A stretch of DNA of 64,000 bases from Chakrabartia sp. Lineage in GTDB: Bacteria > Pseudomonadota > Alphaproteobacteria > Sphingomonadales > Sphingomonadaceae. The notes beneath the pieces were generated by a model. It did not search any database and was not told where the DNA came from. It saw only the letters and a list, made by a program, of their open reading frames with translations. Of this stretch, positions 1 through 64,000 are shown piece after piece. Made by a program: the position numbers and the translations under genes. Location: contig JBJTNW010000012.1 of assembly GCA_046074265.1 (NCBI GenBank), positions 21,594 through 85,593 on the forward strand. The letters run 5' to 3'. Each line of letters opens with the position of its first letter. Position 1 is the first letter of the stretch.

Positions 1-7
1 TGGGGCC

Positions 8-727
8 ATGCCGCTGCTGGGGCTTGGGGCCGCACATCTACTGCCGGACTTTCTGCCGCCAGAGCTGTGGCTGGGCGTCTTGTTTTTATGTGCGTTGCCA
101 TCCACCGTTCAGGCGGCGATTGCGTCGTCCTCGATGGCGGGGGGCAATGTGGCCGCCTCGGTTATCGCCGCCGCTCTTTCCAACCTCGCGGGCGTTTTGC
201 TGACACCGCTTTTGCTGGCGGGCCTGGCCCATGCGGCAGTTGGTACCGGAGATGTGTCGGCGGTTACCCGGATCGCAACCTTGCTGCTGCTGCCCTTTGT
301 GCTCGGCCAGTTGGCCCGCGTGCGACTGGCTGACTGGGCGGAACGAAACCGCGGCTGGATTGGCCGGCTTGATCGCCTGACCATCCTGATCACCGTTTAT
401 GTCGCTTTCAGCGCGGCGGTTGTGGATGGCCTATGGCATCGGATTAATGGCGCAGACATGGCCCGTCTCGTCGCGCTGGTTCTTGTCCTGCTCGGGTTTG
501 CGCTGGGCCTTGCCTGGGGCCTTGGTCGGGTGTTGGGGCTGTCGCGGGCCGACCGGATCACGCTGCTTTTTTCTGGCGCGCAGAAAAGTTTGGCAACGGG
601 CGCACCGATGGCGCGGATCCTTTTTCCGGCGGCGCAAGCGGGCATGATCGTGCTGCCGCTGATGCTCTACCATCAGCTTCAATTGACGGTCTCTGCCTGG
701 ATCGCTGCACGGCTTGCACAAAAATGA
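8..727 (+). CDS. Bile acid:sodium symporter (SBF-like) family transporter, 5'-truncated by window edge
   Basis: Hydrophobic multi-TM ORF with LPSTVQAAIA...AGGNVA and QKSLATGAPMA motifs; frame is open upstream of the ATG at 8 to the window edge. Confidence 0.8.
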   Translation: MPLLGLGAAHLLPDFLPPELWLGVLFLCALPSTVQAAIASSSMAGGNVAASVIAAALSNLAGVLLTPLLLAGLAHAAVGTGDVSAVTRIATLLLLPFVLGQLARVRLADWAERNRGWIGRLDRLTILITVYVAFSAAVVDGLWHRINGADMARLVALVLVLLGFALGLAWGLGRVLGLSRADRITLLFSGAQKSLATGAPMARILFPAAQAGMIVLPLMLYHQLQLTVSAWIAARLAQK

Positions 728-763
728 TCGAAATTTATGGCATTCAAGGTTAGGGGCGGCTGC

Positions 764-1690
764 ATGACTGCCGCTGAGCCGACCCGAATTGCCATTTTGC
801 TCCCCTGCTTCAACGAGGCAGCGGCCATCGGCCAGACCATTAATGAGTTTCGCGCCGCGCTGCCCGAGGCGCAGATCTATGTTTATGATAATAACAGCAG
901 CGACGGCACGGCAGAGATTGCGCGCGCGGCCGGCGCGATTGTCCGGACAGAGCGGATGCAGGGTAAGGGCCATGTTGTCCGCCGGATGTTTGCCGATGTT
1001 GATGCCGATATTTACGTCATGGCCGATGGCGATGCGACCTATGAGGCCGCAGCCGCGCCGGGCTTGATTGCCCTGTTGCGCGACGAGCAGCTGGATATGG
1101 TGGTCGGCGCGCGCAAGTCAGAAGTAGAAGCGGCTTATCGGCCCGGCCATCGCTTGGGCAACAAGCTGCTGACCGGTATGCTTGCCTGGCTCTTTGGGCG
1201 CACCTTCACCGATATCCTGTCCGGCTACCGGGTTTTTTCGCGGCGCTTTGTCAAAAGCTTTCCGGTCCTTTCCGAAGGCTTTGAGATCGAGACGGAAATT
1301 AGCGTGCATGCGCTGGAGTTGCGCATGCCCGTTGCCGAGCGGGTGACCGCTTATGCCGCCCGGCCGGAAGGTTCTGCCTCCAAGCTCAACACCTATCGCG
1401 ATGGCTGGCGCATCCTCCGGATGATCCTGACCTTGTTCCGGATTGAAAAGCCGCTTGTCTTTTTTGGCTTGATCGGCGGACTGCTGGCGCTGGTTTCCAT
1501 CGGCATCAGCGTGCCCTTGTTCGTCACCTATCTGGAAACCGGCCTGGTGCCGCGCTTTCCAACGGCGATTTTGGCGACGGGCATCATGCTCTTGGCGTTC
1601 CTCAACGGCTTTTGCGGCCTGATCCTTGATACGGTTGTGCGCGGGCGGCGCGAAGTGCGGCGGCTGGCCTATCTGGCGGTAAAGGCCTGA
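764..1690 (+). CDS. GT2 polyprenol-phosphate glycosyltransferase (DPM1/GtrB-like) with two C-terminal TM helices
   Basis: IAILLPCFNE, VYDNNSSDGT, ADGD (DxD), DILSGYR, FEIETE motifs; ATG at 764 chosen over 737. Confidence 0.85.
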   Translation: MTAAEPTRIAILLPCFNEAAAIGQTINEFRAALPEAQIYVYDNNSSDGTAEIARAAGAIVRTERMQGKGHVVRRMFADVDADIYVMADGDATYEAAAAPGLIALLRDEQLDMVVGARKSEVEAAYRPGHRLGNKLLTGMLAWLFGRTFTDILSGYRVFSRRFVKSFPVLSEGFEIETEISVHALELRMPVAERVTAYAARPEGSASKLNTYRDGWRILRMILTLFRIEKPLVFFGLIGGLLALVSIGISVPLFVTYLETGLVPRFPTAILATGIMLLAFLNGFCGLILDTVVRGRREVRRLAYLAVKA

Positions 1691-1698
1691 GGCGCGCC

Positions 1699-3201
1699 AT
1701 GTCGCCTTTGGGATTAAAGTCGGGCGCAGAGCGCCTGCTCTGGCTGTTTCTGGCGCTGCTTTCAGCGGTGCCGTTCCTCGTCGCGCCGCTGCCTATCCTG
1801 CCGGACTTGTTTACCCATATTGGTCGCTATCATGTGATGACGCACGAGGCAGACCGATGGCTTGCCCAATATTACGCGTTTGACTGGCACATCCTCGGCA
1901 ATTTGGGCGTTGATCTGCTGATGGTCTGGCTCGGCCCGCTCTTGGGCACGGAAAAGGCGGCCTATCTGATCGCCGCGGCCTTGCCGCCGCTGACCGTGCT
2001 GGGCCTGTATCGGCTGGCGCGGGCGCGCTACGGCCATGTCCCCGCGCCGGCTTATGCCGCGTTGCTGCCGGTGTGGAGCTTCACCTTCTTTCATGGCTTT
2101 GTGAATTACTGGCTTGGCTTGGCGTTGGCCTTGCATGTGGCGGCAGCATGGCTTTGGGTTCGGCAGCGGCCAATCTCGATAAGCCTGCCCTTCGCCTTGG
2201 CGGCGGCGCTGCTCGTCTGGCTCTGCCATACATCGGCTTGGGGGGTGCTGGGCCTAATCGTGGCGGCCATTGAATTTTCCGACCGCCGCAACTTCCAAAG
2301 CTTTTGCGCAAAGATGCTGCCTTGGGCGGTCCCGCTTGTGCCGATGTTGGTCTGGCGCGCGACCAAGGGCGGGGGCGATCTGGTCGCAAGCTGGAACCTG
2401 CATGAAAAGCTGCGCGGGATTGAAAATCTGTTGCGGGCCGAATGGCAGGAATTTGATATTGCAAGCGTTGCCCTGCTTATTCTTCTGGCTCTGTGGCTGC
2501 ATATTGACCGGCGGGTTGTCCGCGATCCCGCTTTTCGGTTGGCAGCATTGGGCCTGTTGATTGCGGCGGTGGCGCTGCCGTCGACGGTTCTCAGCTCTTA
2601 TTTTGCAGACGTTCGGCTCTATGCGCCGCTGTTGATGATTGCGCTTCTGGCGGTGTCTGGACTGCCGCGCCGCATGGGGCTGGCGGTCGCCTTGGCCGGG
2701 TTGCTGCTATTTGGCGTTCGGGTGGCCGAGACATCCATCGGCTGGATCCAGCGCGGCAATGAGATTGAGGAAGATCTGGCCGCTTTGAATGTTGTGCCCA
2801 TGGGCGCGCGCATTGCGGTTCTGGCGCACAGCAGCGAATGCGGCGTGTGGCCGCTTGCCGGGCGCAACCATGCGCCCAGCCTCGCCATCCCGCGCCGCCA
2901 TGCCTTTGTGAACACCCAATGGGATATCCCCGGCCAGCATTTGATGCGGCCCATCTATAATGACGGACGCGGCTTTAATGATTCGCGCTCGGTGGAATTG
3001 TTCAATCCGGCCTTTGGCTGCCCCGGTTTTCGCGTCCGCACCTTTTTGCGCTATCTGCCGCGCGACCGGTTTGATTATGTCTGGATATGGGAAGCCGAAG
3101 CGCCCGCAGCGGCGCTGGACTGGCTGACACCCGTCTATACCGGCCCGACCTCGCGCCTTTATGCCATCCGTAAAAGTCCTAATCCCGCAACAGGGGGTTG
3201 A
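1699..3201 (+). CDS. Polytopic membrane protein, putative GT-C-fold glycosyltransferase (paralog of 46754..48292)
   Basis: Many TM segments, N-terminal loop [13 protein letters not shown]...[24 protein letters not shown], soluble C-terminal domain; 8 bp after the GT2 gene. The GT-C call is inference. Confidence 0.55.
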
Positions 3202-3254
3202 ACTTTCCGGCCCGAGCCCGAAATAAGGGTTCAAGAAACTACAAAGGACTGTCC

Positions 3255-3869
3255 ATGCACCCGCACGACGCGCTGATCCCCATCGTTATCGAACAATCGA
3301 ATCGCGGGGAGCGCAGCTTTGACATTTATTCGCGGCTTTTGCGGGAACGCATCGTCTTTGTGACGGGCGGGATTGAGGACAATATGGCGTCGGTCATCGT
3401 CGCCCAGTTGCTGTTCCTCGAGTCGGAAAATCCGAAGAAGGATATCTGGATGTACATTAATTCGCCGGGCGGGGTCGTCACGGCGGGCATGGCGATCCAC
3501 GATACGATGCAATATATTCGGCCCAAAGTGGGCACGGTGTGCGTTGGGCAGGCCGCGTCGATGGGCTCTTTCCTCCTCTCGGCGGGGGAGCCGGGCATGC
3601 GCGTGGCGCTCACCAATTCGCGAATCATGATCCACCAGCCGTCGGGCGGGGCGCAGGGTCAGGCGACCGATATTGCCATTCAGGCGCAGGAAATCCTGCG
3701 GATTCGCGCGAGCATGAACAAGCTCTATTCGCAATATACGGGCAAGGATATCGAGACGATCGAGAAGGCGATGGAGCGCGATAATTTTATGACCGCGCTT
3801 GAGGCCAAGGATTTCGGTCTTATCGACGCCGTGTTCGATAAGCGCCCGGAAGCAACAGAAGAAGCATAA
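3255..3869 (+). CDS. clpP: ATP-dependent Clp protease proteolytic subunit
   Basis: [33 protein letters not shown] (catalytic Ser), IMIHQPSGG; AAAGGA RBS before ATG 3255. Confidence 0.97.
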
Positions 3870-3965
3870 GGCTAAGCCGGCTGACGAGACAGTCAGCTGA
3901 AATTAAGCCATTGCCGCTATAAAATCTGATTGTAACATGGCCGCAAACGTGGCGGGAAGGTTCTG

Positions 3966-5237
3966 ATGACCAAGTTGAGCGGCAACGATACCAAGAGCAC
4001 GCTTTATTGCTCTTTCTGCGGAAAGTCGCAGCATGAGGTGCGCAAGCTCATTGCCGGGCCGACGGTATTCATCTGCGATGAATGCGTTGATCTGTGCAAC
4101 GACATTATCCGCGAGGAAACCAAATCAGCGCTCGTCTCCAAAAAGGATGGCGGCGTGCCGACCCCGGCAGAGATTTGCAAGGTGCTGGACGATTATGTGA
4201 TTGGCCAGTCCAAGGCCAAGCGCGTCCTCTCGGTGGCTGTTCACAACCATTATAAGCGGTTGAACCATGGCGCAAAGGGCGCGGATGTGGAACTTGCCAA
4301 GTCCAACATCCTGCTTGTCGGCCCCACGGGTTGCGGCAAGACGCTGCTCGCCCAGACGTTGGCGCGCATCCTTGATGTGCCCTTCACCATGGCCGACGCC
4401 ACGACGCTGACCGAAGCCGGCTATGTTGGGGAAGATGTTGAAAACATTATCCTGAAGCTGCTTCAGGCATCTGATTATAATGTGGAGCGGGCCCAGCGCG
4501 GGATCGTCTATATCGACGAAATCGACAAGATCAGCCGCAAGGCGGAAAACCCCTCCATCACCCGCGACGTGTCGGGCGAAGGCGTGCAGCAGGCGCTGTT
4601 GAAGATGATGGAAGGTACGGTTGCCAGCGTCCCGCCTCAGGGGGGGCGAAAGCACCCGCAGCAAGAATTTCTGCAAGTGGATACAACCAATATCCTCTTC
4701 ATCTGCGGCGGCGCCTTTGCGGGTCTTGAAAAGATCATCGCAGATCGCTTGCAGGGCAAGTCGATTGGCTTTGGCGCGCATGTCTCTGCCCCGGATGAAC
4801 GCCGCACCGGCGATATCTTGAAGCAGGGTGAGCCGGAAGATCTGCTGAAATACGGCCTGATCCCGGAATTTGTCGGGCGTCTGCCCGTTATCGCCACGTT
4901 GGAAGATCTGGATGTTGATGCGCTCGTCAAAATCCTGGTCGAACCCAAGAACGCGCTGGTGAAGCAGTATAAGAAGCTCTTCGAAATGGAAGAGGTGGAT
5001 CTCGACTTCACCGATGATGCGCTGACGGCCGTCGCCAAGCGCGCGATTGAACGCAAAACGGGCGCGCGCGGTCTCCGGTCCATCCTTGAGGGCATTTTGC
5101 TCGACACGATGTTCGACCTGCCGTCGATGGACGATGTCGATCAGGTGATGATCGACAAGGATGTCGTGGCCGGCACGAAAGAGCCGGTGCGGGTCTATGC
5201 GAAAAAGGCAAAGGAAGTGGCGGGCGACGCGGCCTAA
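3966..5237 (+). CDS. clpX: ATP-dependent Clp protease ATP-binding subunit ClpX
   Basis: CSFCGK zinc finger, GPTGCGKT Walker A, YIDEIDK Walker B, RKHP loop, GARGLR. Confidence 0.98.
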
Positions 5238-5266
5238 GGCGCCAACCCTGTGCTTTGGTATTCCTC

Positions 5267-5295
5267 AAAGGGTCGGGCCTAGCCCGGCCCTTTTT
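5267..5295 (+). terminator. Intrinsic terminator after clpX
   Basis: GGGTCGGGC-CTA-GCCCGGCCC stem followed by TTTTT; A-run on the 5' side. Confidence 0.8.
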
Positions 5296-5336
5296 GTATG
5301 TGCTAGCACTCCGGCAGATAATCAGAGGAGAGCCGA

Positions 5337-5813
5337 ATGTCCGTCCATGATTTCAGCGTGAAAAAGCCGGATGGCAGCGAGCAGAAGCTCGCCGATTTCA
5401 AGGGTGGGCCGATGCTGATCGTCAACACCGCCTCCAAATGCGGCTTTACCCCGCAATATAAGGGGCTGGAAGCGCTTCACCGCACCTATGGCCCAAAGGG
5501 GCTGACCGTGATCGGCTTTCCCTGCAACCAGTTCGGCGCGCAAGAGCCGGGCGATGCAGAGGAAATTAAGAATTTCTGTTCGCTCACTTATGACGTCACC
5601 TTTCCCCTGATGGCGAAGATTGAGGTGAACGGCCCGGGCGCCGACCCGCTTTATGAGCATCTGAAAGCGGAAAAGCCGGGCGTGCTGGGCACCAAGGGCA
5701 TCAAGTGGAATTTCACGAAATTCCTGATCGACAAAAACGGCAAAGTTGTTGGCCGCTATGCGCCAACGGATAAGCCCGAGGCGCTGGCCAAGGATATTGA
5801 AAAGCTGTTGTGA
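5337..5813 (+). CDS. Glutathione peroxidase family protein (Cys type)
   Basis: VNTASKCGFTPQY, GFPCNQFGAQEPG, IKWNFTKFL motifs. Confidence 0.93.
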   Translation: MSVHDFSVKKPDGSEQKLADFKGGPMLIVNTASKCGFTPQYKGLEALHRTYGPKGLTVIGFPCNQFGAQEPGDAEEIKNFCSLTYDVTFPLMAKIEVNGPGADPLYEHLKAEKPGVLGTKGIKWNFTKFLIDKNGKVVGRYAPTDKPEALAKDIEKLL

Positions 5814-5908
5814 GGATTAGGGGAGGGACCAACGCCCTTCTCATTTTATCCCCAACTCCCTCAGCCGAATCGGTTAACATCCTGAAGGGCCGCGCCTAAG
5901 CTTTGCTT

Positions 5909-8900
5909 ATGCCGTTTTCGCCCTTCGTTCCTTTGCGCGTCTTTTCCGCCTTTACCATGTTGGAAGGCGCGATCACGCCCAAGGATATCGCGAAGCGCAC
6001 CAAGGAACTTGGGTTTCCCGCTGTCGCCTTGTGCGACCGTAACGGCCTGTATGCAGCGCCCCAAATTTCAGATGCGTGCAAAAGCGCGGGTGTCCAGCCG
6101 ATTATCGGGACGCTTTTGTGCGTGCTGCGCCCCGGCCGCCCTGAAGGCACGAGCCCGGTTTATGATTGGCTGGCTCTCTATGCGCAGGATGAGGCGGGCT
6201 ATGATAATTTATGTGCGCTGGTATCGGCCGCGCACCTCGACCGGCCTGTGGAAGAGCCGCCCCATGTCCGCTGGGAAAAGCTGGCCAAGCATAACCAAGG
6301 CCTGATTGCGCTGACCGCCGGCGGCGAAGGCGCGCTTTGCCGCTTGTTGGCGGAAGATCAGCCAGCTGCTGCCCAAGATTATGCCCGGGCGCTGACCGAC
6401 CTGTTTCCCAACCGGCTCTACATAGAAATCTCGCGGCGGCTTGATCCGGTGGAAGGCGCGTCAGAAGCAGCCCTGCTTGACCTTGCTTATGCGATGGACT
6501 TGCCGCTCGTCGCGACCAATCCGGCTTGTTATGCAGAGGCCGATTTTCACGCCGCGCATGATGCGATGTTGTGCATTTCGGCAAGCGCTTATCTGGAAAG
6601 CGAAGACCGGCCCCGCAGTTCTCCCGATGCGTGGATGAAGCCTGCCAAGGACATGCAGCGCCTGTTTGAGGACCTGCCCGAGGCGCTCGCCAATACGCTG
6701 GTCGTGGCGCAACGCTGTGCGGTGATGGCGCCCAAGCGCGCGCCGATTTTGCCAACGGTGGGCGACAAGGATGGCGAGGCAGACCAGCTGCGCATTGATG
6801 CCAGAGCGGGGCTTGAAAAGCGGTTGGAGCTCATCCCGGATGCGGACCGCGACGCCTATTTTGAACGGCTGGATTTTGAGCTCAACGTCATCATCCAGAT
6901 GGGCTTTCCCGGCTATTTCCTCATCGTTGCCGATTTCATCAAATGGGCGAAAGATCAGGGGATTGCGGTGGGGCCGGGCCGTGGTTCTGGCGCGGGTTCG
7001 GTCGTCGCCTGGGCGCTGACCATCACCGATCTGGATCCGATCAAACTGGGCCTGCTGTTCGAACGCTTCCTGAACCCGGAACGCGTGTCCATGCCAGACT
7101 TCGACATCGACTTTTGCGAAACGCGGCGGGGCGAAGTCATCCGCTATGTTCAGCAGAAATATGGCAGCGACCATGTGGCCCAAATCATCACCTTTGGGAC
7201 GATGAAGGCGCGCGCGGTGTTGAAGGATACCGGCCGGGTTCTTCAGATGAGCTATGGGCAGATGGATCGGCTGGCAAAGCTTGTCCCCAACCATCCGACC
7301 GACCCGTGGACGCTCGACCGCGCGTTGAACGGCGTGCCGGAACTGGCGGCTGAATATAAGAATGAATATCAGGTCCGGCAGTTGCTTGATCTGGCGATGA
7401 AGCTGGAAGGCCTGCCGCGCCACAGCTCCACCCATGCTGCGGGCGTGGTGATCGGGGACCGCCCGCTTGACCAGCTGGTCCCGCTCTATCGCGATCCGCG
7501 CTCGGATATGCCCGTCACCCAGTTCGACATGAAATATGTTGAGGGCGCGGGGCTGGTGAAGTTTGACTTTCTGGGCCTCAAAACCCTGTCGGTCATCCAG
7601 CGCGCGCTGGAACTCATCGCGCGGCGCACGGGCGATCGGCCCGATCTGGATACCCTCAGCTGGGATGATGAAGGCGTTTATGCGCTGCTCCAAAAGGGTG
7701 ACACGGTTGGCGTGTTCCAGCTGGAATCGGAAGGGATGCGCCGCACGCTGGCCGCCGTCCGCCCCTCAAATTTTGGCGATATCATCGCGCTCGTTTCGCT
7801 CTATCGCCCGGGCCCGATGGATAACATCCCGCTCTTTGGCGACCGCAAGAACGGCCGCGTGCCCATCGAATATCCGCACCCGCTGCTCGAAGGCATTCTG
7901 TCGGAAACCTATGGCATCTTCGTCTATCAAGAACAGGTGATGCAGGCCGCGCAAATCTTGGCCGGCTATACGCTGGGTGGCGCCGATATGCTGCGCCGCG
8001 CGATGGGCAAGAAGATCAAGGCGGAAATGGATGAACAACGTGCCATTTTCGTGAAGGGCTGTGCCGACCATCACGCAATTGACGCGGCCAAGGCGAACGA
8101 ATTGTTCGACTTGATCGACAAGTTCGCGGGCTATGGCTTCAACAAGTCGCACGCCGCCGCTTATGCGCTGCTCGCCTATCAGACGGCGTGGCTAAAGGCC
8201 CATTACCCGGCGGACTTCTTCGCCGCCTCGATGAGCTTTGATATCTCCAACACCGACAAGCTCTCCATCTTCATGGATGATATGCGCCGTCTGGGTGTGC
8301 CTGCGCTCGCGCCGTGCATCAACCAGAGCGGCGCGGATTTTGAAGTCCATCCTGCGGAAGAAGGGCTGGCCGTGCGCTATGCCTTGGGCGCGCTTAAAGG
8401 TGTGGGCGAAGGCGCGATGGAGCAGATTGTGGCCGAGCGGAGCGCCAAGGGGGCCTTTGCCTCGCTCGATGATTTTGCCGACCGCATCAGCCCGCGTCTC
8501 GTCAACCGTCGCCAGATTGAAAGTCTGGCCGCTGCCGGGGCCTTTGATGCGCTGGAGCCAAACCGGGCGGGCGTCCATGCCATGGCAGAAACCATCCTCG
8601 CCGTCGCCGCCTCGGCCGAGGCGGCGCGAACAAGCGGGCAGGGTGGCCTGTTTGGCGGCGATGATCATAAGGTAGATGCGATCAAGCTGCCCGCCAATGC
8701 CCATTGGTCGCTTGCGGACCGGATGATGCAGGAACGCGAATCCTTCGGCTTTTATTTTTCGGCGCATCCGGTGGACCGCTATCGCCATGTGGCGACCGCG
8801 CATGGCGCGCGCACCTATGCTGCGCTTTGCGCCCAGCCCGCGCCGGCCGATGGCGCGCGCACGGGCGGCGTGATGGCGGTGTTGGTGGAAGATGTGCGGT

Positions 8901-9385
8901 GGCGCACCTCGGCCCGCGGCCGGCGCTATGCCAATTGCGCGATGTCGGATGCGACCGGCCAGTTTATCGCCAGCTGCTTTGACGAACTGACCGCCAAGGA
9001 ACTGGAAGAAGCCGCCAAGAACAATGTCTGCGGCTTGCTGACGGTGGAACTTGATCGCCAGCCGGGGGAAGAAACCCCGCGCATCACCGTGAAGCGCCTT
9101 CAGCCGCTTGAGGGGCTTGCCGCAAACAGCCGATTAAAGGCGGTGGTCCGCACCTCCAGCCAAAACGCGCTGCTAGCGCTTGCCGCGCTGTTGGGCGGCG
9201 AAAGCGGCGGGCGCGGTGAAATCATCGTTGAGGCCGAGGTGGAAGGCGGGCGGCGGGCGACCCTGCGGCTTGGGCGGACCTTTGCGCTCGATGCCGACCT
9301 TGCTGCGCGGATCGAAGCGATTGACGGCGTTGACGATGTAACGCTGTCCGCGGCAGACGGGCCAAGGCTGGCGCTGGTGTCCTGA
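5909..9385 (+). CDS. dnaE: DNA polymerase III alpha subunit
   Basis: N-terminal PHP domain, GPGRGSGAGS, RVSMPDFDIDF catalytic motif, STHAAG, KFDFLGL, FAGYGFNKSHA, C-terminal OB fold. Confidence 0.97.
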   Translation: MPFSPFVPLRVFSAFTMLEGAITPKDIAKRTKELGFPAVALCDRNGLYAAPQISDACKSAGVQPIIGTLLCVLRPGRPEGTSPVYDWLALYAQDEAGYDNLCALVSAAHLDRPVEEPPHVRWEKLAKHNQGLIALTAGGEGALCRLLAEDQPAAAQDYARALTDLFPNRLYIEISRRLDPVEGASEAALLDLAYAMDLPLVATNPACYAEADFHAAHDAMLCISASAYLESEDRPRSSPDAWMKPAKDMQRLFEDLPEALANTLVVAQRCAVMAPKRAPILPTVGDKDGEADQLRIDARAGLEKRLELIPDADRDAYFERLDFELNVIIQMGFPGYFLIVADFIKWAKDQGIAVGPGRGSGAGSVVAWALTITDLDPIKLGLLFERFLNPERVSMPDFDIDFCETRRGEVIRYVQQKYGSDHVAQIITFGTMKARAVLKDTGRVLQMSYGQMDRLAKLVPNHPTDPWTLDRALNGVPELAAEYKNEYQVRQLLDLAMKLEGLPRHSSTHAAGVVIGDRPLDQLVPLYRDPRSDMPVTQFDMKYVEGAGLVKFDFLGLKTLSVIQRALELIARRTGDRPDLDTLSWDDEGVYALLQKGDTVGVFQLESEGMRRTLAAVRPSNFGDIIALVSLYRPGPMDNIPLFGDRKNGRVPIEYPHPLLEGILSETYGIFVYQEQVMQAAQILAGYTLGGADMLRRAMGKKIKAEMDEQRAIFVKGCADHHAIDAAKANELFDLIDKFAGYGFNKSHAAAYALLAYQTAWLKAHYPADFFAASMSFDISNTDKLSIFMDDMRRLGVPALAPCINQSGADFEVHPAEEGLAVRYALGALKGVGEGAMEQIVAERSAKGAFASLDDFADRISPRLVNRRQIESLAAAGAFDALEPNRAGVHAMAETILAVAASAEAARTSGQGGLFGGDDHKVDAIKLPANAHWSLADRMMQERESFGFYFSAHPVDRYRHVATAHGARTYAALCAQPAPADGARTGGVMAVLVEDVRWRTSARGRRYANCAMSDATGQFIASCFDELTAKELEEAAKNNVCGLLTVELDRQPGEETPRITVKRLQPLEGLAANSRLKAVVRTSSQNALLALAALLGGESGGRGEIIVEAEVEGGRRATLRLGRTFALDADLAARIEAIDGVDDVTLSAADGPRLALVS

Positions 9386-9387
9386 GC

Positions 9388-10632
9388 TTAAGCGTCGGCG
9401 AACAGCAGGACCGGCGTTTCCAAAAGTTTCTTCACGGCCTGCACAAAGCTGGCCGCATCCCAGCCATCAACGACACGGTGGTCGCAGCTGATAGAAAGGT
9501 TCATCAGCTTGGCGCGGACAATCTGATCGCCCTTGAAAACCGGGCGCTCGATAATCCGGTTGGGGCCGATGATCGCGACTTCGGGGCGGTTGATGACGGG
9601 CGTTGTCGCCACGCCGCCCAAGGGCCCCAGCGATGTGAGCGTGAGGGTTGATCCGCTCAACTCGTCTGACTTGGCCTTGCCAGTGCGGGCGGCGTCGGCG
9701 AGCCGGGCAATGTCGCGCGCCAATTGCCAGATATTCTGCGCCTGTGCATTGCGCAGCACGGGTACCATCAGTCCCGCCTCGGTCTGGGTCGCCAAGCCCA
9801 GATGCACTGCACCATAGCGGGTCACCACCCCGGCCTCGTCATCAAAGCGGGCATTGAGCATCGGAAAGTCCGGCAGAGCCTTGCAGATCGCGACGATCAG
9901 AAGCGGCAGCAGCGTCAATTTGGGCCGGTCGCCCCGATGGGCATTGAGGTCCGCCCGCATCGCCTCCAGCGCGGTCACGTCGATCTCATCAACATAGCTG
10001 AAATGCGGGATGTGCCGCTTCGAGGCCGCCATATTTTCTGCGATCCTCCGGCGCAGGCCGACAACCTTGATCGCTTCATCCGGCCGGGGGAGCGGGGCCA
10101 CCCCATAGCCTTGGTGGCCGTGATAGCCCAAATAGGCGTCAAGATCGGCATGGCGGATGCGATGACCTTCGCGCGGCTTGACGGCGCTCAGGTCAATTCC
10201 CAGATCGCGCGCCCGAGCCCGGACAGCGGGGGAGGCAAGCGCATGACGGCCGGGGGACGGCACCTCAATTTCGGTCGCATCGGGATGCGGGTCGGGGACA
10301 AATCGGGGCTCGGGCAGCGGGGCTTCTGCTTCTGCTTCCGGCGGCGTTACATGGGCCTGGGGGGAGGGGGAGGGCGCAGCTTCTTCTTCAGCGTCAGTTT
10401 CGATGATAAGCAGCGGGGCGCCAATCGCCACCATGTCACCCACGGCGCCCGCAATCTCCACAACCGTGCCCGTTACCGGTGATTCCATTTCAACGGTGGC
10501 CTTATCGGTCATCATATCGGCGACGGGCTGGTCTTCTGTCACGCGATCACCGGGCTGGACATGCCAGGCGACAATCTCTGCTTCGGCAATGCCTTCGCCG
10601 ATATCAGGCAGACGAAATTCAAAGCGCGCCAT
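9388..10632 (-). CDS. bkdB: Branched-chain 2-oxoacid dehydrogenase E2 (dihydrolipoamide acyltransferase)
   Basis: Lipoyl domain MTDKATVE, E3-binding ASPAVR, catalytic DHRVVDG; operon with E1 alpha/beta. Confidence 0.9.
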   Translation of the reverse strand: MARFEFRLPDIGEGIAEAEIVAWHVQPGDRVTEDQPVADMMTDKATVEMESPVTGTVVEIAGAVGDMVAIGAPLLIIETDAEEEAAPSPSPQAHVTPPEAEAEAPLPEPRFVPDPHPDATEIEVPSPGRHALASPAVRARARDLGIDLSAVKPREGHRIRHADLDAYLGYHGHQGYGVAPLPRPDEAIKVVGLRRRIAENMAASKRHIPHFSYVDEIDVTALEAMRADLNAHRGDRPKLTLLPLLIVAICKALPDFPMLNARFDDEAGVVTRYGAVHLGLATQTEAGLMVPVLRNAQAQNIWQLARDIARLADAARTGKAKSDELSGSTLTLTSLGPLGGVATTPVINRPEVAIIGPNRIIERPVFKGDQIVRAKLMNLSISCDHRVVDGWDAASFVQAVKKLLETPVLLFADA

Positions 10633-10650
10633 GGTCGTTCCTTTTGATCT

Positions 10651-11670
10651 TCATGCCGACATCACCTGCTCTATCGCCATGCCGATCCGGATCGGCCCGG
10701 GAAAATAGGCCCATTCCAAGCTATGCGGATAGGGCGTGTCAAAGCCCGTCACCCGCGCAATCGGCGCTTCGAGGTGGTAAAAGCAGCGTTCCTGCACTTG
10801 CGCCGCAATCTCTGCGCCAAAACCGGACGTGCGCGTTGCCTCATGCACGATCAGGCAGCGCCCGGTTTTTTCAACAGAGGCGGTAATTGTTTCGATATCC
10901 AGCGGGATCAGCGTGCGCAGGTCGATCACATCGGCGTCCACGCCCAGTTCCTCAACCGCCGCCAGCGCGACATGGACCATCGTGCCATAGGCGATAACGG
11001 TCAGGTCCTGCCCCTCGCGCACGCGCGCCGCCTTGCCAAGCGGGATGGTATAGGGGGTTTCGGGCACCTCGCTTGCGGCGTGCTTTGCCCAAGGGGTGAC
11101 AGGCCGATCATAATGGCCGTCAAACGGGCCATTATAGATGCGCTTGGGCTCAAAAAAGATCACCGGATCATTATCGGCAATGGCCGCCAGCAACAGCCCC
11201 TTGGCGTCATAGGGCGTGGAGGGGATCACGGTCTTGAGGCCGGCTACATGGGTGAAGATTCCCTCGGGCGATTGGCTGTGCGTCTGGCCACCAAAAATGC
11301 CGCCGCCAAAGGGAGAGCGCACGGTGATCGGCATCGCCCATTGCCCGGCCGAGCGATAGCGGATGCGCGCCGCTTCAGAGACCAATTGGTCAAGGGCGGG
11401 GTAGATATAATCCGCAAACTGGATTTCGGGGATGGGGCGCAGGCCATAGGCTGCCATGCCCACTGCAACGCCGATAATGCCGCATTCTGTAATCGGCGTA
11501 TCAAAGCTGCGGGTCTTGCCATATTTTTCCTGCAAGCCTGCGGTTGCGCGAAAGACGCCGCCAAAATAACCAACATCTTCGCCAAAAACGACCACCCGGT
11601 CATCGGCCGCCATGGCATTGTCCATGGCGCTGTTGATCGCTTCAATCATGTTCATGCGACGGGTTGTCAT
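10651..11670 (-). CDS. bkdA2: 2-oxoisovalerate dehydrogenase E1 beta subunit
   Basis: GEDVGYFGGVFR, EIQFADY, GGQTHSQSPE; ATG at 11670 overlaps the E1-alpha stop (ATGA). Confidence 0.92.
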   Translation of the reverse strand: MTTRRMNMIEAINSAMDNAMAADDRVVVFGEDVGYFGGVFRATAGLQEKYGKTRSFDTPITECGIIGVAVGMAAYGLRPIPEIQFADYIYPALDQLVSEAARIRYRSAGQWAMPITVRSPFGGGIFGGQTHSQSPEGIFTHVAGLKTVIPSTPYDAKGLLLAAIADNDPVIFFEPKRIYNGPFDGHYDRPVTPWAKHAASEVPETPYTIPLGKAARVREGQDLTVIAYGTMVHVALAAVEELGVDADVIDLRTLIPLDIETITASVEKTGRCLIVHEATRTSGFGAEIAAQVQERCFYHLEAPIARVTGFDTPYPHSLEWAYFPGPIRIGMAIEQVMSA

Positions 11671-12962
11671 GCGCCGCCGCCTGTGCCCGGCACGGGCCAT
11701 TTGCGCATCCGCTCTGCCTGCATTTGCGCCATTTGCGCGCGCAGATGATCGGGCATCGTCTCAAACACATCTTCAAACATGGTTTCAAAGGGCTGATGGA
11801 GTCCGTGGCCCAGAATGCCATTGGCCTCGGCCGCCTTTTGCGCATCTTTGACCGTCTGCGCACAGGTGCGGTCCATATCGGCCTGTCGCGCCTCATCCCA
11901 TTCGCCCAAGCCGATCAGATGCGCCTTCAGTCGCGCAATCGGATCACCCAGCGGCCATTTGGCGCGTTCATCGGCCGAGCGATAGGCTGCCGGATCGTCC
12001 GATGTGCTGTGCCCTTCGGCACGATAGGTGAAATGCTCGATCAGCGTCGGGCCCTGGTTGGTGCGTGCCCGCTCTGCGGCCCAGGCTGTCGCTGCATAGA
12101 CAGCCAGCGGATCATTGCCATCAACGCGCAGCCCGGCGATCCCATAGCCCAGCGCGCGGGCCGCAAAGGTTGTCGCTTCGCCGCCGGCAAAGCCAGCAAA
12201 GGAACTGATCGCCCATTGGTTGTTAACAACGTTCAGGATCACCGGCGCGCGATAAACGGTCGCAAAAGTCATCGCGGCGTGAAAATCGCCTTCCGCGGTA
12301 GACCCCTCGCCGCACCAAGCGGCGGCAATCCGCGTGTCGCCCCGCGCAGCGCTGGCCATCGCCCAGCCCACCGCCTGCGGTAATTGCGTCGCGAGATTGC
12401 CGGAAATCGTAAAGAAGCTGACCTCGGGCGCAGAATACATGATCGGCAATTGCCGACCTTTGAGCGCATCTTTCTTGTTCGAATAAATCTGGTTGATCAT
12501 GTCGACGAGCGGATAGCCGCGCGCGATCAAAATGCCCTGCTGGCGGTAAGAGGGAAAGCACATGTCGTCCGCCGCCAACGCATGGCTCTGCGCGACGGCG
12601 ACCGCTTCTTCCCCGGTGCACTTCATGTAAAAGCTGGTCTTGCCCTGACGCTGGGCGCGGAACATCCGGTCATCAAAGGCGCGGGTCAGCGCCATATCGC
12701 GCAGCAGGCGCCGCAGCGTTTCTGCCGACAGGCGCGGGTCCCACGCGCCAACTGCCCGGCCTGCATCATCCAGAACGCGCACCAGACCAAAAGCAAGCGG
12801 TGCAAGCTCGGCCACAGGCGCACCGCTGTCTGGCCGCGGCGTCACCCCGGCTGGAAGGACAGAAATATGCGAAAAATCAGCCTCTTCGCCTGGACGAGAC
12901 GGCGGCTCCGGAATGTGGAGCGCAAGCGGAGGCAGGTTGGGACGACCCGAGTCGCGTTTCAT
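11667..12962 (-). CDS. bkdA1: 2-oxoisovalerate dehydrogenase E1 alpha subunit
   Basis: QRQGKTSFY, FPSYRQ, SGNLATQ, GEGST..GDF...NNQWAIS TPP motif, HSTSDDP. Confidence 0.92.
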   Translation of the reverse strand: MKRDSGRPNLPPLALHIPEPPSRPGEEADFSHISVLPAGVTPRPDSGAPVAELAPLAFGLVRVLDDAGRAVGAWDPRLSAETLRRLLRDMALTRAFDDRMFRAQRQGKTSFYMKCTGEEAVAVAQSHALAADDMCFPSYRQQGILIARGYPLVDMINQIYSNKKDALKGRQLPIMYSAPEVSFFTISGNLATQLPQAVGWAMASAARGDTRIAAAWCGEGSTAEGDFHAAMTFATVYRAPVILNVVNNQWAISSFAGFAGGEATTFAARALGYGIAGLRVDGNDPLAVYAATAWAAERARTNQGPTLIEHFTYRAEGHSTSDDPAAYRSADERAKWPLGDPIARLKAHLIGLGEWDEARQADMDRTCAQTVKDAQKAAEANGILGHGLHQPFETMFEDVFETMPDHLRAQMAQMQAERMRKWPVPGTGGGA

Positions 12963-12963
12963 A

Positions 12964-12986
12964 ACAACGCGTTGTAATAAAATTAC
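12964..12986. promoter_or_regulatory. Candidate operator upstream of the bkd operon (two overlapping palindromes)
   Basis: ACAACGCGTTGT (12964-12975, perfect palindrome) overlapping GTAAT-AAA-ATTAC (12974-12986), directly before the E1-alpha start codon. Confidence 0.4.
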
Positions 12987-13019
12987 GCGCGCTGATCCAG
13001 TCGCTCGTTTATGCTCTGG

Positions 13020-14468
13020 TTAAGGGGCCGGGGCACCCAATTGGGTCAGCGGATGATAGCCGGTCGGGTTGGTGGCAAAGCCGGTCAATTGCGGGGCCAC
13101 CAGCGACCAGCGCAGGGGGCGTGCCAACGGGATATACAATTGTTCGTCGATGATCGCGCGGTCTGCCTCGGCAAAAAGGCGGGCCCGCTCGGCACGCGAG
13201 GCACGCCGCGCAATCAGCAGCGCATTGCTGGTTGCAGCACTGCAACTGGCCTTCACGGTGCAGGCAAAGGGCAGCAGATAGGCAAGCGCGTTGCCGGTCG
13301 GAACAACCTCATCAACCAGCTTGAAGTCGGCGGCTTCGCCCGGTGCTGCCAAGCGCGCATCAATCCCGACGGTTCGCCAAGATGCCGCCATTTGCGCAAA
13401 TAATAATCGTGCGCCGGGCCCGTTGGGCAAGGCAATGCTGATGCGCACGCGCCCGCCCATCGTCTGGCTAATCAAGGCGCGCGCCCGGGCGGTGCGCTCG
13501 GCAAGGCTCAAGGGCCCCCAATCGGGCGTGGCCTGCACATAAGTGTCAATCGGGCCTGGCATCAGCGTTTCGCTTGGGGCCCAACCGCGGGCGCCGAAGC
13601 GCTGGAGAAGAGCGGGACGATCAAGCGACATCGCCATGGCTTGCCGAACTGTCCGGTTTTGCGCCGGGCCGTTATCGCGCGCGGGCACAAGGCCAAACAG
13701 GCCGGGCACGGGATCAATCCGGATGTCGCGTGCGGGAAGGCCCGCAGCTTGGATCATCGGGTAGGTCGCAAAATCTCCCCCCAGCACCAGCGCCGCATTG
13801 CGTTCCGCATAGCGCGCAATGGCCAAGGCGGCCCTTTCGCCGCGAATGCGCCGCTCGCCATTGCGGACACTTTCTTCCCCGCCCTCTTCGCTGGGGCGCA
13901 GCGGTCGCAGAATCTTGGCACTCGGAAAGGCGCGATAAAGCCGATACGGCCCAGAGCCCTGACCGTTGCGGGTAATCGCCATGCGCGGATCGGCCAGCAG
14001 CGCCAACAAGGCGGGTTGCGGTTCAGAAAGGCGGACTTCGATCACGCTTTCCGTCATCGGCAGGATCTGGACGATCTGGGTCAATAGCGGGCGCAGGGGG
14101 TTCTGGCTGGTCGCGGCCAAACTTGCGCGGAGGCTTTTGGCGACATCGCCCGCCGTCACCGGCGTCCCGTCTGCCCATTGGGTGCGGCGGATGCGGAAGA
14201 TGTAGCTTAGCCCGTCATCCGTGACCATCCAGCGCTCAGCCAGCGCGGGTTCGATGTCGCCATGTGCATCAAATTGCACAAGGCCCTGCTTGAGCGCCGC
14301 GGTCATCACCAGCCCCGGCCGGTCCACCGGATGGCGGTCTGGGTTGCCCGCGCGGGCCTCGGTGCCGATCACGCTCAGCGTGACGGCGCTGTCGGGCGCC
14401 TTGGAGCAGCCAGCAACAAGCCCAGCAACAAGCAAAGCGGCGATCAGGGCAGAAACGGAGCGGCGCAT
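13020..14468 (-). CDS. ABC transporter substrate-binding protein, family 5 (peptide/nickel type), lipoprotein
   Basis: Lipobox LVAGC after MRRSVS start; GLVQFD...IEPALAERW...GLSYIFRIR...W.DG motif. The longer ORF start runs through tRNA-Leu and was rejected. Confidence 0.8.
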   Translation of the reverse strand: MRRSVSALIAALLVAGLVAGCSKAPDSAVTLSVIGTEARAGNPDRHPVDRPGLVMTAALKQGLVQFDAHGDIEPALAERWMVTDDGLSYIFRIRRTQWADGTPVTAGDVAKSLRASLAATSQNPLRPLLTQIVQILPMTESVIEVRLSEPQPALLALLADPRMAITRNGQGSGPYRLYRAFPSAKILRPLRPSEEGGEESVRNGERRIRGERAALAIARYAERNAALVLGGDFATYPMIQAAGLPARDIRIDPVPGLFGLVPARDNGPAQNRTVRQAMAMSLDRPALLQRFGARGWAPSETLMPGPIDTYVQATPDWGPLSLAERTARARALISQTMGGRVRISIALPNGPGARLLFAQMAASWRTVGIDARLAAPGEAADFKLVDEVVPTGNALAYLLPFACTVKASCSAATSNALLIARRASRAERARLFAEADRAIIDEQLYIPLARPLRWSLVAPQLTGFATNPTGYHPLTQLGAPAP

Positions 14469-14537
14469 GGCCCAGACGATAGCGCCGCTTTGCGCCCACG
14501 TCACCCGGCCAATCCCCTTCCGGCATCTGGCCGGCGA

Positions 14538-14623
14538 TGGTGCGGACGGCGGGACTCGAACCCGCACTTCCAGGGGAAAGCAGATTTTAAGTCTGCTGCG
14601 TCTACCGGTTTCGCCACGTCCGC
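14538..14623 (-). tRNA. tRNA-Leu (anticodon TAA)
   Basis: GCGGACG acceptor stem, GCAGA-CT-TAA-AA-TCTGC anticodon arm, long variable arm, GGTTCGAGTCC T loop, encoded CCA. Confidence 0.95.
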
Positions 14624-14681
14624 GTGCGCGCGGCATCGGCGACACGGCGGCCCTCGTCAAGCGCAAAGGCGCCCTGCCGGG

Positions 14682-14963
14682 TCAGCCCATATTGAGGCGG
14701 GCGCGCATTTCCTTGCCCGGTTTAAAATAGGGCACCTTTTTGGAAGGGATGTCGACCGACTGCCCGGTGCGCGGGTTGCGGCCAACCCGGGCATCGCGCC
14801 CGCGCGTGGAAAAGGCCCCAAAGCCCCGCAACTCCACGCGACCGCCAGACGCCAGCTGATCTACGATATCATCGAAAAAGATGGTCACGATGCCATCAAC
14901 CTCCCGGCTCGACAGGCCGGGATTTTCTTCTGCCAGCTTTGCCACCAGCTCAGACCGTATCAT
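14682..14963 (-). CDS. ihfB: Integration host factor beta subunit
   Basis: MIRSEL...[11 protein letters not shown]...GRNPRTG...[10 protein letters not shown]; downstream of rpsA. Confidence 0.95.
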
Positions 14964-15152
14964 ATGCACTCCCCCTGTTGCTCTTGATACTCAACCGCTG
15001 CCCATGGTCTGGGCAGGGCCTGCCCCAACTCTGGCTTGGCCGATGTTTCGACCAGCCTAGGGCGACTGCAACAGTCCGCTTGGCGATACAGCCAAAATGG
15101 CATGATAGGCAAGTCTCTATCTCATCACCGGCCTAAGCCGGAAATCCAACAA

Positions 15153-15165
15153 TAAGAATTTGATT
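15153..15165 (-). promoter_or_regulatory. Putative IHF binding site upstream of ihfB
   Basis: Minus strand AATCAA-ATTC-TTA matches WATCAA-N4-TTR in an AT-rich patch. Confidence 0.45.
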
Positions 15166-15192
15166 TACAACAGATTATCTGCATCCGCGACG

Positions 15193-15225
15193 AAAAAAGG
15201 CCCGCCGCGAGCATCGCGACGGGCC
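15193..15225 (-). terminator. Intrinsic terminator after rpsA
   Basis: Minus strand GGCCCGTCGCGA-TGC-TCGCGGCGGGCC followed by TTTTTT. Confidence 0.85.
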
Positions 15226-15250
15226 TGATTTTTCGTTGATTTGGCAGGAT

Positions 15251-16960
15251 TTACTTCTTGGTGTCGCGCGCCTTCAGCGCTTCGCCAAGGATGTCGCCCA
15301 GCGACGCGCCCGAATCGGACGAGCCATATTGCGCAACGGCCTGCTTTTCTTCGGCAATCTGCATCGCCTTGACCGAGAAGTTCGGGTTCTTCGAGCGATC
15401 GAAGCCGATCACCATCGCGTCGAACTTCTGGCCCACCTGGAAGCGGTCCGGACGCTGTTCGTCGCGGTCGCGGCCAAGGTCAGCGCGCTTGATGAAGCCA
15501 ATCGGGCCATCTTCGCCGGCCTGCACGTCAAGCCCGCCATCCTTGATGGCGATGACGGTAACCGTGGTGACCGTGTTCTTGGCAATACCGCCCGAACCGC
15601 TGGTCGTGGCTGCCGAGGCACCGCCCTTTTCGACCTGCTTGATGCCCAGCGAGATGCGCTCCTTCTCAACGTCCACATCGAGAACGACGGCCTTAACGGT
15701 GTCGCCCTTATTGTGCAGCGCAAGCGCTTCTTCGCCCGACACGCCCCAGGCGATGTCGGACATATGGACCATGCCGTCCACATCGCCGTCGAGGCCAACG
15801 AACAGACCGAATTTGGTCGCGTTCTTGACTTCGCCTTCGACGATCGTGCCGACCGGATGGGCGGCGCTGAACGCTTCCCACGGGTTCGACGCGGCCTGCT
15901 TGAGGCCCAGCGAGATGCGACGCTTTTCTTCATCGACTTCGAGGACGACAACATCGACTTCCTGGCTGGTCGAGACGATCTTGCCCGGATGGACGTTCTT
16001 CTTCGTCCAGCTCATTTCAGAGACGTGGACCAGGCCTTCAATGCCGGCTTCGAGTTCAACAAACGCACCATATTCGGTGATGTTCGTGACGCGGCCCGTC
16101 AGCTTCGCGCCGACCGGATATTTGGCAGCCACCGCTTCCCACGGATCGCTTTCAAGCTGCTTCATGCCCAGCGAGATACGCTGCGTGTCCTTGTTGATGC
16201 GGATGATCTGCACCTTCACCGTATCACCAATGTTGATGACTTCGGACGGGTGGTTGACGCGCTTGTAGCTGATGTCGGTGACGTGCAGCAGGCCATCAAT
16301 GCCGCCCAGATCAACGAACGCACCATAATCGGTGATGTTCTTCACAACGCCTTCGATCACCTGACCTTCGGCCAGGTTCTGGATCAGGCCCGAACGCGCT
16401 TCGGCGCGGCTTTCTTCCAGAATCGCGCGACGCGATACAACGATGTTGCCGCGCTTGCGGTCCATCTTCAGGATTTGGAAGGGCTGCGGAATGTCCATCA
16501 GCGGGGTCACATCGCGCACCGGGCGGATATCAACCTGCGAGCCGGGCAAGAAGGCCACGGCACCGCCAAGATCGACGGTGAAGCCGCCCTTGACGCGACC
16601 GAAGATGACACCTTCCACGCGGGTGGATTCGCCGAACTGCGCTTCCAGCGCGTCCCAAGCCGCTTCGCGGCGGGCGCGGTCACGCGAGAGGACGGCTTCG
16701 CCCTGCGCGTTTTCAACGCGGTCGACATAAACTTCAACTTCGTCGCCGATCTTCAGATCAGCTTTCTGGCCGGGTGCTGCAAATTCGCGAAGGGCCACGC
16801 GGCCTTCCGACTTCAGGCCCACGTCAATGACGGCCATGTCGTTTTCAATGCCGGTCACGGTGCCCTTGACGACGCGGCCGTCGAGGCTTTCAGCGTTACC
16901 GAGGGATTCCGAGAGAAGTGCCGCGAAATCGTCGCGGGTCGGGTTGGCGGATGATGCCAT
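15251..16960 (-). CDS. rpsA: 30S ribosomal protein S1
   Basis: Six S1 repeats (VKNITDYGAFVDLGG..DGLLH, VTNITEYGAFVELE), alphaproteobacterial SSDSGASLGDIL tail; start MASSANPTRDDF. Confidence 0.97.
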   Translation of the reverse strand: MASSANPTRDDFAALLSESLGNAESLDGRVVKGTVTGIENDMAVIDVGLKSEGRVALREFAAPGQKADLKIGDEVEVYVDRVENAQGEAVLSRDRARREAAWDALEAQFGESTRVEGVIFGRVKGGFTVDLGGAVAFLPGSQVDIRPVRDVTPLMDIPQPFQILKMDRKRGNIVVSRRAILEESRAEARSGLIQNLAEGQVIEGVVKNITDYGAFVDLGGIDGLLHVTDISYKRVNHPSEVINIGDTVKVQIIRINKDTQRISLGMKQLESDPWEAVAAKYPVGAKLTGRVTNITEYGAFVELEAGIEGLVHVSEMSWTKKNVHPGKIVSTSQEVDVVVLEVDEEKRRISLGLKQAASNPWEAFSAAHPVGTIVEGEVKNATKFGLFVGLDGDVDGMVHMSDIAWGVSGEEALALHNKGDTVKAVVLDVDVEKERISLGIKQVEKGGASAATTSGSGGIAKNTVTTVTVIAIKDGGLDVQAGEDGPIGFIKRADLGRDRDEQRPDRFQVGQKFDAMVIGFDRSKNPNFSVKAMQIAEEKQAVAQYGSSDSGASLGDILGEALKARDTKK

Positions 16961-17114
16961 GGTTAGAGGTTTCCAATCATATGTGTTTTCCGGCCATCTG
17001 GTTGGTTCCAGAGGTCTTTTGGCCAGACTGCCCCGGCCGCCCCATGCGACCGCAGCATCCATTGACCGCCTGAGAACGTGGGGGGACGAAAAAGGGGGAG
17101 CGCGTTATCGCTGC

Positions 17115-17726
17115 TCAGCGCCGAATCCGGGCCTCCACGAGCGCAATCGCCCGCTGGACGGCGGCGGCTATAGTGAGATCGCTCGTATCAAGCAAGTCTG
17201 CGTCCTCCGCCTGCCGCAGCGGCGCGGCGCTTCGGCTGGAATCGCGTTCATCCCGCGCGACGATGTCGGCCAGGATCGCCGCATAATCGGCGTGGCGGTC
17301 TTCGAGATGGCGGCGCTTGGCGCGGACCTCTGGCGCGGCCGTGATGAAGAGCTTGGCGTCAGCTTCCGGCGCGATGACCGTGCCGATATCGCGGCCATCC
17401 AACACCGCTCCGCCCGGCTGGCGCGCGAAATCTTGCTGATAAGCCAGCAGCGCGGCCCGTACGGCGGGATGTTTGGAAACGCGCGAGGCCAAGGCGCCCG
17501 CTGCTTCGCTGCGTAATCCCGGATCGGCAAGCAATGCCGCGTCGATCTGGGTGCAAGAGGCGGCATCTGCTTCCGCATCGGGGTTCAGCCCCGCCCGGTC
17601 GGTCGCCACGCCTACCGCGCGGTAGAGCAGGCCGGTATCGAGATGCGGCACATGATAATGCGCCGCGAGCGCCCGGGCGATGGTGCCCTTGCCTGACGCT
17701 GCCGGCCCATCCACCGCGATGATCAT
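17115..17726 (-). CDS. cmk: Cytidylate kinase
   Basis: [31 protein letters not shown]; located between aroA and rpsA. Confidence 0.96.
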
Positions 17727-19069
17727 CGCGCGCCCAAGCCCTCAAGCATCGGCACAAAGCTGGGGAAGCTGGTGGCGACCGGGCTCATATCGTCAATCGT
17801 GACCGGCGCTTGGGACACCAGCCCCGCAATCGCAAAGCTCATGGCAATACGGTGGTCGAGCTGGGCCGCAATCGTCGCCCCGCCCTTAAGCAGCGCGCCA
17901 CCCGAGCCATGGACGATCAGCCCGTCTTCCAGTTCCTCGGCGTGCACGCCAATTGCGGCCAGCCCCTTGGCCATCACGCTGATCCGGTCTGATTCCTTCA
18001 CGCGCAATTCTTCAAGACCGCGAAACACGCTGGTTCCTTCGGCAAGGGCCGCCGCGATAAAGAGTATGGGGAATTCATCAACCATCGACGGCACGATGTC
18101 GGGCGATGTCTCCACGGCTTTTAGGGGCCCATGCGCGACGATCAGGTCTGCCACCGGCTCGCCGCCAACGGTTCGCTCATCGACCAGCTGGATGTTCGCG
18201 CCCATGTCTTTCAGGACATGGATCAGCCCCGCCCGGGTCGGGTTGATGCCGACATTGTCGATCCGCACCTCAGAGCCCGGCACCAGGCAGGCGGCCACCA
18301 TCGGGAAGGCGGCGGACGATGGGTCGCCGGGCACGATCACCTGCTGGGGCTTCAATTCCGCCTCGCCATGGATCGAAATATGACGTGCGCCGTCCGCGTC
18401 GGTGGTGACGTCAATCTGGGCGCCAAAGCCCGCCAGCATCCGCTCGCTATGGTCGCGGGTTGGCACGGGTTCGATCACGGTGGTGATGCCGGGGGTGTTC
18501 AAACCCGCCAACAGGATCGCAGATTTAACCTGCGCCGAGGCCATGGGCAGGCGATAGCTGATCGGCACCGCCGGGCAGGCCCCGCGCACCATGATCGGCA
18601 GATATTGGGTGCCCTTTTCCCCCGGCGAGCAGGTGAAGTCTGCGCCCATCGTGCCAAGCGGGTTGGTCACCCGGCCCATCGGCCGCTTGGAGAGCGATGC
18701 ATCGCCGGTGAAGGTCGCCGTAATGGCATGGCTGGCGACAAGGCCCATCAAAAGGCGCGTGGAGGTACCGCTATTGCCCATGTCGAGCGCGCCTTCGGGC
18801 TGGAGCAGCCCGCCCACGCCCACGCCATGGACGCGCCATATGCCGTCGGCGCCGCGTTCAATTTCAGCGCCCATCGCCCGCATGGCAGCCGCCGTTGCCA
18901 AGACATCTTCGCCTTCCAACAGCCCTTCGATCACGCTTTCGCCCACCGCGAGCGCGGACAGCATCAGCGCGCGATGCGAGATAGACTTGTCGCCGGGCAC
19001 GCGGACGCGACCGGAAAGCGGGCCAGCCTTGGCAAAGGACAGGGGGGCAGGGTCGGCAGAATGAGACAT
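17723..19069 (-). CDS. aroA: 3-phosphoshikimate 1-carboxyvinyltransferase (EPSP synthase)
   Basis: [45 protein letters not shown]. Confidence 0.97.
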
Positions 19070-19179
19070 TTCGCGCCCGTCTTTGACAGCGGCGCTTCGC
19101 TATGGCAATGCCCGCGCCGATTCAGCCGGTTTTCGTGCCGGTAAGAGCGATTCTGCTAGTTTGAAAGGCTTAAAGGCTC

Positions 19180-19506
19180 ATGGTGAAGCCTGAATGGGGT
19201 ACCAAACGGACGTGCCCGAAATGCGCAACGCGTTTTTATGATCTGACCAAGGAAGATCCGGTCACCTGTATTTCGTGCAGCTATGCCTGGCTGCCCGAGC
19301 CGGTCCTGAAGTCGAAGCAGCCGCTTCCGTTTGAAGAAGCATCGCCGGCGGCAGGTGCCGTGGCGGTAGAGGCGGATGCCGATCTGGGCGCCGATCTGGA
19401 TCTGGACGTTGATGACGCGGCCGAGCCTTCGGCCGACGATGACGTCGATCTGGGCGGCGATGATGATCTGGGCGTCGATACCGGCGAAGCCAGCGACGAC
19501 AACTGA
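19180..19506 (+). CDS. FYDLN acid domain protein (TIGR02300 family)
   Basis: WGTKRTCPKCATRFYDL...VTCISC zinc ribbon plus Asp-rich tail; divergent from aroA, upstream of tRNA-Ala. Confidence 0.9.
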   Translation: MVKPEWGTKRTCPKCATRFYDLTKEDPVTCISCSYAWLPEPVLKSKQPLPFEEASPAAGAVAVEADADLGADLDLDVDDAAEPSADDDVDLGGDDDLGVDTGEASDDN

Positions 19507-19575
19507 TTCAAAAAACATCGCAACCTTAAGGGTTGCAACAGAGGCGCGGCTGGCATAAAGGCGCGCCTCCGATAC

Positions 19576-19651
19576 GGGGCCTTAGCTCAGCTGGTAGAGC
19601 GCTACACTGGCAGTGTAGAGGTCAGGGGTTCGACTCCCCTAGGCTCCACCA
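19576..19651 (+). tRNA. tRNA-Ala (anticodon GGC)
   Basis: GGGGCCT/AGGCTCC acceptor with G3-U70, CTACA-CT-GGC-AG-TGTAG anticodon arm, GGTTCGACTCC, CCA. Confidence 0.96.
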
Positions 19652-20856
19652 TCCCCCTTATCCAAATGCCCGATCAGCATCGGGATATGCTGGCGAAAGG
19701 CGAAAAAGCCTTTTGTCGCCAAAGGCCATGCCCGGCTGTCCCATGGCCGTTGCAGCAGGTGCAGGCGGACGCCGGCCGCGGCGCATATCTGGCGCAGCGC
19801 GGCAAGGCGCGCCGCCACCGGACCTGTTGGCGCATAAGCCGTCACGATATGGCGCACCCGCAATTGCGCGGCAGCTGCCAATAAATCGCTGTTGACCACG
19901 CTCAGAATCGGCGCGCCAAAATGGGCTGCGGCGCGCGCGCACCCCTCTGCCAATGCTGCGGCGCGAAAATCATAGACCTTTTTGCTGATCCCTTCTTCAA
20001 GCACAGGCAGCGCCGCGATGGCCGCCACCTGCCCCCGGGCAAGGTCCAGACTTTCGGCATGCAAATCGTCTTGCGTCATCAGCAAAAGGGCAGGGGCATT
20101 GGGGGCAGAATCAATCTCGGGCAAAGCCTGCACCGGCGGGTGCGGCGTAAAGTCGGGTGCCGGGCCATGGGTTATGGACCCCGGTTGGAAGCGGCCCTTG
20201 GTAAAGGTTGCGATATTATCAGGCGTGGCCAGATAGGTTTTGCCCGGGGTATGCAGCCCTGCCACCCAGCGCCATGACAAGGTGTTGGACGCCGGGTCGC
20301 CATCCAGCAAATGGCGCAAGAAAAAGGCCGCGCCCAATTGCCATGGCAAGCGCAGGGTGAAGATCCAAAGGCTCGCAAACCACATCCGCGCGTGATTATG
20401 GAGATAGCCTGTCTCCACCAACTCGCGCGCCCAGTGATCAAAGCAGTTGATCCCCGTTCTGCCCTGTTCGGCCGCGGCGAGATCAAGCCCCGAGGTTGCC
20501 AGACCGGCGCACGCCGCTTGCCAGTCGGTCCACAAGGTCGGGCGCTGCTCTAGCCAGCCTTTCCAATAGGTACGCCAAAGCACTTCCTGCACAAATTTTT
20601 CCGCAGCGTCCGGGCCGTGCCGCGCCAGCACCGCGCCGACAACTTCTTCTTCCGTCAGCAGCCTGTGGCGCAGATAGGCTGACAGACCAGAGACATTTTG
20701 GTGCGCGTCCGGCCCCAAATCATAATTGCGCGTCTCAGCATAATCCTGGCCGGCACGGGGCAGAAATTCTGCCAGGCGGGCCAGCCCCGCTGCGCGACTG
20801 GGCAGCGGAAAGGCTTGGCTGGGGGCGGCGGAGGCGGGAATAGGTTCAAGCGGCAT
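19639..20856 (-). CDS. DNA photolyase, FAD-binding domain N-terminal (inverted-domain, NewPHL-like)
   Basis: ELVETGYLHNHARMWFAS...LLDGDPASNTLSWRWVAG FAD-binding motifs in the N-terminal half, extra ~150-aa alpha/beta-like C-terminal region; stop codon overlaps the tRNA-Ala 3' end. Confidence 0.8.
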   Translation of the reverse strand: MPLEPIPASAAPSQAFPLPSRAAGLARLAEFLPRAGQDYAETRNYDLGPDAHQNVSGLSAYLRHRLLTEEEVVGAVLARHGPDAAEKFVQEVLWRTYWKGWLEQRPTLWTDWQAACAGLATSGLDLAAAEQGRTGINCFDHWARELVETGYLHNHARMWFASLWIFTLRLPWQLGAAFFLRHLLDGDPASNTLSWRWVAGLHTPGKTYLATPDNIATFTKGRFQPGSITHGPAPDFTPHPPVQALPEIDSAPNAPALLLMTQDDLHAESLDLARGQVAAIAALPVLEEGISKKVYDFRAAALAEGCARAAAHFGAPILSVVNSDLLAAAAQLRVRHIVTAYAPTGPVAARLAALRQICAAAGVRLHLLQRPWDSRAWPLATKGFFAFRQHIPMLIGHLDKGDGGA

Positions 20857-21011
20857 AAGCCTTGTTCATGCTGCATTCGGACTTTGGCTCCTAGGCGGCA
20901 TTCGGTATAGCTTTGCGCGGCTCGCTTGCCGGCTCGTTGCAAGGCATTGCTTTACAGGCGGGGCTCCATGGTGAAGAAGGCGCGCTTCCATTTGTCGAAA
21001 GGACCCGTTTC

Positions 21012-21917
21012 TTGGCCATTTCCGCTGTCATAATTGCGACGGCCCTGACGGGTGCGGCGGTTGATCCGGCGGCGGTTGATCCCGCCCAGCCTGCCCAACA
21101 GACAGCGCCTCTCGAAAATGCTCAGCCCCCATCCGGGCAGCCGCCCGCAGTGGTGCCCACACAGGCGGTGCTGCCCAGCGCGCCGCCCTCTATTGCCAGC
21201 ACGGCTGATGCACCGGACGATATTGTCGTGACTGCCAAGCGCCGTGCCATCGCGGCGGACCCGCTTGAAAATATAAACGAAACCAGTTTTGAGGTCGTCC
21301 AGTCGGTGGACAAGGCGATCGTTGGTCCGGTCGCGATTGCTTATCGCGACAAGGTGCCGGGGCCGATCCGCAAGGGCATCCGCAACTTCCTCTCGAACAT
21401 CGGCGAGCCGATCATGTTCGTGAACTTCATGCTCCAGTTGAAGCCGGGCAAGGCCGCCGAAACAGCCGGGCGCTTTGCGATCAACTCAACCATCGGCGTT
21501 GCCGGGGTGATGGATGTGGCGAAGAAAAAGCCGTTCCATTTGCCGCACCGGATCAATGGCTTTGCCTATACAATGGGCTATTACGGCATCAAATCTGGTC
21601 CCTATCTCTATCTGCCGCTGATTGGACCAACCACCGTGCGCGATGTGACCGGCCGGATCATGGATTTGATGCTGCTGCCGCTTGCGGTCGGCAAGCCGCT
21701 CAACAATCCTTATTACGCCTTGCCGGCCGGCGTGCTCAGTTCGCTGGATGATCGGGCTGAATTTGATGCAGAGCTTACCCGGCTGCGGACCCAGTCGGGC
21801 GATCCCTATGCGGCCCTGCGCGCTTATTATCTGAACAAGCGCCAAGCCGAAATTGATGCGCTGCGCGGAAAGCCAAGTCCGCCGCCAATTCCCGAGCCGC
21901 CCAAGCTGACGCATTAA
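21012..21917 (+). CDS. mlaA: MlaA/VacJ family outer-membrane lipid transport protein (no lipobox Cys)
   Basis: DPLE..NE..F, IRNFLSNIGEP, RFAINSTIGVAG..DVA, GPYLYLPLIGPTTVRD, DPYAALR..Y; TTG start 8 nt after AAAGGA. Confidence 0.85.
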   Translation: MAISAVIIATALTGAAVDPAAVDPAQPAQQTAPLENAQPPSGQPPAVVPTQAVLPSAPPSIASTADAPDDIVVTAKRRAIAADPLENINETSFEVVQSVDKAIVGPVAIAYRDKVPGPIRKGIRNFLSNIGEPIMFVNFMLQLKPGKAAETAGRFAINSTIGVAGVMDVAKKKPFHLPHRINGFAYTMGYYGIKSGPYLYLPLIGPTTVRDVTGRIMDLMLLPLAVGKPLNNPYYALPAGVLSSLDDRAEFDAELTRLRTQSGDPYAALRAYYLNKRQAEIDALRGKPSPPPIPEPPKLTH

Positions 21918-21985
21918 GGCCGGCCCGGCGCAAGGCTCCCAATTCGGGCGTTGCGCTGGGGCGGGCTTTGCGGCATGGCGCGGCC

Positions 21986-22264
21986 ATGACTGATACGCCT
22001 CCTGATCGCCTCTCCATTGACCCCGCCAGCCCCTATTTTGACGTAGAGGTTCTGCGCCGGGGTGTTGGCATTCGTTTTCGCGGTGTCGAGCGCCGCGATG
22101 TCGAGGAATATTGCATGTCGGAAGGCTGGGTGCGCGTGCAGGCGGGCAAGACCATGGATCGCAAGGGCAAGCCGCTTTTGCTCAAGCTCTCTGGCCCGGT
22201 TGAAGCGTGGTTTGAGCAGGCCGGGGATGCGCAGGCAGGTGAGGAGCCTGCCGCCGAGGCGTGA
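21986..22264 (+). CDS. DUF3297 family protein
   Basis: PPDRLS.DP.SPYF...GVGIRF.G.ER.DVEEYC.SEGWVRV pattern recognised from memory. Confidence 0.75.
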   Translation: MTDTPPDRLSIDPASPYFDVEVLRRGVGIRFRGVERRDVEEYCMSEGWVRVQAGKTMDRKGKPLLLKLSGPVEAWFEQAGDAQAGEEPAAEA

Positions 22265-22920
22265 GCCTGACGCTGCCCTTTGCGGGGCAGGATTTTAAGG
22301 TCGTTGGCGGCAAGGCCCTGTTCTGGCCGGCGCAGCGTGCGATTATCGTCGCCGATCTTCATCTGGAAAAAGCCAGCTGGTTTGCCGCGCGCGGCCAGAT
22401 GCTCCCCCCGCATGACAGCCTTGCCACGCTGGAGGCGCTGGGCAGGCTGATTGGCGAAACAGGCGCTCGGCGGCTCTGGTGCCTTGGCGATAACTTCCAT
22501 GATTCGCAGGGCCCCGCCCGGCTGACGCAGCCGGCCCGGGCGCTCCTTGGCCAATTGGCCAAGGCGCTGGACTGGGTCTGGATTACCGGCAATCATGATG
22601 CTGCCTTGGCGGCAGGCCTGACCGGCACCGTGCAGGCAGAGGCCGAAGTTGCGGGCCTGTTGCTCCGGCATGAGGCGGACCCCAAAGAGCTTCGGCCTGA
22701 AGTGTCAGGCCATTTTCATCCCAAACATGGCAGCATCGCGCGCGGCCGACGCGTCACGCGGCCCTGTTTTGTCGAAGGGCCAAGCAAGCTTATTCTGCCC
22801 TCTTTCGGGGCTTTGACGGGCGGTCTGGCGGCGACCGATGCGGTGATCCGGGCTGCACTGGGTGACATCCGGGCCATCCATGTGCCGACGCGGGACCGGC
22901 TGGTGCGCTTCGCGGTCTGA
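22261..22920 (+). CDS. pdeM: Ligase-associated DNA damage response metallophosphoesterase/endonuclease PdeM
   Basis: VADLHLEKAS, GQMLPPHD, CLGDNFHD, ITGNHD, LRHE, SGHFHPK, LPSFG.LTGG; GTGA overlap with the upstream gene. Confidence 0.85.
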   Translation: MSLTLPFAGQDFKVVGGKALFWPAQRAIIVADLHLEKASWFAARGQMLPPHDSLATLEALGRLIGETGARRLWCLGDNFHDSQGPARLTQPARALLGQLAKALDWVWITGNHDAALAAGLTGTVQAEAEVAGLLLRHEADPKELRPEVSGHFHPKHGSIARGRRVTRPCFVEGPSKLILPSFGALTGGLAATDAVIRAALGDIRAIHVPTRDRLVRFAV

Positions 22921-22923
22921 ACC

Positions 22924-24114
22924 TTAGCGCCAGCGCAGATTGGCGCGGCTCAAATCCTTTACGGATTTTGCGCCCATCAGCCGCATATCGCGGGCAATTT
23001 CATCTTGCAGTTTGCCGATGATCCGCTCCACCCCGGCTTGGCCGGCAGCGGCCAGTGCGTAAAGATAAAGCCGCCCGCCCGAACAGGCCTTGGCACCCAC
23101 CGAAAGCGCCTTCAGCACATGGCTGCCGCGGGTGATGCCGCCATCGCAGATGACATCAATCTTATCGCCAACGGCATCGACGATTTCGGCCAGCTGGTCG
23201 AACGGGGACCGGCTGCCATCAAGCTGCCGTCCACCATGGTTGGAGACCATGATCGCAGTCGCGCCGATATCCACCGCGCGCTTGGCATCTTCAACCGACA
23301 TGATGCCCTTCAGACAGAATTCTCCGCCCCAATCCGCGCGCACCTTTTCGGCGGTGGACCAATCCATCGAGGTGTCGAGCATCGTGCTGAAATAATCCTG
23401 GATGGAAATCGCCTGTTGCGACCCTTCCTGCACATGGTCCTTCAGGTTCGACAGCTCAAATTTCTCGCGCAGCAGATAGTTGAGCGTCCAGCGCGGGTGA
23501 AAGGCAAAATCAAAGGCCGAAGAGACGGTCAATTTGGGCGGCGAGGTAAAGCCCGTCTGCATGCAGCGTTCCCGATTGCCGCCGACAATGGTGTCGACCG
23601 TTAGGGCAATTGCGTCAAATTTGGCGGCCTTGCAGGCGTCAACCATCGCGGTGTTCAGCCCCTTGTCCTTATGGATGTAGAGCTGGAACATCTTCGGTGT
23701 GGAAATGGTGCGGCCAATCTCCCCAATAGAGACGGTCGCAAGGCTGGAGATGCCAAAATAGGTGCCAAATTTTTCCGCCGCCCGCGCGACCGCGCGTTCG
23801 CCTTGCCAGTGGAACACCCGCTGGAGTGCGGTGGGGGAAAGGAAGAGCGGCATCGCAATCTCGCGGCCCATCACCGTCGTGCGCATGTCGATATCGGCCA
23901 CCCCGGCCAGCACATTGGGCACCAGATCGCAGCGTTCAAAGCTTTCGGTATTGCGCCGTCGCGTCACTTCGTCATCGGCGGCGCCATCGATATAGTGAAA
24001 GACGGGCCCAGGCAGCCGGCGGCGCGCCAATTCTCGAAAATCCGCGACATTATTGCAGTCATTCAGACCAAGCTGCCATTTGCGGGCGGCCAATCGAGAG
24101 GCTTCGTTGGTCAT
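22924..24114 (-). CDS. lldD: FMN-dependent alpha-hydroxy acid dehydrogenase (L-lactate dehydrogenase-like)
   Basis: FHYIDGAADDE, LTVDT..GNRER, LKGIMS, SNHGGRQLD, DGGITRG. Confidence 0.85.
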   Translation of the reverse strand: MTNEASRLAARKWQLGLNDCNNVADFRELARRRLPGPVFHYIDGAADDEVTRRRNTESFERCDLVPNVLAGVADIDMRTTVMGREIAMPLFLSPTALQRVFHWQGERAVARAAEKFGTYFGISSLATVSIGEIGRTISTPKMFQLYIHKDKGLNTAMVDACKAAKFDAIALTVDTIVGGNRERCMQTGFTSPPKLTVSSAFDFAFHPRWTLNYLLREKFELSNLKDHVQEGSQQAISIQDYFSTMLDTSMDWSTAEKVRADWGGEFCLKGIMSVEDAKRAVDIGATAIMVSNHGGRQLDGSRSPFDQLAEIVDAVGDKIDVICDGGITRGSHVLKALSVGAKACSGGRLYLYALAAAGQAGVERIIGKLQDEIARDMRLMGAKSVKDLSRANLRWR

Positions 24115-24186
24115 GTCAAATCCTTTGCTCGGCCGCACAGGTGCGCGGAATGCTCCCCGCCTCCCTTGCGTCTTGCGTGCGCGGCG

Positions 24187-25377
24187 TCAATCGCTGTCGG
24201 GAAGCGCTGCTTGGTCCGCTGCGCCAATAAAGGTCGCAATTGCATGGGCACAGCGCGCAGAAGCGGTGCCGGGGCCGGTTGCAACAGTTGCCTCGGCTGC
24301 GGCCCGCTGCGCGGCGAGATAGGGCGTGGCATCTGCGGTCAGTGCGTCCAGCGTGGCGGGCAGTGCAGCCACATTGTCCAGCACCGGGCCAAGCGCCCAA
24401 TGACCGTAATTGGCGTCATGCTGCCAATCGACGGGGTGCGATTTGAGAAAAATCGCCGGGCGCGGCCGCATGATCCATTCATAAATCTGGCTGCTGACAT
24501 CGCCCAGATAGATGTCGCCGGCCAGAGTATAGGTCATATCGACCGAGCGGGTGCTGCCCGGATCAATCATCATATGATCAAGATGGCGATACCGATCGGG
24601 AACCGACCCCCGCCATTTCAACTCGCGATGTTCAAGCGAGCCATGGATCAGCTTGCGGAACAGCATGACATGCGGCGCAAACACCAAGTTATAGCGATCC
24701 TGCTCGGCAAAGAAGCGCAGCACATCTGGCCCAAAGCGATACCAAGAGGAAAGCTTGGGGTCGAAATGCGGGTTGTAGACCACTGTTGGCCGGTCATTGT
24801 TGAACAATTTGGGCTTGCGCGTCAGATCAAGCGTGTCGAACTTTGGATAGCCGCACACTTTGATGCGCGAGGCGAGCATCGGGTGGCGGTCCAGCATGCG
24901 GCCGCGGGTTTTTTCGCCGGCAACAAGGATCAGGTCAAACAGGCGCAGCTCATCTGAAAAGCCAACCGAGCGATCGCCGCTGCCATGTGGAATGCAGATC
25001 AACGCCGGGCGCGTCAGCTGCCAGCGCGAGCGCAACAAGGTAGAGGTGAATTCTGGCACGACCAGCGCATCAAAACCCTTCAGATAGGCCAGATGCCGCG
25101 ACAGGATGGCAACACGCCGGGCCGGGACAATGCGGCTCAGCGCGGAGGTGATGCCCTCCATCCAGGGGGAAAGCCCAAGCTCAACCACCCGCAGGCCAAG
25201 CCGGGCTGCGTCGTCGCCCAGCAGAGCGGAAACGGCGTTGCGTTGTGCGGCGGTCGACACCGCAATCTCAATATCGAGCGCGGGATGCGCCTGAGCCAGT
25301 GCCCGAGCGACGGGCAGGCTATGGGCAATCTGGTGAACATCTTCGTGGTTGAAGAGAAAGCAGACCGGCTTGGTCAT
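24187..25377 (-). CDS. TagF/CDP-glycerol glycerophosphotransferase-like GT-B protein
   Basis: IPHG, GYPKFD, VVYNPHF, FAPH and GDVSSQIYEW parallel the TagF motifs WHG, GYPRND, LYAPTF, HP and TDYSS..FDF. Confidence 0.55.
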   Translation of the reverse strand: MTKPVCFLFNHEDVHQIAHSLPVARALAQAHPALDIEIAVSTAAQRNAVSALLGDDAARLGLRVVELGLSPWMEGITSALSRIVPARRVAILSRHLAYLKGFDALVVPEFTSTLLRSRWQLTRPALICIPHGSGDRSVGFSDELRLFDLILVAGEKTRGRMLDRHPMLASRIKVCGYPKFDTLDLTRKPKLFNNDRPTVVYNPHFDPKLSSWYRFGPDVLRFFAEQDRYNLVFAPHVMLFRKLIHGSLEHRELKWRGSVPDRYRHLDHMMIDPGSTRSVDMTYTLAGDIYLGDVSSQIYEWIMRPRPAIFLKSHPVDWQHDANYGHWALGPVLDNVAALPATLDALTADATPYLAAQRAAAEATVATGPGTASARCAHAIATFIGAADQAALPDSD

Positions 25378-26042
25378 GCAAAATCCAAAATGGCCCAGCC
25401 GCGCTCACCAGCAAGTTTGCGCAACCTTCGGCTGGGGTTCACGGCAAAGCAGCGTTTCGCCCAATCAAACATCGGCGCATCTGACGAGCTGTCAGAATAA
25501 AAGCTGATCTGCCGGGCCGCGTGCAGCCGGGGATCAGCATGGCAGGCCGCTTCAACCATGAGGCGCTTGGTCGCACCATAGCAATTATCGCCCTCTATCC
25601 GGTGGGTATAATGCCCTTGCGGCGCGCGGTGCTGACGGGTGGCGACAACCACATCAAAGCCCAGCATCCGGCCCAGCGCCTCGGCATAATAATCGGGCGC
25701 GGCGGTCGCCAGCATCAGCAGGGCGCCGCGCTTGCGTTCGGCTTCCAGATGGCGGCGGGCCGCAGGCAGGATATTGCGGGCCAGCATGAAGGCGGCAAAG
25801 CGCTGGCCCAGAAGCGCCATATCGTCGGACTTTACGCGACGCCCGATCATCAAAAGAAAGCCAAATTCCTTCAGGCTTTTTCGGCTTACGGCCCCGAGGG
25901 CATGGGCGATCATGGCGACAACCCAGAGCGGCAGCAGCACCAGCCGCCACGGCGCGCGATGAAGGGCTGCAAAAATGAGGAAGGGCGTGTAAGTAGCGAC
26001 CTTCGTCAAGGTGCGGTCCAGATCGAAGATCGAAACGTCCAT
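25374..26042 (-). CDS. HAD-IB family phosphatase
   Basis: FDLDRTL motif I, LATAAP motif II, NCYGATK motif III, YSDSSSDAPM motif IV. Confidence 0.85.
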   Translation of the reverse strand: MDVSIFDLDRTLTKVATYTPFLIFAALHRAPWRLVLLPLWVVAMIAHALGAVSRKSLKEFGFLLMIGRRVKSDDMALLGQRFAAFMLARNILPAARRHLEAERKRGALLMLATAAPDYYAEALGRMLGFDVVVATRQHRAPQGHYTHRIEGDNCYGATKRLMVEAACHADPRLHAARQISFYSDSSSDAPMFDWAKRCFAVNPSRRLRKLAGERGWAILDFA

Positions 26043-26075
26043 AGGCTTGGCCTATGCTCCATTTGAGGCAAAAAG

Positions 26076-26870
26076 GTGACAAAAAGCGTAAGCGGATGGA
26101 CGGCCATCATCCTCGCCGGGCAGCGACCGGGCACGGACCCGCTTGCCGCACATTTTGGCGAGGCGTGGAAGGCGCTGGTGCCGATTGCCGGTGTACCCAT
26201 GGTGACGCGGGTTGTTGAAACCCTGTCGCACGTGCCGGGCATCGCGCGCATCCTTGTTCTGGCGCAAGAGCCGGGCGTGCTGGCCGCGGCGGTCCATGCG
26301 GGCGGCGGGGCAGATATTGTGACCAGCGGCAGCGGCATTTCCACCAGCATTTTGGCTCATGCCGGTGGCGAGGCGGCACCCTGGCCGGTGTTTGTGACCA
26401 CCGCAGATCACCCGCTGCTAACGGCAGCGATGGTAGAACAGTTTTTGCAGGACGCGTCCAGCGGTGCGGCGGACATTGCCGTTGGCATGGTTGAGCGGAG
26501 GGTCATGCAGCGCGCCTATCCCGATAATCGTCGCACCTGGCTTCGCTTTGCCGATGGGGATTGGTCGGGTGCCAATCTATTTGCGTTGCGCACCCCCAAG
26601 GCCCGGGCGGCGCTGACCTTATGGTCGGAAGCGGAGCAGGACCGGAAAAAGGCGTGGAAGCTGTTTCTCCATTTTGGTCCGCTGCTGGCCCTGCGGGCTT
26701 TGACGCGCACCATTGGTTTGGCAGCGGCCCTGCGCAAGGCCGGGCGACGTCTGAAAATTGAGGCGCAACTGGTGCCTATGGCGGCGGCAGAAGCGGCGAT
26801 TGATGTCGATAAGCCCAGCGACCATGCGCTTGCCGAGGCGATATTGCGCGCTCGGTCACGCCAGCCTTAG
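26076..26870 (+). CDS. Nucleotidyltransferase (NTP transferase/cytidylyltransferase-like)
   Basis: AIILAGQR...KALVPIAG.PM, TTADHPLL, IDVDKPSD; GTG start. Confidence 0.8.
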   Translation: MTKSVSGWTAIILAGQRPGTDPLAAHFGEAWKALVPIAGVPMVTRVVETLSHVPGIARILVLAQEPGVLAAAVHAGGGADIVTSGSGISTSILAHAGGEAAPWPVFVTTADHPLLTAAMVEQFLQDASSGAADIAVGMVERRVMQRAYPDNRRTWLRFADGDWSGANLFALRTPKARAALTLWSEAEQDRKKAWKLFLHFGPLLALRALTRTIGLAAALRKAGRRLKIEAQLVPMAAAEAAIDVDKPSDHALAEAILRARSRQP

Positions 26871-28406
26871 TCGGCGGCCAACCGCACCCAGCGAGCCCCG
26901 GTCGACACGCGGCAGGGCAAAGCGGCAGCTGGCCCACAGGCTTGCCAGCAGCAAGAGGATCAGCAGCGGCAGGGCGATGGCCAAAGGCAACAGGTTGCTG
27001 GCCAGCCCAAGGACAAAGCCGATCAGCGAGACAAGCATGGCGCGCAGGGCCACCTGCGCAAAGGGCGCGGCAAAGGGGTGGATGCCATCTTGCCGGCGCA
27101 GTTGCCAGACCGGGACGGCCGAGGTGATGACAAGCCCGCAGGCAACCGCGATGGACATGCCCGTCAGCCCCGCATCTGGCATCAGCGCCGCGACCAGCGC
27201 AAAAGCAATCAATAGACCAAGGACGCTGCCCAGATATTGGCTCGAATAGCGCGAGACGACCTGCTGGATGGGGGCGGCGGCCCCGATGACGGCTTCGGCA
27301 AGCCGGGCAAGCAAAAGGAGGGCCAGCGCCATCGTCGCCGTTTCCATGTCCTGACCAATGGCCCGCAAGATCACCGGCCCGCCGGCAATCATCACCAGGC
27401 TGACGGGCAGGGCCACCGCCAGCGATACGCGCGTGGCAAAGCCGTAAATATCGGCCACCGCCTGCTTGCCGCCGGTAGAGGCCGCCGATGCAAGCGGCGA
27501 CAGCACATAGGCAAAGGCCAGCCGGATCGTCTGGACGATGGAAGAGACTTTGCGTGCCAGCGCAAATTGCGCCCCGGCAACGGCGCCCTCAGCTCCTGGG
27601 AGCATGGCGTTGAGCGCCAGCGTGGGGGCATCGCTGAACAGGCGCGCGACAAGATTGGCCGGCATGACGGAAATGCCGGCAAGCCATGTGTCGCGCCAGA
27701 TGTGTTGCGTACCCGGGCCACGCATCAGCAGCGATAGGTCAAAATTGCGGGCAAGCAGCCTGAGGCACAACCCGCAGATCACCAGCAGCGAGGCGAGATG
27801 GGCATAAAAAAGCGCGATGGTGCCGGGCGCACCCAATGAAAAGGCAAAGGCAATGGCCAGCCGAACCACCTGTTCCCAAAAAAGGCGCAGACGGATTTCC
27901 GCCCCAAAGACGCGGCGTGCCCGCAAGGCCGATGTGCCCACCTCTACAAAGGCCCAAAGGGGCAGGGCCCAGGCGAATAAGGCGATGAAATGCGCCAGCC
28001 GCGCCGCATCTTCCTGTGCGGCGTTGAAGATGTGCGCCAAGTGCGGCCCAAAAATTGTCGCCAGCAACGCCAGCACAAGGCACGGAGCAACGCCCAGCGT
28101 CATTGCAGCACGCAGCGCGGCCACCGCCTCCTGTTCGCTGCTGGCTTGGGGGACGGTGCGTTGCAGTGCCGATGTCATCCCCAGATTGGCGATATTCTGA
28201 ACCAGCGTAATCGCCGCCCAAAGGGCTGTGTAAATGCCATAGCCCGCTAGGCCGAACAGCCACACATAAGCCGGCTGGGCGACCACCTCGACCACCGCGC
28301 CAAGCCGGGCGAGCAGGGTTGTGCCGGCCCCTTTTGCCACATCATGGCTGGTAATTTCGCCCGCGCGAATTTGGGTTTCATCAGTCAAAGCGGGGCCTTG
28401 TTGCAC
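26856..28406 (-). CDS. MOP-superfamily (Wzx-like) polysaccharide/lipid flippase
   Basis: About 14 hydrophobic segments; LFGLAGYGIY...NLG and AQFALARK helix patterns. Start may be TTG 28388. Confidence 0.7.
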   Translation of the reverse strand: MQQGPALTDETQIRAGEITSHDVAKGAGTTLLARLGAVVEVVAQPAYVWLFGLAGYGIYTALWAAITLVQNIANLGMTSALQRTVPQASSEQEAVAALRAAMTLGVAPCLVLALLATIFGPHLAHIFNAAQEDAARLAHFIALFAWALPLWAFVEVGTSALRARRVFGAEIRLRLFWEQVVRLAIAFAFSLGAPGTIALFYAHLASLLVICGLCLRLLARNFDLSLLMRGPGTQHIWRDTWLAGISVMPANLVARLFSDAPTLALNAMLPGAEGAVAGAQFALARKVSSIVQTIRLAFAYVLSPLASAASTGGKQAVADIYGFATRVSLAVALPVSLVMIAGGPVILRAIGQDMETATMALALLLLARLAEAVIGAAAPIQQVVSRYSSQYLGSVLGLLIAFALVAALMPDAGLTGMSIAVACGLVITSAVPVWQLRRQDGIHPFAAPFAQVALRAMLVSLIGFVLGLASNLLPLAIALPLLILLLLASLWASCRFALPRVDRGSLGAVGRRLRLA

Positions 28407-28530
28407 AAAGCCTTGGCCGCTGTCATCCGCCGCTGCGGCCAGTGCACGTCTGCGCTGTTGACGAAAAGGCCGGTTATGCGATGCCCCTTTCGGCTATGTC
28501 CGCCGAAAGGCGGAGACAGCCGCGGTTGCG

Positions 28531-29829
28531 CTACAAGACGTATTTGCTCAGATCGACATTCTGGGCGATGCCAGAAAGCTGCGCGGTCACATAATCGGCA
28601 TTGATCGTGACCGTTTCTCCCCGCTTATCCTCGGCATCAAAACTGATATCTTCCAGCAGCTTTTCAAGCACGGTCGACAAGCGGCGCGCGCCGATATTCT
28701 CAACCGACTGGTTCACCTCAGCCGCGATCTTCGCAATCGCGCGAATGCCATCAGCCGTGAAGTCCACCTTCACCTCTTCGGTGTTTAACAGGGCAGAATA
28801 TTGGGTCGTCAGGCTCGCACGTGTGTCGGAGAGAATCTGGACGAAATCCGCCTCGGTCAGCGCCTTAAGTTCTACGCGGATCGGCAGGCGGCCCTGCAAT
28901 TCGGGCAAGAGATCGCTGGGCTTGGCGACATGGAAGGCACCTGATGCGATGAAGAGGATATGGTCGGTCTTCATCGGCCCATATTTGGTGGCAACCGTGG
29001 TCCCTTCAATCAGCGGCAGCAGGTCGCGCTGCACGCCTTCGCGGCTCACCGATCCGCCGCGCACATCCGAGACGGCGATCTTGTCGATCTCATCCAGAAA
29101 AACGATGCCATTGGCCTCGGCATCGGCAAGCGCCACGCGGGCGACATCATCCTGATCCAACCGGGCGTCGGCTTCTTCTTCGACCAGCTTGGCCCAAGCG
29201 GCGGGCACGGTCATCTTGCGGCGTTTTTTGGGCGCGCTGCCAAAGGCCTTGCCCATCATGTCGCTTAAATTGATCATCCCGATATTGGGCGCGCCCGGAA
29301 TCTCAAACGGCATATTGGGCGCGTTTTCGACCTCAATCTCGATCTCGGTCGTTTCCAGATGCCCATCGGCAAAGCGCTGGCGAAAGGCATCTCGGGTGGC
29401 GGTAGAGCTGTCCTTGCCGGTCAGGGCATCAAGCAGGCGGCTCATTGCGGCCTCTTCGGCCTTGTCCTTCACCGCGGCGCGGCGGCGTTCTTTTTCCAGC
29501 CGGATCGCTTCTTCCACCAGATCGCGGGCAATCTGCTCCACATCGCGGCCAACATAACCCACTTCGGTAAACTTGGTCGCTTCCACCTTCACAAAGGGGG
29601 CATCGGCCAGCTTGGCAAGGCGGCGGCTGATTTCGGTTTTGCCGCAGCCCGTGGGGCCGATCATCAGGATATTCTTGGGCGTCACTTCGTCGCGCAAATC
29701 GGCGGCAAGCTGCTGGCGGCGCCAGCGGTTGCGCAGCGCGACGGCGACAGCGCGCTTGGCCTCTGCCTGCCCGATGATGTGCGCATCCAGGGCGGCCACA
29801 ATGGCCTTGGGAGTAAGGGTCTTGGTCAT
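28531..29829 (-). CDS. hslU: ATP-dependent protease ATPase subunit HslU
   Basis: [58 protein letters not shown]-terminus. Confidence 0.98.
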
Positions 29830-29853
29830 CTGAAATCCTTTAGGCGTCAGGGC

Positions 29854-30402
29854 TTAGCTGGCGCTGTCGAGCGTCTCGACGGTCAATTGATCATTGGTGT
29901 AGACGCAGATTTCTGCGGCGATCGCCATTGCCTTGCGGGCCAGCGTTTCCGCATCGGGTTCATAATCCTTAAGCGCACGGGCCGCAGCGAGCGCGAAATT
30001 GCCGCCCGAGCCAATCGCGGCAATGCCATCCACGGGTTCCAGCACATCGCCATTGCCGGTCAGGATCAAGGTGGTTTCCTTGTCGGCCACGATCATCATC
30101 GCTTCCAGATTGCGCAGGAATTTATCTGTCCGCCAATCTTTGGCCAGTTCTACCGCTGCCCGCAGCAACTGGCCGTGATATTGCTCCAGCTTCTTTTCCA
30201 GCCGGTCAAACAGGGTGAAAGCATCGGCCGTCGCCCCGGCAAAGCCGGCAATGACGCCATGGCCCAGCGGCCGGACCTTGCGGGCATTGGGCTTCATCAC
30301 CGTCTGCCCCATCGAGACCTGGCCATCGCCCGCGATCACGACCTTGCCGGATTTGCGCACGGATACAATGGTCGTGCCGTGCCATTTGATTGCATCGCTC
30401 AT
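29854..30402 (-). CDS. hslV: ATP-dependent protease subunit HslV
   Basis: [10 protein letters not shown] (N-terminal Thr nucleophile), [22 protein letters not shown]. Confidence 0.97.
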
Positions 30403-30409
30403 GGACGGG

Positions 30410-30439
30410 ATATGGGGCCGGGGCGCGGGCATTTTCAAG
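30410..30439 (-). promoter_or_regulatory. Sigma-32 (RpoH) promoter of hslVU
   Basis: Minus strand CTTGAA-N16-CCCCATAT, ending 7 nt before the hslV ATG. Confidence 0.75.
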
Positions 30440-30554
30440 GGCCGCAACGTGGCGCGCAACATTCTTCTTCACACACGCAATTTCCGCGCTAGGGTCTGCG
30501 CCATTCGTCGGGCCATGCGCCCGCGCAAAACAATTTCAGGGATTTGGGCTTGAT

Positions 30555-32315
30555 ATGGCTGAGCTAGCAAAGACGATGGGCGCGGCAGAAGGGGAATGGT
30601 TTGGCCATCCCCGCCAATTGGCGCGCCTGTTCACGACGGAAATGTGGGAACGTTTCGGCTATTACGGAATGCGGGCGCTGCTGACGCTCTATCTGGCCGA
30701 ACATTTTCTGTTTGATGATACGACGACCACCGGGCTTTATGGCGGGTTTACCGCGCTCGTCTATCTGACACCGCTGGTCGGCGGCTTGCTGGCAGATCGC
30801 TATCTGGGCTCGAAGCGGTCGGTGAAATTTGGCGCCATCCTGATGGCGCTCGGATATTTCACCTTGTGCTTCGGCGGCGAAGCGGCCCGACCCTATGCGA
30901 TGATCGACGGCCAGAAATATGCCGTCGTCAATCAAGGTGACGGCGATGCCAAGCAGCAATTGGTCACCGTCAATGGCCAGCAGCTCAAGATCAAGGGCAA
31001 TGAAGACAAATCAGTCTCGCTGATCGCGGCAGACGGCACGCAGGTGCGCCGCGTCGCGCCGGGTGAGTTCAAGTCGGGCGGCGAACGCTCGCCTTTCTAT
31101 ACGCTGTTGTTGCTGGCAGGCCTGTCGATGGTCACGGTGGGCAACGGCTTTTTCAAGCCCAATATCTCAACCATTGTCGGCGCGCTTTATGCGCAGGGTG
31201 ACCGCCGACGCGATGCCGGGTTCACGATTTTCTACATGGGCATCAATCTTGGTTCCCTGTTTTCGCAGCTGCTTTGCCCATGGCTGGCGGTGACGGTGGG
31301 CTGGTGGGCAGGCTTTGGCCTGGCCGCGATCGGCATGGTTTTTTCATGGAGCCTGATCCAGTTTGATGGTGGCCGGCTTGATGGCTATGGCGACCGCCCG
31401 GAAGATGCCGATCCATCACGCGATGTGGCGATTTATGCGGGCGCGGTGCTGACCATTCCGGTGGTTTGGCTGCTGTTCTCCAATTTGATGAGCTATGTCG
31501 CCCCGGCCGCGGGCAGCGGCATCATGGGCTATATTCTCGGCCTGCCGCTCATGGGCAAGATGCTGTTTGGCACCTTCTTGATCGGGGTTCCGGGCATTTT
31601 GATCTGGTCTTGGTTCAATGGCTCGCGGACGGAGTTTCAGATGATGGTCGCCGCGATGGTGCTGATCGTCTTTAACACGGTTTTCTGGACGCTGTTTGAA
31701 CAGGCAGGATCGTCGCTGACGCTCTTTGCCAACCGCAACACCGATTTGTCGGTCTTTGGCTGGTTCAGCATTTCGGCGGGCCAGACCCAGTTTTTCAACG
31801 CCTTCTTCATTGTCGTGCTGGCGCCGCTGTTCTCCATGATGTGGAATGGCATGGCCAAGCGCGGGATTGAGCCGTCGATCCCGGTCAAGTTCGCTGTCGC
31901 GCTGGTGGGCGTGGGCGCAGGCTTCCTGTTCCTGGTCTGGGGCGCAGCCTTTGCCGGACCGGACTTCAAGGTTGGCCTGTGGTGGCTGGCCGGCCTCTAT
32001 CTGATCCACTCCATGGCTGAATTGTGCATTTCGCCGGTTGGCCTCAGCATGATCACCAAATTGTCGATCGCGCGGATTGTGGGTCTGATGATGGGCGTCT
32101 GGTTCTTGTCCATCTCGGTTGCCCAATATGTCGCCGGGATTGTTGCGCAGGTGGCCAGTGTTGAAACCGTTGGCGGTCAGGTGACCAATTTGCGCGTCAG
32201 CCTAGAGACCTATATCGGCGTGTTCACGATGATCGGCTGGGCCTCGGTGATCATCGGTGCGCTGCTGCTGGCGCTTGCCCTTCCCATCAAAAAACTGATG
32301 CATGGAGTGAACTGA
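30555..32315 (+). CDS. Proton-dependent oligopeptide transporter (POT/PTR, MFS)
   Basis: EMWERFGYYGMR (ExxERFxYY), GNGFFKPNIS, GFTIFYMGINLG, ELCISPVGLS. Confidence 0.93.
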   Translation: MAELAKTMGAAEGEWFGHPRQLARLFTTEMWERFGYYGMRALLTLYLAEHFLFDDTTTTGLYGGFTALVYLTPLVGGLLADRYLGSKRSVKFGAILMALGYFTLCFGGEAARPYAMIDGQKYAVVNQGDGDAKQQLVTVNGQQLKIKGNEDKSVSLIAADGTQVRRVAPGEFKSGGERSPFYTLLLLAGLSMVTVGNGFFKPNISTIVGALYAQGDRRRDAGFTIFYMGINLGSLFSQLLCPWLAVTVGWWAGFGLAAIGMVFSWSLIQFDGGRLDGYGDRPEDADPSRDVAIYAGAVLTIPVVWLLFSNLMSYVAPAAGSGIMGYILGLPLMGKMLFGTFLIGVPGILIWSWFNGSRTEFQMMVAAMVLIVFNTVFWTLFEQAGSSLTLFANRNTDLSVFGWFSISAGQTQFFNAFFIVVLAPLFSMMWNGMAKRGIEPSIPVKFAVALVGVGAGFLFLVWGAAFAGPDFKVGLWWLAGLYLIHSMAELCISPVGLSMITKLSIARIVGLMMGVWFLSISVAQYVAGIVAQVASVETVGGQVTNLRVSLETYIGVFTMIGWASVIIGALLLALALPIKKLMHGVN

Positions 32316-33703
32316 TGCGCGTATCCGCATTTCTCGCCAGCCTCGCCATCTTGATGGCGGCTCCGGCCACGCCGGTCATGGCCAAAAAGAAGGACAAGGA
32401 CGCCGATACCAAGGCTCTCGCGTTCAACAAGGATCCTTACCCCTCCACCTATCACGCTTATCCGGGCGTGCCGACGGCGGTCACCAATGTGACGGTCTAT
32501 GACGGAGAGGGCGCAAAATTCTTGAACGCGACGGTCTATTTCCGCGACGGCAAGGTCGAAGGCATTGAAACCGGACACACGGTCAAGGACGGATACAGCG
32601 TGATCGATGGCACCGGCAAATGGGTGACCCCCGGCATCATCGACGTCCATTCGCACCTTGGCGATTATCCCTCGCCAAGCGTGGAGGCCCTGTCGGATGG
32701 CAATGAAGCAACGGGTGCTGCCCGTCCCGAAGTTTGGGCTGAGCACAGCGTTTGGCCGCAGGACCCGGGTTTTTCGCGCGCGCTGGCCAATGGCGGCGTG
32801 ACAACGCTGCAAATCCTGCCGGGCTCTGCCAATTTGTTCGGTGGCCGCTCGGTTACGATCAAGAATGTTTATGCCCGCAATGTGCAGGGCATGAAGTTTC
32901 CCGGCGCGCCTTATGGCTTGAAAATGGCGTGCGGCGAGAACCCGAAGCGCGTTTATGGCGGGCGCGGTCAGATGCCGCAGACCCGCATGGGCAATATGGC
33001 CGTCAACCGCCAGACATGGGCACGCGCTGTGGAATATAAGCGCAAGCTCGACAAGGGTGAGGCGGTCACGCGCGACTTGGGCATGGAAACGCTGGCCGGT
33101 GTCCTCTCGGGTGAAATCCTCGTGCACAATCATTGCTATCGCGCCGATGAAATGAGCCTCGTCATCGATATGGCGAAGGAATTCGGGTATAAGGTGTCGA
33201 CCTTCCACCATGCGGTGGAAAGCTACAAAATTGCCGACCTGTTGGCGAAAGAGGGCATCTGCTCGGCCATGTGGGCCGACTGGTGGGGGTTCAAGATGGA
33301 ATCCTATGACGCCATCAACGAGAATATCCCGCTTGTCCACAAAGCCGGGGCCTGTGCGATTGTCCATTCGGATGACGCAAATGGCATCCAGCGCCTGAAC
33401 CAAGAAGCCGCAAAGGCGCTGGCCGATGGCCGGCGGATCGGCATTGACGTGTCTGACGAGCTGGCCTGGACCTGGCTCAGCTACAACCCGGCCAAGGCGC
33501 TGGGCATCGCGGACAAGACGGGCAGCCTGAAGCCCGGCAAGATGGCTGATATCGTCTTGTGGAACGGCAACCCGCTGTCTGTTTATACCCGCCCCGACAA
33601 GGTCTGGGTGGATGGCGCGCTGATGTATGACGCGTCAGACCCGAAGAAGCGGCCAGTGGCTGATTTTGAGCTGGGCCAGCCCGGTGAGGGAGACGTGAAA
33701 TGA
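32315..33703 (+). CDS. Secreted metal-dependent amidohydrolase
   Basis: Signal peptide; PGIIDVHSHLG, LKMACGENP, VHNHCYR, FHHAVE and HSDD metal-ligand motifs. Confidence 0.88.
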   Translation: MRVSAFLASLAILMAAPATPVMAKKKDKDADTKALAFNKDPYPSTYHAYPGVPTAVTNVTVYDGEGAKFLNATVYFRDGKVEGIETGHTVKDGYSVIDGTGKWVTPGIIDVHSHLGDYPSPSVEALSDGNEATGAARPEVWAEHSVWPQDPGFSRALANGGVTTLQILPGSANLFGGRSVTIKNVYARNVQGMKFPGAPYGLKMACGENPKRVYGGRGQMPQTRMGNMAVNRQTWARAVEYKRKLDKGEAVTRDLGMETLAGVLSGEILVHNHCYRADEMSLVIDMAKEFGYKVSTFHHAVESYKIADLLAKEGICSAMWADWWGFKMESYDAINENIPLVHKAGACAIVHSDDANGIQRLNQEAAKALADGRRIGIDVSDELAWTWLSYNPAKALGIADKTGSLKPGKMADIVLWNGNPLSVYTRPDKVWVDGALMYDASDPKKRPVADFELGQPGEGDVK

Positions 33704-34983
33704 AGCATCTTCTTTTCGCCGCCGCCGCCTTGATCGCAGCTCCTCTTTCCGCCGAAACGCTTGCGATTACCGGCGGCAAGATCGTGCTGGGCGATGGCAG
33801 TGCGCCGATCGACAACGGCACCGTAATTGTGACCAATGGTCGCGTTGTGGCCGCGGGCGCGAAGCTGCCCGTTCCGGCAGGTGCCGTGCGCGTGGATGCC
33901 AGCGGCAAATGGGTGACGCCCGGCATTGTCGCCGGCTTTACCCGGCTTGGACTTGTTGCAGTGGATGCGGTGGAACCCACCAACGATACCGCTGCTGCGC
34001 GATCGCCATTTAACGCATCGCTGACGGTCGCCCCGGCGATCAACCCCGATGTGGCGGCGATTGCCGTCAACCGCGCCGCAGGCGTGACCCGGGCGATCGT
34101 ATCGCCGGAAGCCAGCAACGTCATTTTTGGCGGGCAAGGCGCGGTGATTGATACAGGGGCCGATTTTGACCCCATTACCAAGGCCCGTGCGTTCCAGTTT
34201 GTTGAATTTGGAGAAACGGGCGCTCGGATCGCCGGTGGGTCTCGGCCGGCCTTGCTTGCCGCCTTCAAGACGGCGCTTGGCGAGGCAAGCGATGCCAGCA
34301 AGGGCATCTTCCCCGACAATGCGCTGTTGAAGCGGCAGGATGCGCTGGCCCTTGTGCCAGTCATCAATGGGACGATGCGGCTCTTTGTTCATGCCGAAAG
34401 CGCGCCGGACATCTTGGCCGTGCTTGCGTTGAAGAAAGAGTATCCGCTGCTCAACATTGTCCTTGTTGGCGCAACCGAGGGCTGGCGCGTCGCGCCGCAA
34501 ATCGCTGCTGCAAAGGTGTCGGTGCTGGCCTCGGCACTCAACGATCTGCCCGACAGCTTTGAACAGCTGGCCGCCACCCAATCGAATATCGGCCGGATGA
34601 AGGCGGCCGGTGTGACGGTGGGCATTGGCATGATCAATGATAATGAGGCGCGGCAGGCGCAACTCAGCATGCAATATGCCGGAAACCTTGTCGCGCTGAC
34701 CAAAGTGCCGGGCGCTAAGGGGCTGACATGGGATCAGGCCTTTGCGGCGATCAGCTCGGTGCCGGCAGAAATTGTCGGGATGGGGGGCGAAATCGGCTCG
34801 CTGCGAGCTGGCCGCCGGGCCGATATTGTGGTGTGGGATGGCGATCCGCTGGAGGTGACATCGGCTGTCACCGATGTTTGGATTGATGGTGTCAAACAAT
34901 CGCTGAGCACCCGCCAGACCCGGCTGCGCGACCGCTATCTGACCCCCAATGAAGAGGCGCTTCCCAACGCCTATGATCATTAG
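33700..34983 (+). CDS. Secreted amidohydrolase-fold protein lacking most metal ligands
   Basis: Signal peptide; same scaffold (DASGKWVTPG, GSL..GRRADIVVWDGDPL) but the HxH motif reads AGFTR; ATGA overlap. Confidence 0.8.
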   Translation: MKHLLFAAAALIAAPLSAETLAITGGKIVLGDGSAPIDNGTVIVTNGRVVAAGAKLPVPAGAVRVDASGKWVTPGIVAGFTRLGLVAVDAVEPTNDTAAARSPFNASLTVAPAINPDVAAIAVNRAAGVTRAIVSPEASNVIFGGQGAVIDTGADFDPITKARAFQFVEFGETGARIAGGSRPALLAAFKTALGEASDASKGIFPDNALLKRQDALALVPVINGTMRLFVHAESAPDILAVLALKKEYPLLNIVLVGATEGWRVAPQIAAAKVSVLASALNDLPDSFEQLAATQSNIGRMKAAGVTVGIGMINDNEARQAQLSMQYAGNLVALTKVPGAKGLTWDQAFAAISSVPAEIVGMGGEIGSLRAGRRADIVVWDGDPLEVTSAVTDVWIDGVKQSLSTRQTRLRDRYLTPNEEALPNAYDH

Positions 34984-35079
34984 GGGCTGATCTGGGGGGC
35001 GGCCCGTAAGGGGGCTAGGCAAGCCCCCCCAAATCAGCAAGACTGCAAGCTCTCTAAGGCTGGGGAAGAGGAGAGCCTG

Positions 35080-35775
35080 ATGCAGCAGCTTGTCTTGGCG
35101 ATGATCGCCTTTGTTGGCACACATTTCCTGATGTCCCACCCCTTGCGCGCGCCGCTTGTCGGGCGCTTGGGCGAAAACGGGTTTCGCGCTTTATATTCGT
35201 TGGTCTCGCTTGGCACTTTTGGCTGGGCCGTGATGGCGTTTCGCGCCGCGCCGGCCACCGCACCGCTCTGGGCCGTCGGGGATGGCCTTTGGGCGCTTGC
35301 CAGCCTCTTGATGCTGGAAGGGGCGATCCTCTTTACGGGGTCGCTGATCGGCAATCCGGCCATGCCTGCGCCTGGGGCCGAAAAGCTGGCGGTCCAACCC
35401 GCGCGCGGCGTATTTCAAATCACCCGTCACCCGATGATGTGGGGCTTTGCGCTGTGGGCCATCGCCCATGCGCTGGTCGCGCCTTATGCGGCGCAACTGG
35501 TGCTGACGGCAGGTATCCTGATCCTCGCGCTGGGGGGCTCGGCCGGGCAGGACCGCAAAAAGGCCGCACTCATGGGCTCTGCCTGGAAGGACTGGTCGGC
35601 ACGGACCAGCTTCTTGCCTTATGCTCGCCAACTGACGGGCAAGGCGCTCTGGGCGACGGGTTGGCCCGGCCTGCGCCTCGTCCTGATCGGCACGGTCATC
35701 TGGCTGGGCGCGACCTATGTGCACCCGATGCTTGGTGCGCCGACGGCCGGTATCTGGGTCTGGCTGCACCCCTAG
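35080..35775 (+). CDS. NnrU family membrane protein
   Basis: FVGTHFLMSH..R..LV..LG..GF...YSLVS and ITRHPMMWGFALWA.AH pattern. Confidence 0.85.
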   Translation: MQQLVLAMIAFVGTHFLMSHPLRAPLVGRLGENGFRALYSLVSLGTFGWAVMAFRAAPATAPLWAVGDGLWALASLLMLEGAILFTGSLIGNPAMPAPGAEKLAVQPARGVFQITRHPMMWGFALWAIAHALVAPYAAQLVLTAGILILALGGSAGQDRKKAALMGSAWKDWSARTSFLPYARQLTGKALWATGWPGLRLVLIGTVIWLGATYVHPMLGAPTAGIWVWLHP

Positions 35776-37001
35776 CCGGGGTCGGGCGCGTCCCCGGCGC
35801 GCTTTGAAACGGTGGCGGTCACGGCCATGTCCATCGTGACATTGCCCAAGGTCCGCATGATATCGGGGAAGGTCTCAACTGCGACCAGCAGCGCCAGCGG
35901 CTCTACCGGCACGCCCATCGCCATGGAGATGGGGGCAATGGACGTCACAAAGCTGACGGTACCGGGCAGGCTAACCGCGCCCAAGGTGGTTGTGGCCGCC
36001 GCCGCAACGCCCGCCACCAGCGCCCAGGGGGAAAGCTCAATCCCCATCCAGTGCGCGACATAGATGGCGACGGCGAGGTTCATCGCCGGGCCGGTTGCGC
36101 GGAAGATGGCCACCGCGGTTGGCATCACCAGATCGGCGGTGGCCGCCGGAACGCCCAAGCTTGCCACCCCGCGCAGCATGGCGGGCAGCGAGACCAAAGA
36201 GGATTGCGTGGAAATCGCCACCGCCTGCGCCGGAATGGCCGCGCGGAAGAAGCGCAGCGGGCCAATGCCCGCCCCAAAGAGCGCCAGCCCGAACGACAAG
36301 ATCCAGATAACGCTGCCTGTTGCCGTGACAATCGCCACATAATGGGCAAGGGCGCCAAGCGCGGCCGCGCCCGCTTTCGCGCCGACCACATAAGCCAGCG
36401 CAAAGACGCCAAGCGGGGCAATGGCCAAGACCCAGTTGATGACAATCAGCATCGCATCGCCCACGGCTTCAAACACGCCGCCGATCAGCTTGCGCTTTTC
36501 TTCCGGCAGGCGGATCACCGCAAAGGCAAAGGCCATGGTGAAAATGATCAGCGGCAGGATCGCATCATTGGCGGCGGCATTGATCGGGTTGGTTGGCACG
36601 ATCGCCCGGACAAAATCGGCAAAGGGTTTCACCTCGCCCGGCGCCGGCGCCGATGAGAGCGCGGATTTGAGCGCGGCTCCCGCTTCTACCGGCATCGGAA
36701 AGGCCGTTAGCAGCGCCGGGGTCACAAACGCGGCGATCGTGGCCGAACCCCAGAGGATAACCATCATCGTCACCACGGCGCGTAGGGCGAGCTTGCCCGC
36801 GCGGGCGGCTGCGGCCGTCTGCGCTATCCCGGTGACCAGCAGCGCGACCACCAGCGGCACCACCGTCATCCTGAGGCCATTGAGCCAGAGCGTGCCGGTA
36901 ATATCGGCAAATTCGGTCAGGCCATGATGGCTGGAATCGAGCAGCATCCCAAGGCCAAGCCCCAGAACCAGCGCAATAAGAATGTAGGACGCTTTGGACA
37001 T
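35772..37001 (-). CDS. Dicarboxylate/amino acid:cation symporter (DAACS)
   Basis: LRMTVVPLV, VPTNPI.A, STQSSL.SLP, ETFPDIMRTLGNV. Confidence 0.88.
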   Translation of the reverse strand: MSKASYILIALVLGLGLGMLLDSSHHGLTEFADITGTLWLNGLRMTVVPLVVALLVTGIAQTAAAARAGKLALRAVVTMMVILWGSATIAAFVTPALLTAFPMPVEAGAALKSALSSAPAPGEVKPFADFVRAIVPTNPINAAANDAILPLIIFTMAFAFAVIRLPEEKRKLIGGVFEAVGDAMLIVINWVLAIAPLGVFALAYVVGAKAGAAALGALAHYVAIVTATGSVIWILSFGLALFGAGIGPLRFFRAAIPAQAVAISTQSSLVSLPAMLRGVASLGVPAATADLVMPTAVAIFRATGPAMNLAVAIYVAHWMGIELSPWALVAGVAAAATTTLGAVSLPGTVSFVTSIAPISMAMGVPVEPLALLVAVETFPDIMRTLGNVTMDMAVTATVSKRAGDAPDPG

Positions 37002-37054
37002 ACTTGTTTTCCCCGATCCGCTTGGTGATACACGGCCAATAAGGAGAGGCAAAT

Positions 37055-38194
37055 ATGACCAATGCGTTGTGCGCCCGTCTGGGTATCGAGTTCCCGTTAT
37101 TTGCGTTCAGCCATTGCCGCGATGTGGTGGCTGCCGTGTCCAAGGCAGGTGGCTTTGGCGTGCTGGGCGCAACCGCCTTCAACCCGGAAGAGCTGGAGGT
37201 GGAGCTGCAATGGATCGACGCCCATGTCGACGGCAAGCCCTATGGCATCGATGTGCTGATCCCTGAAAATCTGAGCGTGAAGCATGAAAAGGATCTGACC
37301 TCCAAAAAATTGGCAGAGCGGATACCGCAGCAGCATCGTGACTTTGTTGATCATCTGCTGAAGTCTCATGGGGTGGAAAGCGCCGGCGAGCACGCCCGCG
37401 CCCGCAGCGAGGATGCGCCGCCGCCCTTTTGGCCGGAAGAAGCGATGGAACTGCTGCGCGTTGCCTTCAACCACCCGATCCGCATGATCGTGAATGCGCT
37501 GGGCGTGCCGCCCAAGGAAATGATCGAGATGGGCCGGGCGCATAATGTGCCGGTGGGGGCGCTTGCCGGCGCGAAAGAGCACGCACTGCGTCTTGCCGAG
37601 GCGGGCTGCGACGTCATTGTGGCGCAAGGCGGCGAGGCGGGCGGCCATTGCGGCGAAGTTTCAACGATTGTGCTGATCCCCGAAGTCGTGCGGGCCTTGA
37701 AGGCGGCCGGGCATGATGTGCCGGTGCTGGCGGCCGGCGGCATTATGACCGGTGCGCAAATGGCCGCCTGCATGGCGATGGGGGCTGCGGGCGCATGGAC
37801 CGGCTCGGTCTGGCTCGCCACGACTGAAAGCGAATGTTCCCAGATTTTCCGTGAGAAGATGGTCGCTGCCCGCTCGCGCGATACGGTGCGATCCAAGGGG
37901 CGCACGGGCAAATATTCGCGCCAGCTGGTCTCGGCCTGGACCGAGGCATGGGAAGGGCCCGACAGCCCGGGTGCGCTGCCTATGCCCATGCAATCGCTGA
38001 TTGCCGAGCCCGCGATCCACAAAGCCACCAAATCAGCCGAAGGCGGCAATGATCAGGCGCGCGCCCTGGTGACCTATTTTGTCGGTCAAGGCGTCGGGCT
38101 GGTCGACAATATCGTATCGGCGCGGTCCGTGGTGCAGGACTTCATGTCTGATTATGCCGAAGCGGTCGACCGTCTGAACGCATCGGTGGCTTAG
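37055..38194 (+). CDS. Nitronate monooxygenase / 2-nitropropane dioxygenase family flavoprotein
   Basis: VSKAGGFGVLG, VAQGGEAGGHCG, VLAAGGIMTG, GAAGAWTGS.WL.T.E. Confidence 0.85.
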   Translation: MTNALCARLGIEFPLFAFSHCRDVVAAVSKAGGFGVLGATAFNPEELEVELQWIDAHVDGKPYGIDVLIPENLSVKHEKDLTSKKLAERIPQQHRDFVDHLLKSHGVESAGEHARARSEDAPPPFWPEEAMELLRVAFNHPIRMIVNALGVPPKEMIEMGRAHNVPVGALAGAKEHALRLAEAGCDVIVAQGGEAGGHCGEVSTIVLIPEVVRALKAAGHDVPVLAAGGIMTGAQMAACMAMGAAGAWTGSVWLATTESECSQIFREKMVAARSRDTVRSKGRTGKYSRQLVSAWTEAWEGPDSPGALPMPMQSLIAEPAIHKATKSAEGGNDQARALVTYFVGQGVGLVDNIVSARSVVQDFMSDYAEAVDRLNASVA

Positions 38195-38267
38195 GCAGGG
38201 GGTTTGCGCAGCACCCGACACGATCTATATTCTGGCCATTCCCTTACGCCTTTTCGAAAGACCTTGC

Positions 38268-40070
38268 ATGTCCACTTATGAAGCCCGCCTTGCCGCTTTG
38301 CGCGATCAGTTGAAGGCGGATCGTCTTGATGGCTTTGTCGTCCCGATCTGCGATGAGCATATGTCGGAATATGTGGGGGCCTATGCCCAGCGGCTGGCTT
38401 GGTTGACGGGCTTTGGCGGCTCTGCCGGGGCGGCTGTTGTGCTGCCGCAGGAGGCGGCGATCTTTGTTGACGGGCGTTACACCATTCAGGTGCGCGAGCA
38501 GGTAGATGGCCGGCTTTGGTCCTATCAATCCACGCTGGAGACAAGCATCTCTCAATGGCTGGGCGTGCACGCGCCCCAAGGCGGCCGAATCGGCTATGAC
38601 CCCTGGCTTCACACCAAGGCTTGGGTGGAAGCGGCGACCAAGGCGCTGGCCTCTAAGGGGGCAGAATTGGTCGCGGTTGATCACAATCCGGTGGATCAGG
38701 TCTGGGCCGATCAGCCGGCACCTTCGCCGGCCAAGCTGCGCGTGCTGGAAGACCAGTATACGGGTCAAAGCTCTGCCGATAAGCGCCAGCAGGTGGCGGA
38801 CTGGCTGGTGCAGGAAAAGCTGGACGCGGCGATTATCAGCGCGCTCGATTCGGTGGCCTGGGTGTTCAATATTCGCGGCAATGATGTGGAGCGGACGCCC
38901 GTCGCGCTATCCTTTGCTGTGTTGAACAAGGACGGGACGGCCGATCTTTATGTCGATCCCGCCAAGGTTGATGATGCCATTGTCCAGCATCTGGGCAATG
39001 CGGTGCGCCTCCATGACCGGGCGGCCTTTACGCCTGCGCTGGCGGCGCTTTCGGGCAAGCGCGTTGCCGTTGACCCAGAGCGGGCTGTCGCGGCGATCTT
39101 TGCGCGATTGGCGCAGGGCGGGGCAGAGATTGTTGAGCGGCGCGACCCGACGGTTCTGCCCAAGGCGATTAAGAATCCGGTAGAGCAGGCTGGCCACCGT
39201 GCCGCGCAGAAGCGCGATGGTGCGGCGCTGACGCGCTTCCTTCACTGGATGACGACCCAAGCGCCCAAAGGCGGGCAGACCGAATTGTCGGCCGCGGCCA
39301 AGCTGGAAGAACTCCGGCAGGCAACGGGCAAGCTGGTTGACCTGTCGTTCGATACGATTTCGGGCGCGGGGCCAAATGCGGCGATCTGCCATTATAAGGT
39401 GGATGAGGCGAGCAATCGCGCGGTGGAACCGAACAGCATCTATCTGGTCGATTCGGGCGGGCAGTATCTTGATGGGACAACCGACGTCACGCGCACCATT
39501 TGGATCGGCCCGGGCGACCCCACAGCCGAAATGAAGGACCGGTTCACCCGCGTGCTCAAGGGCCATATCGCCCTCGCGCGCGCGGTCTTTCCGGCGGGGA
39601 CGCGCGGCAGCCAGCTTGATACGCTGGCGCGCATGTATCTGTGGGAGGCCGGGCTCGATTATGCGCATGGCACCGGCCATGGCGTGGGCGCCTTTCTTTC
39701 GGTGCACGAAGGCCCGCAGCGGATTGGCAAAGGTGCCGGTGGTCAGGCGGGGACGGACGAGGTGCTGCAAGCCGGCATGATCCTTTCCAACGAACCCGGC
39801 TATTACAAGACCGACGCCTATGGCATCCGCACGGAAAATCTTGTGCTGGTGGAAGCGCGCGACATTGCCGGGGCAGAAGGCGCCTATCTGGGCTTTGAAA
39901 CGCTGACCTTTGCGCCGATTGACCGGACGTTGGTGGATACTAGCCTGTTGACCCGCGAAGAGCTGCGCTGGTGGGACGAGTATCACGCCAAGGTGCGCGA
40001 CATTATTGGCCCGCAATTGGATGGCGCGGCGCGCGACTGGCTGGATCAGGCCTGCCGATCGCTGGGCTGA
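38268..40070 (+). CDS. Xaa-Pro aminopeptidase (aminopeptidase P, M24B)
   Basis: DEHMSEY, WLTGFGGSAG, LVDSGGQY.DGTTDVTRT, HGTGHGVG, VHEGP, SNEPGYY, GIRTEN. Confidence 0.93.
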   Translation: MSTYEARLAALRDQLKADRLDGFVVPICDEHMSEYVGAYAQRLAWLTGFGGSAGAAVVLPQEAAIFVDGRYTIQVREQVDGRLWSYQSTLETSISQWLGVHAPQGGRIGYDPWLHTKAWVEAATKALASKGAELVAVDHNPVDQVWADQPAPSPAKLRVLEDQYTGQSSADKRQQVADWLVQEKLDAAIISALDSVAWVFNIRGNDVERTPVALSFAVLNKDGTADLYVDPAKVDDAIVQHLGNAVRLHDRAAFTPALAALSGKRVAVDPERAVAAIFARLAQGGAEIVERRDPTVLPKAIKNPVEQAGHRAAQKRDGAALTRFLHWMTTQAPKGGQTELSAAAKLEELRQATGKLVDLSFDTISGAGPNAAICHYKVDEASNRAVEPNSIYLVDSGGQYLDGTTDVTRTIWIGPGDPTAEMKDRFTRVLKGHIALARAVFPAGTRGSQLDTLARMYLWEAGLDYAHGTGHGVGAFLSVHEGPQRIGKGAGGQAGTDEVLQAGMILSNEPGYYKTDAYGIRTENLVLVEARDIAGAEGAYLGFETLTFAPIDRTLVDTSLLTREELRWWDEYHAKVRDIIGPQLDGAARDWLDQACRSLG

Positions 40071-40192
40071 GGGCAATCCTTGCCCGCTGTTCCGTCGGCC
40101 GCCGGGCGCTCTTTGGGGGCCTTGCGCTTCTTCAGATTGGCGCGCAGCGCTTCGGCAAGGCGGCGGGCACGTTCGGGATCATTCTTGCTCAT
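40046..40192 (-). CDS. Small basic conserved hypothetical protein
   Basis: 48-aa ORF with ERARRLAEALRANLKKRK, resembling small alphaproteobacterial proteins found near tRNA-Thr; divergent from the tRNA. Confidence 0.55.
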   Translation of the reverse strand: MSKNDPERARRLAEALRANLKKRKAPKERPAADGTAGKDCPQPSDRQA

Positions 40193-40297
40193 TTCACGCC
40201 CATTTGGCGTGATGCGCTTGACCCGTCCATAGCTTTTGTCCATAGGCGCGCGTCATCGCGGTTTTCCGGCGTGCCGGGACGCCTGCTTAATGGTCGC

Positions 40298-40372
<75 letters not shown>

Positions 40373-40424
40373 TTGCCCTTCGATCTGGTTGACCCGCCCG
40401 TAACTCGGGGCCAAGACGCTCTCC

Positions 40425-41426
40425 ATGCGCTTCTTTTCTGATAATGCCGCCAGCGTGCACCCGGCTGTTATGGCCGCGCTTGTCGAGGCCAATCATGTCG
40501 ATACTGCTTATGATGGCGATGCCCTGAGCCGGTCGCTTGACGGGCTGATGTCGGACCTGTTTGAAACTGAGGCGACGGCGATCTGGGTCTCTACCGGAAC
40601 CGCAGCCAATGCGCTGGCGTTGGCAAGCCTGTGCCCGCCTTATGGCAGTGTCCTGTGCCATCAGGATGCCCATATCCAGAATGATGAATGCGGCGCGCCG
40701 GAATTCTTCACCCATGGCGCCAAGCTGGCGTTGATCGACGGGGCCGGTGCGAAAATAACCGCCGAGGCGCTGGCGGCCAAGTTGGCGGCCACGCCGGGCG
40801 GTGTCCACTGGGCGCAGCCCCACGCCTTATCCATCACCAATGCGACCGAATATGGCCGGGTCTATGCGCCACATGAAGTGGCCGCCTTGGGAGAAGTCGC
40901 CAAGGCGCACGGCCTAGGCTTCCATATGGACGGCGCGCGTTTTGCCAATGCGGTGGCGACGCTGGGCTGTACGCCCGCGGCGGTTACCTGGCAGGCGGGC
41001 GTGGACGTGCTGTCATTTGGCTTTGCCAAAAACGGCGGCATGTCGGCAGAATGCCTGGTCTATTTTGATAAGGCCAAAGCTGCTGGGGTTATAGAGCGGC
41101 GCAAGCGGGCTGGGCATCTTCTGTCCAAGGGGCGCTATCTGGCGGCGCAGATTATCGCCCTGATTAAGGAGGATGTGTGGCTGGCCAATGCACGGGCCGC
41201 CAATGCCGGGGCGCAACAACTGGCTTTGGCCTGCGGTAACCGGCTGATCCATCCCGTGGAAGCCAACGAAGTATTCGCCCGGATGACGCCGGATGAGGCC
41301 GCCCGGCTGCGCGCGCAGGGCTTTGACTTTTACGATTGGGCGCAGGGCGAAGTCCGCTTTGTCGTCAGCTGGGACCAGCCCGATGCTGAGATTGCGGCCT
41401 TCGCGGCGGCGATTGCCGCTTTATGA
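40425..41426 (+). CDS. Low-specificity L-threonine aldolase family (PLP-dependent)
   Basis: FFSDN, YDGD, TGTAAN, HIQNDECGAPEF, HMDGARFANA, SFG..KNG (PLP Lys). Confidence 0.88.
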   Translation: MRFFSDNAASVHPAVMAALVEANHVDTAYDGDALSRSLDGLMSDLFETEATAIWVSTGTAANALALASLCPPYGSVLCHQDAHIQNDECGAPEFFTHGAKLALIDGAGAKITAEALAAKLAATPGGVHWAQPHALSITNATEYGRVYAPHEVAALGEVAKAHGLGFHMDGARFANAVATLGCTPAAVTWQAGVDVLSFGFAKNGGMSAECLVYFDKAKAAGVIERRKRAGHLLSKGRYLAAQIIALIKEDVWLANARAANAGAQQLALACGNRLIHPVEANEVFARMTPDEAARLRAQGFDFYDWAQGEVRFVVSWDQPDAEIAAFAAAIAAL

Positions 41427-42352
41427 CATCGGCGCCGCCCTCTTTCTTTCACCCCCGGGTGCTCATTCCCTTTCTTGTGGTCACGCTGATCTGGGGATCG
41501 ACCTGGTTTGTCATCCGTAGCCAGATTGCCGATGTGCCGGCCAGTTGGTCCGTGACATATCGCTTCCTGATTGCCGGGCTGGTGATGCTGGCGACGGCGG
41601 CGTTTAACGGGCAGCGCGTGCGCTTTACATGGCCCGAGCTTGGCTTTGCCGCGGTGATCGGCGTGCTGCAGTTCGCCTTTAATTTCAACCTTGTCTACGC
41701 GGCGGAACACCGTGTGACATCTGGGCTGGTGGCCGTGGTATTTGCTCTGCTGGTCATTCCCAATGCCGTGTTGGCGCGGGTCTTCCTGGGTGCGCGGTTC
41801 AGCGGGCGCTTTCTGTTCGGCTCGCTGCTCGCGATGGCTGGGGTGGGCTTGCTTTTTCTGCACGAAGTTCAGGCCGACCCGTCGTCAACCGCCCAGACAT
41901 TGCTTGGCGTTGGCCTGACGATCGGCGGGGTCATGGCGGCTTCCATTTCCAACGTCATGCAGGCCTCGGCGCGGGCGCGGACCTTTCCGGTGATGAGCCT
42001 TTTGGGCTGGGCCATGCTGGCTGGGACACTGGTCAACGCCGCCTGGTCCTGGTGGACGGCCGGCCCGCCCGTTTTTGGCCACGGCCTTGGTTATGCTTTG
42101 GGCCTTGGCTATTTGTCGATCGCCGCGAGTGCCTTGACCTTTACGCTTTATTTTGGGCTGATCCGCGATATCGGGCCAGCCAAAGCCGGATTTTCGAGCG
42201 TGCTGATCCCAATTATCGCCATGGCGATTTCCACCTTTTTCGAAGGCTATCGCTGGGCCCCGCTGACCATTTTTGGCGGGGTGGTGGTGCTGGTCGGCAT
42301 GGTCGTTGCCCTTGCCCCGTCATCGTCCGGCGTGGCACGCCGCGAGGCCTGA
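41423..42352 (+). CDS. EamA/DMT family transporter
   Basis: IWGSTW, two EamA repeats with about 10 TM helices; ATGA overlap. Confidence 0.88.
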   Translation: MTSAPPSFFHPRVLIPFLVVTLIWGSTWFVIRSQIADVPASWSVTYRFLIAGLVMLATAAFNGQRVRFTWPELGFAAVIGVLQFAFNFNLVYAAEHRVTSGLVAVVFALLVIPNAVLARVFLGARFSGRFLFGSLLAMAGVGLLFLHEVQADPSSTAQTLLGVGLTIGGVMAASISNVMQASARARTFPVMSLLGWAMLAGTLVNAAWSWWTAGPPVFGHGLGYALGLGYLSIAASALTFTLYFGLIRDIGPAKAGFSSVLIPIIAMAISTFFEGYRWAPLTIFGGVVVLVGMVVALAPSSSGVARREA

Positions 42353-43105
42353 GACATAATCGGGGTAGAGCGGCGCCCAACCGAGTACGCGCTTGGCCTT
42401 GCCATTGGCGACGCGGCGGTTTTCGGCATAAAAGGCGCGCGCCATAGGCGATAAATTGGCCTCGTCCATTGTCTGCAAGGGCGGAGTGGGTAGGCCCAGC
42501 ATTGCACAGGCATAGGCGATCACGTCATTTTGCGGGCCGGGATGGTCATCTGCCAGATTATAGGCGCCGGGCGGTGCCTCAAAACCCCGCATCACCCCCG
42601 AAGCAATATCGGCAACATGAATGCGGCTGAACACCTGATCGGGCAGCGCAATCCGATGCGCCCGGCCTTCGGCCACCCGATCGAGCGCCGAGCGCCCGGG
42701 ACCATAGATTCCTGGCAGGCGGTAGACGCGCGCACCAAGCGCCAGCCAGTGCTGATCGGCATCGTTGCGGTTGGCCCGGCGGCCCTTAATGGGCGCCGTT
42801 TCATCCACCCAGGCGCCGCCCGCATCGCCATAGACCCCGGTGGACGACAAATAGGCCAGCACAAGCTCTGGCCGCTGTTGCAACACATCACCATATTCGG
42901 TGAGGACCGGATCCCCATCGGCCATAGGGGGCACAGACGACAGCACATGGCTTGAACTGGCCAGCGCAAGGCGGACCGAGGCGTGATCGTCAAAGCGCAG
43001 CGTGCCGGCAGACCCGGTTGAGACAACGTCAAAGCCCGCATGCAGCGCCGCGCGCGCGATATAGCTGGCCGCATAGCCAAGCCCGAAGATGAAGAGCCGC
43101 TTCAT
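42320..43105 (-). CDS. NAD(P)-dependent epimerase/dehydratase (atypical SDR)
   Basis: FIFGLGY Rossmann motif, YLSSTGVYGD..G.WVDE, RLPGIYGPGRS, FSRIHV.DIA. Confidence 0.85.
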   Translation of the reverse strand: MKRLFIFGLGYAASYIARAALHAGFDVVSTGSAGTLRFDDHASVRLALASSSHVLSSVPPMADGDPVLTEYGDVLQQRPELVLAYLSSTGVYGDAGGAWVDETAPIKGRRANRNDADQHWLALGARVYRLPGIYGPGRSALDRVAEGRAHRIALPDQVFSRIHVADIASGVMRGFEAPPGAYNLADDHPGPQNDVIAYACAMLGLPTPPLQTMDEANLSPMARAFYAENRRVANGKAKRVLGWAPLYPDYVSGLAACHAGR

Positions 43106-43161
43106 CCTGTGGCGATGGCCGGATTGGGCGTCCCAATCAAGTCCCCCCAAAGGCGCAGGTG

Positions 43162-43551
43162 CTAGGCAGCGATCCGCGCCCAATTGTCAGACAGATCGCC
43201 AAATGCCTGTTGCAGCGCCGCCACCCGATCCGCATCTTGCGACAGGCGTAGCCGGGCGATTTCGGCGAGGGCGCTGTGATAGATTTGGGCAAGACTTTGG
43301 GCGAGCGGTCCTCCCTGATCCAGATCAAGCCCGGCAAGCAGGCTGTGCAAAATACTCGTCGCCCGGCCAAAATGCGCATTCGCCCGAACCCGGTCGGCAG
43401 ATCGCAGCGCATGGCGCAGCAGATCAAAGGCCAGCAGCAATTCTTCATAAAGGATCGCCACCAGTTCATGCCGCGACGCGGCTTCGATCCGGGCAGCATA
43501 GGCCAGCTGAGCATAATGCGCCCGGGCCTCGCTGGGGTGGGCTATCTTCAT
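43162..43551 (-). CDS. fliS: Flagellin export chaperone FliS
   Basis: Y......IEAAS.HELVAILYE...L..GLDLDQGG.LA..L..IY pattern; ATG 43551 overlaps the fliD stop (ATGA). Confidence 0.85.
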   Translation of the reverse strand: MKIAHPSEARAHYAQLAYAARIEAASRHELVAILYEELLLAFDLLRHALRSADRVRANAHFGRATSILHSLLAGLDLDQGGPLAQSLAQIYHSALAEIARLRLSQDADRVAALQQAFGDLSDNWARIAA

Positions 43552-44050
43552 TTGTTCCATTGGGCGATCTGCTGTTCAAGATAGGATTGGGTGGCCTTGA
43601 GCGCGGCCACCCGCGTGTCCATCCCGCTGAAGGTCCGGGTCAGCCGATCCTTATAGGCGGTCGCATCGCTTTCAACCTTGGTGCGCTGCACGCCAAGGGC
43701 ATCCAGCGTCTTTTGAAGCCGGGCCTTGAGGATATCGACCGGGCCATTGGCTGAAAGCAGCGAGGTCCGGAGCGCCTGAACAGCGCCGCTAATGCCGGGA
43801 TCGGTTGTGTCCGAGTGCGTAGCATCGCGCAGGGGCGAAAAAAGCGCGGCGACCGCATCGGGCGCCGCCTTCAATGCCGTGTCCAGCCGCTTGCTATCCA
43901 ATGTGACCGACCCGTCGCGATTGGTCTGAACGCCAATGTCCGCCAAGGTCCGCGGCCCTTGGGTGGTGCTGACAAGCGGCTGCGACAACAGGCGCGCAAG
44001 CCGGCGCTCCAGCTCAAACACGACGCGCGCGCCCGTGCTCGACCGGGCCG
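43548..44050 (-). pseudogene. fliD: Flagellar cap protein FliD, C-terminal fragment only (about 160 aa)
   Basis: TLADIGVQTNRDGSVTLD..RL and YKDRL...FSGMD..VA.LK.TQSYLEQQIAQW (FliD_C); N-terminal two-thirds absent; 5' boundary approximate. Confidence 0.8.
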
Positions 44051-44259
44051 AGCCCCGCAGCTTTGGCCTGTTGGGCGTTGACGGCCTGCAAGGCGTCCAC
44101 CATCGTGGCGCCGAAGCTGTCGGCCTTGGGCTCGGTCGCGGCGGCGGGGACCAATGGCTCGGCAGCGGGGCGTGCGCCTGTGGCGCGCTGAAGCGCGGCA
44201 TTCTGGTTCAGAATGCTCGACCGCATCTGCATCAATCGGCCGGTATCAATGCTCGTCAT
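44014..44259 (-). pseudogene. fliE: FliE N-terminal fragment, truncated before the conserved C-terminal helices
   Basis: ...SFGATMVDALQAVNAQQAKAAGL then unrelated GPVEHGRARRV-stop instead of the expected ..YERG...D...VM...Q.A...F....QVRNK tail. Confidence 0.75.
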
Positions 44260-44310
44260 TCGTTACGCCACGCCTCACTAGCCCGGGCAGAACGCGCCCG
44301 TGTTCCTCAA

Positions 44311-44326
44311 AGCAAAGCCTGTGCCA
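44311..44326 (-). promoter_or_regulatory. Sigma-54 promoter of the fliE operon
   Basis: Minus strand TGGCACAGGCTTTGCT has exact -24 GG / -12 GC spacing. Confidence 0.8.
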
Positions 44327-44392
44327 GTGCTGCTAAGTGACTGATCGTAAATCCCATCCATCGCTTGATGTCGAAAAGCTGACAGGCCCGGC

Positions 44393-44420
44393 TAAACGCC
44401 TGTCGCCCTGCCGCCGTTAA
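44393..44420 (+). promoter_or_regulatory. Putative sigma-28 (FliA) promoter of fliC
   Basis: TAAA-N16-GCCGTTAA versus consensus TAAA-N15-GCCGATAA; spacer one base long. Confidence 0.5.
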
Positions 44421-44471
44421 GGGCCTCGTGACTGCTCGATGCCCCGGGCGTTGCCGTTGGAAAGGAAGAAC

Positions 44472-45299
44472 ATGACTGTCATCAACACGAACGTCAGCGC
44501 CCTGCGGGCGCACAATGTCAGCCGCCAAGCCACTGCTGCGCTCGATACCTCCATGCAGCGCCTGTCGAGCGGCAAGCGCATCAATTCGGCGCGCGACGAT
44601 GCGGCCGGCCTCGCCATCACGACCCGTATGGATGCAAAGATCCGTGGCCTGACACAGGCCATCCGCAATTCAAATGACGGCATCTCGCTGGTGCAGACGG
44701 CGGAAGGCGGCATGGCCGAGATTTCGAACGTGCTGGTCCGGATGCGCGAACTGGCCGTGCAATCTTCAAGCGGCACGGCGGCGTCCACCGATCGTACGGC
44801 GCTGCATTCTGAATTTACCGCCCTTATCGCGCAAATTGGCGACATCGCCTCGCGGTCGGACTTTAACGGCATCAAGCCGCTGGATGGATCGACGACGACG
44901 GCGGGCATCGCCATCCAGACTGGCGTCAACACCGGCGAATCGATCAATGTAAAGATCGCCAATCTTCAGGCTGGCACCGGCGGCCTTGCGGTGGCGGCGC
45001 TCGATATTTCGAGCGATACAGGCGCCAGCTCGGCGCTTGCCACGCTCGACACCGCGATCAACACGGTGGCTTCAGAACGGGCGAAGCTGGGTGCGGTGCA
45101 GAACCGTCTCGACTCGACCGTCAACAACCTGACCTCGACCGTCACCAACCTCGCTGAATCCAAGTCGCGGATCGAAGATACTGATTTTTCGCTGGAAACG
45201 ACAAAGCTCGCCTCGGCGCAAATCCTGGCCCAGGCGTCCACCGCGATGCTCGCTCAGGCGAACCAGAGCCAGCAAGGTGTGCTGAACCTGCTTCGCTAA
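44472..45299 (+). CDS. fliC: Flagellin (short, 275 aa)
   Basis: [57 protein letters not shown]....VL.LLR; AAAGGA RBS. Confidence 0.97.
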
Positions 45300-45394
45300 T
45301 CTCTCTGGATAGAGAGATTGGCGCGGCGGCTTCCGCGCTCCCCACCGGGCGGAGGCCGCCACCTCCCTTCGTTCCCAGACCTCCCTGGAGCCTT

Positions 45395-45424
45395 AACCCC
45401 GCGGCCGCGTGCTGCGGGGTTTTT
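45395..45424 (+). terminator. Intrinsic terminator about 100 nt downstream of fliC
   Basis: AACCCCGCGGC-CGCGT-GCTGCGGGGTT followed by further Ts. Confidence 0.7.
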
Positions 45425-45503
45425 CTCTGCCGCAAATATTGCTTTCATGGGGTATTGCCCCTAGGCGCGCTTGCGTATTTTGCGCCAACAGGAACAGCAG
45501 CCC

Positions 45504-46736
45504 ATGACCCAATCTTCCACCGCCGATATCAAGCGGGTTGTCCTTGCCTATTCGGGCGGTCTCGACACCAGCGTCATCCTGAAATGGCTGCAACAGACCT
45601 ATCAGTGCGAAGTCGTGACGTTCACGGCCGATCTGGGGCAGGGCGAAGAGATTGAACCCGCCCGGCAAAAGGCGCGTCAGGCGGGCGTGAAGGAAGAGCA
45701 TATCTTCATCGAAGATCTGCGCGAAGAATTTGTGAAAGACTTCGTCTTCCCGATGATGCGCGCCAATGCGCTGTATGAAGGCCTGTACCTGCTCGGCACC
45801 TCGATCGCGCGGCCGTTGATCGCCAAGCGGCAGATTGAGATCGCCAAGCAAGTGGGCGCCGATGCCGTCAGCCATGGCGCGACCGGCAAGGGCAATGACC
45901 AAGTGCGCTTTGAACTGGGCTATTATGGCCTCAACCCCGACATCAAGGTGATCGCGCCGTGGCGCGAATGGGATCTGACAAGCCGCACGCGTCTGATTGA
46001 ATTTGCCGAACAGCACCAGATTATGATCCCGCGCGACAAGCGGGGCGAAAGCCCGTTTTCGACCGACGCGAACCTGCTTCACACCTCGTCCGAGGGCAAG
46101 GTGCTGGAAGATCCGTGGGAAGAAGTGCCGGACTATGTCTATTCGCGCACCGACCATCCGGAAAACGCGCCCGATACGCCTGAATATATCACGGTGGATT
46201 TTGAGCGCGGCGATGCGGTTGCGATCAATGGTGAAGGCCTGTCGCCCGCGACCCTGCTCGCCAAGCTGAATGATTATGGCAAGCGGCACGGCATTGGCCG
46301 GCTTGATCTGGTGGAGAACCGCTTTGTCGGCATGAAGTCGCGCGGGATGTATGAAACGCCGGGCGGCACGATCCTGCATCTGGCGCATCGTGGCATTGAA
46401 CAGATCACGCTGGATCGCGGGGCCGCACATCTTAAAGACAAGCTGATGCCGGAATATGCCGAGCTGATTTATAACGGCTTCTGGTTCTCGCCCGAGCGCG
46501 AGATGCTTCAGGCTGCGATTGATCATAGCCAGCATCATGTAACGGGCACGGTGCGGCTGAAGCTGTATAAGGGCGGCGTCCATATTGTTGGTCGCAAGTC
46601 GCCCATGTCGCTTTATTCTGAAAAGATTGTGACTTTTGAGGATGATGCTGGCGCCTATGATCAGCGTGACGCACAAGGCTTTATCAAGCTCAATGCGCTG
46701 CGGCTGCGACTTCTTGGGCGGCGCGGCGGCCTTTAA
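45504..46736 (+). CDS. argG: Argininosuccinate synthase
   Basis: [50 protein letters not shown]. Confidence 0.98.
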
Positions 46737-46753
46737 GACCAAGGATCGCCCGG

Positions 46754-48292
46754 GTGGCTGATCCTCGGCAGAAAGACTGGTGGGGCCATCCCGCGCTTCT
46801 GCTGCTGGTCGTTTTTCTCGCCGGGATGCCGCTTTGGCATCCGCTGGTGCCGCCGCTGATCGATTTGCCGGCCCATATGGGGCGTTATGCGGTCCAGGTC
46901 GATGCCGGTCATTCGCCGTTGCTCGCCCGCTGGTATGCGTTCGACTGGCATTGGATCGGCAATCTGGGTGTTGACCTTCTCGTTCAGGTCTTGGCGCCGG
47001 TCTTCGGCGTAGAAGCGGCGACCAAATGGACGGTGGTTGCCATTCCCATGCTGGGCGCGGCCGGGTTCTTGGCGGTTGCGCGCGAAGTTCATGGGCGGAT
47101 CCCCGCCACCGCCTTTCTGGCGCTGCCGCTGCTCTGGTCCTATCCTTTCCTGTGGGGCTTTGTGAATTTTGCGCTGGCAATGGCGCTGGCCTTTCTTGCC
47201 TTTGCACTCTGGCTTTGGCTTGGACGGCGGGGCTTTTACCGCCTGCGCTTCGTCCTTTTTCTAGGCGTGTCGCTGCTCTTATGGACCGCCCATATCTATG
47301 GCTGGGCGTTGTTGTGCGTTCTGGTCGGCTGTGTCGAGCTGGTTCGCGCGGGCCTGTTTGACCAAGCGGGTGTCCGCGCCATTGGCCGGGCGGTGGCCCA
47401 TAGCCTGTGTTTGCTCCCGCCCCTGGTGCCGATGCTATTAACCTTTTCCGCCGGCGGGGCAGGCGGCCAGCCTTTTGCGCATGGCTGGTTTAACTTTGCG
47501 ATCAAGGCGCGCTGGGTGGAGAGCGTCCTGCGCGACCGTTGGTCGACTTTTGACCAACTCAGCCTGATCCTGCTGCTGCTTGTCCTTTTTGGCGCGCTGG
47601 GGCGCTGGGCGTGGCAGTGGCAGCGCCCTTCCGGCTTGCCGCTGGCGCTTGCGGCCTTGGTTCTGGCGCTTTTCTATTTGCTGTTGCCGCACGCGCTGTT
47701 GGGGTCCGCCTATGCCGATATGCGGCTATTGCCATATATGCTGGCGGTCGCTGTTCTGGCGATCGGACCGATGCTGTCGGGCGCATCGCCTGTCGCGGTG
47801 GCGGCGCTGGCCTTTTACGGGCTGCGGCTGGGCGCAACCACCTATAGCATGGTTCTATATAATGAAAGCTACCGCGCGGAAGTCGGGGCGATCGATCACC
47901 TTCCGGCGGGTGCCCGTGTTGTCGCGCTTGTTGGCAAACCCTGTGCCCCGGAATGGGCGGTGCATCGGCTTGACCATCTGCCAAGCCTTGCGATCATCCG
48001 CCGCCACGCCTTTGTGAATGATCAATGGCAGGCCGCGGGCGCGCAGCTGATTTCGGTGCGTTATCGTGCGACGGCGCCCTTTTTGGCTGACCCGTCGCAA
48101 TTTGTTGTTGAGCCGCGCTGTGAACGTCCTGAACGCCGCGCCTTTGGCCGTGCAATCGCGCTTATCCCGCGGGACGCGGTGGATTATGTCTGGGTGATCC
48201 AGCAGCCGGATGCCCCGGCAGATATGACCGGCCTTGTCCCGGTATGGCGGGCAGGGCGCAGCGCGCTTTATCGGGTTGTCACGACAGGATAG
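46754..48292 (+). CDS. Polytopic membrane protein, putative GT-C-fold glycosyltransferase (paralog of 1699..3201)
   Basis: PPLIDLPAHMGRY...[48 protein letters not shown]; GTG start; converges on the gtrAB-methyltransferase operon. Confidence 0.55.
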   Translation: MADPRQKDWWGHPALLLLVVFLAGMPLWHPLVPPLIDLPAHMGRYAVQVDAGHSPLLARWYAFDWHWIGNLGVDLLVQVLAPVFGVEAATKWTVVAIPMLGAAGFLAVAREVHGRIPATAFLALPLLWSYPFLWGFVNFALAMALAFLAFALWLWLGRRGFYRLRFVLFLGVSLLLWTAHIYGWALLCVLVGCVELVRAGLFDQAGVRAIGRAVAHSLCLLPPLVPMLLTFSAGGAGGQPFAHGWFNFAIKARWVESVLRDRWSTFDQLSLILLLLVLFGALGRWAWQWQRPSGLPLALAALVLALFYLLLPHALLGSAYADMRLLPYMLAVAVLAIGPMLSGASPVAVAALAFYGLRLGATTYSMVLYNESYRAEVGAIDHLPAGARVVALVGKPCAPEWAVHRLDHLPSLAIIRRHAFVNDQWQAAGAQLISVRYRATAPFLADPSQFVVEPRCERPERRAFGRAIALIPRDAVDYVWVIQQPDAPADMTGLVPVWRAGRSALYRVVTTG

Positions 48293-49001
48293 CGACCAAA
48301 GACACCCCGGCCGGCAGGGGCACCCGGCCCAGAAGATGGCGCTCTAGGCCAAAGATGCGCGTTAGCATGGCATTGACTGGGGCTACGGGCATCTGATCGT
48401 CGCTTGTCGTCTTGCCCACCAGCTTGCCGACCAAACGTGCGGCGGCCGCCACCGGGAATAACAAGCTGTTAAAGGGGCTAAGCATCTCAATCGTCAGGCC
48501 GGCCTTGCGCGCCACCTTGGCTAACCCGGCCTTGGTGTAGCGGCGGTGATGGTGGTGCGCCCGATCATGCGCGCTCCACATCCACGGATTGGCCGGGACG
48601 GTTAGCAAAATCTTGCCGCCCGGCTTCAGCTTGCGGCGCAGGCTGGCAAGCGAGGCTTCATCGTCCTCAATATGCTCCAGCACATCGAGCAGCGCGATCA
48701 TGTCATAGCTGGCGTCCGCAATCCCGGTCAGTTCCGGCAGCGGGGCAACAAGAATGGGTCGACCAAGCCGGGTTTCGGCAAGGGCCCGCGCGCCATCGTC
48801 AATCTCGATGGCATCGACTGTCCCAAACTGGCCAAGCATATCAAAATTATGCCCAGTCCCGCAGCCGACTTCGAGGATGCGCGCGCCCGAGGCGGGGCGG
48901 ATGCGTTTGGCAATCAGCCCGGCCAGAATGCGCCGCCGCGCCACATACCACCAATGGGTCGCGTCATGCAGCGCCATGCGATCATAAACGTCGCGGTCCA
49001 T
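48279..49001 (-). CDS. Class I SAM-dependent methyltransferase (GtrB-associated family)
   Basis: HWWY.ARRRIL N-terminus, ILEVGCGTG motif I, LLDVLEHIEDD, HHRRY. Confidence 0.88.
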   Translation of the reverse strand: MDRDVYDRMALHDATHWWYVARRRILAGLIAKRIRPASGARILEVGCGTGHNFDMLGQFGTVDAIEIDDGARALAETRLGRPILVAPLPELTGIADASYDMIALLDVLEHIEDDEASLASLRRKLKPGGKILLTVPANPWMWSAHDRAHHHHRRYTKAGLAKVARKAGLTIEMLSPFNSLLFPVAAAARLVGKLVGKTTSDDQMPVAPVNAMLTRIFGLERHLLGRVPLPAGVSLVAILS

Positions 49002-49002
49002 G

Positions 49003-49998
49003 TCAGTTCTTTCCAGGCGGTTGGGCGATCTCGTCGCCGGCAAGGCCAATCGCATCGCGGATGATGTAAAGCGGGCGTTGCTTGGCTTCGATCATAATCC
49101 GCCCGACATATTCGCCAAGAATGCCCAGCGACAAAAGCTGCAACCCGCCAAAAAACAGGACCGCCACCATCAGCGAGGCATAGCCGGCCACCGAAATGCC
49201 GAAAAACAGCGCCTTGGTGATGATGAACAGCGCGAAGATGAACGAACAGGCCGCGACGATCGCGCCCACATAGGTCCAGATGCGCAACGGGGCGGTCGAG
49301 GAGGAGGTGATACCATCCAGCGCCAGCGTCCAGAGCTTCCACGGCCGGAACTTGGTTGTCCCCAAAGTCCGTTCCGCCCGGACATATTCGACCGAGGTCG
49401 ACTTGAAGCCGCTCCACGCGAACAGGCCCTTCATAAAGCGGTTGCGTTCGGGCAGGCGGCAGATGACATCCACCACGCGCCGGTCCAGCAGGCGGAAATC
49501 CCCGGCATGATCGGGGATCTTGTCGGTGCTCAAAAGATTATGGGTCTTGTAATAGAGGTCGGCGGACAGCCGCTTGGGCAGGCTGTCGGTCGCGCGGTCG
49601 CGGCGGACGCCGTAAACCGTGTCATAGCCCGCGCGCCATTTGGCAATCATATCGCCCAGCACCTCAGGCGGGTCCTGAAGGTCCACGTCCATCGGGACGA
49701 CGGCTGCGCCCCGGGCATGGTCCAGCCCGGCAGACAGTGCGGCTTCCTTGCCAAAATTGCGCGACAGGGAAATGGCCCGCACCCGGGCATTGCCAAGATG
49801 CGCGGCAGCGATTGCGGCCATCGTGCCATCGGTGCTGCCATCATCAATGAAGAGGATTTCGTACGAGCTGGCGGCCGGATCAGACAGCTGCTCGATGACC
49901 GCACTGACGCGCGTGACAAAGGCCGCAATCGCCTCTTCTTCATCCTTGACCGGGACAATGACGGACAGGACGGGCGGGGAGTTATCGGATAGTGGCAT
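49003..49998 (-). CDS. gtrB: Bactoprenol glycosyltransferase GtrB-like (GT2)
   Basis: SVIVPVKDEE, IDDGSTDGT, LSRNFGKEAAL.AGL, MDVDLQDPP, GDFRL.DR, RFMKGLFAWSGF, two C-terminal TMs. Confidence 0.88.
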   Translation of the reverse strand: MPLSDNSPPVLSVIVPVKDEEEAIAAFVTRVSAVIEQLSDPAASSYEILFIDDGSTDGTMAAIAAAHLGNARVRAISLSRNFGKEAALSAGLDHARGAAVVPMDVDLQDPPEVLGDMIAKWRAGYDTVYGVRRDRATDSLPKRLSADLYYKTHNLLSTDKIPDHAGDFRLLDRRVVDVICRLPERNRFMKGLFAWSGFKSTSVEYVRAERTLGTTKFRPWKLWTLALDGITSSSTAPLRIWTYVGAIVAACSFIFALFIITKALFFGISVAGYASLMVAVLFFGGLQLLSLGILGEYVGRIMIEAKQRPLYIIRDAIGLAGDEIAQPPGKN

Positions 49999-50043
49999 GG
50001 CTTCCTGCCCCCTCTAGCGCCGTCAGCGCGGCAAGTGCAATGC

Positions 50044-50454
50044 TCATCCGAACACCCAGCGCCGGTTGAGCGTGAAGGTCAGGGCGGGCGTAACGAAGAT
50101 AATCGGGATCACCGGCCACCAGGTTGGCCCGCCCAAATGCTTGACGAGCAGCCAGACGAAGAACTGGTTGGACAAAAAACCAATGCCATTGGTGATGAAG
50201 AAGCGGATGGTCCGGATATGAACGCGATCGCGCTGGCCATGATCGCGAAAGCTGATGCGGCTGTGCATCACATAGCCAATGCCGGTGAAAACAACATAGA
50301 CCAGCGTCATCGACACCATCGGATCGACATGGAAAAGATCAGCGATGGCCCAATAGGCGCCGGCCACGCAAAAGGTGAGGGCAAGGCCCACCACGCCGAA
50401 GCGGATGACCTGACCCAATAATCGCGCCTTGTCGCTTGTTCCGAACCGCGTCAC
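50044..50454 (-). CDS. gtrA: GtrA family lipid-linked sugar flippase
   Basis: 136 aa, four TMs, RFGVVG...YVMHSRISFR...RFF...TF.LNRRWVF. Confidence 0.88.
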   Translation of the reverse strand: MTRFGTSDKARLLGQVIRFGVVGLALTFCVAGAYWAIADLFHVDPMVSMTLVYVVFTGIGYVMHSRISFRDHGQRDRVHIRTIRFFITNGIGFLSNQFFVWLLVKHLGGPTWWPVIPIIFVTPALTFTLNRRWVFG

Positions 50455-50503
50455 GCTCGCCCCTTGCCCTTTCGAGCGGAGCCTTTAAGCGTCTCGACCG
50501 CAC

Positions 50504-52294
50504 ATGCAAACGGGCAAACCACTTCCTCGCCTGAATTGGGCGCAGCAGCTTCTGGGCCTTTGGCTGGTCGTTGCCGCCGTTTTGATCGCTTTTCGCTGGC
50601 AGAATATCGATTATCTGATCCTTGCCGATACCGATGATAATTTGCGGCTGGCACAGGTTAAAGCCTGGCTGGCAGGGCAAGGCTGGTATGATCTGCGCCA
50701 GTATAAGCTGGACCCGCCGGGCGGCGCCAACATCCACTGGTCGCGGCTGCCAGACTTGCCCCTTGGCGGGATTATGGCTGGACTGTCGCCATTTCTTGGG
50801 CGGCTTATGGCAGAAAAAATTGCCATTGGGGTGGCGCCGCTGTTCCCGCTGGGCGTGGCCATGCTGGGCGTCACGCTGGTCGCACGGCGATTGCTGGGCG
50901 GCGCTGCATGGCTTTTTGCGGTGGCGTTGTTGTGCAGCGGTGCCGCAGCCTTGGGAATGTTCCTGCCAGTTCGTATCGATCATCATGGCTGGCAATTGGC
51001 GTTTCTGGCGCTGGCGCTGGCAGGGCTGGCCGATCCCGAAGCGCGACGCGGTGGGCTCACCGTTGGTCTGGCGACCGCGGCGTCGCTATCGGTGGGGCTG
51101 GAGATGCTGCCCTATCTGGCATTGTGCGGCGGGTTGGTGGGGCTGCGTTGGTTGATGGATGTCGATCAGGCGGCACGCCTGCGCGCTTATGGGCTGGCGC
51201 TTGCCCTTGGCACGGCACTTGGCTTTGCGGTCTTTGCGTCGCAAGCCAATCGCGCGCCGCGCTGCGATGCGCTGACCCCGGTCTGGCTGTCGACCTTGGT
51301 CCTCGCCGGGGCCTTGCTCGTGGTGCTTCCGGCGCTCTCGGCGCGGCGGCTGCCGATGCGGATTGCGGCGGCGGTGCTGTCGGCGCTGTTGGTTGCCGTC
51401 TTTTTCGCAGGGGCGTGGCCGCAATGCCTTGGCCGGCCCGAAGGCCTGTCCGATGCGCTGTATCGCGACTGGTTCATGCAGATTTCAGAGGTGCGCCCGC
51501 TTTACAAGCTTGATGCCAATGCCGCGATCAGCATTGCAGCGCTGCCGGTGCTGGGCCTTTTGGGAAGTCTGGTGATGATCTGGCGGGATCGGGCGCAATG
51601 GCGCGTCTGGGGCCAGTTTGCGGTGCTCGGCGCTGCCGCGTTGGCCATGCTCTTTTGGCAGATGCGCGCGGGTCCTGCGGCCCAGATCTTGTCGATCCCG
51701 GGCGCCACTGCGCTGATGATGCAGCTTGTGCCGGGGCTGGCGCGGTCGCGCGTTTACGCGGTGCGTGCTTTTGGACCCATCGCCGCCTTCATCCTGCTTT
51801 CGGGAATTGTCGTGCCGATCAGCGGTGCGGTCGCGCCGTTGGTGATGCCCGCCAAGCCTGCGTCCAGCCCGTCTGTCACCGCGCGTGCCCGGCAGGCATC
51901 TGCCCGGTGCACCACGCTTGCCGCCCTGCGGCCCATTGCGCGCGTTCAGCCGGGCACCATGTTTACTTTTGTTGATCTGTCCCCCCGGCTTATCGCCATG
52001 ACCCCGCATAAGGCCATTGCCGGGCCTTATCATCGAAACGGCGCGGCGATCCTGGATGTCTTTTCGGCCTTTCGGGGCGACCCTGATCGGGCGCAGCGCA
52101 TCATCCGTGCGCATCATGCGGGCTATGTCCTGATCTGTCCGGGAATGGCAGAGGGGAATAATCACCTCAAGGCCGGCCCAAAGGGGTTTCTGGCTCAGTT
52201 GCAAAAGGGCCAAACGCCGGACTGGCTAGAGCCTATGCCGCTTCCCGCCGACAGTCCGTTTCGTCTTTGGCGCGTCCGGCCAGCCCAGCGTTAA
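50504..52294 (+). CDS. Polytopic GT-C membrane protein with STT3/AglB-like motifs
   Basis: DTDDNLRL (EL1 acidic), PPGGANIHWSRLPD, RIDHHGWQ, about 13 TMs, periplasmic C-domain with FVDLSP and AGPYHRN; divergent from gtrA. Confidence 0.55.
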   Translation: MQTGKPLPRLNWAQQLLGLWLVVAAVLIAFRWQNIDYLILADTDDNLRLAQVKAWLAGQGWYDLRQYKLDPPGGANIHWSRLPDLPLGGIMAGLSPFLGRLMAEKIAIGVAPLFPLGVAMLGVTLVARRLLGGAAWLFAVALLCSGAAALGMFLPVRIDHHGWQLAFLALALAGLADPEARRGGLTVGLATAASLSVGLEMLPYLALCGGLVGLRWLMDVDQAARLRAYGLALALGTALGFAVFASQANRAPRCDALTPVWLSTLVLAGALLVVLPALSARRLPMRIAAAVLSALLVAVFFAGAWPQCLGRPEGLSDALYRDWFMQISEVRPLYKLDANAAISIAALPVLGLLGSLVMIWRDRAQWRVWGQFAVLGAAALAMLFWQMRAGPAAQILSIPGATALMMQLVPGLARSRVYAVRAFGPIAAFILLSGIVVPISGAVAPLVMPAKPASSPSVTARARQASARCTTLAALRPIARVQPGTMFTFVDLSPRLIAMTPHKAIAGPYHRNGAAILDVFSAFRGDPDRAQRIIRAHHAGYVLICPGMAEGNNHLKAGPKGFLAQLQKGQTPDWLEPMPLPADSPFRLWRVRPAQR

Positions 52295-52319
52295 GGCCTA
52301 GGTCGATTGAGCGGTAAAG

Positions 52320-52685
52320 GGGTGGGGGTTTCTGTTGCCCGGCACCCCCGGGCCGCTGGTTTCTGCTTCTGTTGCCCGGCGCAGTCCGTGCCGCGTTCTA
52401 TTTGGGTAACTTTAAGCCACGAAGGCCCTTAGTTACGCAGCCAGAGCAAGTGCTTCGTTATCGTTGGCACTTATAGGTTTTGAACGGTTTTACGGCGCAT
52501 TCAGGCCGGGTAAAAATACCGTCTTTCAATACACGTCGATCCTAGTTCGGCCCCGTCATGCCCTTCGCCCGCAAGCGGAGGAGATGGTGGAGCCGCCGGG
52601 TACCGCCCCCGGGTCCGCTGCATCTATTTCACGGCACAGTTTATCACCATAGCCGGGCGAACCCGGCTCAACTGATATAGGCGGG
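52320..52685 (-). ncRNA. ssrA: Two-piece (circularly permuted) tmRNA
   Basis: Acceptor piece ends GGGGGCGGTACCCGGCGGCTCCACCA at 52585; coding piece starts GGGGCCGAACTAGGATCGAC at 52554; tag reading frame 52468-52433 encodes ANDNEALALAA-stop. Outer ends approximate. Confidence 0.93.
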
Positions 52686-52761
52686 CGTGCCGCAGATTTA
52701 AACCCCGATGCGGCCAAGCGATGGGCTTGTTCTAATCTCTACTCACCGCTAGGGTATTTAA

Positions 52762-53190
52762 ATGCTCACCCAACGGTCCCGCTATGGCTTGCGTGCGATG
52801 CTTCTGCTTGCACGCGAACCCGCAGGCGCGGCACCCGTGCCGATGAGCCGCATTGCACAAGAAGCTGTCATTCCGCGCAAGTTTCTGGAAATCATTCTTG
52901 CCGAACTGAAGAACGCAAATCTTGTGGTCAGCACGCGTGGCAAGCAGGGCGGGTTCCACCTTGCCCGCCCGGCCAATTTGATTTCCTTTGGCGATATCAT
53001 CCGCGTGATTGAAGGGCCCTTGGCGCTGGTACCGTGCGTCAGTCGCACGGCCTATAAGAAATGCAAGGACTGCCGGAACGAGGCAACGTGCGAAATTCGC
53101 AAGGCGATGATGATCGTCCGCGACGATACCGCGCGCATTCTGGATGGAACAAGCCTTGCCGCCGCCGTTGACGGAGATTTGGGCGTTTAA
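52762..53190 (+). CDS. Rrf2 family transcriptional regulator
   Basis: RYGLRAMLLLA, IPRKFLE.IL..L....LV.STRGKQGGF.LA, C-terminal C-x8-C-x2-C-x5-C. Confidence 0.9.
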   Translation: MLTQRSRYGLRAMLLLAREPAGAAPVPMSRIAQEAVIPRKFLEIILAELKNANLVVSTRGKQGGFHLARPANLISFGDIIRVIEGPLALVPCVSRTAYKKCKDCRNEATCEIRKAMMIVRDDTARILDGTSLAAAVDGDLGV

Positions 53191-53753
53191 GCAGCGAGCA
53201 GGGCCGCGCTTCGCATCGGGGCGTCCGTCTCTTCTGCATCCACCATCAGATCGCGGGCATATTCCACCGCCATAATATCCTGCCCTCGCGCCGCGCACGG
53301 GTGCGGCGCCACCTTGCCGGTGCGCGTAAAGCCAAGCTTGCGCAAGACATTGGCAGATGCGGGGTTGTCGACGAAATGCCGGGCAACCAGACGGGGGTGG
53401 CGCAGCGTTAGCCGGGCCATGTCGACAAGCGCGCCCGCGGCTTCGGTCGCAAAGCCCAAGCCCCAATATTCAGGCGCAATCCAATAGCCGATTTCGTGCG
53501 CCGCCCCGGCCGGGTTCAGGCCCACGCCGCCGATGAGGCGGGGCTTACCCGCTGTGCGCAGGAAGATCAGCAATTGAGGGGCGGTCGGGTCGTAAGGGCG
53601 GTCCAGAAAGGCGCGCGCTTCTGCTGGGCCATAGGGCCAGGGCAGGCAAGCCAGCTTCTTTGCCACAGCCTCATGGCCGATCGCCTCGGCAAGCGCCGGG
53701 GCATCGTCTGTCCAGCCGGGTCTTAACACCAATCGCTTTGTACGCGCGAACAT
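53187..53753 (-). CDS. GNAT family N-acetyltransferase (RimJ/RimL-like)
   Basis: TKRLVLRP, EIGYWIAPEYWGLGFATEA, NPASANVLRKLGF. Confidence 0.88.
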   Translation of the reverse strand: MFARTKRLVLRPGWTDDAPALAEAIGHEAVAKKLACLPWPYGPAEARAFLDRPYDPTAPQLLIFLRTAGKPRLIGGVGLNPAGAAHEIGYWIAPEYWGLGFATEAAGALVDMARLTLRHPRLVARHFVDNPASANVLRKLGFTRTGKVAPHPCAARGQDIMAVEYARDLMVDAEETDAPMRSAALLAA

Positions 53754-53872
53754 CGCTATCTCCTCAACTCGTTGCAGTCTTAACCGGCGGATATGACCGG
53801 CGTGCGACACATCGGGGTCACCTTGGGGAAAGCCGGTGCTTTTCCAAGACGAACCGCGGGAAGGGAGACAAA

Positions 53873-53920
53873 GAAAAAGGGAGCAGGACCATTCCCCTTC
53901 GGGGTGGTTCCGTCTCCCTT
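53873..53920 (-). terminator. Terminator-like hairpin after rpmA
   Basis: Minus strand AAGGGAG...CCCC-GAA-GGGG...CTCCCTT followed by a T-rich run. Confidence 0.55.
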
Positions 53921-53981
53921 CTTGTCCGGTCGTACCGGACGTTCGGGCCACCCCTTGGGCGACCCGATATGGGGTCACCGA

Positions 53982-54251
53982 TTATTCGGCCGCAATCGCC
54001 ATTGCGTCGACCGATACATATTTGCGGCCTTGGCGGCCTTCATGGAAGCGCACGCGGCCACCCGAGGTGGCAAACAACGTGTGATCCTTGCCAAGACCGA
54101 CATTCACGCCCGGATAGACGCGCGTGCCGCGCTGACGCACGATGATGTTGCCGGCAACGACTGTTTCGCCACCAAACTTCTTCACGCCCAAGCGACGGCC
54201 GGCAGAATCGCGGCCGTTGCGGGATGAACCACCTGCTTTTTTATGTGCCAT
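53982..54251 (-). CDS. rpmA: 50S ribosomal protein L27
   Basis: [39 protein letters not shown]. Confidence 0.98.
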
Positions 54252-54265
54252 GGCTCAATAACTCC

Positions 54266-54670
54266 TTACTCTGCCGCTGCGGCTTTTTTGGCCGCGGGCT
54301 TCTTGGCGGGCTTGGCTTCGGCTGCTGCCTCAACCGGCGCAGCTTCAGCCTTTTTCGGCGCGGCCTTTTTGGCATCGCCGACAGCGAGAATCTTCAGGAC
54401 CGTCAGGCTCTGGCGGTGGCCGTTGCGACGACGATAATTGTGCCGACGACGCTTTTTGAAGACGATGACCTTGTCACCGCGACCCTGAGTCAGGATTTCA
54501 GCAGAGACCGTCAGACCGGTCGTCGGCTTCACTTCGCCAGCGTCACTCGCAAAGAGGACGTCATCCAGCGTCACCTTGTCACCCGCTTCACCAGCGAGTT
54601 TCTCGACAACGATCTTGTCTCCGGCGGCGACGCGGTATTGCTTGCCGCCCGTGCGCACGATTGCGAACAT
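54266..54670 (-). CDS. rplU: 50S ribosomal protein L21
   Basis: [31 protein letters not shown]; Ala/Lys-rich tail. Confidence 0.97.
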
Positions 54671-54837
54671 GGCTATCAATCACTTCTTCTAAAAGCTTCA
54701 AGACCGCGCAAAAAACATCGCCAAAGGCACTGCCTAGGCGCGGAAGCAGGCTCGCTAGAGCGGTGGTACGATTCTGTCAACCGCCGCAACAGCCTTTTTG
54801 CGCGGCCGCCGCCCTTTTGCGCCGCCTTTTTTCCGGC

Positions 54838-55218
54838 TTAGTGGCGTAGTTCCGGTTTCAGCACATAACGGCCATTGCGAAACTCGCTGAACATCTGGCG
54901 GACTTCGGGGTGATCAACCGGCCCTTCTTCGTCATCCGGCAGCAGATTTTGTTGGCTGACATAGGCCACATAGCTTGTTTCGCCATTTTCAGCGAGCAGA
55001 TGATAAAAAGGCTGGTCCTTGGCTGGCCGGATATCTTCGGGGATGGAGTCGTACCATTCCTCGCTGTTCGCAAAAACCGGATCAATATCAAACACCACGC
55101 CCCGGAAGGGGAAAATCCGGTGACGCACGACCTCGCCAATCCCAAACCGGGCGTGCGACACGGGCGGTGCCTCGATCCCAAAGGGCATCTGCGGCGGCGT
55201 ATGGGGAGAATTGTTCAT
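54838..55218 (-). CDS. hspQ: Heat shock protein HspQ
   Basis: ARFGIGEVVRHR.FPFRGVVFDIDP.FAN.EEWY...KDQPFYHLLAEN...YVAYVSQQNL. Confidence 0.92.
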   Translation of the reverse strand: MNNSPHTPPQMPFGIEAPPVSHARFGIGEVVRHRIFPFRGVVFDIDPVFANSEEWYDSIPEDIRPAKDQPFYHLLAENGETSYVAYVSQQNLLPDDEEGPVDHPEVRQMFSEFRNGRYVLKPELRH

Positions 55219-55226
55219 AAAGATGA

Positions 55227-55254
55227 ATCTAGTGCGTCTCCGAATAATCGCAAG
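55227..55254 (-). promoter_or_regulatory. Putative sigma-32 promoter of hspQ
   Basis: Minus strand CTTG-N17-ACTAGAT, ending 8 nt before the ATG. Confidence 0.5.
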
Positions 55255-55338
55255 CGCCCGCTTGCACAACAGAACGCCCTCGGCTAAGCGCCCCGCTCTA
55301 CTCGCCAGACAGGCGCTGCCTGCATTCTGAGCCTCTGC

Positions 55339-55428
<90 letters not shown>

Positions 55429-55472
55429 GCACCCTTTGATTTATAAGGGTAATTTTGCAAATTTTCTATTTT

Positions 55473-55492
55473 GCCCACGAAAAAGCCCACGA
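55473..55492. repeat. Direct repeat GCCCACGA x2 (candidate integrase arm-type sites)
   Basis: GCCCACGA at 55473-55480 and 55485-55492, 44 nt downstream of tRNA-Ser. Confidence 0.5.
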
Positions 55493-55601
55493 CAGCTGGT
55501 TGGTCTGTGGCGATAGATTGCGAACTATTGCGGCTGGCCACTGAGGGTAGAAGGTGACACCATATGACCTGCAATCGGACAAATAGGGACATAGGTGCGT
55601 C

Positions 55602-56204
55602 GTGGAAAATTCCGGGGAAAGCAACGAAGCGCCATTGCAGGCCCTATTGCGCGACCTCAAAGATGACATCGTTTCGGATTTAGGTCTGACGCTATTTCGC
55701 TATGTTTGGCGGTGGGAGGAAACCGCAGACCCTTACTGGATAGATCTGGCGATAGTTGAGACAGGCAAGAATGGATATCGGCTACCGCCGTCGCTCCAAA
55801 ATCTTGCCACACACACCGCGAGCCTCCGCCTTATGGGGAGCGAACGCAAAGGGAGGGCCCCCAAAGCGCTCAAAGAAGAAATAAAACTGCGGGCCTTCAT
55901 GCTCATGGCGTCTTTAATCGCCGCCGATCAAAATGGCGAACCGATTTTTGAGGAGGGCAAGAAGCTCGGGGTGATTTCGGCGGCTGCAGCGCACGCTGCG
56001 AACGCAATGGCCCAGCAATTTGGTCGTCAGTATTATACAGCAAGCGTACTAGAGAAATTTTACAAGCAGCAGTGCAAGAGCCCGATGCCGTGGCTGGAAG
56101 AACTCGTTCAGACGGAGATTTTTGAGCGCCACCCAGAGGCGTTAGCATTGTTGAACGGCGAGTTGGCCAAGCTCCGTAGACTTCAAAGGGGCAATCGGCA
56201 TTAG
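55602..56204 (+). CDS. Hypothetical protein (island-borne)
   Basis: 200-aa ORF with GTG start, no recognisable motif, upstream of the HTH gene on the same strand. Confidence 0.6.
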   Translation: MENSGESNEAPLQALLRDLKDDIVSDLGLTLFRYVWRWEETADPYWIDLAIVETGKNGYRLPPSLQNLATHTASLRLMGSERKGRAPKALKEEIKLRAFMLMASLIAADQNGEPIFEEGKKLGVISAAAAHAANAMAQQFGRQYYTASVLEKFYKQQCKSPMPWLEELVQTEIFERHPEALALLNGELAKLRRLQRGNRH

Positions 56205-56313
56205 TGCCGGGAAGAAAACGAACATTTTATTCCCGTTTAGTAGGCTCAATAGTGCCCTAACTGCGTCTCCACCGAAGCATTGCCAGCACGCGTTGGCTCG
56301 GAGGAGAAGTTAC

Positions 56314-56532
56314 ATGGAACCCATCGCACTTACTGTAAGTGATACGTCCAAAGCCGCCGGCTTTGGGAAGACTACAACGTACAAGCTCATTAAAGAAGGC
56401 AAGCTCAAGGCCATCAAAGTCGGGCGTCGTACACTTGTTACAATGGCAAGCATCAAGGCCCTCCTCGAAGGGACGCCGAGCTCGGCAACTGCCAGCACAG
56501 GCGACGCAGATGTGAAAGAGGTGGTCCAATGA
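56314..56532 (+). CDS. Excisionase/AlpA-like helix-turn-helix protein
   Basis: LTVSD..KAAGFGKTTTYKLIKEGKLKAIKVGRRTLV pattern; GGAGAAG RBS. Confidence 0.85.
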   Translation: MEPIALTVSDTSKAAGFGKTTTYKLIKEGKLKAIKVGRRTLVTMASIKALLEGTPSSATASTGDADVKEVVQ

Positions 56533-56831
56533 ACGCCCCCTTCATTAGCGGACAAGCCATGCCACCCCTGTACGCATCTGTCGATGTTGTGATGTCGAAT
56601 ACGGCAGGGCTTATCCTGCAGCGCATTAAAAGGGGTGAGTTGCAGGATCGTTTTACCCAGCGCGATATTACGCAAAAAGGTTGGTCAGGTCTTAGTGATC
56701 CCAAACGCGTCGAAATGGCCTTGGCTACGCTTCGAGAGTTCGGATGGGTGAGGTCGAATAAGGTTTCTACATCAGGTCGTCCCAAGGAGGTCTTTGAGAT
56801 TAACCCGGCAGCCATGACGCAACACGTCTGA
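56529..56831 (+). pseudogene. DUF3987/YfjI-like replication protein, C-terminal winged-helix only (apparent internal deletion)
   Basis: LILQRIKRG...FTQRDITQKGWSGL...ALATL.EFGWVR....SGRPK..FEINP resembles DUF3987 C-termini; only 100 aa; ATGA-coupled to the HTH gene. Confidence 0.5.
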
Positions 56832-56838
56832 CCTTAGA

Positions 56839-56884
56839 CACCCTCAAAACCCTCAAAAGGTTACTTTTGAGGGTTTTGAGGGTG
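56839..56884. repeat. Perfect 21-bp inverted repeat with internal ACCCTCAAA tandem units (origin-like)
   Basis: CACCCTCAAAACCCTCAAAAG-GTTA-CTTTTGAGGGTTTTGAGGGTG. Confidence 0.9.
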
Positions 56885-57001
56885 CATTTGCCATTACAGT
56901 TTTTTCGACAGCAGGCCCTCCTGCCACGTTGGAATTAATCGACAAAATCAATCAAAAATGGTATTTACGCAGAAGATTTCGATTAATCTTGAGGCGCGGC
57001 C

Positions 57002-57586
57002 ATGGGCGGCTTTGGTTCAGGGCGACGCAGCAGCCGACCGACGACAGATGACTGCATCTGCCTAGACCTGTCCCTTCTAAAGCGGCTCGGCATGTTGAAG
57101 CGCCATTGCCTAAACCGGCGAAACCTGTCTTGGAGTTGCGGAGGGAAGAAGACCGCCGAACTGGCTGTCGTTGCCGACATCGACTGCCTCGAGCAATACC
57201 CTTGCCTGAAGATCACCGGATACGCGAACGGGCAGCGTGTAGACTGCATGCTTTTTCTGAGCTCCGCGCCCATGCGCTTTGGTGGAGAGCGCTGGTATGC
57301 GGTGTGCCCAATGACCGGACTGATGTGCTCGACGATCATCCTGCCGCCCGGCCGGTCGCGCTTCGCCTCTGTGAAGGGCTGGAACGTGGCCTACAGCTCG
57401 CAGAACGAGTGCGAGGTGCACCGTGCACACCGCGCCATCGACAAGGCCGAGAGGCGGCTCAAGGTGCTGTCCAAGTACACGAGGAAGCCCACACGGCAGC
57501 GGATACGGGACAATATCCGTGCGCGTCAGCTTTTCGTGTGGGAAGAGATGGACAGGATTGCCAGCACGCTGTTGCGAACTGGCTAG
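57002..57586 (+). CDS. Hypothetical protein, MGGxGSGR family typical of satellite/integrative elements
   Basis: MGGFGSGRR N-terminus, GGERWYAVCP.TG..C...LPPG..RFAS...W.VAYSSQNE, basic helical C-terminus. Confidence 0.65.
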   Translation: MGGFGSGRRSSRPTTDDCICLDLSLLKRLGMLKRHCLNRRNLSWSCGGKKTAELAVVADIDCLEQYPCLKITGYANGQRVDCMLFLSSAPMRFGGERWYAVCPMTGLMCSTIILPPGRSRFASVKGWNVAYSSQNECEVHRAHRAIDKAERRLKVLSKYTRKPTRQRIRDNIRARQLFVWEEMDRIASTLLRTG

Positions 57587-57632
57587 CTATTCCCATCAGC
57601 GGTTGAGCCGCAAGGGCAGGCGCCACTTACAA

Positions 57633-58709
57633 TTATTCCGCCCTCAGAATAAATTTGCTTGCCCAAGTCCGCCGAAACCAGAGCGCCAGATTGACCAAGG
57701 CGATCAGCACAGGCACCTCGACCAGCGGTCCAATCACCGCGGCAAAGGCGACAGGAGAGGCCAAGCCAAAGGCCGCAATGGCCGCGGCGATCGCAAGCTC
57801 AAAGTTGTTCGACGCGGCGGTGAAGGAAAGGGCCGCCGTCCGCGGGTAATCCGCGCCAATGGCTTTCCCCGCCACAAAGGCAAGCACGAACATCGTCACG
57901 AAAAAGAGGGCGAGCGGCACAGCGATCCGAACTGCGTCGAGCGGCAAAGCGAGGATCTCTCCGCCCTTCAAGCTGAACATGGCGACAATGGTGAACAACA
58001 GGGCAATCAGCGTCACCGGACTGATGGCGGGGATGAAAACGCCTTCATACCAAGACGTGCCTTTCATCTGGATAAGGGTCCGCCGGACAAGAAAGCCCGC
58101 AAGGAAGGGTACGCCAAGATAGGTCAGGACCGCTTTGGCGATCGTCCCAAAGGCAATATCGACGACATGCGCTTCAAGCCCAAACACGGGCGGCAAAACG
58201 GTCAGGTAGAACCACGCATAAGGAACATAGAAGACGATCTGGAAGAGCGAGTTGAAGGCAACCAGACCCGTCACATATTCCGGATTGCCCTCCGCCAGCT
58301 GGTTCCAGACAAGGACCATGGCGATGCACGGCGCAATGCCGATCAGGATCAGGCCCGTCATATATTCTGGCTGGTGGGAGAGCAGCAGCGCCGCGAGCGC
58401 GAACATGAACGCGGGGGCCACAATCCAGCAAAGCAGGAAGGAGAGGCCCAGCATCTTCTTGTCGCGAAAGACCTGGCCAAGCTCTTCATAGCGGACCTTG
58501 GCCAGCGGCGGGAACAGCATCAAGATCAGGCCGATGGCAATCGGAAGGCTGGTCGACCCGACGGACATGGCGTTGAGCGTCGCGGGTACCGTGGGAACAA
58601 GGCTGCCCAGCCCAATGCCCAACGCCATCGCGGCAAAGATCCAGACCGTCAGATAACGATCCAGAAACGAAAGCCGGGCGGAGGGTACCGCAGTTGCCAA
58701 ATTTGCCAT
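57633..58709 (-). CDS. acr3: ACR3 family arsenite efflux transporter
   Basis: [55 protein letters not shown]. Confidence 0.96.
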
Positions 58710-59215
58710 CAGGCTGCTCCTTCCATTTCGCCGATACGCGCAAGCCTGTCAGCCAGCTCTCGGCGGTCCATTGTGTCAAACGGGAGCGCCAAAAAGGCCT
58801 GCACCCTTATGTCGAGCCAATGCCAGGTCTGCTCAAAGGCTCGGTCGACCAAATCATCAGCGCCCGTCACATCCGCCGGGTCTGGAAGGCCCCAATGCGC
58901 CTTGAGCGGCGCGCCCAAGAATAGCGGGCATGCTTCTCCAGCCGCGTTCCCGCAAACGGTGATCGCCAGATCAATGCGCGGCGCGTCTGGCGCGGTGAAC
59001 TCATCCCAGCTCTTGGACCGGAAGGGCGCGGTATCAATGTCACGCCTTGCGAGCAGGCGAAGCGCGCCCGGATGGGGAACGCCCTTGGGCTTGCTGCCCG
59101 CACTAAAGGCTCGCACTCGGCCTTCCCCCCGCAGATTGAACAGCGCCTCACCCAATATTGAGCGAGCCGAGTTGCCCGTGCACAGAACCAAGATTTTGAA
59201 AGGTCCGCTCGTCAT
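58709..59215 (-). CDS. arsC: Arsenate reductase, LMW-PTP fold (thioredoxin-coupled type)
   Basis: [11 protein letters not shown]-loop, FSAGS.P.G, ITVC....EACP resolving cysteines, HWGLPDPA. Confidence 0.92.
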
Positions 59216-59556
59216 GCTGCGCCCTTTTGCTGAACGATTTCGGGCGCATATTGGGCAAGGGGCGTGCAGGCCTGACCGCCACAACAATTTTCGGTCAGAA
59301 AGGCCATCAAGCCGTTCATCGCCTCAAAATCGGCGGCGTAAATGAGGGAGCGGCTTTGGCGGCGTTGGGTCACAAGGCCCGCGTGCAGCAGCTGCGCCAG
59401 ATGAAAGCTCATCGAGGACGCGGGAACACCCAGCGCCTCGGCCAAGGCCCCGGCGGGCATCCCGTCGGGCCCTGCCTGTACAAGGAGGCGGTATGCCGCC
59501 AAGCGATGTTCTTGGGCTAGGGCGCCGAGACTTCGGACAGCGTCAGCGGAAATCAT
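59212..59556 (-). CDS. arsR: ArsR/SmtB repressor with C-terminal CC-x4-C site
   Basis: ALAQEHRL..YRLLVQAG..G, SFHL..L.HAGLV..RR.SR..IY, FLTENCCGGQAC. Confidence 0.93.
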   Translation of the reverse strand: MISADAVRSLGALAQEHRLAAYRLLVQAGPDGMPAGALAEALGVPASSMSFHLAQLLHAGLVTQRRQSRSLIYAADFEAMNGLMAFLTENCCGGQACTPLAQYAPEIVQQKGAA

Positions 59557-59564
59557 ATCTTCCT

Positions 59565-59590
59565 CATATTTCGATATTTGTGGAAATATG
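59565..59590. promoter_or_regulatory. ArsR operator (inverted repeat)
   Basis: CATATTTC-N10-GAAATATG immediately upstream of arsR. Confidence 0.7.
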
Positions 59591-59623
59591 GGTGTTGTTG
59601 CCTGCTGTCAATATTTATGCCGG

Positions 59624-60415
59624 TCAAACGCGCGCTTTTGGGATGCGCGGTCGGCCGCGCTTGTTAGTTTTTTGTTCGTTCTGAGCAGCCGTTGACATCA
59701 AGGTTTCGACGGCCTGCCATATCGCCCTGTAATTAAATGCAGCGCTTGATCTGGGGGCAAATGCCTCAATCGGGGCCAGCTTAACTGTCATCTGCTCCAC
59801 AATGCTCGCCTGCGGAATGATAGGCCAGTCGGCGTGATCTGCCACAAATGTCCGATGAAGCGCCTTTCGCGTGTCCGCCATGGAAACAAGGGGGAACAAG
59901 CGAGGGAGCTTCCCCGGTTGCTTGGATAGATAAGCTTCCATCTGTTCAAGTCCGCGAAGGCCCAGCGGCGTCGGAACGACGGGCACGAGAACAAGGTCTG
60001 ACGCTTTGAACACCTGATCGCTCACTTCATTAAGGCCAGGCGGACAATCAAGAATGATGTAATCATAAAGGGGGACGAGATCCTGAAGTATCTTCTTCAA
60101 ACGCTTTGGCTTGCCCACATCGAGCAATAGTTTTTCCAAAGAGCGCAGCGACGGATCAGCGCCCAGTATATCGAGCTTCGGCCAATTGGTTGGCGCAATG
60201 AGCGCGCCGGGGGACAAGGTGCGGGCAAAAATCTCCCGCGCGTTTCCATTTGCTTTACTCGTCGCGCAGAGGAACGAGGCGGATCCTTGGGCGTCCAAAT
60301 CCCATAAGAGCGTTTTGCGCCCTGATGCGATCGCCGAAACACCGGCCAGATTTACAGCAAGTGTCGTTTTCCCAACGCCGCCTTTGATATTATGTACCGC
60401 GATGACCTTAGCCAA
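59624..60415 (-). CDS. ParA/Soj family ATPase (orphan)
   Basis: NIKGGVGKTT deviant Walker A, WDLDAQG, YDYIILDCPP; TTG start; no parB nearby. Confidence 0.88.
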   Translation of the reverse strand: MAKVIAVHNIKGGVGKTTLAVNLAGVSAIASGRKTLLWDLDAQGSASFLCATSKANGNAREIFARTLSPGALIAPTNWPKLDILGADPSLRSLEKLLLDVGKPKRLKKILQDLVPLYDYIILDCPPGLNEVSDQVFKASDLVLVPVVPTPLGLRGLEQMEAYLSKQPGKLPRLFPLVSMADTRKALHRTFVADHADWPIIPQASIVEQMTVKLAPIEAFAPRSSAAFNYRAIWQAVETLMSTAAQNEQKTNKRGRPRIPKARV

Positions 60416-60529
60416 AACTGTCCCCCCACCCGACCGAAGAACGGCCCAAACCGGCCAAGGCGCGATCCGCTGCCTAGCCTCATCGATATGAAATACGGAC
60501 GAAATCTTATTCTTATATGACAGGTTGTT

Positions 60530-61921
60530 ATGTTTATCTGCCGATCAACCAGAAACCCCTCTTACCGCTTAGCCAAGCCAAGCTTGGTTGGCTTTGCCCT
60601 GATGACAGCCTGCCTCTCAGCGCCAGCCCAGGCGGCTGAAGGCGACACCGCAGGTGCCTTGCGCGTTTCCGGCAGTGTGCGCGTCCGCTATGAAACCTTG
60701 GATGGGCAGGCGCGCGCGGGTCTTAACGCCACCGATGAGCAACTCGCGCTACGGACAACGCTGTTGGCAGAATATAGGCATGGCGCTTTCCGCCTCGGCG
60801 GCGAACTTTATGATAGCCGGGCCTATCTTGGTAAACAGGGAAGCGCCATCAGCTCCAATGATGTGAATGCGTTTGAGCCCGTTCAGGCCTATCTGGCCGC
60901 CGATATCGACCCACCCTTTATCCCCGGCGCAAAGGCCAGTGTGCAGCTCGGTCGCTTTCTCCTCAATCTTGGGTCAAGGCGGCTGATTGCCGCCGATGAT
61001 TATCGCAATGCCACCAACAGCTATACCGGTGTTCGCGGCGACCTGACGTTGCGGGGTGGGGGAACGGCGACCCTTTTTTATACCCTGCCGCAAACTCGCT
61101 TGCCGGACGACCTGCCCTCCGTTCTCGATAATGTGGCGCGTCTCGACCGGGAAAGCTTCCGCCAGCAACTATGGGGCGGCGTAGTTGCCCAGCCTCATGC
61201 GCTCGGCCGCCTCATGGTGGAAGCGAGCTATTACCGCTTTCAGGAAAAGGACGCGCCCGGATTTCCAACCCGGGACAGGAACCTGCATTCCATCGGCGCA
61301 CGACTGATCACTGCGCCCCAAATCGGCCGTTTTGATTACGAAGTGGAAGGCATTTACCAGTTCGGCCATGCAAGCCCGTCCACCGCAGCGCAGGCGGCCC
61401 GCCTTCCGGTCGGTGCACAATTTTTCCATGCGGACATGGGGTACAGCTTTCCAGGCCCGATGCAGATCCATCTATCCGTCGAGTATGACAGGGCGAGCGG
61501 CGATCGCGGCCGGGGAAAATATACCCGCTTCGATACACTGTTCGGCATGCGTCGCGGCGATTTCGGCCCGGCCGGGATTTATGCAGCAATTGGCCGCACC
61601 AATATTAGTTCCCCCGGCGTGCGTGTTGAAATCGCACCAAATAAAAAATGGGATGCCTTCGCCACCTATCGCGTCCTTTGGCTGGCGAGCGCTGTGGACA
61701 GTTTTTCGACGACCTCGGTCCGCGATACCAGCGGCGCATCCGGCAGCTTTGCCGGCCATCAAGTCGAAGGTCGGGTCCGTTACTGGTTCGTCCCCAACCG
61801 CCTGCGCGGTGAAGTAAATGCGGCATGGCTCGCCAAAGGCCGCTTTTTGAAGAACGCGCCCAGCGCCCCAGAAACGGGAGACACTCATTATCTTGCGATG
61901 GCCGTAACAGTGTCCTTTTAG
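60530..61921 (+). CDS. Alginate export (AlgE-like) family outer-membrane beta-barrel
   Basis: Signal peptide, SVRVRYE first strand, GRFLLNLGSRRLI..DDYRN, ASGD....RFD.LFG, terminal Phe. Confidence 0.8.
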   Translation: MFICRSTRNPSYRLAKPSLVGFALMTACLSAPAQAAEGDTAGALRVSGSVRVRYETLDGQARAGLNATDEQLALRTTLLAEYRHGAFRLGGELYDSRAYLGKQGSAISSNDVNAFEPVQAYLAADIDPPFIPGAKASVQLGRFLLNLGSRRLIAADDYRNATNSYTGVRGDLTLRGGGTATLFYTLPQTRLPDDLPSVLDNVARLDRESFRQQLWGGVVAQPHALGRLMVEASYYRFQEKDAPGFPTRDRNLHSIGARLITAPQIGRFDYEVEGIYQFGHASPSTAAQAARLPVGAQFFHADMGYSFPGPMQIHLSVEYDRASGDRGRGKYTRFDTLFGMRRGDFGPAGIYAAIGRTNISSPGVRVEIAPNKKWDAFATYRVLWLASAVDSFSTTSVRDTSGASGSFAGHQVEGRVRYWFVPNRLRGEVNAAWLAKGRFLKNAPSAPETGDTHYLAMAVTVSF

Positions 61922-61943
61922 CGGGGAGGATCCGGCTTGCCTG

Positions 61944-61961
61944 CTGTCACAGAAATGTCGC
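61944..61961 (+). promoter_or_regulatory. Putative Pho box
   Basis: CTGTCAC-AGAA-ATGTCGC, 11-bp-spaced repeat resembling CTGTCAT-N4-CTGTCAY, upstream of the acyltransferase. Confidence 0.55.
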
Positions 61962-61984
61962 CTATCGCACGCTAAAGGCAAGCA

Positions 61985-62782
61985 ATGGCAACAGGCTGGT
62001 CCTCCCCTCATGAGACGGATCTGATCCTTCGCCCGGCGGGCCGCCTTTTGATCACCCTTCGACTGATGCGGGCGATGGCAGGTCTTATGGCCTTTACTGC
62101 GATCGCCAGCCTCTGGTTGATCTTGCCCCGCGCCCTAGGATCTCGCCTTCCTCGGCTGGCCTTTGGCATTTTATGTCGGGCATTTGGTCTGATTGTGGAA
62201 CCCATGGGGTTACGGCCCAAGTCTCCCGCCCTGTTGCTCGCCAATCATGTTAGCTGGACCGACATCGCGGTTTTCGCTGCCATCACGGACACCGGCTTTG
62301 TTGCAAAGCGCGAGGTGCGCGACTGGCCTTTTATCGGACGTCTGGCAGAGCGTTATGGCTGCCTGTTCATCGCCCGCGACAGGCGCGCGGCCGTCGGGGG
62401 CGAGACAGGCCAATTGGCGACGCTGATCCGCGCGCGCAGCATCATCCTTTTCCCAGAGGGGACGACGGGAGATGGCCAAGTGCTTCTTCCCTTTCGCTCA
62501 AGCCTAATTGGCGCGGTCGCAACAGATGCGCGGCCCTGCGTCCCGGTGGCACTCGCTTATTCTTGGGCTGACGGGCGCCCCTTGCGAAGCGCAGGCTGGG
62601 CGCAAGTCTCCTGGACGGGTGACGCAAGCCTGTTGCCGCATGTCCTGAACTTGGCGATGCTGCCGCCGCTTCGGGTCCGGATCCTTTTTGGCGACACCTT
62701 GACGGGCACCTGCCGCAAAGCACTCACCCAAGAGGCCGAAAACCAGATCCGAACAGCCCTTGTGACCAGCTATGGGGGTTAA
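61985..62782 (+). CDS. Lyso-ornithine lipid / lysophospholipid acyltransferase (OlsA/PlsC-like)
   Basis: ANHVSWTD (HX4D), FVAKREV..WP.IG, FPEGTT; adjacent to olsB. Confidence 0.8.
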   Translation: MATGWSSPHETDLILRPAGRLLITLRLMRAMAGLMAFTAIASLWLILPRALGSRLPRLAFGILCRAFGLIVEPMGLRPKSPALLLANHVSWTDIAVFAAITDTGFVAKREVRDWPFIGRLAERYGCLFIARDRRAAVGGETGQLATLIRARSIILFPEGTTGDGQVLLPFRSSLIGAVATDARPCVPVALAYSWADGRPLRSAGWAQVSWTGDASLLPHVLNLAMLPPLRVRILFGDTLTGTCRKALTQEAENQIRTALVTSYGG

Positions 62783-63561
62783 GCGGCCGCGCTGAACTTG
62801 GCGAGATAGCGACCGGTAATCTGATCGACGGGCATGACCATGCAAATGTCGATCGTGTTGAACGCGTGATCGACAAAGGCCCCCTCACCAATCATGGCTC
62901 CGGTGCGCAAATAGCCTTTGACGAGCGGGGGTAGCGTCATCAGAGCTGCCCGTTCATCATAGCTTCCCATCGGAAGGATATCGGCACTGATCGCATCGGG
63001 TCCGATTGCGCGGGGCCGCGCGCCAAGCTGAGCGAGATGGCGATGCGCCAAATAGGAAAGGCCCAGCGCGTGTTCGGCTGGATCCGTGCCGTGGAAGGAC
63101 GCGCACCCGAGCATCAGGCGGATGTCGTGCGCCGCAATATATTCGGCAATGCCCCGCCACAAAAGCGCGATCGTCGCGCTGGTGCGATACGCGGGCAAGA
63201 CGCAAGACCGACCAAGTTCCAACAGCTGGCCCTGAGAGGCCGAACTGGACAGAATGTCAGTCAGATCAAATTCCTGCGCGGAATAAAAGCAGCCGCCCAT
63301 GGGCAGGCGGTCTTGCCGCAAGAGCCGATAGGTCCCGACGATGCGGCTTTCTGCGTCCAGATTTTCATCGATGACCAACAGATGGTCGCACAGGTCATCA
63401 TAGCTGTCGGCATCAAGGCCGGGGGTCAGACCCTGCGGCGGGATAGCGCCCATTTCTTCGTAGAAAACGCGCCAGCGCAGGCGTTGCGCGGCTTCAACTT
63501 CGCGCTGATCCCTAGCGAGGCGGATGGTCAGTTTGCGGGACGGAACTACACTATGTTGCAT
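62779..63561 (-). CDS. olsB: Ornithine-acyl-ACP N-acyltransferase OlsB (GNAT)
   Basis: RLA....EVEAAQRLR.RVFYEEMGA, D.YDDLCDHLLV, LELGRSCV...YR, GCASF.GTDP, PPLVKGYLR.GA. Confidence 0.85.
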   Translation of the reverse strand: MQHSVVPSRKLTIRLARDQREVEAAQRLRWRVFYEEMGAIPPQGLTPGLDADSYDDLCDHLLVIDENLDAESRIVGTYRLLRQDRLPMGGCFYSAQEFDLTDILSSSASQGQLLELGRSCVLPAYRTSATIALLWRGIAEYIAAHDIRLMLGCASFHGTDPAEHALGLSYLAHRHLAQLGARPRAIGPDAISADILPMGSYDERAALMTLPPLVKGYLRTGAMIGEGAFVDHAFNTIDICMVMPVDQITGRYLAKFSAAA

Positions 63562-63589
63562 CACGTTTTCCCCATATCTCGCCCCTTTT

Positions 63590-64000
63590 TTACACGGCAG
63601 ATATGACGACTTCCGGACGATGGGATGACGCAGGGATGACAGGGCGGAGAGGGGCGTCGTCGCCAAGAGCATGCAGCAACGCAGCCTCGAATTGGCGGGC
63701 GCTCGCTTCCCAGCTGAAGGACTGGCCCAGCACCGCTGCATCAACGCGACGCACCTTCAGCGCGCGCACCACCGCACGGTCTAAATTGCCATCGAGCGCC
63801 CCGGCGGGATGGCTGTGCCGGTGAATTGCACCACGGCCATCTAACCCAAGAATATCCAGCGGGCCCGGCACCGGAAAGGCCGCCACGGGCACACCGCAGG
63901 CCAGCGCTTCGATCATGACCAGCCCAAAGGTATCGGTGAGGCTGGGAAACACAAAAACATCGGCCGCAGCGTACGCACTTGCCAATTCTGCGCCAGACAA
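63590..64000 (-). CDS. GT4 family glycosyltransferase, C-terminal part (5' end outside window)
   Basis: YAAADVFVFPSLTDTFGLVMIEALACGVPVAAFPV.GP.DI motif. Confidence 0.85.
   Translation of the reverse strand: MSGAELASAYAAADVFVFPSLTDTFGLVMIEALACGVPVAAFPVPGPLDILGLDGRGAIHRHSHPAGALDGNLDRAVVRALKVRRVDAAVLGQSFSWEASARQFEAALLHALGDDAPLRPVIPASSHRPEVVISAV

What the first reader, a model, noticed from the sequence alone, without database searches (positions are those of the whole stretch)
21012..21917. MlaA/VacJ without a lipoprotein cysteine but with a TonB-box-like motif
Seen: the whole ORF contains no Cys, so it cannot be a lipoprotein. After a Sec-type signal (MAISAVIIATALTGA) comes a Pro/Ala/Gln-rich linker and then DDIVVTAKRR (21216-21245) just before the MlaA core. 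Established: canonical MlaA is an OM lipoprotein docked on OmpC/F porins; E/D-I-V-V-T-A-x-R is the typical TonB box of alphaproteobacterial TonB-dependent receptors; sphingomonads use glycosphingolipids instead of LPS. Inference: a variant Mla pathway in which MlaA is anchored differently and may be coupled to TonB/ExbBD energy.
Basis: partly seen in the sequence, partly recalled or inferred. Interest (0 to 1): 0.62.

Follow-up and report, generated by a model that had tools for sequence, protein, structure and literature searches.

The report
MlaA carrying a TonB-box-like motif
Sphingomonad bacteria have an outer-membrane lipid-handling protein (MlaA) that lacks the usual lipid anchor and instead carries, at the same spot, a strictly conserved copy of the short motif that nutrient receptors use to dock onto the energy-transducing protein TonB. 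This suggests, but does not prove, that lipid housekeeping in their outer membrane is coupled to the cell's proton-driven motor.

Summary
The gene at 21012-21917 (+), with a TTG start and a conserved Shine-Dalgarno sequence, encodes a 301-aa MlaA/VacJ protein (Pfam E 3e-59; fold match to solved MlaA, TM 0.76-0.82). It has no cysteine. Its layout is an N-terminal hydrophobic segment, a variable Pro/Ala-rich linker, DDIVVTAKRR (21216-21245), and 6 residues later the MlaA core.

The motif is not chance. About 86% of 117 close homologs and roughly two thirds or more of 150 more distant representatives carry [DE][DE]-I-[VI]-V-T-[AG]-[RKQ]. It sits at a fixed 6-7 residues before the core, inside an otherwise unconserved stretch that AlphaFold2 leaves disordered.

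The motif matches the TonB box of sphingomonad TonB-dependent receptors, including flanking charges and the substitutions allowed at the Thr. It scores 16.6 bits; 1 in 5 million random 11-mers reaches that.

A sister clade in the same bacteria has the same Cys-less layout but no box (0 of 108). That clade lies in hopanoid gene clusters and is HpnS.

Cys-less MlaA homologs are already in the literature. A TonB box on MlaA is not: no paper in the searched library (open-access PMC and bioRxiv) holds both terms. TonB binding and energy coupling remain untested inference, which I put at about 45%.

The parts
20998..21004 (+). Shine-Dalgarno-like GAAAGGA, 7 nt before the TTG start
   Evidence: Conserved as GAAAGG(A/G) 6-9 nt upstream of the TTG in the window, L001, L006 and L007
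21012..21917 (+). mlaA-type gene (clade A): 301 aa plus stop, TTG start, no Cys codon
21012..21062 (+). N-terminal hydrophobic segment MAISAVIIATALTGAAV. Probably a Sec signal peptide, but it has no K/R n-region
   Evidence: AF2 helix at residues 2-14. 131 clade A proteins start this way and only 3 have K/R in the first 8 residues. Cleavage was not tested
21063..21215 (+). Variable Pro/Ala/Gln-rich disordered linker. It contains a perfect 15-bp tandem duplication (21054-21082, AAVDP x2)
   Evidence: pLDDT about 46-56. No conserved columns. Linker composition A 21%, P 20% across orthologs. TRF score 58
21216..21245 (+). TonB-box-like motif DDIVVTAKRR (core IVVTA at 21222-21236)
   Evidence: Conserved logo. 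It matches the TBDR TonB-box logo. PSSM 16.6 bits, reached by 1 of 5e6 random 11-mers. Clade A 86% versus clade B 0% above threshold. pLDDT below 50, so it is not packed on the core
21246..21254 (+). Start of the short spacer (AIA of AIAA) between the motif and the 'DP' that opens the core. The spacer length is fixed at 6-7 residues counted from the end of IVVTA
21255..21848 (+). MlaA core domain (PF04333), helical ring fold
21849..21914 (+). C-terminal helix end and Pro-rich tail (…RGKPSPPPIPEPPKLTH)
21968..22264 (+). DUF3297 gene 50 nt downstream. A neighbour, not shown to belong to the system
   Evidence: Pfam E 3.6e-37. It follows mlaA in the window, L001, L006 and L007, and lies near hpnS/hpnN in L129

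Best explanation
The gene encodes the stand-alone ('housekeeping') MlaA of a sphingomonad. [quoted passage not shown]

Its N-terminal tail hangs into the periplasm. Immediately before the first core helix, at the position where enterobacterial MlaA has its acylated Cys, the tail carries a genuine TonB box. My proposal is that this strand pairs by beta-augmentation with the C-terminal domain of a TonB-family protein. In that model the ExbB/ExbD/TonB motor can pull on helix alpha-1 of MlaA and so gate or drive its lipid channel. This would be the first TonB-coupled, non-barrel outer-membrane lipid transporter.

Shown here:
- MlaA identity and fold.
- Absence of Cys.
- Order-wide conservation of the motif, its fixed position and its predicted disorder.
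- Its quantitative match to local TBDR TonB boxes.
- Its absence from the paralog HpnS.

Inferred, not shown: signal-peptide cleavage, periplasmic exposure, TonB binding, and what the pull does.
For: 1. The motif is conserved in about 110 of 120 close homologs and in most of 150 representatives clustered at 50% identity. It lies at a fixed -16/-15 from the core 'DP', within a hypervariable linker.
2. AF2 gives pLDDT below 50 for residues 61-76 and no packing on the core. This is the behaviour of a linear docking motif.
3. In Sphingobium SYK-6 the TBDR TonB box is hydrophobic-x3 plus Thr (IIVT in DdvT), and V42A/T43A abolish uptake (PMC6874591).
4. The logo of 117 sphingomonad TBDR N-termini is [DE][DE][PE][DE]-I-[VI]-V-T-[GA]-[QS]-R. 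The MlaA logo is [ED][DE]-I-[VI]-V-T-[AG]-[RKQ]. Both tolerate the same replacements at Thr: Q, E, R, V, S.
5. With a PSSM built from the TBDR boxes, the window motif scores 16.6 bits, reached by 1 of 5e6 random 11-mers. MlaA orthologs are the best non-TBDR hits in 43.5k residues of window plus loci.
6. Internal control: the paralog clade B has the same Cys-less layout in the same taxa, yet 0 of 108 exceed the threshold, against 86% of 117 in clade A.
7. Metagenomic TBDRs read DIVVTA[RQ][RK]R, which is the same 9-mer type as DIVVTAKRR.
8. The motif aligns about 12 residues before DPLE, where the lipidated Cys of solved MlaA sits, at the periplasmic face.
9. MlaA function is known to depend on open/closed gating (10.1101/192500).
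10. A TonB box on a non-TBDR OM protein has been proposed before, for GltB (PMC9946355).
Against: - There is no experimental or co-folding evidence for TonB binding.
- No tonB/exbBD gene lies next to mlaA in any locus seen.
- The bare hexapeptide DIVVTA is not specific. Of 58 in-frame metagenomic occurrences, only 19 are TBDR N-termini. The rest are internal beta-strands of cytoplasmic folds.
- Only 6-7 residues separate the box from the membrane-embedded core, which may leave little room for a TonB C-terminal domain.
- The TBDR logo comes from one receptor family, and I located the box in it with a regex similar to the motif. That is partly circular.
- Signal-peptide cleavage is unproven, because the N-terminus lacks the usual positive n-region.
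- Whether these genomes encode MlaC/MlaFEDB could not be checked, because the genome tools were shut.
Confidence: 0.45

Rival explanations
1. The conserved strand docks onto a partner other than TonB by beta-augmentation. Candidates are the outer-membrane barrel that replaces OmpC/F as the MlaA scaffold in sphingomonads, TolA, the periplasmic carrier MlaC, or a chaperone. The likeness to a TonB box would then reflect only the general requirements of an edge strand.
For: - A conserved, disordered, alternating hydrophobic strand is what any beta-augmentation motif looks like.
- DIVVTA also occurs as an ordinary beta-strand in many unrelated folds.
- E. coli MlaA needs a porin partner (review).
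- The short, fixed 6-7-residue spacing to the core suggests a partner sitting at the membrane surface.
Against: - The match to TBDR boxes goes beyond the hydrophobic core. It includes the acidic residues before the motif, the basic residues after it, and the same substitution spectrum at Thr.
- MlaA contacts porins within the membrane through core regions, not through its N-terminus.
Confidence: 0.25
2. The motif is a small interfacial membrane anchor or structural element that took over the role of the missing acyl chains. I-V-V would dip into the inner leaflet while the following Lys/Arg residues bind anionic head groups.
For: - It occupies the same position as the lipidated Cys of enterobacterial MlaA.
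- It is followed by K/R/Q and often by R-x-R.
- It is at fixed distance from helix alpha-1.
Against: - MlaA does not need its lipid anchor to stay in the OM.
- The equally Cys-less paralog HpnS has no such element.
- Three aliphatic residues make a weak anchor.
- The invariant V, the T to E/Q/R tolerance and the acidic residues upstream fit a strand-pairing motif better than a membrane wedge.
Confidence: 0.15
3. The motif is a sorting or assembly signal. It would direct a non-lipidated, helical OM protein to the outer membrane without the Lol pathway, for example by recognition by BAM/TAM or a periplasmic chaperone.
For: - A Cys-less MlaA cannot use Lol, so some alternative route is needed.
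- The N-terminal signal segment is itself unusual, with no K/R.
Against: - HpnS and other SPase-I-type MlaA homologs reach the same problem without this motif.
- No known OM-sorting signal has this sequence.
Confidence: 0.1
4. The motif is a chance resemblance with no function.
For: Short motifs recur by chance, and DIVVTA is common in proteins.
Against: - Order-wide conservation at a fixed position in an otherwise free-drifting linker.
- A random 11-mer reaches the score with probability about 2e-7.
- None of the 108 paralogs scored reaches the threshold.
Confidence: 0.03

Closest known systems
MlaA/VacJ of Enterobacteria (E. coli, Klebsiella, Serratia; PDB 5NUO, 5NUQ, 8I8R)
   Same: - Same Pfam domain (PF04333).
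- Same helical ring fold (TMt 0.76-0.82), about 35% identity in the core.
- The Gly-rich region before the gating hairpin is conserved.
   Different: - No lipobox or Cys.
- A long disordered Pro/Ala N-terminal extension.
- A TonB-box-like strand where the acylated Cys would be.
- Two arginines that are invariant in E. coli and in clade B (the R of 'FNR' and the R of 'xRP' in helix alpha-1) are replaced in clade A.
- Partner porin and MlaC/MlaFEDB were not verified.
HpnS, the MlaA-family protein of hopanoid gene clusters (Lawrence et al. preprint, PMC12324291)
   Same: Sister clade within the same sphingomonads. It has the same Cys-less, hydrophobic-start plus Pro/Ala-linker architecture.
   Different: - HpnS sits between hpnM (MlaC-like) and hpnN (MMPL), next to shc and hpnH.
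- It keeps the FNR and RP arginines and has no TonB-box motif (0 of 108).
- The window gene is stand-alone and is not in a hopanoid cluster.
TonB box of TonB-dependent receptors (E. coli FepA DTIVVTA and BtuB DTLVVTA, both from memory; Sphingobium DdvT IIVT, PMC6874591)
   Same: - Sequence consensus, acidic lead-in and basic follow-up.
- Location in a flexible segment N-terminal to the functional domain, on the periplasmic side of the OM.
- Conservation pattern.
   Different: The motif is attached to a helical, inner-leaflet lipid channel rather than to the plug of a 22-strand barrel. Binding to TonB has not been shown.
Proposed TonB box on GltB of the Myxococcus gliding machinery (PMC9946355); TolA box of TolB (from memory)
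   Same: These are precedents for a motor-docking strand on an unstructured N-terminal extension of an OM or periplasmic protein that is not a nutrient receptor.
   Different: They belong to different protein families and systems. The GltB box is itself only predicted.
SPase-I-type (non-lipoprotein) MlaA homologs noted in MlaA phylogenies (review PMC11131202)
   Same: Absence of the lipoprotein signal.
   Different: No TonB-box motif has been described for them. No paper in the library holds 'MlaA' or 'VacJ' together with 'TonB box'.

Membership tests
MlaA/VacJ family (PF04333) | Pfam MlaA domain above the gathering score | tested here: met
   200 bits against a cut-off of 25, E 3.4e-59, profile positions 2-194 of 195
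MlaA/VacJ family (PF04333) | Helical ring fold of solved MlaA | tested here: met
   AF2 core pLDDT about 85-95. Foldseek matches 5nuq, 5nuo and 8i8r with E 2e-8 to 3e-7 and TMt 0.69-0.82
MlaA/VacJ family (PF04333) | Lipoprotein signal with lipobox Cys (as in the E. coli equivalog) | tested here: not met
   No Cys in the ORF. The NCBIfam equivalog PRK15091 scores 114 bits against a cut-off of 375. Non-lipoprotein homologs are known in the family
MlaA/VacJ family (PF04333) | Conserved 'DPLEGFNR … RP' arginines of helix alpha-1 | tested here: not met
   Clade A has A/E/V and G/A/E at the two Arg positions. Clade B keeps R in 100%
MlaA/VacJ family (PF04333) | Works with MlaC and MlaFEDB and docks on a porin | not tested
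   The genome search and the fetch from genomes were shut. No mla genes lie in the window
TonB box (docking motif of TonB-dependent transporters) | Sequence consensus of the local TBDR TonB boxes | tested here: met
   16.6 bits with a TBDR-derived PSSM, reached by 1 of 5e6 random 11-mers. The logos match position by position
TonB box (docking motif of TonB-dependent transporters) | Lies in a flexible, periplasm-exposed segment N-terminal to the transport domain | tested here: inconclusive
   AF2 shows disorder and no packing. The position equals that of the N-terminal Cys of solved MlaA. Topology and signal-peptide cleavage are only inferred
TonB box (docking motif of TonB-dependent transporters) | Binds the TonB C-terminal domain, and function depends on TonB/ExbBD and the proton motive force | not testable with these tools
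   No multimer prediction is allowed and there is no genome access. This needs experiment
TonB-dependent receptor (TBDR) | Plug domain plus 22-strand beta-barrel | tested here: not met
   Only the MlaA domain is found, and the core is all-helical. The protein is not a TBDR
HpnS (hopanoid-cluster MlaA paralog) | Encoded next to hpnM (MlaC-like), hpnN (MMPL) and shc; falls in clade B | tested here: not met
   The window neighbours are aroA, a FYDLN_acid protein, a photolyase-like gene, DUF3297, Metallophos and FMN_dh. The protein falls in clade A. Clade B loci L129 and L130 show the hopanoid context
Sec/SPase I signal peptide | Positive n-region, h-region, and small residues at -3/-1 | tested here: inconclusive
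   An h-region is present, and T-G-A could serve as -3/-1. There is no K/R in the n-region here, and in only 3 of 131 orthologs. No predictor was available

The most novel reading that the evidence does not exclude
Clade A MlaA of Sphingomonadales is a TonB-dependent lipid channel. Mislocalised lipid in the channel would expose the box, and TonB (or a dedicated TonB paralog) would bind it. Proton-motive-force-driven pulling on helix alpha-1 would then open the periplasmic gate or eject the lipid. On this reading, outer-membrane lipid homeostasis in these LPS-free, glycosphingolipid-coated bacteria is energised at the outer membrane itself. It would be the first TonB client that is neither a beta-barrel nor an importer of nutrients.
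Probability: 0.3. Interest if true: 0.85.

Novelty: new variant of a known kind. Interest (0 to 1): 0.66.

Why it matters
How lipids are moved out of, or into, the outer membrane is a long-standing open question, because no ATP is available there. The direction and driving force of the Mla pathway are still disputed.

A whole bacterial order whose MlaA carries a conserved TonB box offers a natural, directly testable case of possible proton-motive-force coupling at the OM lipid channel. It would also widen the client list of TonB beyond barrel transporters.

The case comes with a built-in control: the box-less paralog HpnS in the same cells. Sphingomonads are genetically tractable and non-pathogenic, and public transposon fitness data may exist for some of them (recalled from memory, not checked here). 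The idea can therefore be tested quickly.

Tried and rejected
- The genome search and the fetch from genomes were shut. I could not look for MlaC/MlaFEDB, TonB paralogs, TBDRs or an HpnS copy in the window's own genome.
- The search for related loci in genome contigs returned only 4 loci. Taxon sampling therefore rests on names attached to database proteins. All named members of both clades are Sphingomonadales, and the outer limits of the box-bearing clade were not established.
- Walking along the window's contig by exact-protein look-up failed. One edge protein was found only on an unrelated metagenome contig, and the other was not on record.
- There is no TBDR or TonB-like gene in the window. 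The TBDR comparison therefore uses a Sphingobium fluviale receptor family and metagenomic TBDRs.
- The metagenome scan for DNA encoding DIVVTA showed that the hexapeptide alone is not diagnostic (19 TBDR N-termini among 58 in-frame hits). One apparent small 'non-TBDR' hit (L102) is a cytoplasmic MarR-GNAT protein and was rejected.
- I rejected the longer reading from TTG 20913 or 20937 with an R-T-R n-region. The upstream frame is not conserved as protein, and L006 has no upstream start.
- I considered an inner-membrane-anchored, periplasm-spanning tether (N-terminal helix plus Pro-rich linker, as in TonB). It is unlikely. The hydrophobic segment is only about 14 residues, and the motif lies as few as 53 residues from the Met in some orthologs (range 53-135), leaving a linker of roughly 35 residues at the short end.
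- The promoter/terminator scan was uninformative.
- There is no conserved operon partner except DUF3297 in the closest relatives.

Full report
**1. What is in the sequence**

The + strand frame is open from 20913 to 21917.
- A Shine-Dalgarno-like GAAAGGA lies 7 nt upstream of the TTG.
- The same GAAAGG(A/G)-N6-9-TTG arrangement is kept in three orthologous loci (L001, L006, L007).
- The translated upstream frame differs completely between them.
- L006 has no in-frame ATG, GTG or TTG upstream at all.

The product is 301 aa and contains no cysteine. DDIVVTAKRR is encoded at exactly 21216-21245.

**2. It is an MlaA**
- Pfam PF04333 matches residues 115-312 of the long reading (window 21255-21848) with 200 bits, E 3.4e-59.
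- Sequence search of the PDB finds only MlaA chains (5nuo_D, 5nuq_G, 8i8r_D; E 1e-29 to 1e-26).
- An AlphaFold2 model built on 61 homologs (mean pLDDT 77.6, core about 85-95) is all-helical apart from one small beta-hairpin. It matches those structures with target-normalised TM scores of 0.69-0.82.
- The E. coli-type equivalog model of NCBIfam is far below its cut-off (114 against 375 bits). The protein is therefore a family member but not an E. coli-type ortholog.

**3. Architecture**

Residues 1-17 are a hydrophobic segment, predicted as a helix at 2-14. Residues 18-68 are a Pro/Ala/Gln-rich stretch with pLDDT about 46-56. They include a perfect 15-bp tandem duplication that encodes AAVDP twice (21054-21082). 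The motif is D69-D70-I71-V72-V73-T74-A75-K76-R77-R78. The family-wide 'DP' that opens helix alpha-1 follows at residues 82-83.

In the PDB alignment, query residue 81 pairs with residue 13 of the crystallised chains. The motif therefore lies where enterobacterial MlaA has its acylated N-terminal Cys, at the periplasmic face of the outer membrane.

**4. Is the motif more than chance?**

Yes, on four counts.
- **Close homologs.** Among the 120 best database homologs (52-100% identity) about 110 carry it.
- **Logo.** In the 100 sequences where the core start could be found by a strict pattern, position 0 is I in 96, position 1 is V in 80 or I in 19, and position 2 is V in 100. Position 3 is T in 95, and position 4 is A in 74 or G in 25. 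D/E precede the motif and R/K/Q follow it.
- **Spacing.** In the same 100 sequences, the spacer to 'DP' is 6 residues in 43 and 7 residues in 56.
- **Isolation in the linker.** In the 61-sequence alignment V73 is invariant and I71 is at least 90% conserved. These are the only biologically meaningful conserved columns between the start and the core.
- **Distant homologs.** The motif persists in most of 150 representatives of 50%-identity clusters, down to about 40% identity, always 15-16 residues before 'DP'.

AF2 gives pLDDT below 50 for residues 61-76 and does not pack the strand on the core. A strongly conserved strand inside a disordered, freely drifting linker is the signature of a docking motif.

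**5. Is it TonB-box-like?**

*Published evidence.* In Sphingobium sp. SYK-6, TonB-dependent receptors share a box of three hydrophobic residues plus Thr. In DdvT this is IIVT, and V42A/T43A abolish uptake (PMC6874591).

*Logo comparison.* I took a receptor from locus L002 (Sphingobium fluviale, 3374-5746) and collected 120 homologs through its N-terminal region. Of these, 117 have [DE][DE][PE][DE]-I-[VI]-V-T-[GA]-[QS]-R. This is the MlaA logo almost position by position. It includes the rare replacements tolerated at the Thr: Q, E, R, V, S in receptors, and S, V, E, Q, N, R, K in MlaA.

*PSSM scoring.* A position-specific scoring matrix from 79 distinct receptor boxes gives the window's motif 16.6 bits. 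One of 5 million random 11-mers of matching composition reaches that score. In 43,555 residues translated from the window and loci, the top hits are the receptor itself and then the MlaA orthologs.

*Metagenome scan.* A scan for DNA encoding DIVVTA returned 58 in-frame cases. Nineteen are receptor N-termini of the type DIVVTA[RQ][RK]R.E.LQ.VP, which is the same 9-mer type as DIVVTAKRR. The rest are internal strands of cytoplasmic folds. The hexapeptide alone is therefore not diagnostic. The exported, disordered context and the flanking charges make the case.

*Caveat.* The receptor logo comes from one family, and I located the box in it with a pattern related to the motif.

**6. An internal control: the paralog**

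A tree of 134 core domains splits the homologs into two groups.
- **Clade A:** 113 representatives, nearly all with the box. The exceptions are conservative variants such as IVIT.
- **Clade B:** one strongly supported clade of 18 representatives (SH-like support 100), none with the box.

All named members of both clades are Sphingomonadales: Sphingomonas, Sphingobium, Novosphingobium, Parasphingorhabdus and Chakrabartia.

Clade B proteins have the same layout (hydrophobic start, Pro/Ala linker, no Cys in 110 of 111) but no box. With the receptor PSSM, 86% of 117 clade A proteins exceed the 1e-5 random threshold, with a median of 16.6 bits. None of the 108 clade B proteins does, and their median is -7.6 bits.

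Clade B genes lie in hopanoid clusters. The order is squalene synthases, HpnE-like oxidase, squalene-hopene cyclase, HpnG, HpnH, IspH, then an MlaC-like gene, the MlaA-like gene and an MMPL transporter (L130; L129 is similar). That is the HpnM-HpnS-HpnN arrangement proposed for hopanoid trafficking (PMC12324291).

The box-bearing protein is therefore the stand-alone, presumably general MlaA of sphingomonads. Its neighbours vary between genera and never include tonB or exbBD.

**7. What is already known and what is not**

Non-lipoprotein, SPase-I-type MlaA homologs that cluster apart from lipoprotein ones are mentioned in a recent review (PMC11131202). E. coli MlaA stays membrane-embedded without its lipid anchor (10.1101/192500). 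The missing Cys is therefore neither new nor problematic.

No paper in the searched library contains 'MlaA' or 'VacJ' together with 'TonB box'. A TonB box on a non-receptor outer-membrane protein has a predicted precedent in GltB of Myxococcus (PMC9946355).

**8. Mechanism proposed (inference)**

After export, the N-terminal tail is periplasmic. The box pairs with the C-terminal domain of a TonB-family protein. Force from ExbB/ExbD is then applied, six to seven residues away, to helix alpha-1.

In E. coli, MlaA switches between closed and open states controlled by a hairpin next to the channel, and the gain-of-function mlaA* (delta-NF) mutation lies next to that hairpin; from memory, the deleted residues lie in this first helix. 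Clade A has also replaced two arginines of alpha-1 that are invariant in clade B and in E. coli: the R of 'FNR' and the R of 'xRP'. This fits a changed role for that helix.

Which lipid is moved is not addressed by the data. It could be phospholipid, or something specific to a glycosphingolipid outer leaflet; that sphingomonads lack LPS is established knowledge, not tested here.

I put TonB-family binding at about 45%, and the full energised-gating model at about 30%.

**9. Rivals**
- Docking to another partner, such as a scaffold barrel, TolA, MlaC or a chaperone: about 25%.
- An interfacial mini-anchor replacing the acyl chains: about 15%. This is weakened because HpnS lacks it and MlaA needs no anchor.
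- A Lol-independent sorting signal: about 10%.
- Chance: about 3%.

**10. Limits**

The genome tools were shut, so Mla partners, TonB paralogs and the window organism's own receptors could not be examined. No multimer prediction was possible. Signal-peptide cleavage is unverified, and the N-terminus is atypical: K/R occurs in the first eight residues in only 3 of 131 clade A proteins.

**Verdict**

This is a new variant of a known kind, and its key claim is cheap to test.

Noticed in passing
window 21012-21062, and orthologs (P0002-P0269, P0426-P0538): Both sphingomonad MlaA clades begin directly with a hydrophobic segment of about 14 residues and no positively charged n-region. K/R occurs in the first 8 residues in only 3 of 131 clade A proteins; clade B typically starts MLAAHLIAASLA. 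TBDRs of the same bacteria have ordinary MKK-type signal peptides. This is an unusual export signal, or an uncleaved segment.
   Followed up: partly
window 21054-21082: A perfect 15-bp tandem duplication (GCGGCGGTTGATCCG x1.9) encodes AAVDP-AAVDP in the linker. It shows that the linker evolves by slippage while the adjacent motif stays fixed.
   Followed up: partly
window 21258-21330 (helix alpha-1), and clade A generally: Clade A has lost two arginines that are invariant in clade B and in E. coli MlaA. 'DPLEGFNR' becomes DPLExxN[A/E/V], and 'xRP' becomes [G/A/E]P. This divergence of the first helix goes together with gain of the box.
   Followed up: partly
L129 8001-9008 and L130 8001-9050: The box-less MlaA paralog of sphingomonads sits in hopanoid clusters, next to an MlaC-like gene (L130) and an MMPL transporter (both loci). 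This matches the HpnM-HpnS-HpnN proposal. It is also Cys-less, so 'HpnS lipoprotein' does not hold for sphingomonads.
   Followed up: yes
window 21968-22264; L001 1823-2086; L006 3975-4217; L007 3979-4242; L129 13032-13355: A DUF3297 gene follows mlaA by about 50-70 nt in the window and its closest relatives. A DUF3297 gene also lies just beyond hpnS/hpnN in Novosphingobium sp. G106. It is absent next to mlaA in L002-L005. A link between DUF3297 and MlaA-family genes is possible.
   Followed up: partly
L002 3374-5746: A sphingomonad TonB-dependent receptor family of 750-1000 aa is mostly missed by Pfam's precomputed barrel models; only Plug is listed, and for only a few members. It carries a Gly-rich insert (…GGGPARGGGGFGGRGGAAGG…) and long acidic low-complexity N-termini before the TonB box.
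   Followed up: no
P0024 (database protein): An apparent MlaA-aldehyde dehydrogenase fusion (376 aa, partial MAG record) starts inside the MlaA core. It is most likely an assembly or gene-calling artefact.
   Followed up: no

Follow-up and report, generated by a model that had tools for sequence, protein, structure and literature searches.

Four tightly packed genes raise the question of whether a TagF-like transferase, a HAD phosphatase, a nucleotidyltransferase and a flippase act together, and whether their product is a decorated lipid or a teichoic-like polymer. The whole stretch of DNA analysed (64 kb) is referred to as the window, and the host of the module is a freshwater sphingomonad. 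Features were taken from the ORF list, apart from the spacer, which was read from the sequence:

24187-25377, minus strand: gene for the 396-aa TagF-like protein
25374-26042, minus strand: gene for the 222-aa HAD-IB phosphatase
26043-26075, no strand: 33-bp divergent spacer separating the HAD/TagF-like operon from the nucleotidyltransferase gene
26076-26870, plus strand: gene for the 264-aa MobA-like nucleotidyltransferase
26856-28406, minus strand: gene for the 516-aa predicted MOP-superfamily flippase

The packing described in the earlier note was confirmed by the ORF list: the TagF-like and HAD genes overlap by 4 bp (25374-25377), the divergent gap is 33 bp, and the nucleotidyltransferase and flippase genes are convergent with an overlap of 15 bp (26856-26870). 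Through the ATGA overlap the HAD gene is translationally coupled to the TagF-like gene. A GAGG lies in the spacer 8 nt ahead of the GTG start, and a search of the same 33 bp for a sigma-70-like consensus found none. By domain calls the module is flanked by an lldD-like gene and hslUV, which are unrelated housekeeping genes. The eight species-level loci nearest to this one keep the four-gene order and the 15-bp overlap, and both overlaps are kept within that clade. The exact four-gene order is confined to this narrow clade.

The TagF-type motifs claimed earlier were all present in the 396-aa translation, namely PHG (130-132), GYPKFD (176-181), YNPHF (201-205), APH (234-236) and DVSS (293-296). 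All five were invariant or nearly so across a 22-sequence family alignment (A1) and are therefore not chance strings; the invariant motifs of the family are PHGxGD, GYPKF, YNPHF, APH and GDxSSQxYE. The AF2 model (pLDDT 88.6, pTM 0.87) was matched by Foldseek to GT-B enzymes with E about 3e-11. UDP-GlcNAc 2-epimerases and GT4 enzymes headed the ranking; the matches listed included no TagF or TarL structure. Against PF04464 the protein scored 15.1 bits, under the Pfam cut-off of 22.1 bits; two orthologues scored 28 and 23 bits, and 11 of the 22 family members matched. The DxSS block of the family aligns with DYSS of TarL, and a Litorimonas orthologue matches the NCBIfam TarF and TarL models. Some family members are fused to a GT2 domain. 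The GT-B/TagF assignment of the earlier note thus stands in two parts, a predicted GT-B fold and a TagF-family affinity from profiles and alignment. The protein is predicted to be a soluble GT-B enzyme of a divergent TagF/Glyphos_transf branch and a candidate phosphotransferase of the CC_1167 family, named after a Caulobacter gene described below.

The 222-aa protein matched HAD PF12710 (E=1.5e-23) and TIGR01490 (93.8 bits), with weak matches to histidinol-phosphatase and PgpC models. Its DxDxT motif is intact (D7, D9, T11) and an SDSSSD motif is C-terminal. The 264-aa protein matched NTP_transf_3 PF12804 (E=7.6e-14), and residues invariant in its family (alignment A2) include LAGxR, K32, TTxDxxLL, SGxN, RK and DVDK. 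Its AF2 model (pLDDT 92.7) was closest to PDB 2dpw by Foldseek (TM 0.77/0.87), followed by KdsB, NeuA, IspD and GlmU, and the family profile matched 2dpw with E=5e-41. The enzyme is predicted to be MobA-like and of the TTHA0179 family, with Caulobacter CC_1153 as its probable counterpart by synteny. The 516-aa protein scored 28.0 bits against Polysacc_synt (cut-off 28.2) and 26.5 bits against MurJ, and also matched MatE. It is a predicted polytopic flippase of the MOP superfamily (Wzx/MurJ-like). Compared with the flippase family that adjoins TagF-like genes elsewhere, it gave an hhalign probability of 93% (E=3.4e-7) and is only distantly related to the flippase of other taxa.

Litorimonas taeanensis has these four gene types side by side and all facing the same way within an spt cluster, in the order spt, 304-aa gene, DAGK_cat, LptF/G x2, DUF2141, 381-aa gene, NTP_transf_3, flippase, HAD, Glyphos_transf. 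The four proteins are 42%, 37%, 26% and 21% identical to those of the window; the 37% value is that of the nucleotidyltransferase (full length, gene following the bCerS-position gene) and the 26% value that of the HAD protein (E=8e-18). In Novosphingobium colocasiae a group made up of NTP, a 307-aa gene and DAGK_cat is arranged divergently to a second one, TagF-like x2 with a flippase, and the relatives in Novosphingobium adjoin a ceramide-kinase-like gene and a CpgC-position gene. The order in Acetobacter garciniae is flippase, TagF-like x2, PMT_2, GT4, NTP, FA_hydroxylase, LptF/G. Neighbours within 8 kb of the TagF-like gene were counted in the best 80 species-level loci: a nucleotidyltransferase was found in 56 (29/80 within 500 bp), a MOP flippase in 36, a HAD phosphatase in 22 and a DAGK_cat kinase in 13. 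These loci belong to Sphingomonadales, Acetobacteraceae, Hyphomonadaceae and a few MAGs; the three named groups are sphingolipid-making lineages. One ORF fuses a TagF-like domain to a nucleotidyltransferase domain 48% identical to the 264-aa protein. This single fusion may reflect an indel artefact in a long-read MAG. The comparative evidence favours a paired action of the TagF-like enzyme with the CC_1153-type enzyme.

The eight closest loci, Litorimonas, Novosphingobium and the 80-locus counts bear out the co-occurrence of the gene set in other genomes. Between the (sphingo)lipid and the teichoic-like polymer left side by side in the earlier note, the sphingolipid was favoured, as Litorimonas, Novosphingobium and Acetobacter have the gene set within or next to clusters of spt, ceramide-kinase-like and LptF/G genes. 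The suggested link to serine palmitoyltransferase genes was seen in Litorimonas; in the window, a homologue search of the 64 kb found no spt, lipid-kinase, LptF/G or bCerS-like gene. The sphingolipid link therefore rests on the loci of relatives, and "complete" was too strong a word for the module.

The sphingolipid cluster of Caulobacter (CC_1152-1168, 17 genes) includes CC_1167, CC_1166 and CC_1153 (Olea-Ozuna et al. 2024, PMC11324152). In that study CC_1167 (CCNA_01225) is an IPR007554 glycerophosphotransferase that has S. wittichii and Z. mobilis homologues, CC_1166 (CCNA_01224) is a flippase candidate (IPR002797), and CC_1153 (CCNA_01211) is MobA/CofC-like and required for ceramide diphosphoglycerate (CPG2). 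Mutants of CC_1167 show cofitness with spt mutants; CC_1167 was set aside, its role in phosphosphingolipid synthesis being judged improbable, and among the three genes a lipid phenotype (CPG2 loss) is published for CC_1153 only (PMC11324152). The Caulobacter counterparts are annotated already and characterised only partly.

Since the four genes are related to these poorly understood cluster genes, their most likely role is to decorate a ceramide-based outer-membrane lipid and flip it. We consider it fairly probable that they form a conserved module for sphingolipid head groups and their flipping, present here as a detached copy. Both statements are based on the observed gene identities, protein folds and kept gene neighbourhoods, from which we infer the mechanism, donor, acceptor, nucleotide and order of steps. 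The MobA-like enzyme (CC_1153 type) would activate a small phospho-compound with an NTP, most likely CTP; candidate substrates are glycerol phosphate, phosphoglycerate and perhaps an intermediate in the form of phosphorylated ceramide. Working on the cytoplasmic side of the inner membrane, the TagF-like GT-B enzyme (CC_1167 type) would take the phospho-group of the NDP-activated donor, attach it to a hydroxyl on a ceramide-based acceptor and release NMP, the invariant H131 being the putative catalytic base and H236 a likely second catalytic histidine. The HAD-IB phosphatase may then strip a terminal phosphate from the new head group, in the way that Pgp acts after PgsA; alternatively it may provide the dephosphorylated substrate. 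The MOP flippase (CC_1166 type) would bring the completed anionic sphingolipid into the periplasmic leaflet for outer-membrane export. Genes for ceramide synthesis, the ceramide kinase and the CpgC-type step would lie in other parts of the genome.

The best-surviving alternative, itself unlikely, is that the module modifies a finished glycosphingolipid or other outer-membrane lipid, for example by placing a phosphoglycerol- or phosphoglycerate-type group on the sugar of GSL-1, instead of building a phosphosphingolipid head group on ceramide itself. Glycosphingolipids are what sphingomonads are mainly known for (Zik et al. PMC9393093), and in Erythrobacteraceae-type and Acetobacter loci the TagF-like/NTP pair has GT4 genes as immediate neighbours. 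The partners in Novosphingobium and Litorimonas, however, are ceramide-kinase-like and CpgC-position genes, not glycosyltransferases, and in Caulobacter the homologue CC_1153 takes part in making CPG2.

Second among the alternatives, and judged improbable, is a teichoic-acid-like poly(polyol phosphate) or another surface glycan or capsule with phospho-decoration, anchored on a polyprenyl or a glycolipid, involving no ceramide and exported in the Wzx manner. TagF, TarF and TarL are the only sequence families matched by the transferase, TagF-like capsule polymerases are known from Gram-negative bacteria (PMC5974469), and the Polysacc_synt/Wzx type of the flippase, the GT2 fusions and the GT4 and PMT_2 genes adjoining in some loci point the same way. 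Against this, the 396-aa protein lacks the extra N-terminal domain carried by TagF-family polymerases (TarL paper, PMC10901376). No priming phosphoglycosyltransferase, Wzy, Wzz or TagGH-type gene was found around the module in the window, and genes of the lipid-kinase, LptF/G, FA-hydroxylase and spt types are what recurs nearby in other loci.

A CMP-ulosonic acid route, offered as an alternative in the earlier note, is highly improbable. In such a pathway a sugar-acid phosphate would be dephosphorylated by the HAD enzyme and a CMP-sugar made by the nucleotidyltransferase, with the GT-B protein serving as a glycosyltransferase of KpsS/KpsC type. An adjacent HAD and cytidylyltransferase recall KdsC/KdsB, KdsB models matched the 264-aa protein weakly (E about 1e-5), and KdsB and CMP-NeuAc synthetases are its next structural neighbours behind 2dpw. 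This support is of a generic fold: the KdsB similarity is limited to the shared nucleotide-binding half (24 bits against cut-offs of at least 193), the HAD enzyme is of subfamily IB and not of KdsC type, the transferase family matched Glyphos_transf, TarF and TarL only and never Capsule_synth or GT30, and no ulosonic-acid synthase gene lies nearby in the window. That the four genes adjoin by accident and do not act jointly, as their housekeeping flanks and the narrow clade of the exact order might suggest, is the most doubtful explanation of all, given the overlaps kept in the clade, the same four families contiguous in distant Litorimonas, the pairwise linkage across orders and the fused TagF-like/NTP ORF.

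Compared with known systems, the 396-aa protein shares the GT-B fold of TagF/TarF/TarL (PF04464; PDB 3L7I-M, 8VA1), the CDP-polyol phosphotransferases of wall teichoic acid. The His directly after a beta-strand of the N-terminal subdomain lies in PHG, with Pro for the Trp of WHG in TagF/TarL, the D-x-S-S block resembles TarL DYSS, and the profile matches are weak but specific. The protein is much shorter, without the N-terminal polymerase domain, and unlike TagF/TarF/TarL it is found in Gram-negative, LPS-less or sphingolipid-making lineages. Among solved structures, Thermus thermophilus TTHA0179 (PDB 2DPW) is nearest to the nucleotidyltransferase, over the full length including the C-terminal helical part; TTHA0179 is a hypothetical transferase without assigned function and so gives no substrate clue. 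In F420 biosynthesis the MobA-like CofC makes an NDP-phosphoacid that a second enzyme transfers to a hydroxyl (the CofC/CofD pair), and PgsA followed by the HAD-IB phosphatase PgpC in phosphatidylglycerol synthesis is a precedent for transfer then dephosphorylation; the window proteins have weak sequence similarity to CofC, MobA and PgpC, a mechanistic analogy and not family membership.

With CpgD and CpgA of Caulobacter (CTP:phosphoglycerate cytidylyltransferase and CDP-alcohol phosphatidyltransferase, PMC12275187) the module shares a proposed logic, NTP activation followed by phospho-transfer to a lipid hydroxyl, giving an anionic ceramide head group. The enzymes differ: CpgD is PF00483/IMPCT-like and CpgA a membrane PF01066 protein, whereas the window has a TTHA0179/MobA-like enzyme and a soluble GT-B enzyme. 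CpgD, the model named in the earlier note, was accordingly rejected as a relative of the nucleotidyltransferase in favour of CC_1153, and CpgA as the TagF-like counterpart in favour of CC_1167. Equivalence to CC_1167, CC_1166 and CC_1153 was drawn from published domain and orthologue tables and Litorimonas synteny, not from direct Caulobacter sequence comparison; on this basis both sets comprise glycerophosphotransferase, flippase and MobA/CofC-like nucleotidyltransferase families, and the Litorimonas nucleotidyltransferase is placed as CC_1153 is, after the bCerS-position gene. CC_1153 and CC_1167 are 14 genes apart in Caulobacter, whereas the window has a compact stand-alone cluster off the ceramide core, with a HAD-IB phosphatase that is absent among the 17 Caulobacter cluster genes. 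The Caulobacter genes and the relatives of the window genes are both linked to spt, ceramide-kinase and LptF/G genes.

The four genes of the module were read from the ORF table and confirmed in translation, and lie as follows.

24187-25377, minus strand: TagF-like gene, encoding P0001 (396 aa)
25374-26042, minus strand: HAD phosphatase gene, encoding P0002 (222 aa)
26076-26870, plus strand: nucleotidyltransferase gene, encoding P0003 (264 aa)
26856-28406, minus strand: flippase gene (516 aa)

The tight packing described in the earlier note was recovered in every detail, with a 4-bp overlap, a 33-bp divergent spacer and a 15-bp convergent overlap, giving a compact four-gene unit which could be expressed or deleted whole. 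The module is flanked by housekeeping genes: the gene for an lldD-like FMN-dependent 2-hydroxyacid dehydrogenase borders it at the TagF-like end, and hslU/hslV at the flippase end. Farther out in the window lie mlaA, a photolyase-like gene, aroA, a POT transporter and amidohydrolases. The base composition of the region is flat, and a promoter and terminator scan gave no signal exceeding shuffled expectation. The loci nearest to that of the window were those of Chakrabartia and Sphingomonadaceae MAGs. The genes beyond the TagF-like end of the module are listed below.

22924-24138, minus strand: lldD-like FMN-dependent 2-hydroxyacid dehydrogenase gene, 48 bp downstream of the TagF-like gene and on the same strand
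21968-22264, plus strand: DUF3297 gene
22261-22920, plus strand: Metallophos gene (219 aa), overlapping the DUF3297 gene by 4 bp
22033-22671, minus strand: domain-less ORF (212 aa), antiparallel to the DUF3297/Metallophos pair

No terminator-like site was found between the TagF-like and lldD-like genes, and the two may be co-transcribed in the window and in the related locus L002; in the remaining close relatives they are 0.6-1.4 kb apart. The lldD-like gene was rejected as a pathway member because it adjoins the module in the nearest genomes only. The Metallophos ORF was considered as a CC_1158-like phosphoesterase and dropped, since it is linked in the closest relatives only and never adjoins TagF-like genes elsewhere. 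As a side observation, the DUF3297 and Metallophos proteins are 68-81% conserved in relatives and the 212-aa minus-strand ORF ∼50%; from this weaker conservation the latter is probably a shadow ORF.

P0001 gave no Pfam match at default thresholds. With relaxed thresholds the sole match was Glyphos_transf (PF04464) at 15.1 bits (E = 0.011), under the cut-off of 22.1, which was passed by the orthologues P0005 (28 bits) and P0031 (23 bits). PF04464 was matched by 11 of 22 family members at E ≤ 0.01, and no other family was matched consistently. The orthologue from Litorimonas matched the NCBIfam models TarF (4.5e-5) and TarL (7e-4). Neither P0001 nor the Litorimonas orthologue gave a useful match in searches of PDB sequences; the best PDB match of the family profile was TarL, at an E-value of only 0.2, with GDvSSqiYE aligned to the TarL segment SDYSSLIYE. 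All five TagF-type motifs quoted in the earlier note (PHG, GYPKFD, YNPHF, APH and DVSS) were found and are invariant or nearly so across 22 aligned homologues of 45-72% identity. A relationship to KpsS/KpsC, also raised there, was not borne out, as Capsule_synth (PF05159) was absent from Pfam scans of P0001 (even at E ≤ 10) and of 21 homologues.

The AF2 model of P0001 (pLDDT 88.6, pTM 0.87) has two Rossmann-like subdomains and is that of a GT-B protein, the fold anticipated for P0001. Foldseek returned 230 PDB matches to the model at E ≤ 0.001, and the 50 shown were all GT-B enzymes, which confirms the fold. The top matches were UDP-GlcNAc 2-epimerases (TM ∼0.6), PglA and MshA; TagF and TarL structures were absent from the 50 shown, and the ranking obtained with this model does not set TagF apart from other GT-B enzymes. 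In the TarL cryo-EM paper (PMC10901376) the defining features of the family are its GT-B domain and a pair of invariant histidines, of which the first belongs to a W-H motif that follows a beta-strand; the pair is H444 and H584 in TagF and H300 and H433 in TarL. H131, H204 and H236 are invariant in the 22-sequence alignment of the P0001 family. H131 (in P-H-G) follows strand 125-128 of P0001, as H300 of TarL follows beta15. H236 lies 57 residues before the DxSS block, compared with 39 in TarL, and P0001 has an inserted hairpin at 244-255. By its position and this spacing, H236 would be the likelier second catalytic histidine.

P0003 matched the MobA-like family PF12804 (E = 7.6e-14), and L13-A-G15, R17, K32 and T108-T-x-D111 are invariant in its family alignment, which agrees with the GT-A-like nucleotide-binding fold and the LAGxxR, K and DxP(L) motifs of MobA-like/TTHA0179 enzymes. 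The family profile matched PDB 2DPW, the uncharacterised Thermus protein TTHA0179 and the nearest solved structure, at E = 5e-41, and the P0003 model (pLDDT 92.7) superposed on 2DPW with TM-scores of 0.77/0.87. The next structural neighbours were the cytidylyltransferases KdsB, NeuA and IspD together with GlmU, which share the common core only; the cytidylyltransferases among them hint that P0003 may use CTP. The comparison with CpgD made in the earlier note did not hold at the level of family, as CpgD (CCNA_01210) is a PF00483/IMPCT-like enzyme and P0003 has no PF00483 match. By position and family P0003 appears instead to correspond to the Caulobacter protein CC_1153. Thermus and Deinococcus have phosphoglycolipids with a glyceroyl (glycerate-derived) unit, and for this reason the P0003/TTHA0179 family might handle phosphoglycerate-type substrates more widely.

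P0002 matched PF12710 (E = 1.5e-23) and TIGR01488 (64.3 bits, cut-off 45), and fell short of TIGR01490 (93.8 bits, cut-off 98.3). Its translation has an intact catalytic motif (D7-L-D9-R-T11) and C-terminal acidic motif (S183-D-S-S-S-D188), which places it in HAD subfamily IB. It received no equivalog assignment and showed weak likeness to the histidinol-phosphatase and PgpC models. The 516-aa flippase, hydrophobic throughout on inspection, scored just below threshold against Polysacc_synt (28.0 bits, cut-off 28.2) and MurJ (26.5 bits, cut-off 27.4), and 17.7 bits against MatE. By hhalign it is a distant homologue, with a probability of 93%, of the family of flippases that neighbour TagF-like genes in other genomes.

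Neighbourhoods were compared across species, each represented by a single genome, and at least 569 TagF-like loci were found. Neighbours within 8 kb on each side of the TagF-like gene were counted for the best 80, which came from Sphingomonadales, Acetobacteraceae, Hyphomonadaceae/Robiginitomaculaceae and a few gammaproteobacterial or Myxococcales MAGs.

Genes near the TagF-like gene in the best 80 loci
P0003-type nucleotidyltransferase: 56 of 80 (29 within 500 bp)
MOP flippase: 36 of 80
Second TagF-like paralogue: 24 of 80
HAD-IB phosphatase: 22 of 80
DAGK_cat lipid kinase: 13 of 80
307-aa domain-less protein: 10 of 80

In Litorimonas taeanensis the four gene types of the window stand side by side within the serine palmitoyltransferase (spt) cluster, in the order spt, 304-aa gene, DAGK_cat, LptF/G, LptF/G, DUF2141, 381-aa gene, NTP_transf_3, flippase, HAD, Glyphos_transf. 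Novosphingobium colocasiae has the nucleotidyltransferase, a 307-aa gene and DAGK_cat divergent from two TagF-like genes and a flippase, and the order in Acetobacter garciniae is flippase, two TagF-like genes, PMT_2, GT4, nucleotidyltransferase, fatty-acid hydroxylase, LptF/G. Linkage to spt, bCerS, ceramide-kinase and LptF/G2 genes, as in the Caulobacter cluster, was found for the Litorimonas orthologues and in part for Novosphingobium and Acetobacter. It was not found in the window, where the spt, kinase, LptF/G and 381-aa genes of Litorimonas are without homologues. The 304/307-aa neighbour was expected to be CpgC (Tam41-like) and gave no Pfam or NCBIfam match, so that the CpgC assignment is by position only; this agrees with the published description of CpgC as a protein without a conserved domain (Zik et al., PMC9393093). 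A DUF2141 gene recurs beside the sphingolipid kinase, nucleotidyltransferase and LptF/G genes of Litorimonas and Novosphingobium loci (L082 5223-5798, L083 5479-5991 and L070 3264-3836), and its product is a candidate accessory of sphingolipid clusters.

The TagF-like family comprised 336 clusters at 50% clustering (E ≤ 1e-30). Its tree separates, with 100% support, into two deep clades: the upstream members of tandem pairs fall in the first, and the downstream members and all single copies, including that of the window, in the second. The duplication is therefore ancient. Tandem paralogues often overlap by 4 bp (for example L008, L017/L083, L026, L030, L044 and L081), and the lineage of the window retains the clade-B copy only. 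In P0224 (703 aa, L084 8001-10112, an Erythrobacteraceae-type MAG) a TagF-like domain (1-385) is joined in a single ORF to a P0003-like domain (429-686) of 48% identity to P0003, between a Polysacc_synt flippase and a GT4 gene. The case was seen once, on a long MAG contig, and the fusion could be genuine or the product of an indel artefact. The chief value of the locus lies in the comparative evidence that the TagF-like and CC_1153-type enzymes probably act as a pair.

Three cluster representatives of the family (P0239, P0249 and P0281) are fused to N- or C-terminal GT2 domains or to Methyltransf_24, a hint that head groups carrying sugars or methyl groups may be the substrates of some relatives. 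Both TagF-like genes of L027 (a MAG labelled Aurantimonas) are near-identical to those of L029 (a Sphingomonas MAG), with branch lengths of 0-0.015, and the likeness of L027 is probably due to wrong binning or labelling of the contig, not to transfer. The TagF-like gene at L078 7962-9137 (a gammaproteobacterial MAG) is in two ORFs (7962-8540 and 8574-9137), as the result either of decay to a pseudogene or of a frameshift in the assembly.

For the four-gene module, the identities of the genes, the protein folds and a linkage conserved in relatives are established. The cautious reading of the earlier note, in which a (sphingo)lipid or a teichoic-like polymer is built by activation, transfer, dephosphorylation and flipping, is supported. 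The module is not, as had been suggested, complete by itself: the window is without ceramide-core genes. The sphingolipid link is established for orthologues by their gene neighbourhood and would extend to Chakrabartia from these relatives. From family chemistry and the precedents of PgsA/Pgp, TagD/TagF and CofC/CofD we infer four steps. The P0003-type donor synthase would carry out an NTP-dependent activation, P0001 would perform a TagF-type phosphotransfer onto a ceramide-based acceptor, the HAD enzyme would dephosphorylate the product, and the MOP protein would flip the lipid. A ceramide-independent teichoic-like polymer, for which the TarF and TarL matches speak, is less well supported given the spt-linked orthologues. 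Decoration of a glycosphingolipid sugar is less well supported too. The CMP-ulosonic acid route offered as an alternative is also less well supported: KdsB is among the structural neighbours of P0003, but the best KdsB model reached 24.6 bits where its cut-off is 193, and the TM-scores were only 0.54-0.61. Chance adjacency of the four genes is less well supported in view of their conserved linkage.

Bacterial sphingolipids can take the place of LPS in the outer membrane, and genes for the synthesis of their head groups and for their flipping are of interest. The comparative result yields a testable hypothesis for the ceramide-based pathway, with a donor-synthase/transferase pair followed by a phosphatase and then a flippase. 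An improbable extension is that TagF-like enzymes build a ceramide-anchored oligo- or poly(phosphoglycerate/glycerol phosphate), a MOP-flipped 'sphingo-teichoic acid', in LPS-less sphingomonads and their relatives, functionally replacing the anionic LPS core. In that extension the CC_1153-type enzyme would supply an NDP-activated donor, and the tandem paralogues, which resemble the TagB/TagF pair in layout, would serve as primase and polymerase in the manner of TagB and TagF.

Probable counterparts of these genes have been described in the 17-gene Caulobacter sphingolipid cluster (PMC11324152). There CC_1167 is listed as a glycerophosphotransferase (IPR007554) whose homologues are Swit_4739/4514 and ZMO1734/1777. 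It is cofit with spt and was discounted as probably unrelated. CC_1166 is a candidate flippase (IPR002797), its flippase role being a proposal, and CC_1153 is a MobA/CofC-like protein whose deletion abolishes ceramide diphosphoglycerate (CPG2) (PMC11324152). CpgD (CC_1152) is a different nucleotidyltransferase, which makes CDP-glycerate (PMC12275187), and CpgA is a PF01066 membrane enzyme. The literature search found no function assigned to CC_1167 or CC_1166, and a search for CC_1167 with a Hyphomonadaceae TagF-like orthologue gave no Caulobacter entry in the best 120 matches. The left part of the Litorimonas cluster parallels the published Caulobacter order spt-cpgC-cpgB...lptG2/F2-bcerS-CC_1153. 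The locus is a further instance of a gene set already annotated and only partly characterised; relative to the literature searched, the linkage and the one fusion of CC_1153-type and TagF-like genes are new, and so is the presence with them, across several orders, of a MOP flippase and a HAD-IB phosphatase.

Follow-up and report, generated by a model that had tools for sequence, protein, structure and literature searches.

Loss of flagellar genes by deletion is already well known in host-restricted and laboratory-evolved bacteria. Non-motile Shigella, Yersinia pestis and Bordetella pertussis have lost flagellar genes in this way, and among strains of freshwater plankton, such as Polynucleobacter, the presence or absence of the flagellar cluster varies. 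A report on experimentally evolved Campylobacter jejuni describes motility loss accompanied by deletions (PMC7677240). Literature searches returned no paper on flagellar loss in Chakrabartia.

The stretch of DNA analyzed here (64 kb, referred to as the window) very probably carries a genuine genomic deletion: approximately 11.5–12 kb are missing from the main flagellar operon of a freshwater, Chakrabartia-like member of the Sphingomonadaceae that has not been cultured. The locus resembles reductive flagellar loss in that a multi-gene deletion disables an otherwise complete regulon and leaves truncated and orphan late genes. Unlike the host-restricted and laboratory cases, however, the window comes from a free-living freshwater sphingomonad known only from metagenomes, its fliF-flhB block went entirely in a single clean deletion whose join carries no insertion sequence, and its sister lineages have separate deletions of the same block. 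As in the Polynucleobacter polymorphism, near-identical strains differ in flagellar genes (two relatives of the window, L009 and L010, versus their intact counterparts), but absence is here due to a deletion with breakpoints inside genes, and not to a gained or lost genomic island. The joins of the window, L009 and L010 are alike in fitting microhomology-mediated (RecA-independent, illegitimate) deletion, with no long repeats or mobile elements, a mechanism that is deduced here from junction sequence alone.

Flagellar remnants and the intact operon of relatives

The features of the locus are listed in Table 1. The minus-strand frame of fliE' (44259..44014) encodes 81 aa and has its stop codon at 44016-44014. 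Residues 1–70 match 37 FliE proteins of 111–118 aa (best E 2.8e-14, 51–64% identity), and when FliE of two relatives was compared with the window by tblastn, only residues 1–68 of 116–118 aligned. The named FliE matches are mostly from Sphingopyxis. Residues 71–81 bear no FliE likeness; read in the fliD frame, the bases 44014-44049 translate to ARSSTGARVVFE, as in relatives. A Pfam profile search gave no FliE match in the fliE' ORF because the conserved C-terminal part is absent: a full-length FliE (PF02049, approximately 100–118 aa) has a conserved C-terminal helix (…ATLQVRNKLLSAY.DIM.MPV), which fliE' lacks. Its similarity and its place divergent from fliC identify the fragment as derived from a gene of the PF02049 family, and the divergent arrangement of fliC and fliE is also found in L002, L003 and L009.

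Table 1. Flagellar features of the window and their flanking genes (fliE' and 'fliD denote the truncated genes).
Feature	Position	Strand	Basis or remark
Beta-eliminating lyase gene, after the EamA gene	40425-41426		
EamA gene, after orf287	41423-42352		
orf287 (~261 aa in gene calls; no Pfam family), right synteny anchor	42320..43183	minus	
fliS, flagellin chaperone gene, intact	43162..43560	minus	Pfam FliS E 5.9e-20, profile 4-114 of 115
'fliD, last 167 codons and stop of the filament-cap gene	43548..44051	minus	FliD_C Pfam match
Out-of-frame tail of the fliE' ORF, 11 codons (GPVEHGRARRV) and TGA	44014..44049	minus	fliD-derived DNA
Deletion junction, 2-3 nt microhomology (CTC, minus strand)	44050..44052		Limits of fliE and fliD homology
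fliE', codons 1-70 of the rod-adaptor gene fliE	44050..44259	minus	C-terminal ~46-48 codons missing
Sigma-28-like promoter motif TAAA-N16-GCCGTTAA, 5' of fliC	44393..44420	plus	Motif search
fliC (flagellin), intact, divergent from fliE'	44472..45299	plus	Flagellin_N E 3.8e-42, Flagellin_C E 1.7e-25
Intrinsic-terminator-like hairpin, 3' of fliC	45395..45421	plus	11-pair stem, then T run
argG (argininosuccinate synthase), left synteny anchor	45471..46736	plus	95% identical to the fliC-adjacent gene in L009

The 'fliD frame is open from 44201 to 43548 (minus strand), and its FliD_C match (Pfam, E 1.1e-15) covers profile positions 97–235 of 236. It corresponds to residues ~282–449 of the 449-aa FliD of Chakrabartia godavariana and is 57–64% identical to FliD of L009–L017. 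In relatives, a functional FliD combines FliD_N (PF02465) and FliD_C (PF07195) in approximately 449 aa; in the window the FliD_C part alone is present, and the Pfam profile search found no FliD_N domain in the 'fliD ORF. The gene ends in a TGA (43550-43548) overlapping the start of fliS (ATGA), which follows directly with a full-length match to PF02561; its product is 52–57% identical to FliS of relatives. The fliC ORF is open from 44439, with the ATG at 44472 as the likely start. It is uninterrupted, encodes both terminal helical domains of flagellin (PF00669 and PF00700), and gives full-length matches to the flagellins of L002 (79%) and L003 (70%), as well as an 84% match to L009. The sigma-28-like motif is a putative promoter of fliC, and fliC of L002 has a matching upstream motif (TAAA-N15-GCCGTTAA).

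For the comparison with other sphingomonads, the FliD_C alignment was scanned against one genome per species, and the resulting 80 loci were annotated by tblastn. In 76 of them the FliD_C match is preceded by the N-terminal part of fliD, and in most of these flhB and fliR come further upstream. A contig end truncates two loci (L045 and L088), and in just two others, L009 and L010, which are also the two closest to the window, the fliF-flhB block is absent. The FliD of L006 is split in appearance only, owing to a scaffold gap, and the Sphingobium loci carry an extra ORF of 152 aa after flhB.

The contigs with the closest FliE proteins (L002 and L003) read fliE-F-G-H-I-J-K-L-M-N-O-P-Q-R-flhB, divergent from fliC, while L011–L016, for which the fetched loci reach fliG upstream, read fliG to fliR-flhB-fliD-fliS followed by the three downstream genes of the window. 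C. godavariana PRB40 is among L011–L016, the nearest intact genomes. A sequence-only reading of the window had taken the order fliE-F to R-flhB-fliD-fliS as typical of sphingomonads and had proposed a single deletion, probably of more than 10 kb, from fliF through flhB; the order is borne out by L002, L003, L011–L016 and the 76 loci, and the size by measurement on L002 and L012, which gives 11.5–12 kb for the missing stretch. Lost are the 3' 40% of fliE, 14 whole genes (fliF-G-H-I-J-K-L-M-N-O-P-Q-R and flhB) and the 5' 63% of fliD.

As in a deletion allele, the flanks of the window are collinear with the orthologous locus of intact genomes, and relatives (L002, L003, L011–L016) have the interior that the window lacks. 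The genes orf287, EamA and lyase also lie 3' of fliS in L009–L016, at 64–84% identity. Compared with the intact operon of L011–L016, the window shares these downstream genes and retains remnants that are 57–59% (C-terminal part of FliD) and 52–57% (FliS) identical; those loci keep fliG-flhB and the full 449-aa FliD, whereas the window lacks the whole block. An M48-like peptidase gene lies between fliS and orf287 in L011–L015 and is absent from the window.

The join and its counterparts in relatives

The frames of fliE' and 'fliD differ by one base. Read codon by codon, the fliE frame tracks fliE of L009 through GCT GCG GGG CTC, of which the last codon is Leu70 (44052-44050), and the fliD frame tracks the relatives from TCG GCC CGG TCG AGC ACG, starting at 44051. 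The encoded motif SARSST is common to the window, L009 and L011–L014. The aquatic metagenome run X8 contains a relative approximately 90% identical to the window, at approximately 3x depth, and a 314-nt contig of this relative matches the window from 43840 to exactly 44052, after which its remaining 101 nt do not resemble the window. Reverse-complemented, the 30 letters visible past 44052 encode ...AFNDLRKTLA, directly before SARSST, and FliD of L009 reads AMNDLKKTLA-SARSST at the equivalent place. As the X8 contig diverges at this point into genuine upstream fliD, the fliD-side breakpoint is placed at 44052/44053, and the CTC is attributable to either gene. Aligned to relatives, the join is located at 44052-44050, with 2–3 nt of microhomology (CTC). 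No intact allele from the species of the window itself turned up; the ancestral bases at the fliE side, which the contigs of the X8 relative do not cover, were deduced from relatives only ~60% identical in protein.

These data agree with the sequence-only reading in that fliE is joined out of frame to the 3' third of fliD (FliE matches on one side, a FliD_C match to residues ~282–449 of 449 on the other), that the fliE frame ends at 44014, and that the fliD frame runs to its natural stop overlapping fliS. The frame switch that had been placed near 44050-44030 exists, but the codon reading and the X8 contig move it to 44052-44050.

Different joins are found in the two closest loci. L009 (MAG NASQAN2014_190_B_bin.61) has argG-fliC divergent from a complete fliE, a FliF-FliD fusion, and fliS-orf287-EamA. 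Residues 1–113 of FliF are fused in frame to FliD from residue ~128 to the end, at a 7-nt microhomology (CAAGGCC) encoding part of G-Q-G in both genes, and a 224-nt contig in X14, a run of a different study, spans this join with 0 differences. Intact alleles, from the same species or one very close to it, were found in X12 (with identical flanks), X17 (contigs of 6.5 and 12.4 kb, ~95–98% identical to L009 over the matched stretches) and X18; these contigs enter genuine fliF (…AGQG-LPKAAPSGDS) or come from upstream fliD (…SATSAIGQG). In L010, a Chakrabartia sp. MAG, codon 44 of fliC abuts fliD in the first S codon of 'SST', with a 10-nt filler. This join is spanned in X30, and intact alleles (96–98% identical) are present in X32, X33 and X34, where contigs continue into the N-terminus of flagellin (ALDTAMQRLS) and into upstream FliD (LKKTLSSARS).

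The three joins thus show 2–3 nt of microhomology (window), 7 nt (L009) and a 10-nt filler (L010), and no insertion sequence or long repeat was found at any of them. The short microhomology or filler, together with the lack of such elements, points to illegitimate, microhomology-mediated deletion. Recombination of this kind would have joined fliE codon 70 to fliD codon ~282 via the CTC, deleting in one event the 3' 40% of fliE, fliF through flhB, and the 5' 63% of fliD. With the join one base out of frame, the fliE' ORF ends after 11 foreign codons, and fliC, its sigma-28-like promoter and fliS remain intact.

Authenticity, number and age of the deletions

The X8 contig reads through the fliD breakpoint, so that an intact allele is present at this point in a close relative. 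Among 38 listed of the 50 differences between the window and X8 in 'fliD, 24, 10 and 4 fall on codon positions 3, 1 and 2, respectively (chi-square p 2.4e-4). Synonymous and non-synonymous codon changes in the same set stand at 19:10 in the fliD frame, compared with 3:26 and 1:27 in the other two, and dN/dS is ~0.18. The third-position bias and the low dN/dS suggest that 'fliD was a working gene for most of the time since the split from X8. We infer that the deletion is younger than the ~8–10% nucleotide divergence from the X8 relative, and evolutionarily recent; the sequence-only reading had also called the loss recent, from the clean appearance of the remnants. Its recency now has better grounds than open reading frames alone.

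A similar signal is found between L009 and L010, which are 89–92% identical in nucleotide sequence. The dN/dS is 0.03 for fliC, 0.07 for 'fliD and 0.07 for fliS (0.09–0.12 for neighbouring genes), and 'fliD shows 14 non-synonymous differences against ~144 expected under neutrality. The value of 0.03 holds even though fliC of L010 lacks its 5' end and promoter. Such low values indicate constraint on these genes, the now headless fliC of L010 among them, over almost all of the divergence. The identity of FliS and FliD' is 53–64% in deleted lineages versus 72–73% between intact lineages at similar housekeeping divergence; an old loss followed by decay, to which this lower identity could be attributed, was ruled out by the intact near-identical alleles and the low dN/dS.

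The sequence-only reading had kept an assembly chimera as its alternative, i.e., a contig ending in fliE wrongly joined to one starting inside fliD, with the real operon complete. The evidence for the join consists of assembler contigs, the source is metagenomic, the same sample contains flagellar genes of other sphingomonads, and the contig of the related MAG L009 has an obvious assembler artefact, a perfect palindrome. Nevertheless, we consider a chimera extremely improbable, as the Logan k-mer assembly, made independently from the source run SRR29270173 (a freshwater metagenome), reproduces the join in a 5231-nt contig that encodes the FliE' of the window and covers 42800-45400 with 0 differences at a word depth of 60.3. 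This is the sole contig in the source run with at least 88% identity over 43880-44230, and it has neither branches nor loose ends. In addition, the 2–3 nt shared at the join are far too short to mislead a 31-mer graph, the argG-fliC and fliS-orf287-EamA-lyase flanks are ordered and oriented as a single locus in L009–L016, and the analogous joins of relatives were confirmed in independent samples. A junction-only query found the join in the source run alone. Eight runs hold fragments of the region, with pieces in X2–X7 that are identical or have one mismatch and the X8 relative at ~90–92% identity, and outside the source run 43900-44080 is uncovered in these runs save by the intact fliD of X8. 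A scan of JGI metagenomes with FliD' of the window returned nothing closer than 47% identity, and exact look-ups of the window FliS and of a gene at the window start gave no match. With the join taken as genuine, the window, L009 and L010 lineages might have in common one old deletion (e.g., with the L009-type join) that was later eroded in the window and L010. The deleted interval of L009 does lie inside those of both others, removal of 1451 nt would turn an L009-like state into that of L010, and a neighbour-joining tree of two flanking genes leaves the placement of the window divided (with L009/L010 23%, with the intact L012 74%). Yet strains 96–100% identical to L009 and L010 are intact at both breakpoints, in the ~90%-identical X8 relative fliD is uninterrupted at the position of the window's breakpoint, and fliC, 'fliD and fliS have been under strong purifying selection between L009 and L010 (dN/dS 0.03–0.07), which leaves a shared old deletion scarcely credible.

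The intact near-identical strains and the low dN/dS instead argue that the three deletions are separate and recent. Judged from their sequences, the window, L009 and L010 are three independent, recent losses of the same operon, and loss appears recurrent in the group. The fliD-side breakpoints of the window and L010 are only 11 nt apart (post-hoc chance ~0.02 for a 1350-nt gene). No conserved hairpin was found at this common breakpoint region (z of -2.8 in L013 but +0.3 to +0.4 in L009 and L012), and a DNA hairpin as deletion hot spot was ruled out by this lack of conservation across L009, L012 and L013. The proximity may be a coincidence, a constraint that keeps fliS expressed, or an unrecognised hot spot.

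A broader proposal, which we offer tentatively and regard as rather doubtful, is that Chakrabartia-like sphingomonads of fresh water and drinking water lose the fliE-flhB operon repeatedly under ongoing selection against flagella, where the 11-nt proximity of breakpoints could mark a hot spot or a constraint on fliS. If true, this selection could come from flagellum-dependent phages, grazers or energy saving. The deletion alleles of L009 and L010 coexist with intact alleles in near-identical strains.

Predicted consequences and significance

The MS ring protein FliF, the C-ring proteins FliG, FliM and FliN, the export ATPase complex FliH, FliI and FliJ, the export gate proteins FliO, FliP, FliQ, FliR and FlhB, and the hook-length control protein FliK are all indispensable for a flagellum. 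A FliE that lacks the C-terminal helix cannot be functional either, and the same holds for a FliD missing its N-terminal two thirds. A flagellum would not be built in the absence of MS ring, C ring and export gate, and the cell would be non-motile, so that the surviving fliC, fliS and 'fliD would be young relics, not working genes. From the content of the 64-kb window, the cell should be aflagellate and incapable of flagellin export, and is predicted to be non-motile.

Two readings would leave some flagellar function in place. The organism could still be flagellated if a second or relocated gene set were present elsewhere in the genome and the locus were a dead duplicate, which we consider unlikely. 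The intact fliC, promoter-like motif and fliS would fit such a situation, the DNA that was read comprises only the window and ~2 kb beyond its right-hand end, and a published study describes two flagellar systems in some alphaproteobacteria, e.g., Bradyrhizobium (PMC4823718). Against this, the locus has the position and the neighbours of the single fliE-fliS operon found per relative. A tblastn search of the 64-kb window found no trace of fliF-flhB, its ~55 further ORFs are housekeeping genes without any flagellar, motor or chemotaxis family among them, and nothing flagellar was present in the ~2 kb recovered past the right-hand end. A gene near the end of the window led only to a 6-kb contig, in which flagellar genes are absent. 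When contigs of the source run were compared with the fliG-flhB region of a relative, only short low-depth pieces from other organisms and no contig at 60x were seen; this is a weak test, as the expected identity of ~70–75% lies below the 80% floor of the comparison.

The second reading, that the C-terminal piece of FliD is kept with FliS for some function, is less likely still. Its putative translation would start from a GTG at 44021 that overlaps the fliE' stop in GTGTTTGA; gene callers do predict products of 146–157 aa, the fliD frame shows purifying selection, and the fliD-side ends of two independent deletions lie no more than 11 nt apart. The selection signal is, however, fully explained by deletions younger than the comparisons, the clearly dead fliC of L010 still has a dN/dS of 0.03, and there is no sigma-70-like promoter inside 'fliD. 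We know of no role for a C-terminal FliD fragment without the export apparatus.

As a non-motile deletion allele, the locus would be a clean and well-delimited example of one-step motility loss in a free-living bacterium: a single deletion takes out the genes for the export gate and export ATPase as well as those for the MS and C rings, while the genes of flagellin and its chaperone survive, along with two gene stumps, as datable relics. With intact near-identical strains in other freshwater and drinking-water samples, motility in this group appears to be polymorphic and to have been lost repeatedly. Metagenomic time series can be screened with the three junction sequences as markers that tell motile from non-motile alleles, which could also help to test what selects against flagella. 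For annotators, the 81-aa 'FliE' and 146–157-aa 'FliD' gene calls at this locus call for caution, as they are pseudogene fragments.

Deletion joins in the operon remnants

Within the window, the stop codon of fliE' overlaps a GTG of the fliD frame (GTGTTTGA) at 44014-44021, where gene callers start predicted "FliD" proteins of 146-157 aa; for this locus, pseudogene fragments therefore stand as genes in public annotations. In L009 (MAG NASQAN2014_190_B_bin.61), one of the two closest relatives, the join lies in frame and leaves a fusion ORF (see Table), which arose by deletion at the 7-nt microhomology CAAGGCC. At this locus, deleted and intact alleles occur side by side among near-identical strains from freshwater and drinking-water metagenomes.

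In L010, a Chakrabartia sp. MAG and the other closest relative, codons 1-43 of the flagellin gene are missing together with its promoter, and 10 nt of filler link what is left of the gene to fliD; intact alleles of this locus are present in three other studies. The fliD-side breakpoints of the window (44051) and of L010 (532, equivalent to L009:6173) are 11 nt apart, and the two deletions with these close breakpoints are independent events. No hairpin or promoter was found to account for the closeness of 11 nt.

Assembly artefacts in relatives' contigs

L009 is represented by a MAG that stands for its species, and its contig (JBEDGC010000017.1, positions 1-16662) forms a perfect palindrome, the arms of which are reverse complements with 100% identity across 7944 nt around a centre at 8718, within the EamA gene. 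This palindrome is an assembler hairpin artefact. At L006:9111-10543, in a further relative, FliD is seemingly encoded by two genes (297 and 180 aa) because the scaffold holds a run of N (XXXX when translated); a true two-gene FliD was rejected, as the split is due to this run only.

Flanking genes, ORFs without a family and RNA genes

The gene orf287 is kept beside fliS in all Chakrabartia-like relatives (71-75%). Between the two, five intact relatives (L011, L012, L013, L014, and L015) carry a gene for an M48-like protein of 422 aa, which is not at this spot in the window, L009, L010, or L016. Including orf287, five sizeable window ORFs with a good coding signature have no Pfam family at E ≤ 1e-5. 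Based on codon-position GC, no convincing ORF was found in 55428-57002, which follows immediately on tRNA-Ser(cga), or in 59520-60530. The 5' end of a 548-aa solute-binding-protein ORF (13020-14666) is overlapped by tRNA-Leu(taa), and the true start of this gene must therefore be further in.

Table. Features of the window and of the related loci
Feature	Location	Strand	Remark
ORF, no Pfam family	window 1699-3201	+	
tRNA-Leu(taa)	window 14538-14623	-	
ORF, no Pfam family	window 24187-25377	-	
orf287, no Pfam family	window 42320-43183	-	
ORF, no Pfam family	window 46754-48292	+	
ORF, no Pfam family	window 50504-52294	+	
Alphaproteobacterial tmRNA	window 52358-52706	-	two-piece (permuted), tag ANDNEALALAA
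tRNA-Ser(cga)	window 55339-55428		
FliF(1-113)-FliD(~128-end) fusion ORF	L009:5385-6671		in frame, 428 aa; join at 5718-5724
Flagellin-fliD join	L010:517-533 (JBJTAW010000163.1)		filler TGTTCCCCGT
Membrane protein, M48-like peptidase	L013:10938-12206		422 aa, HELGH motif; between fliS and orf287
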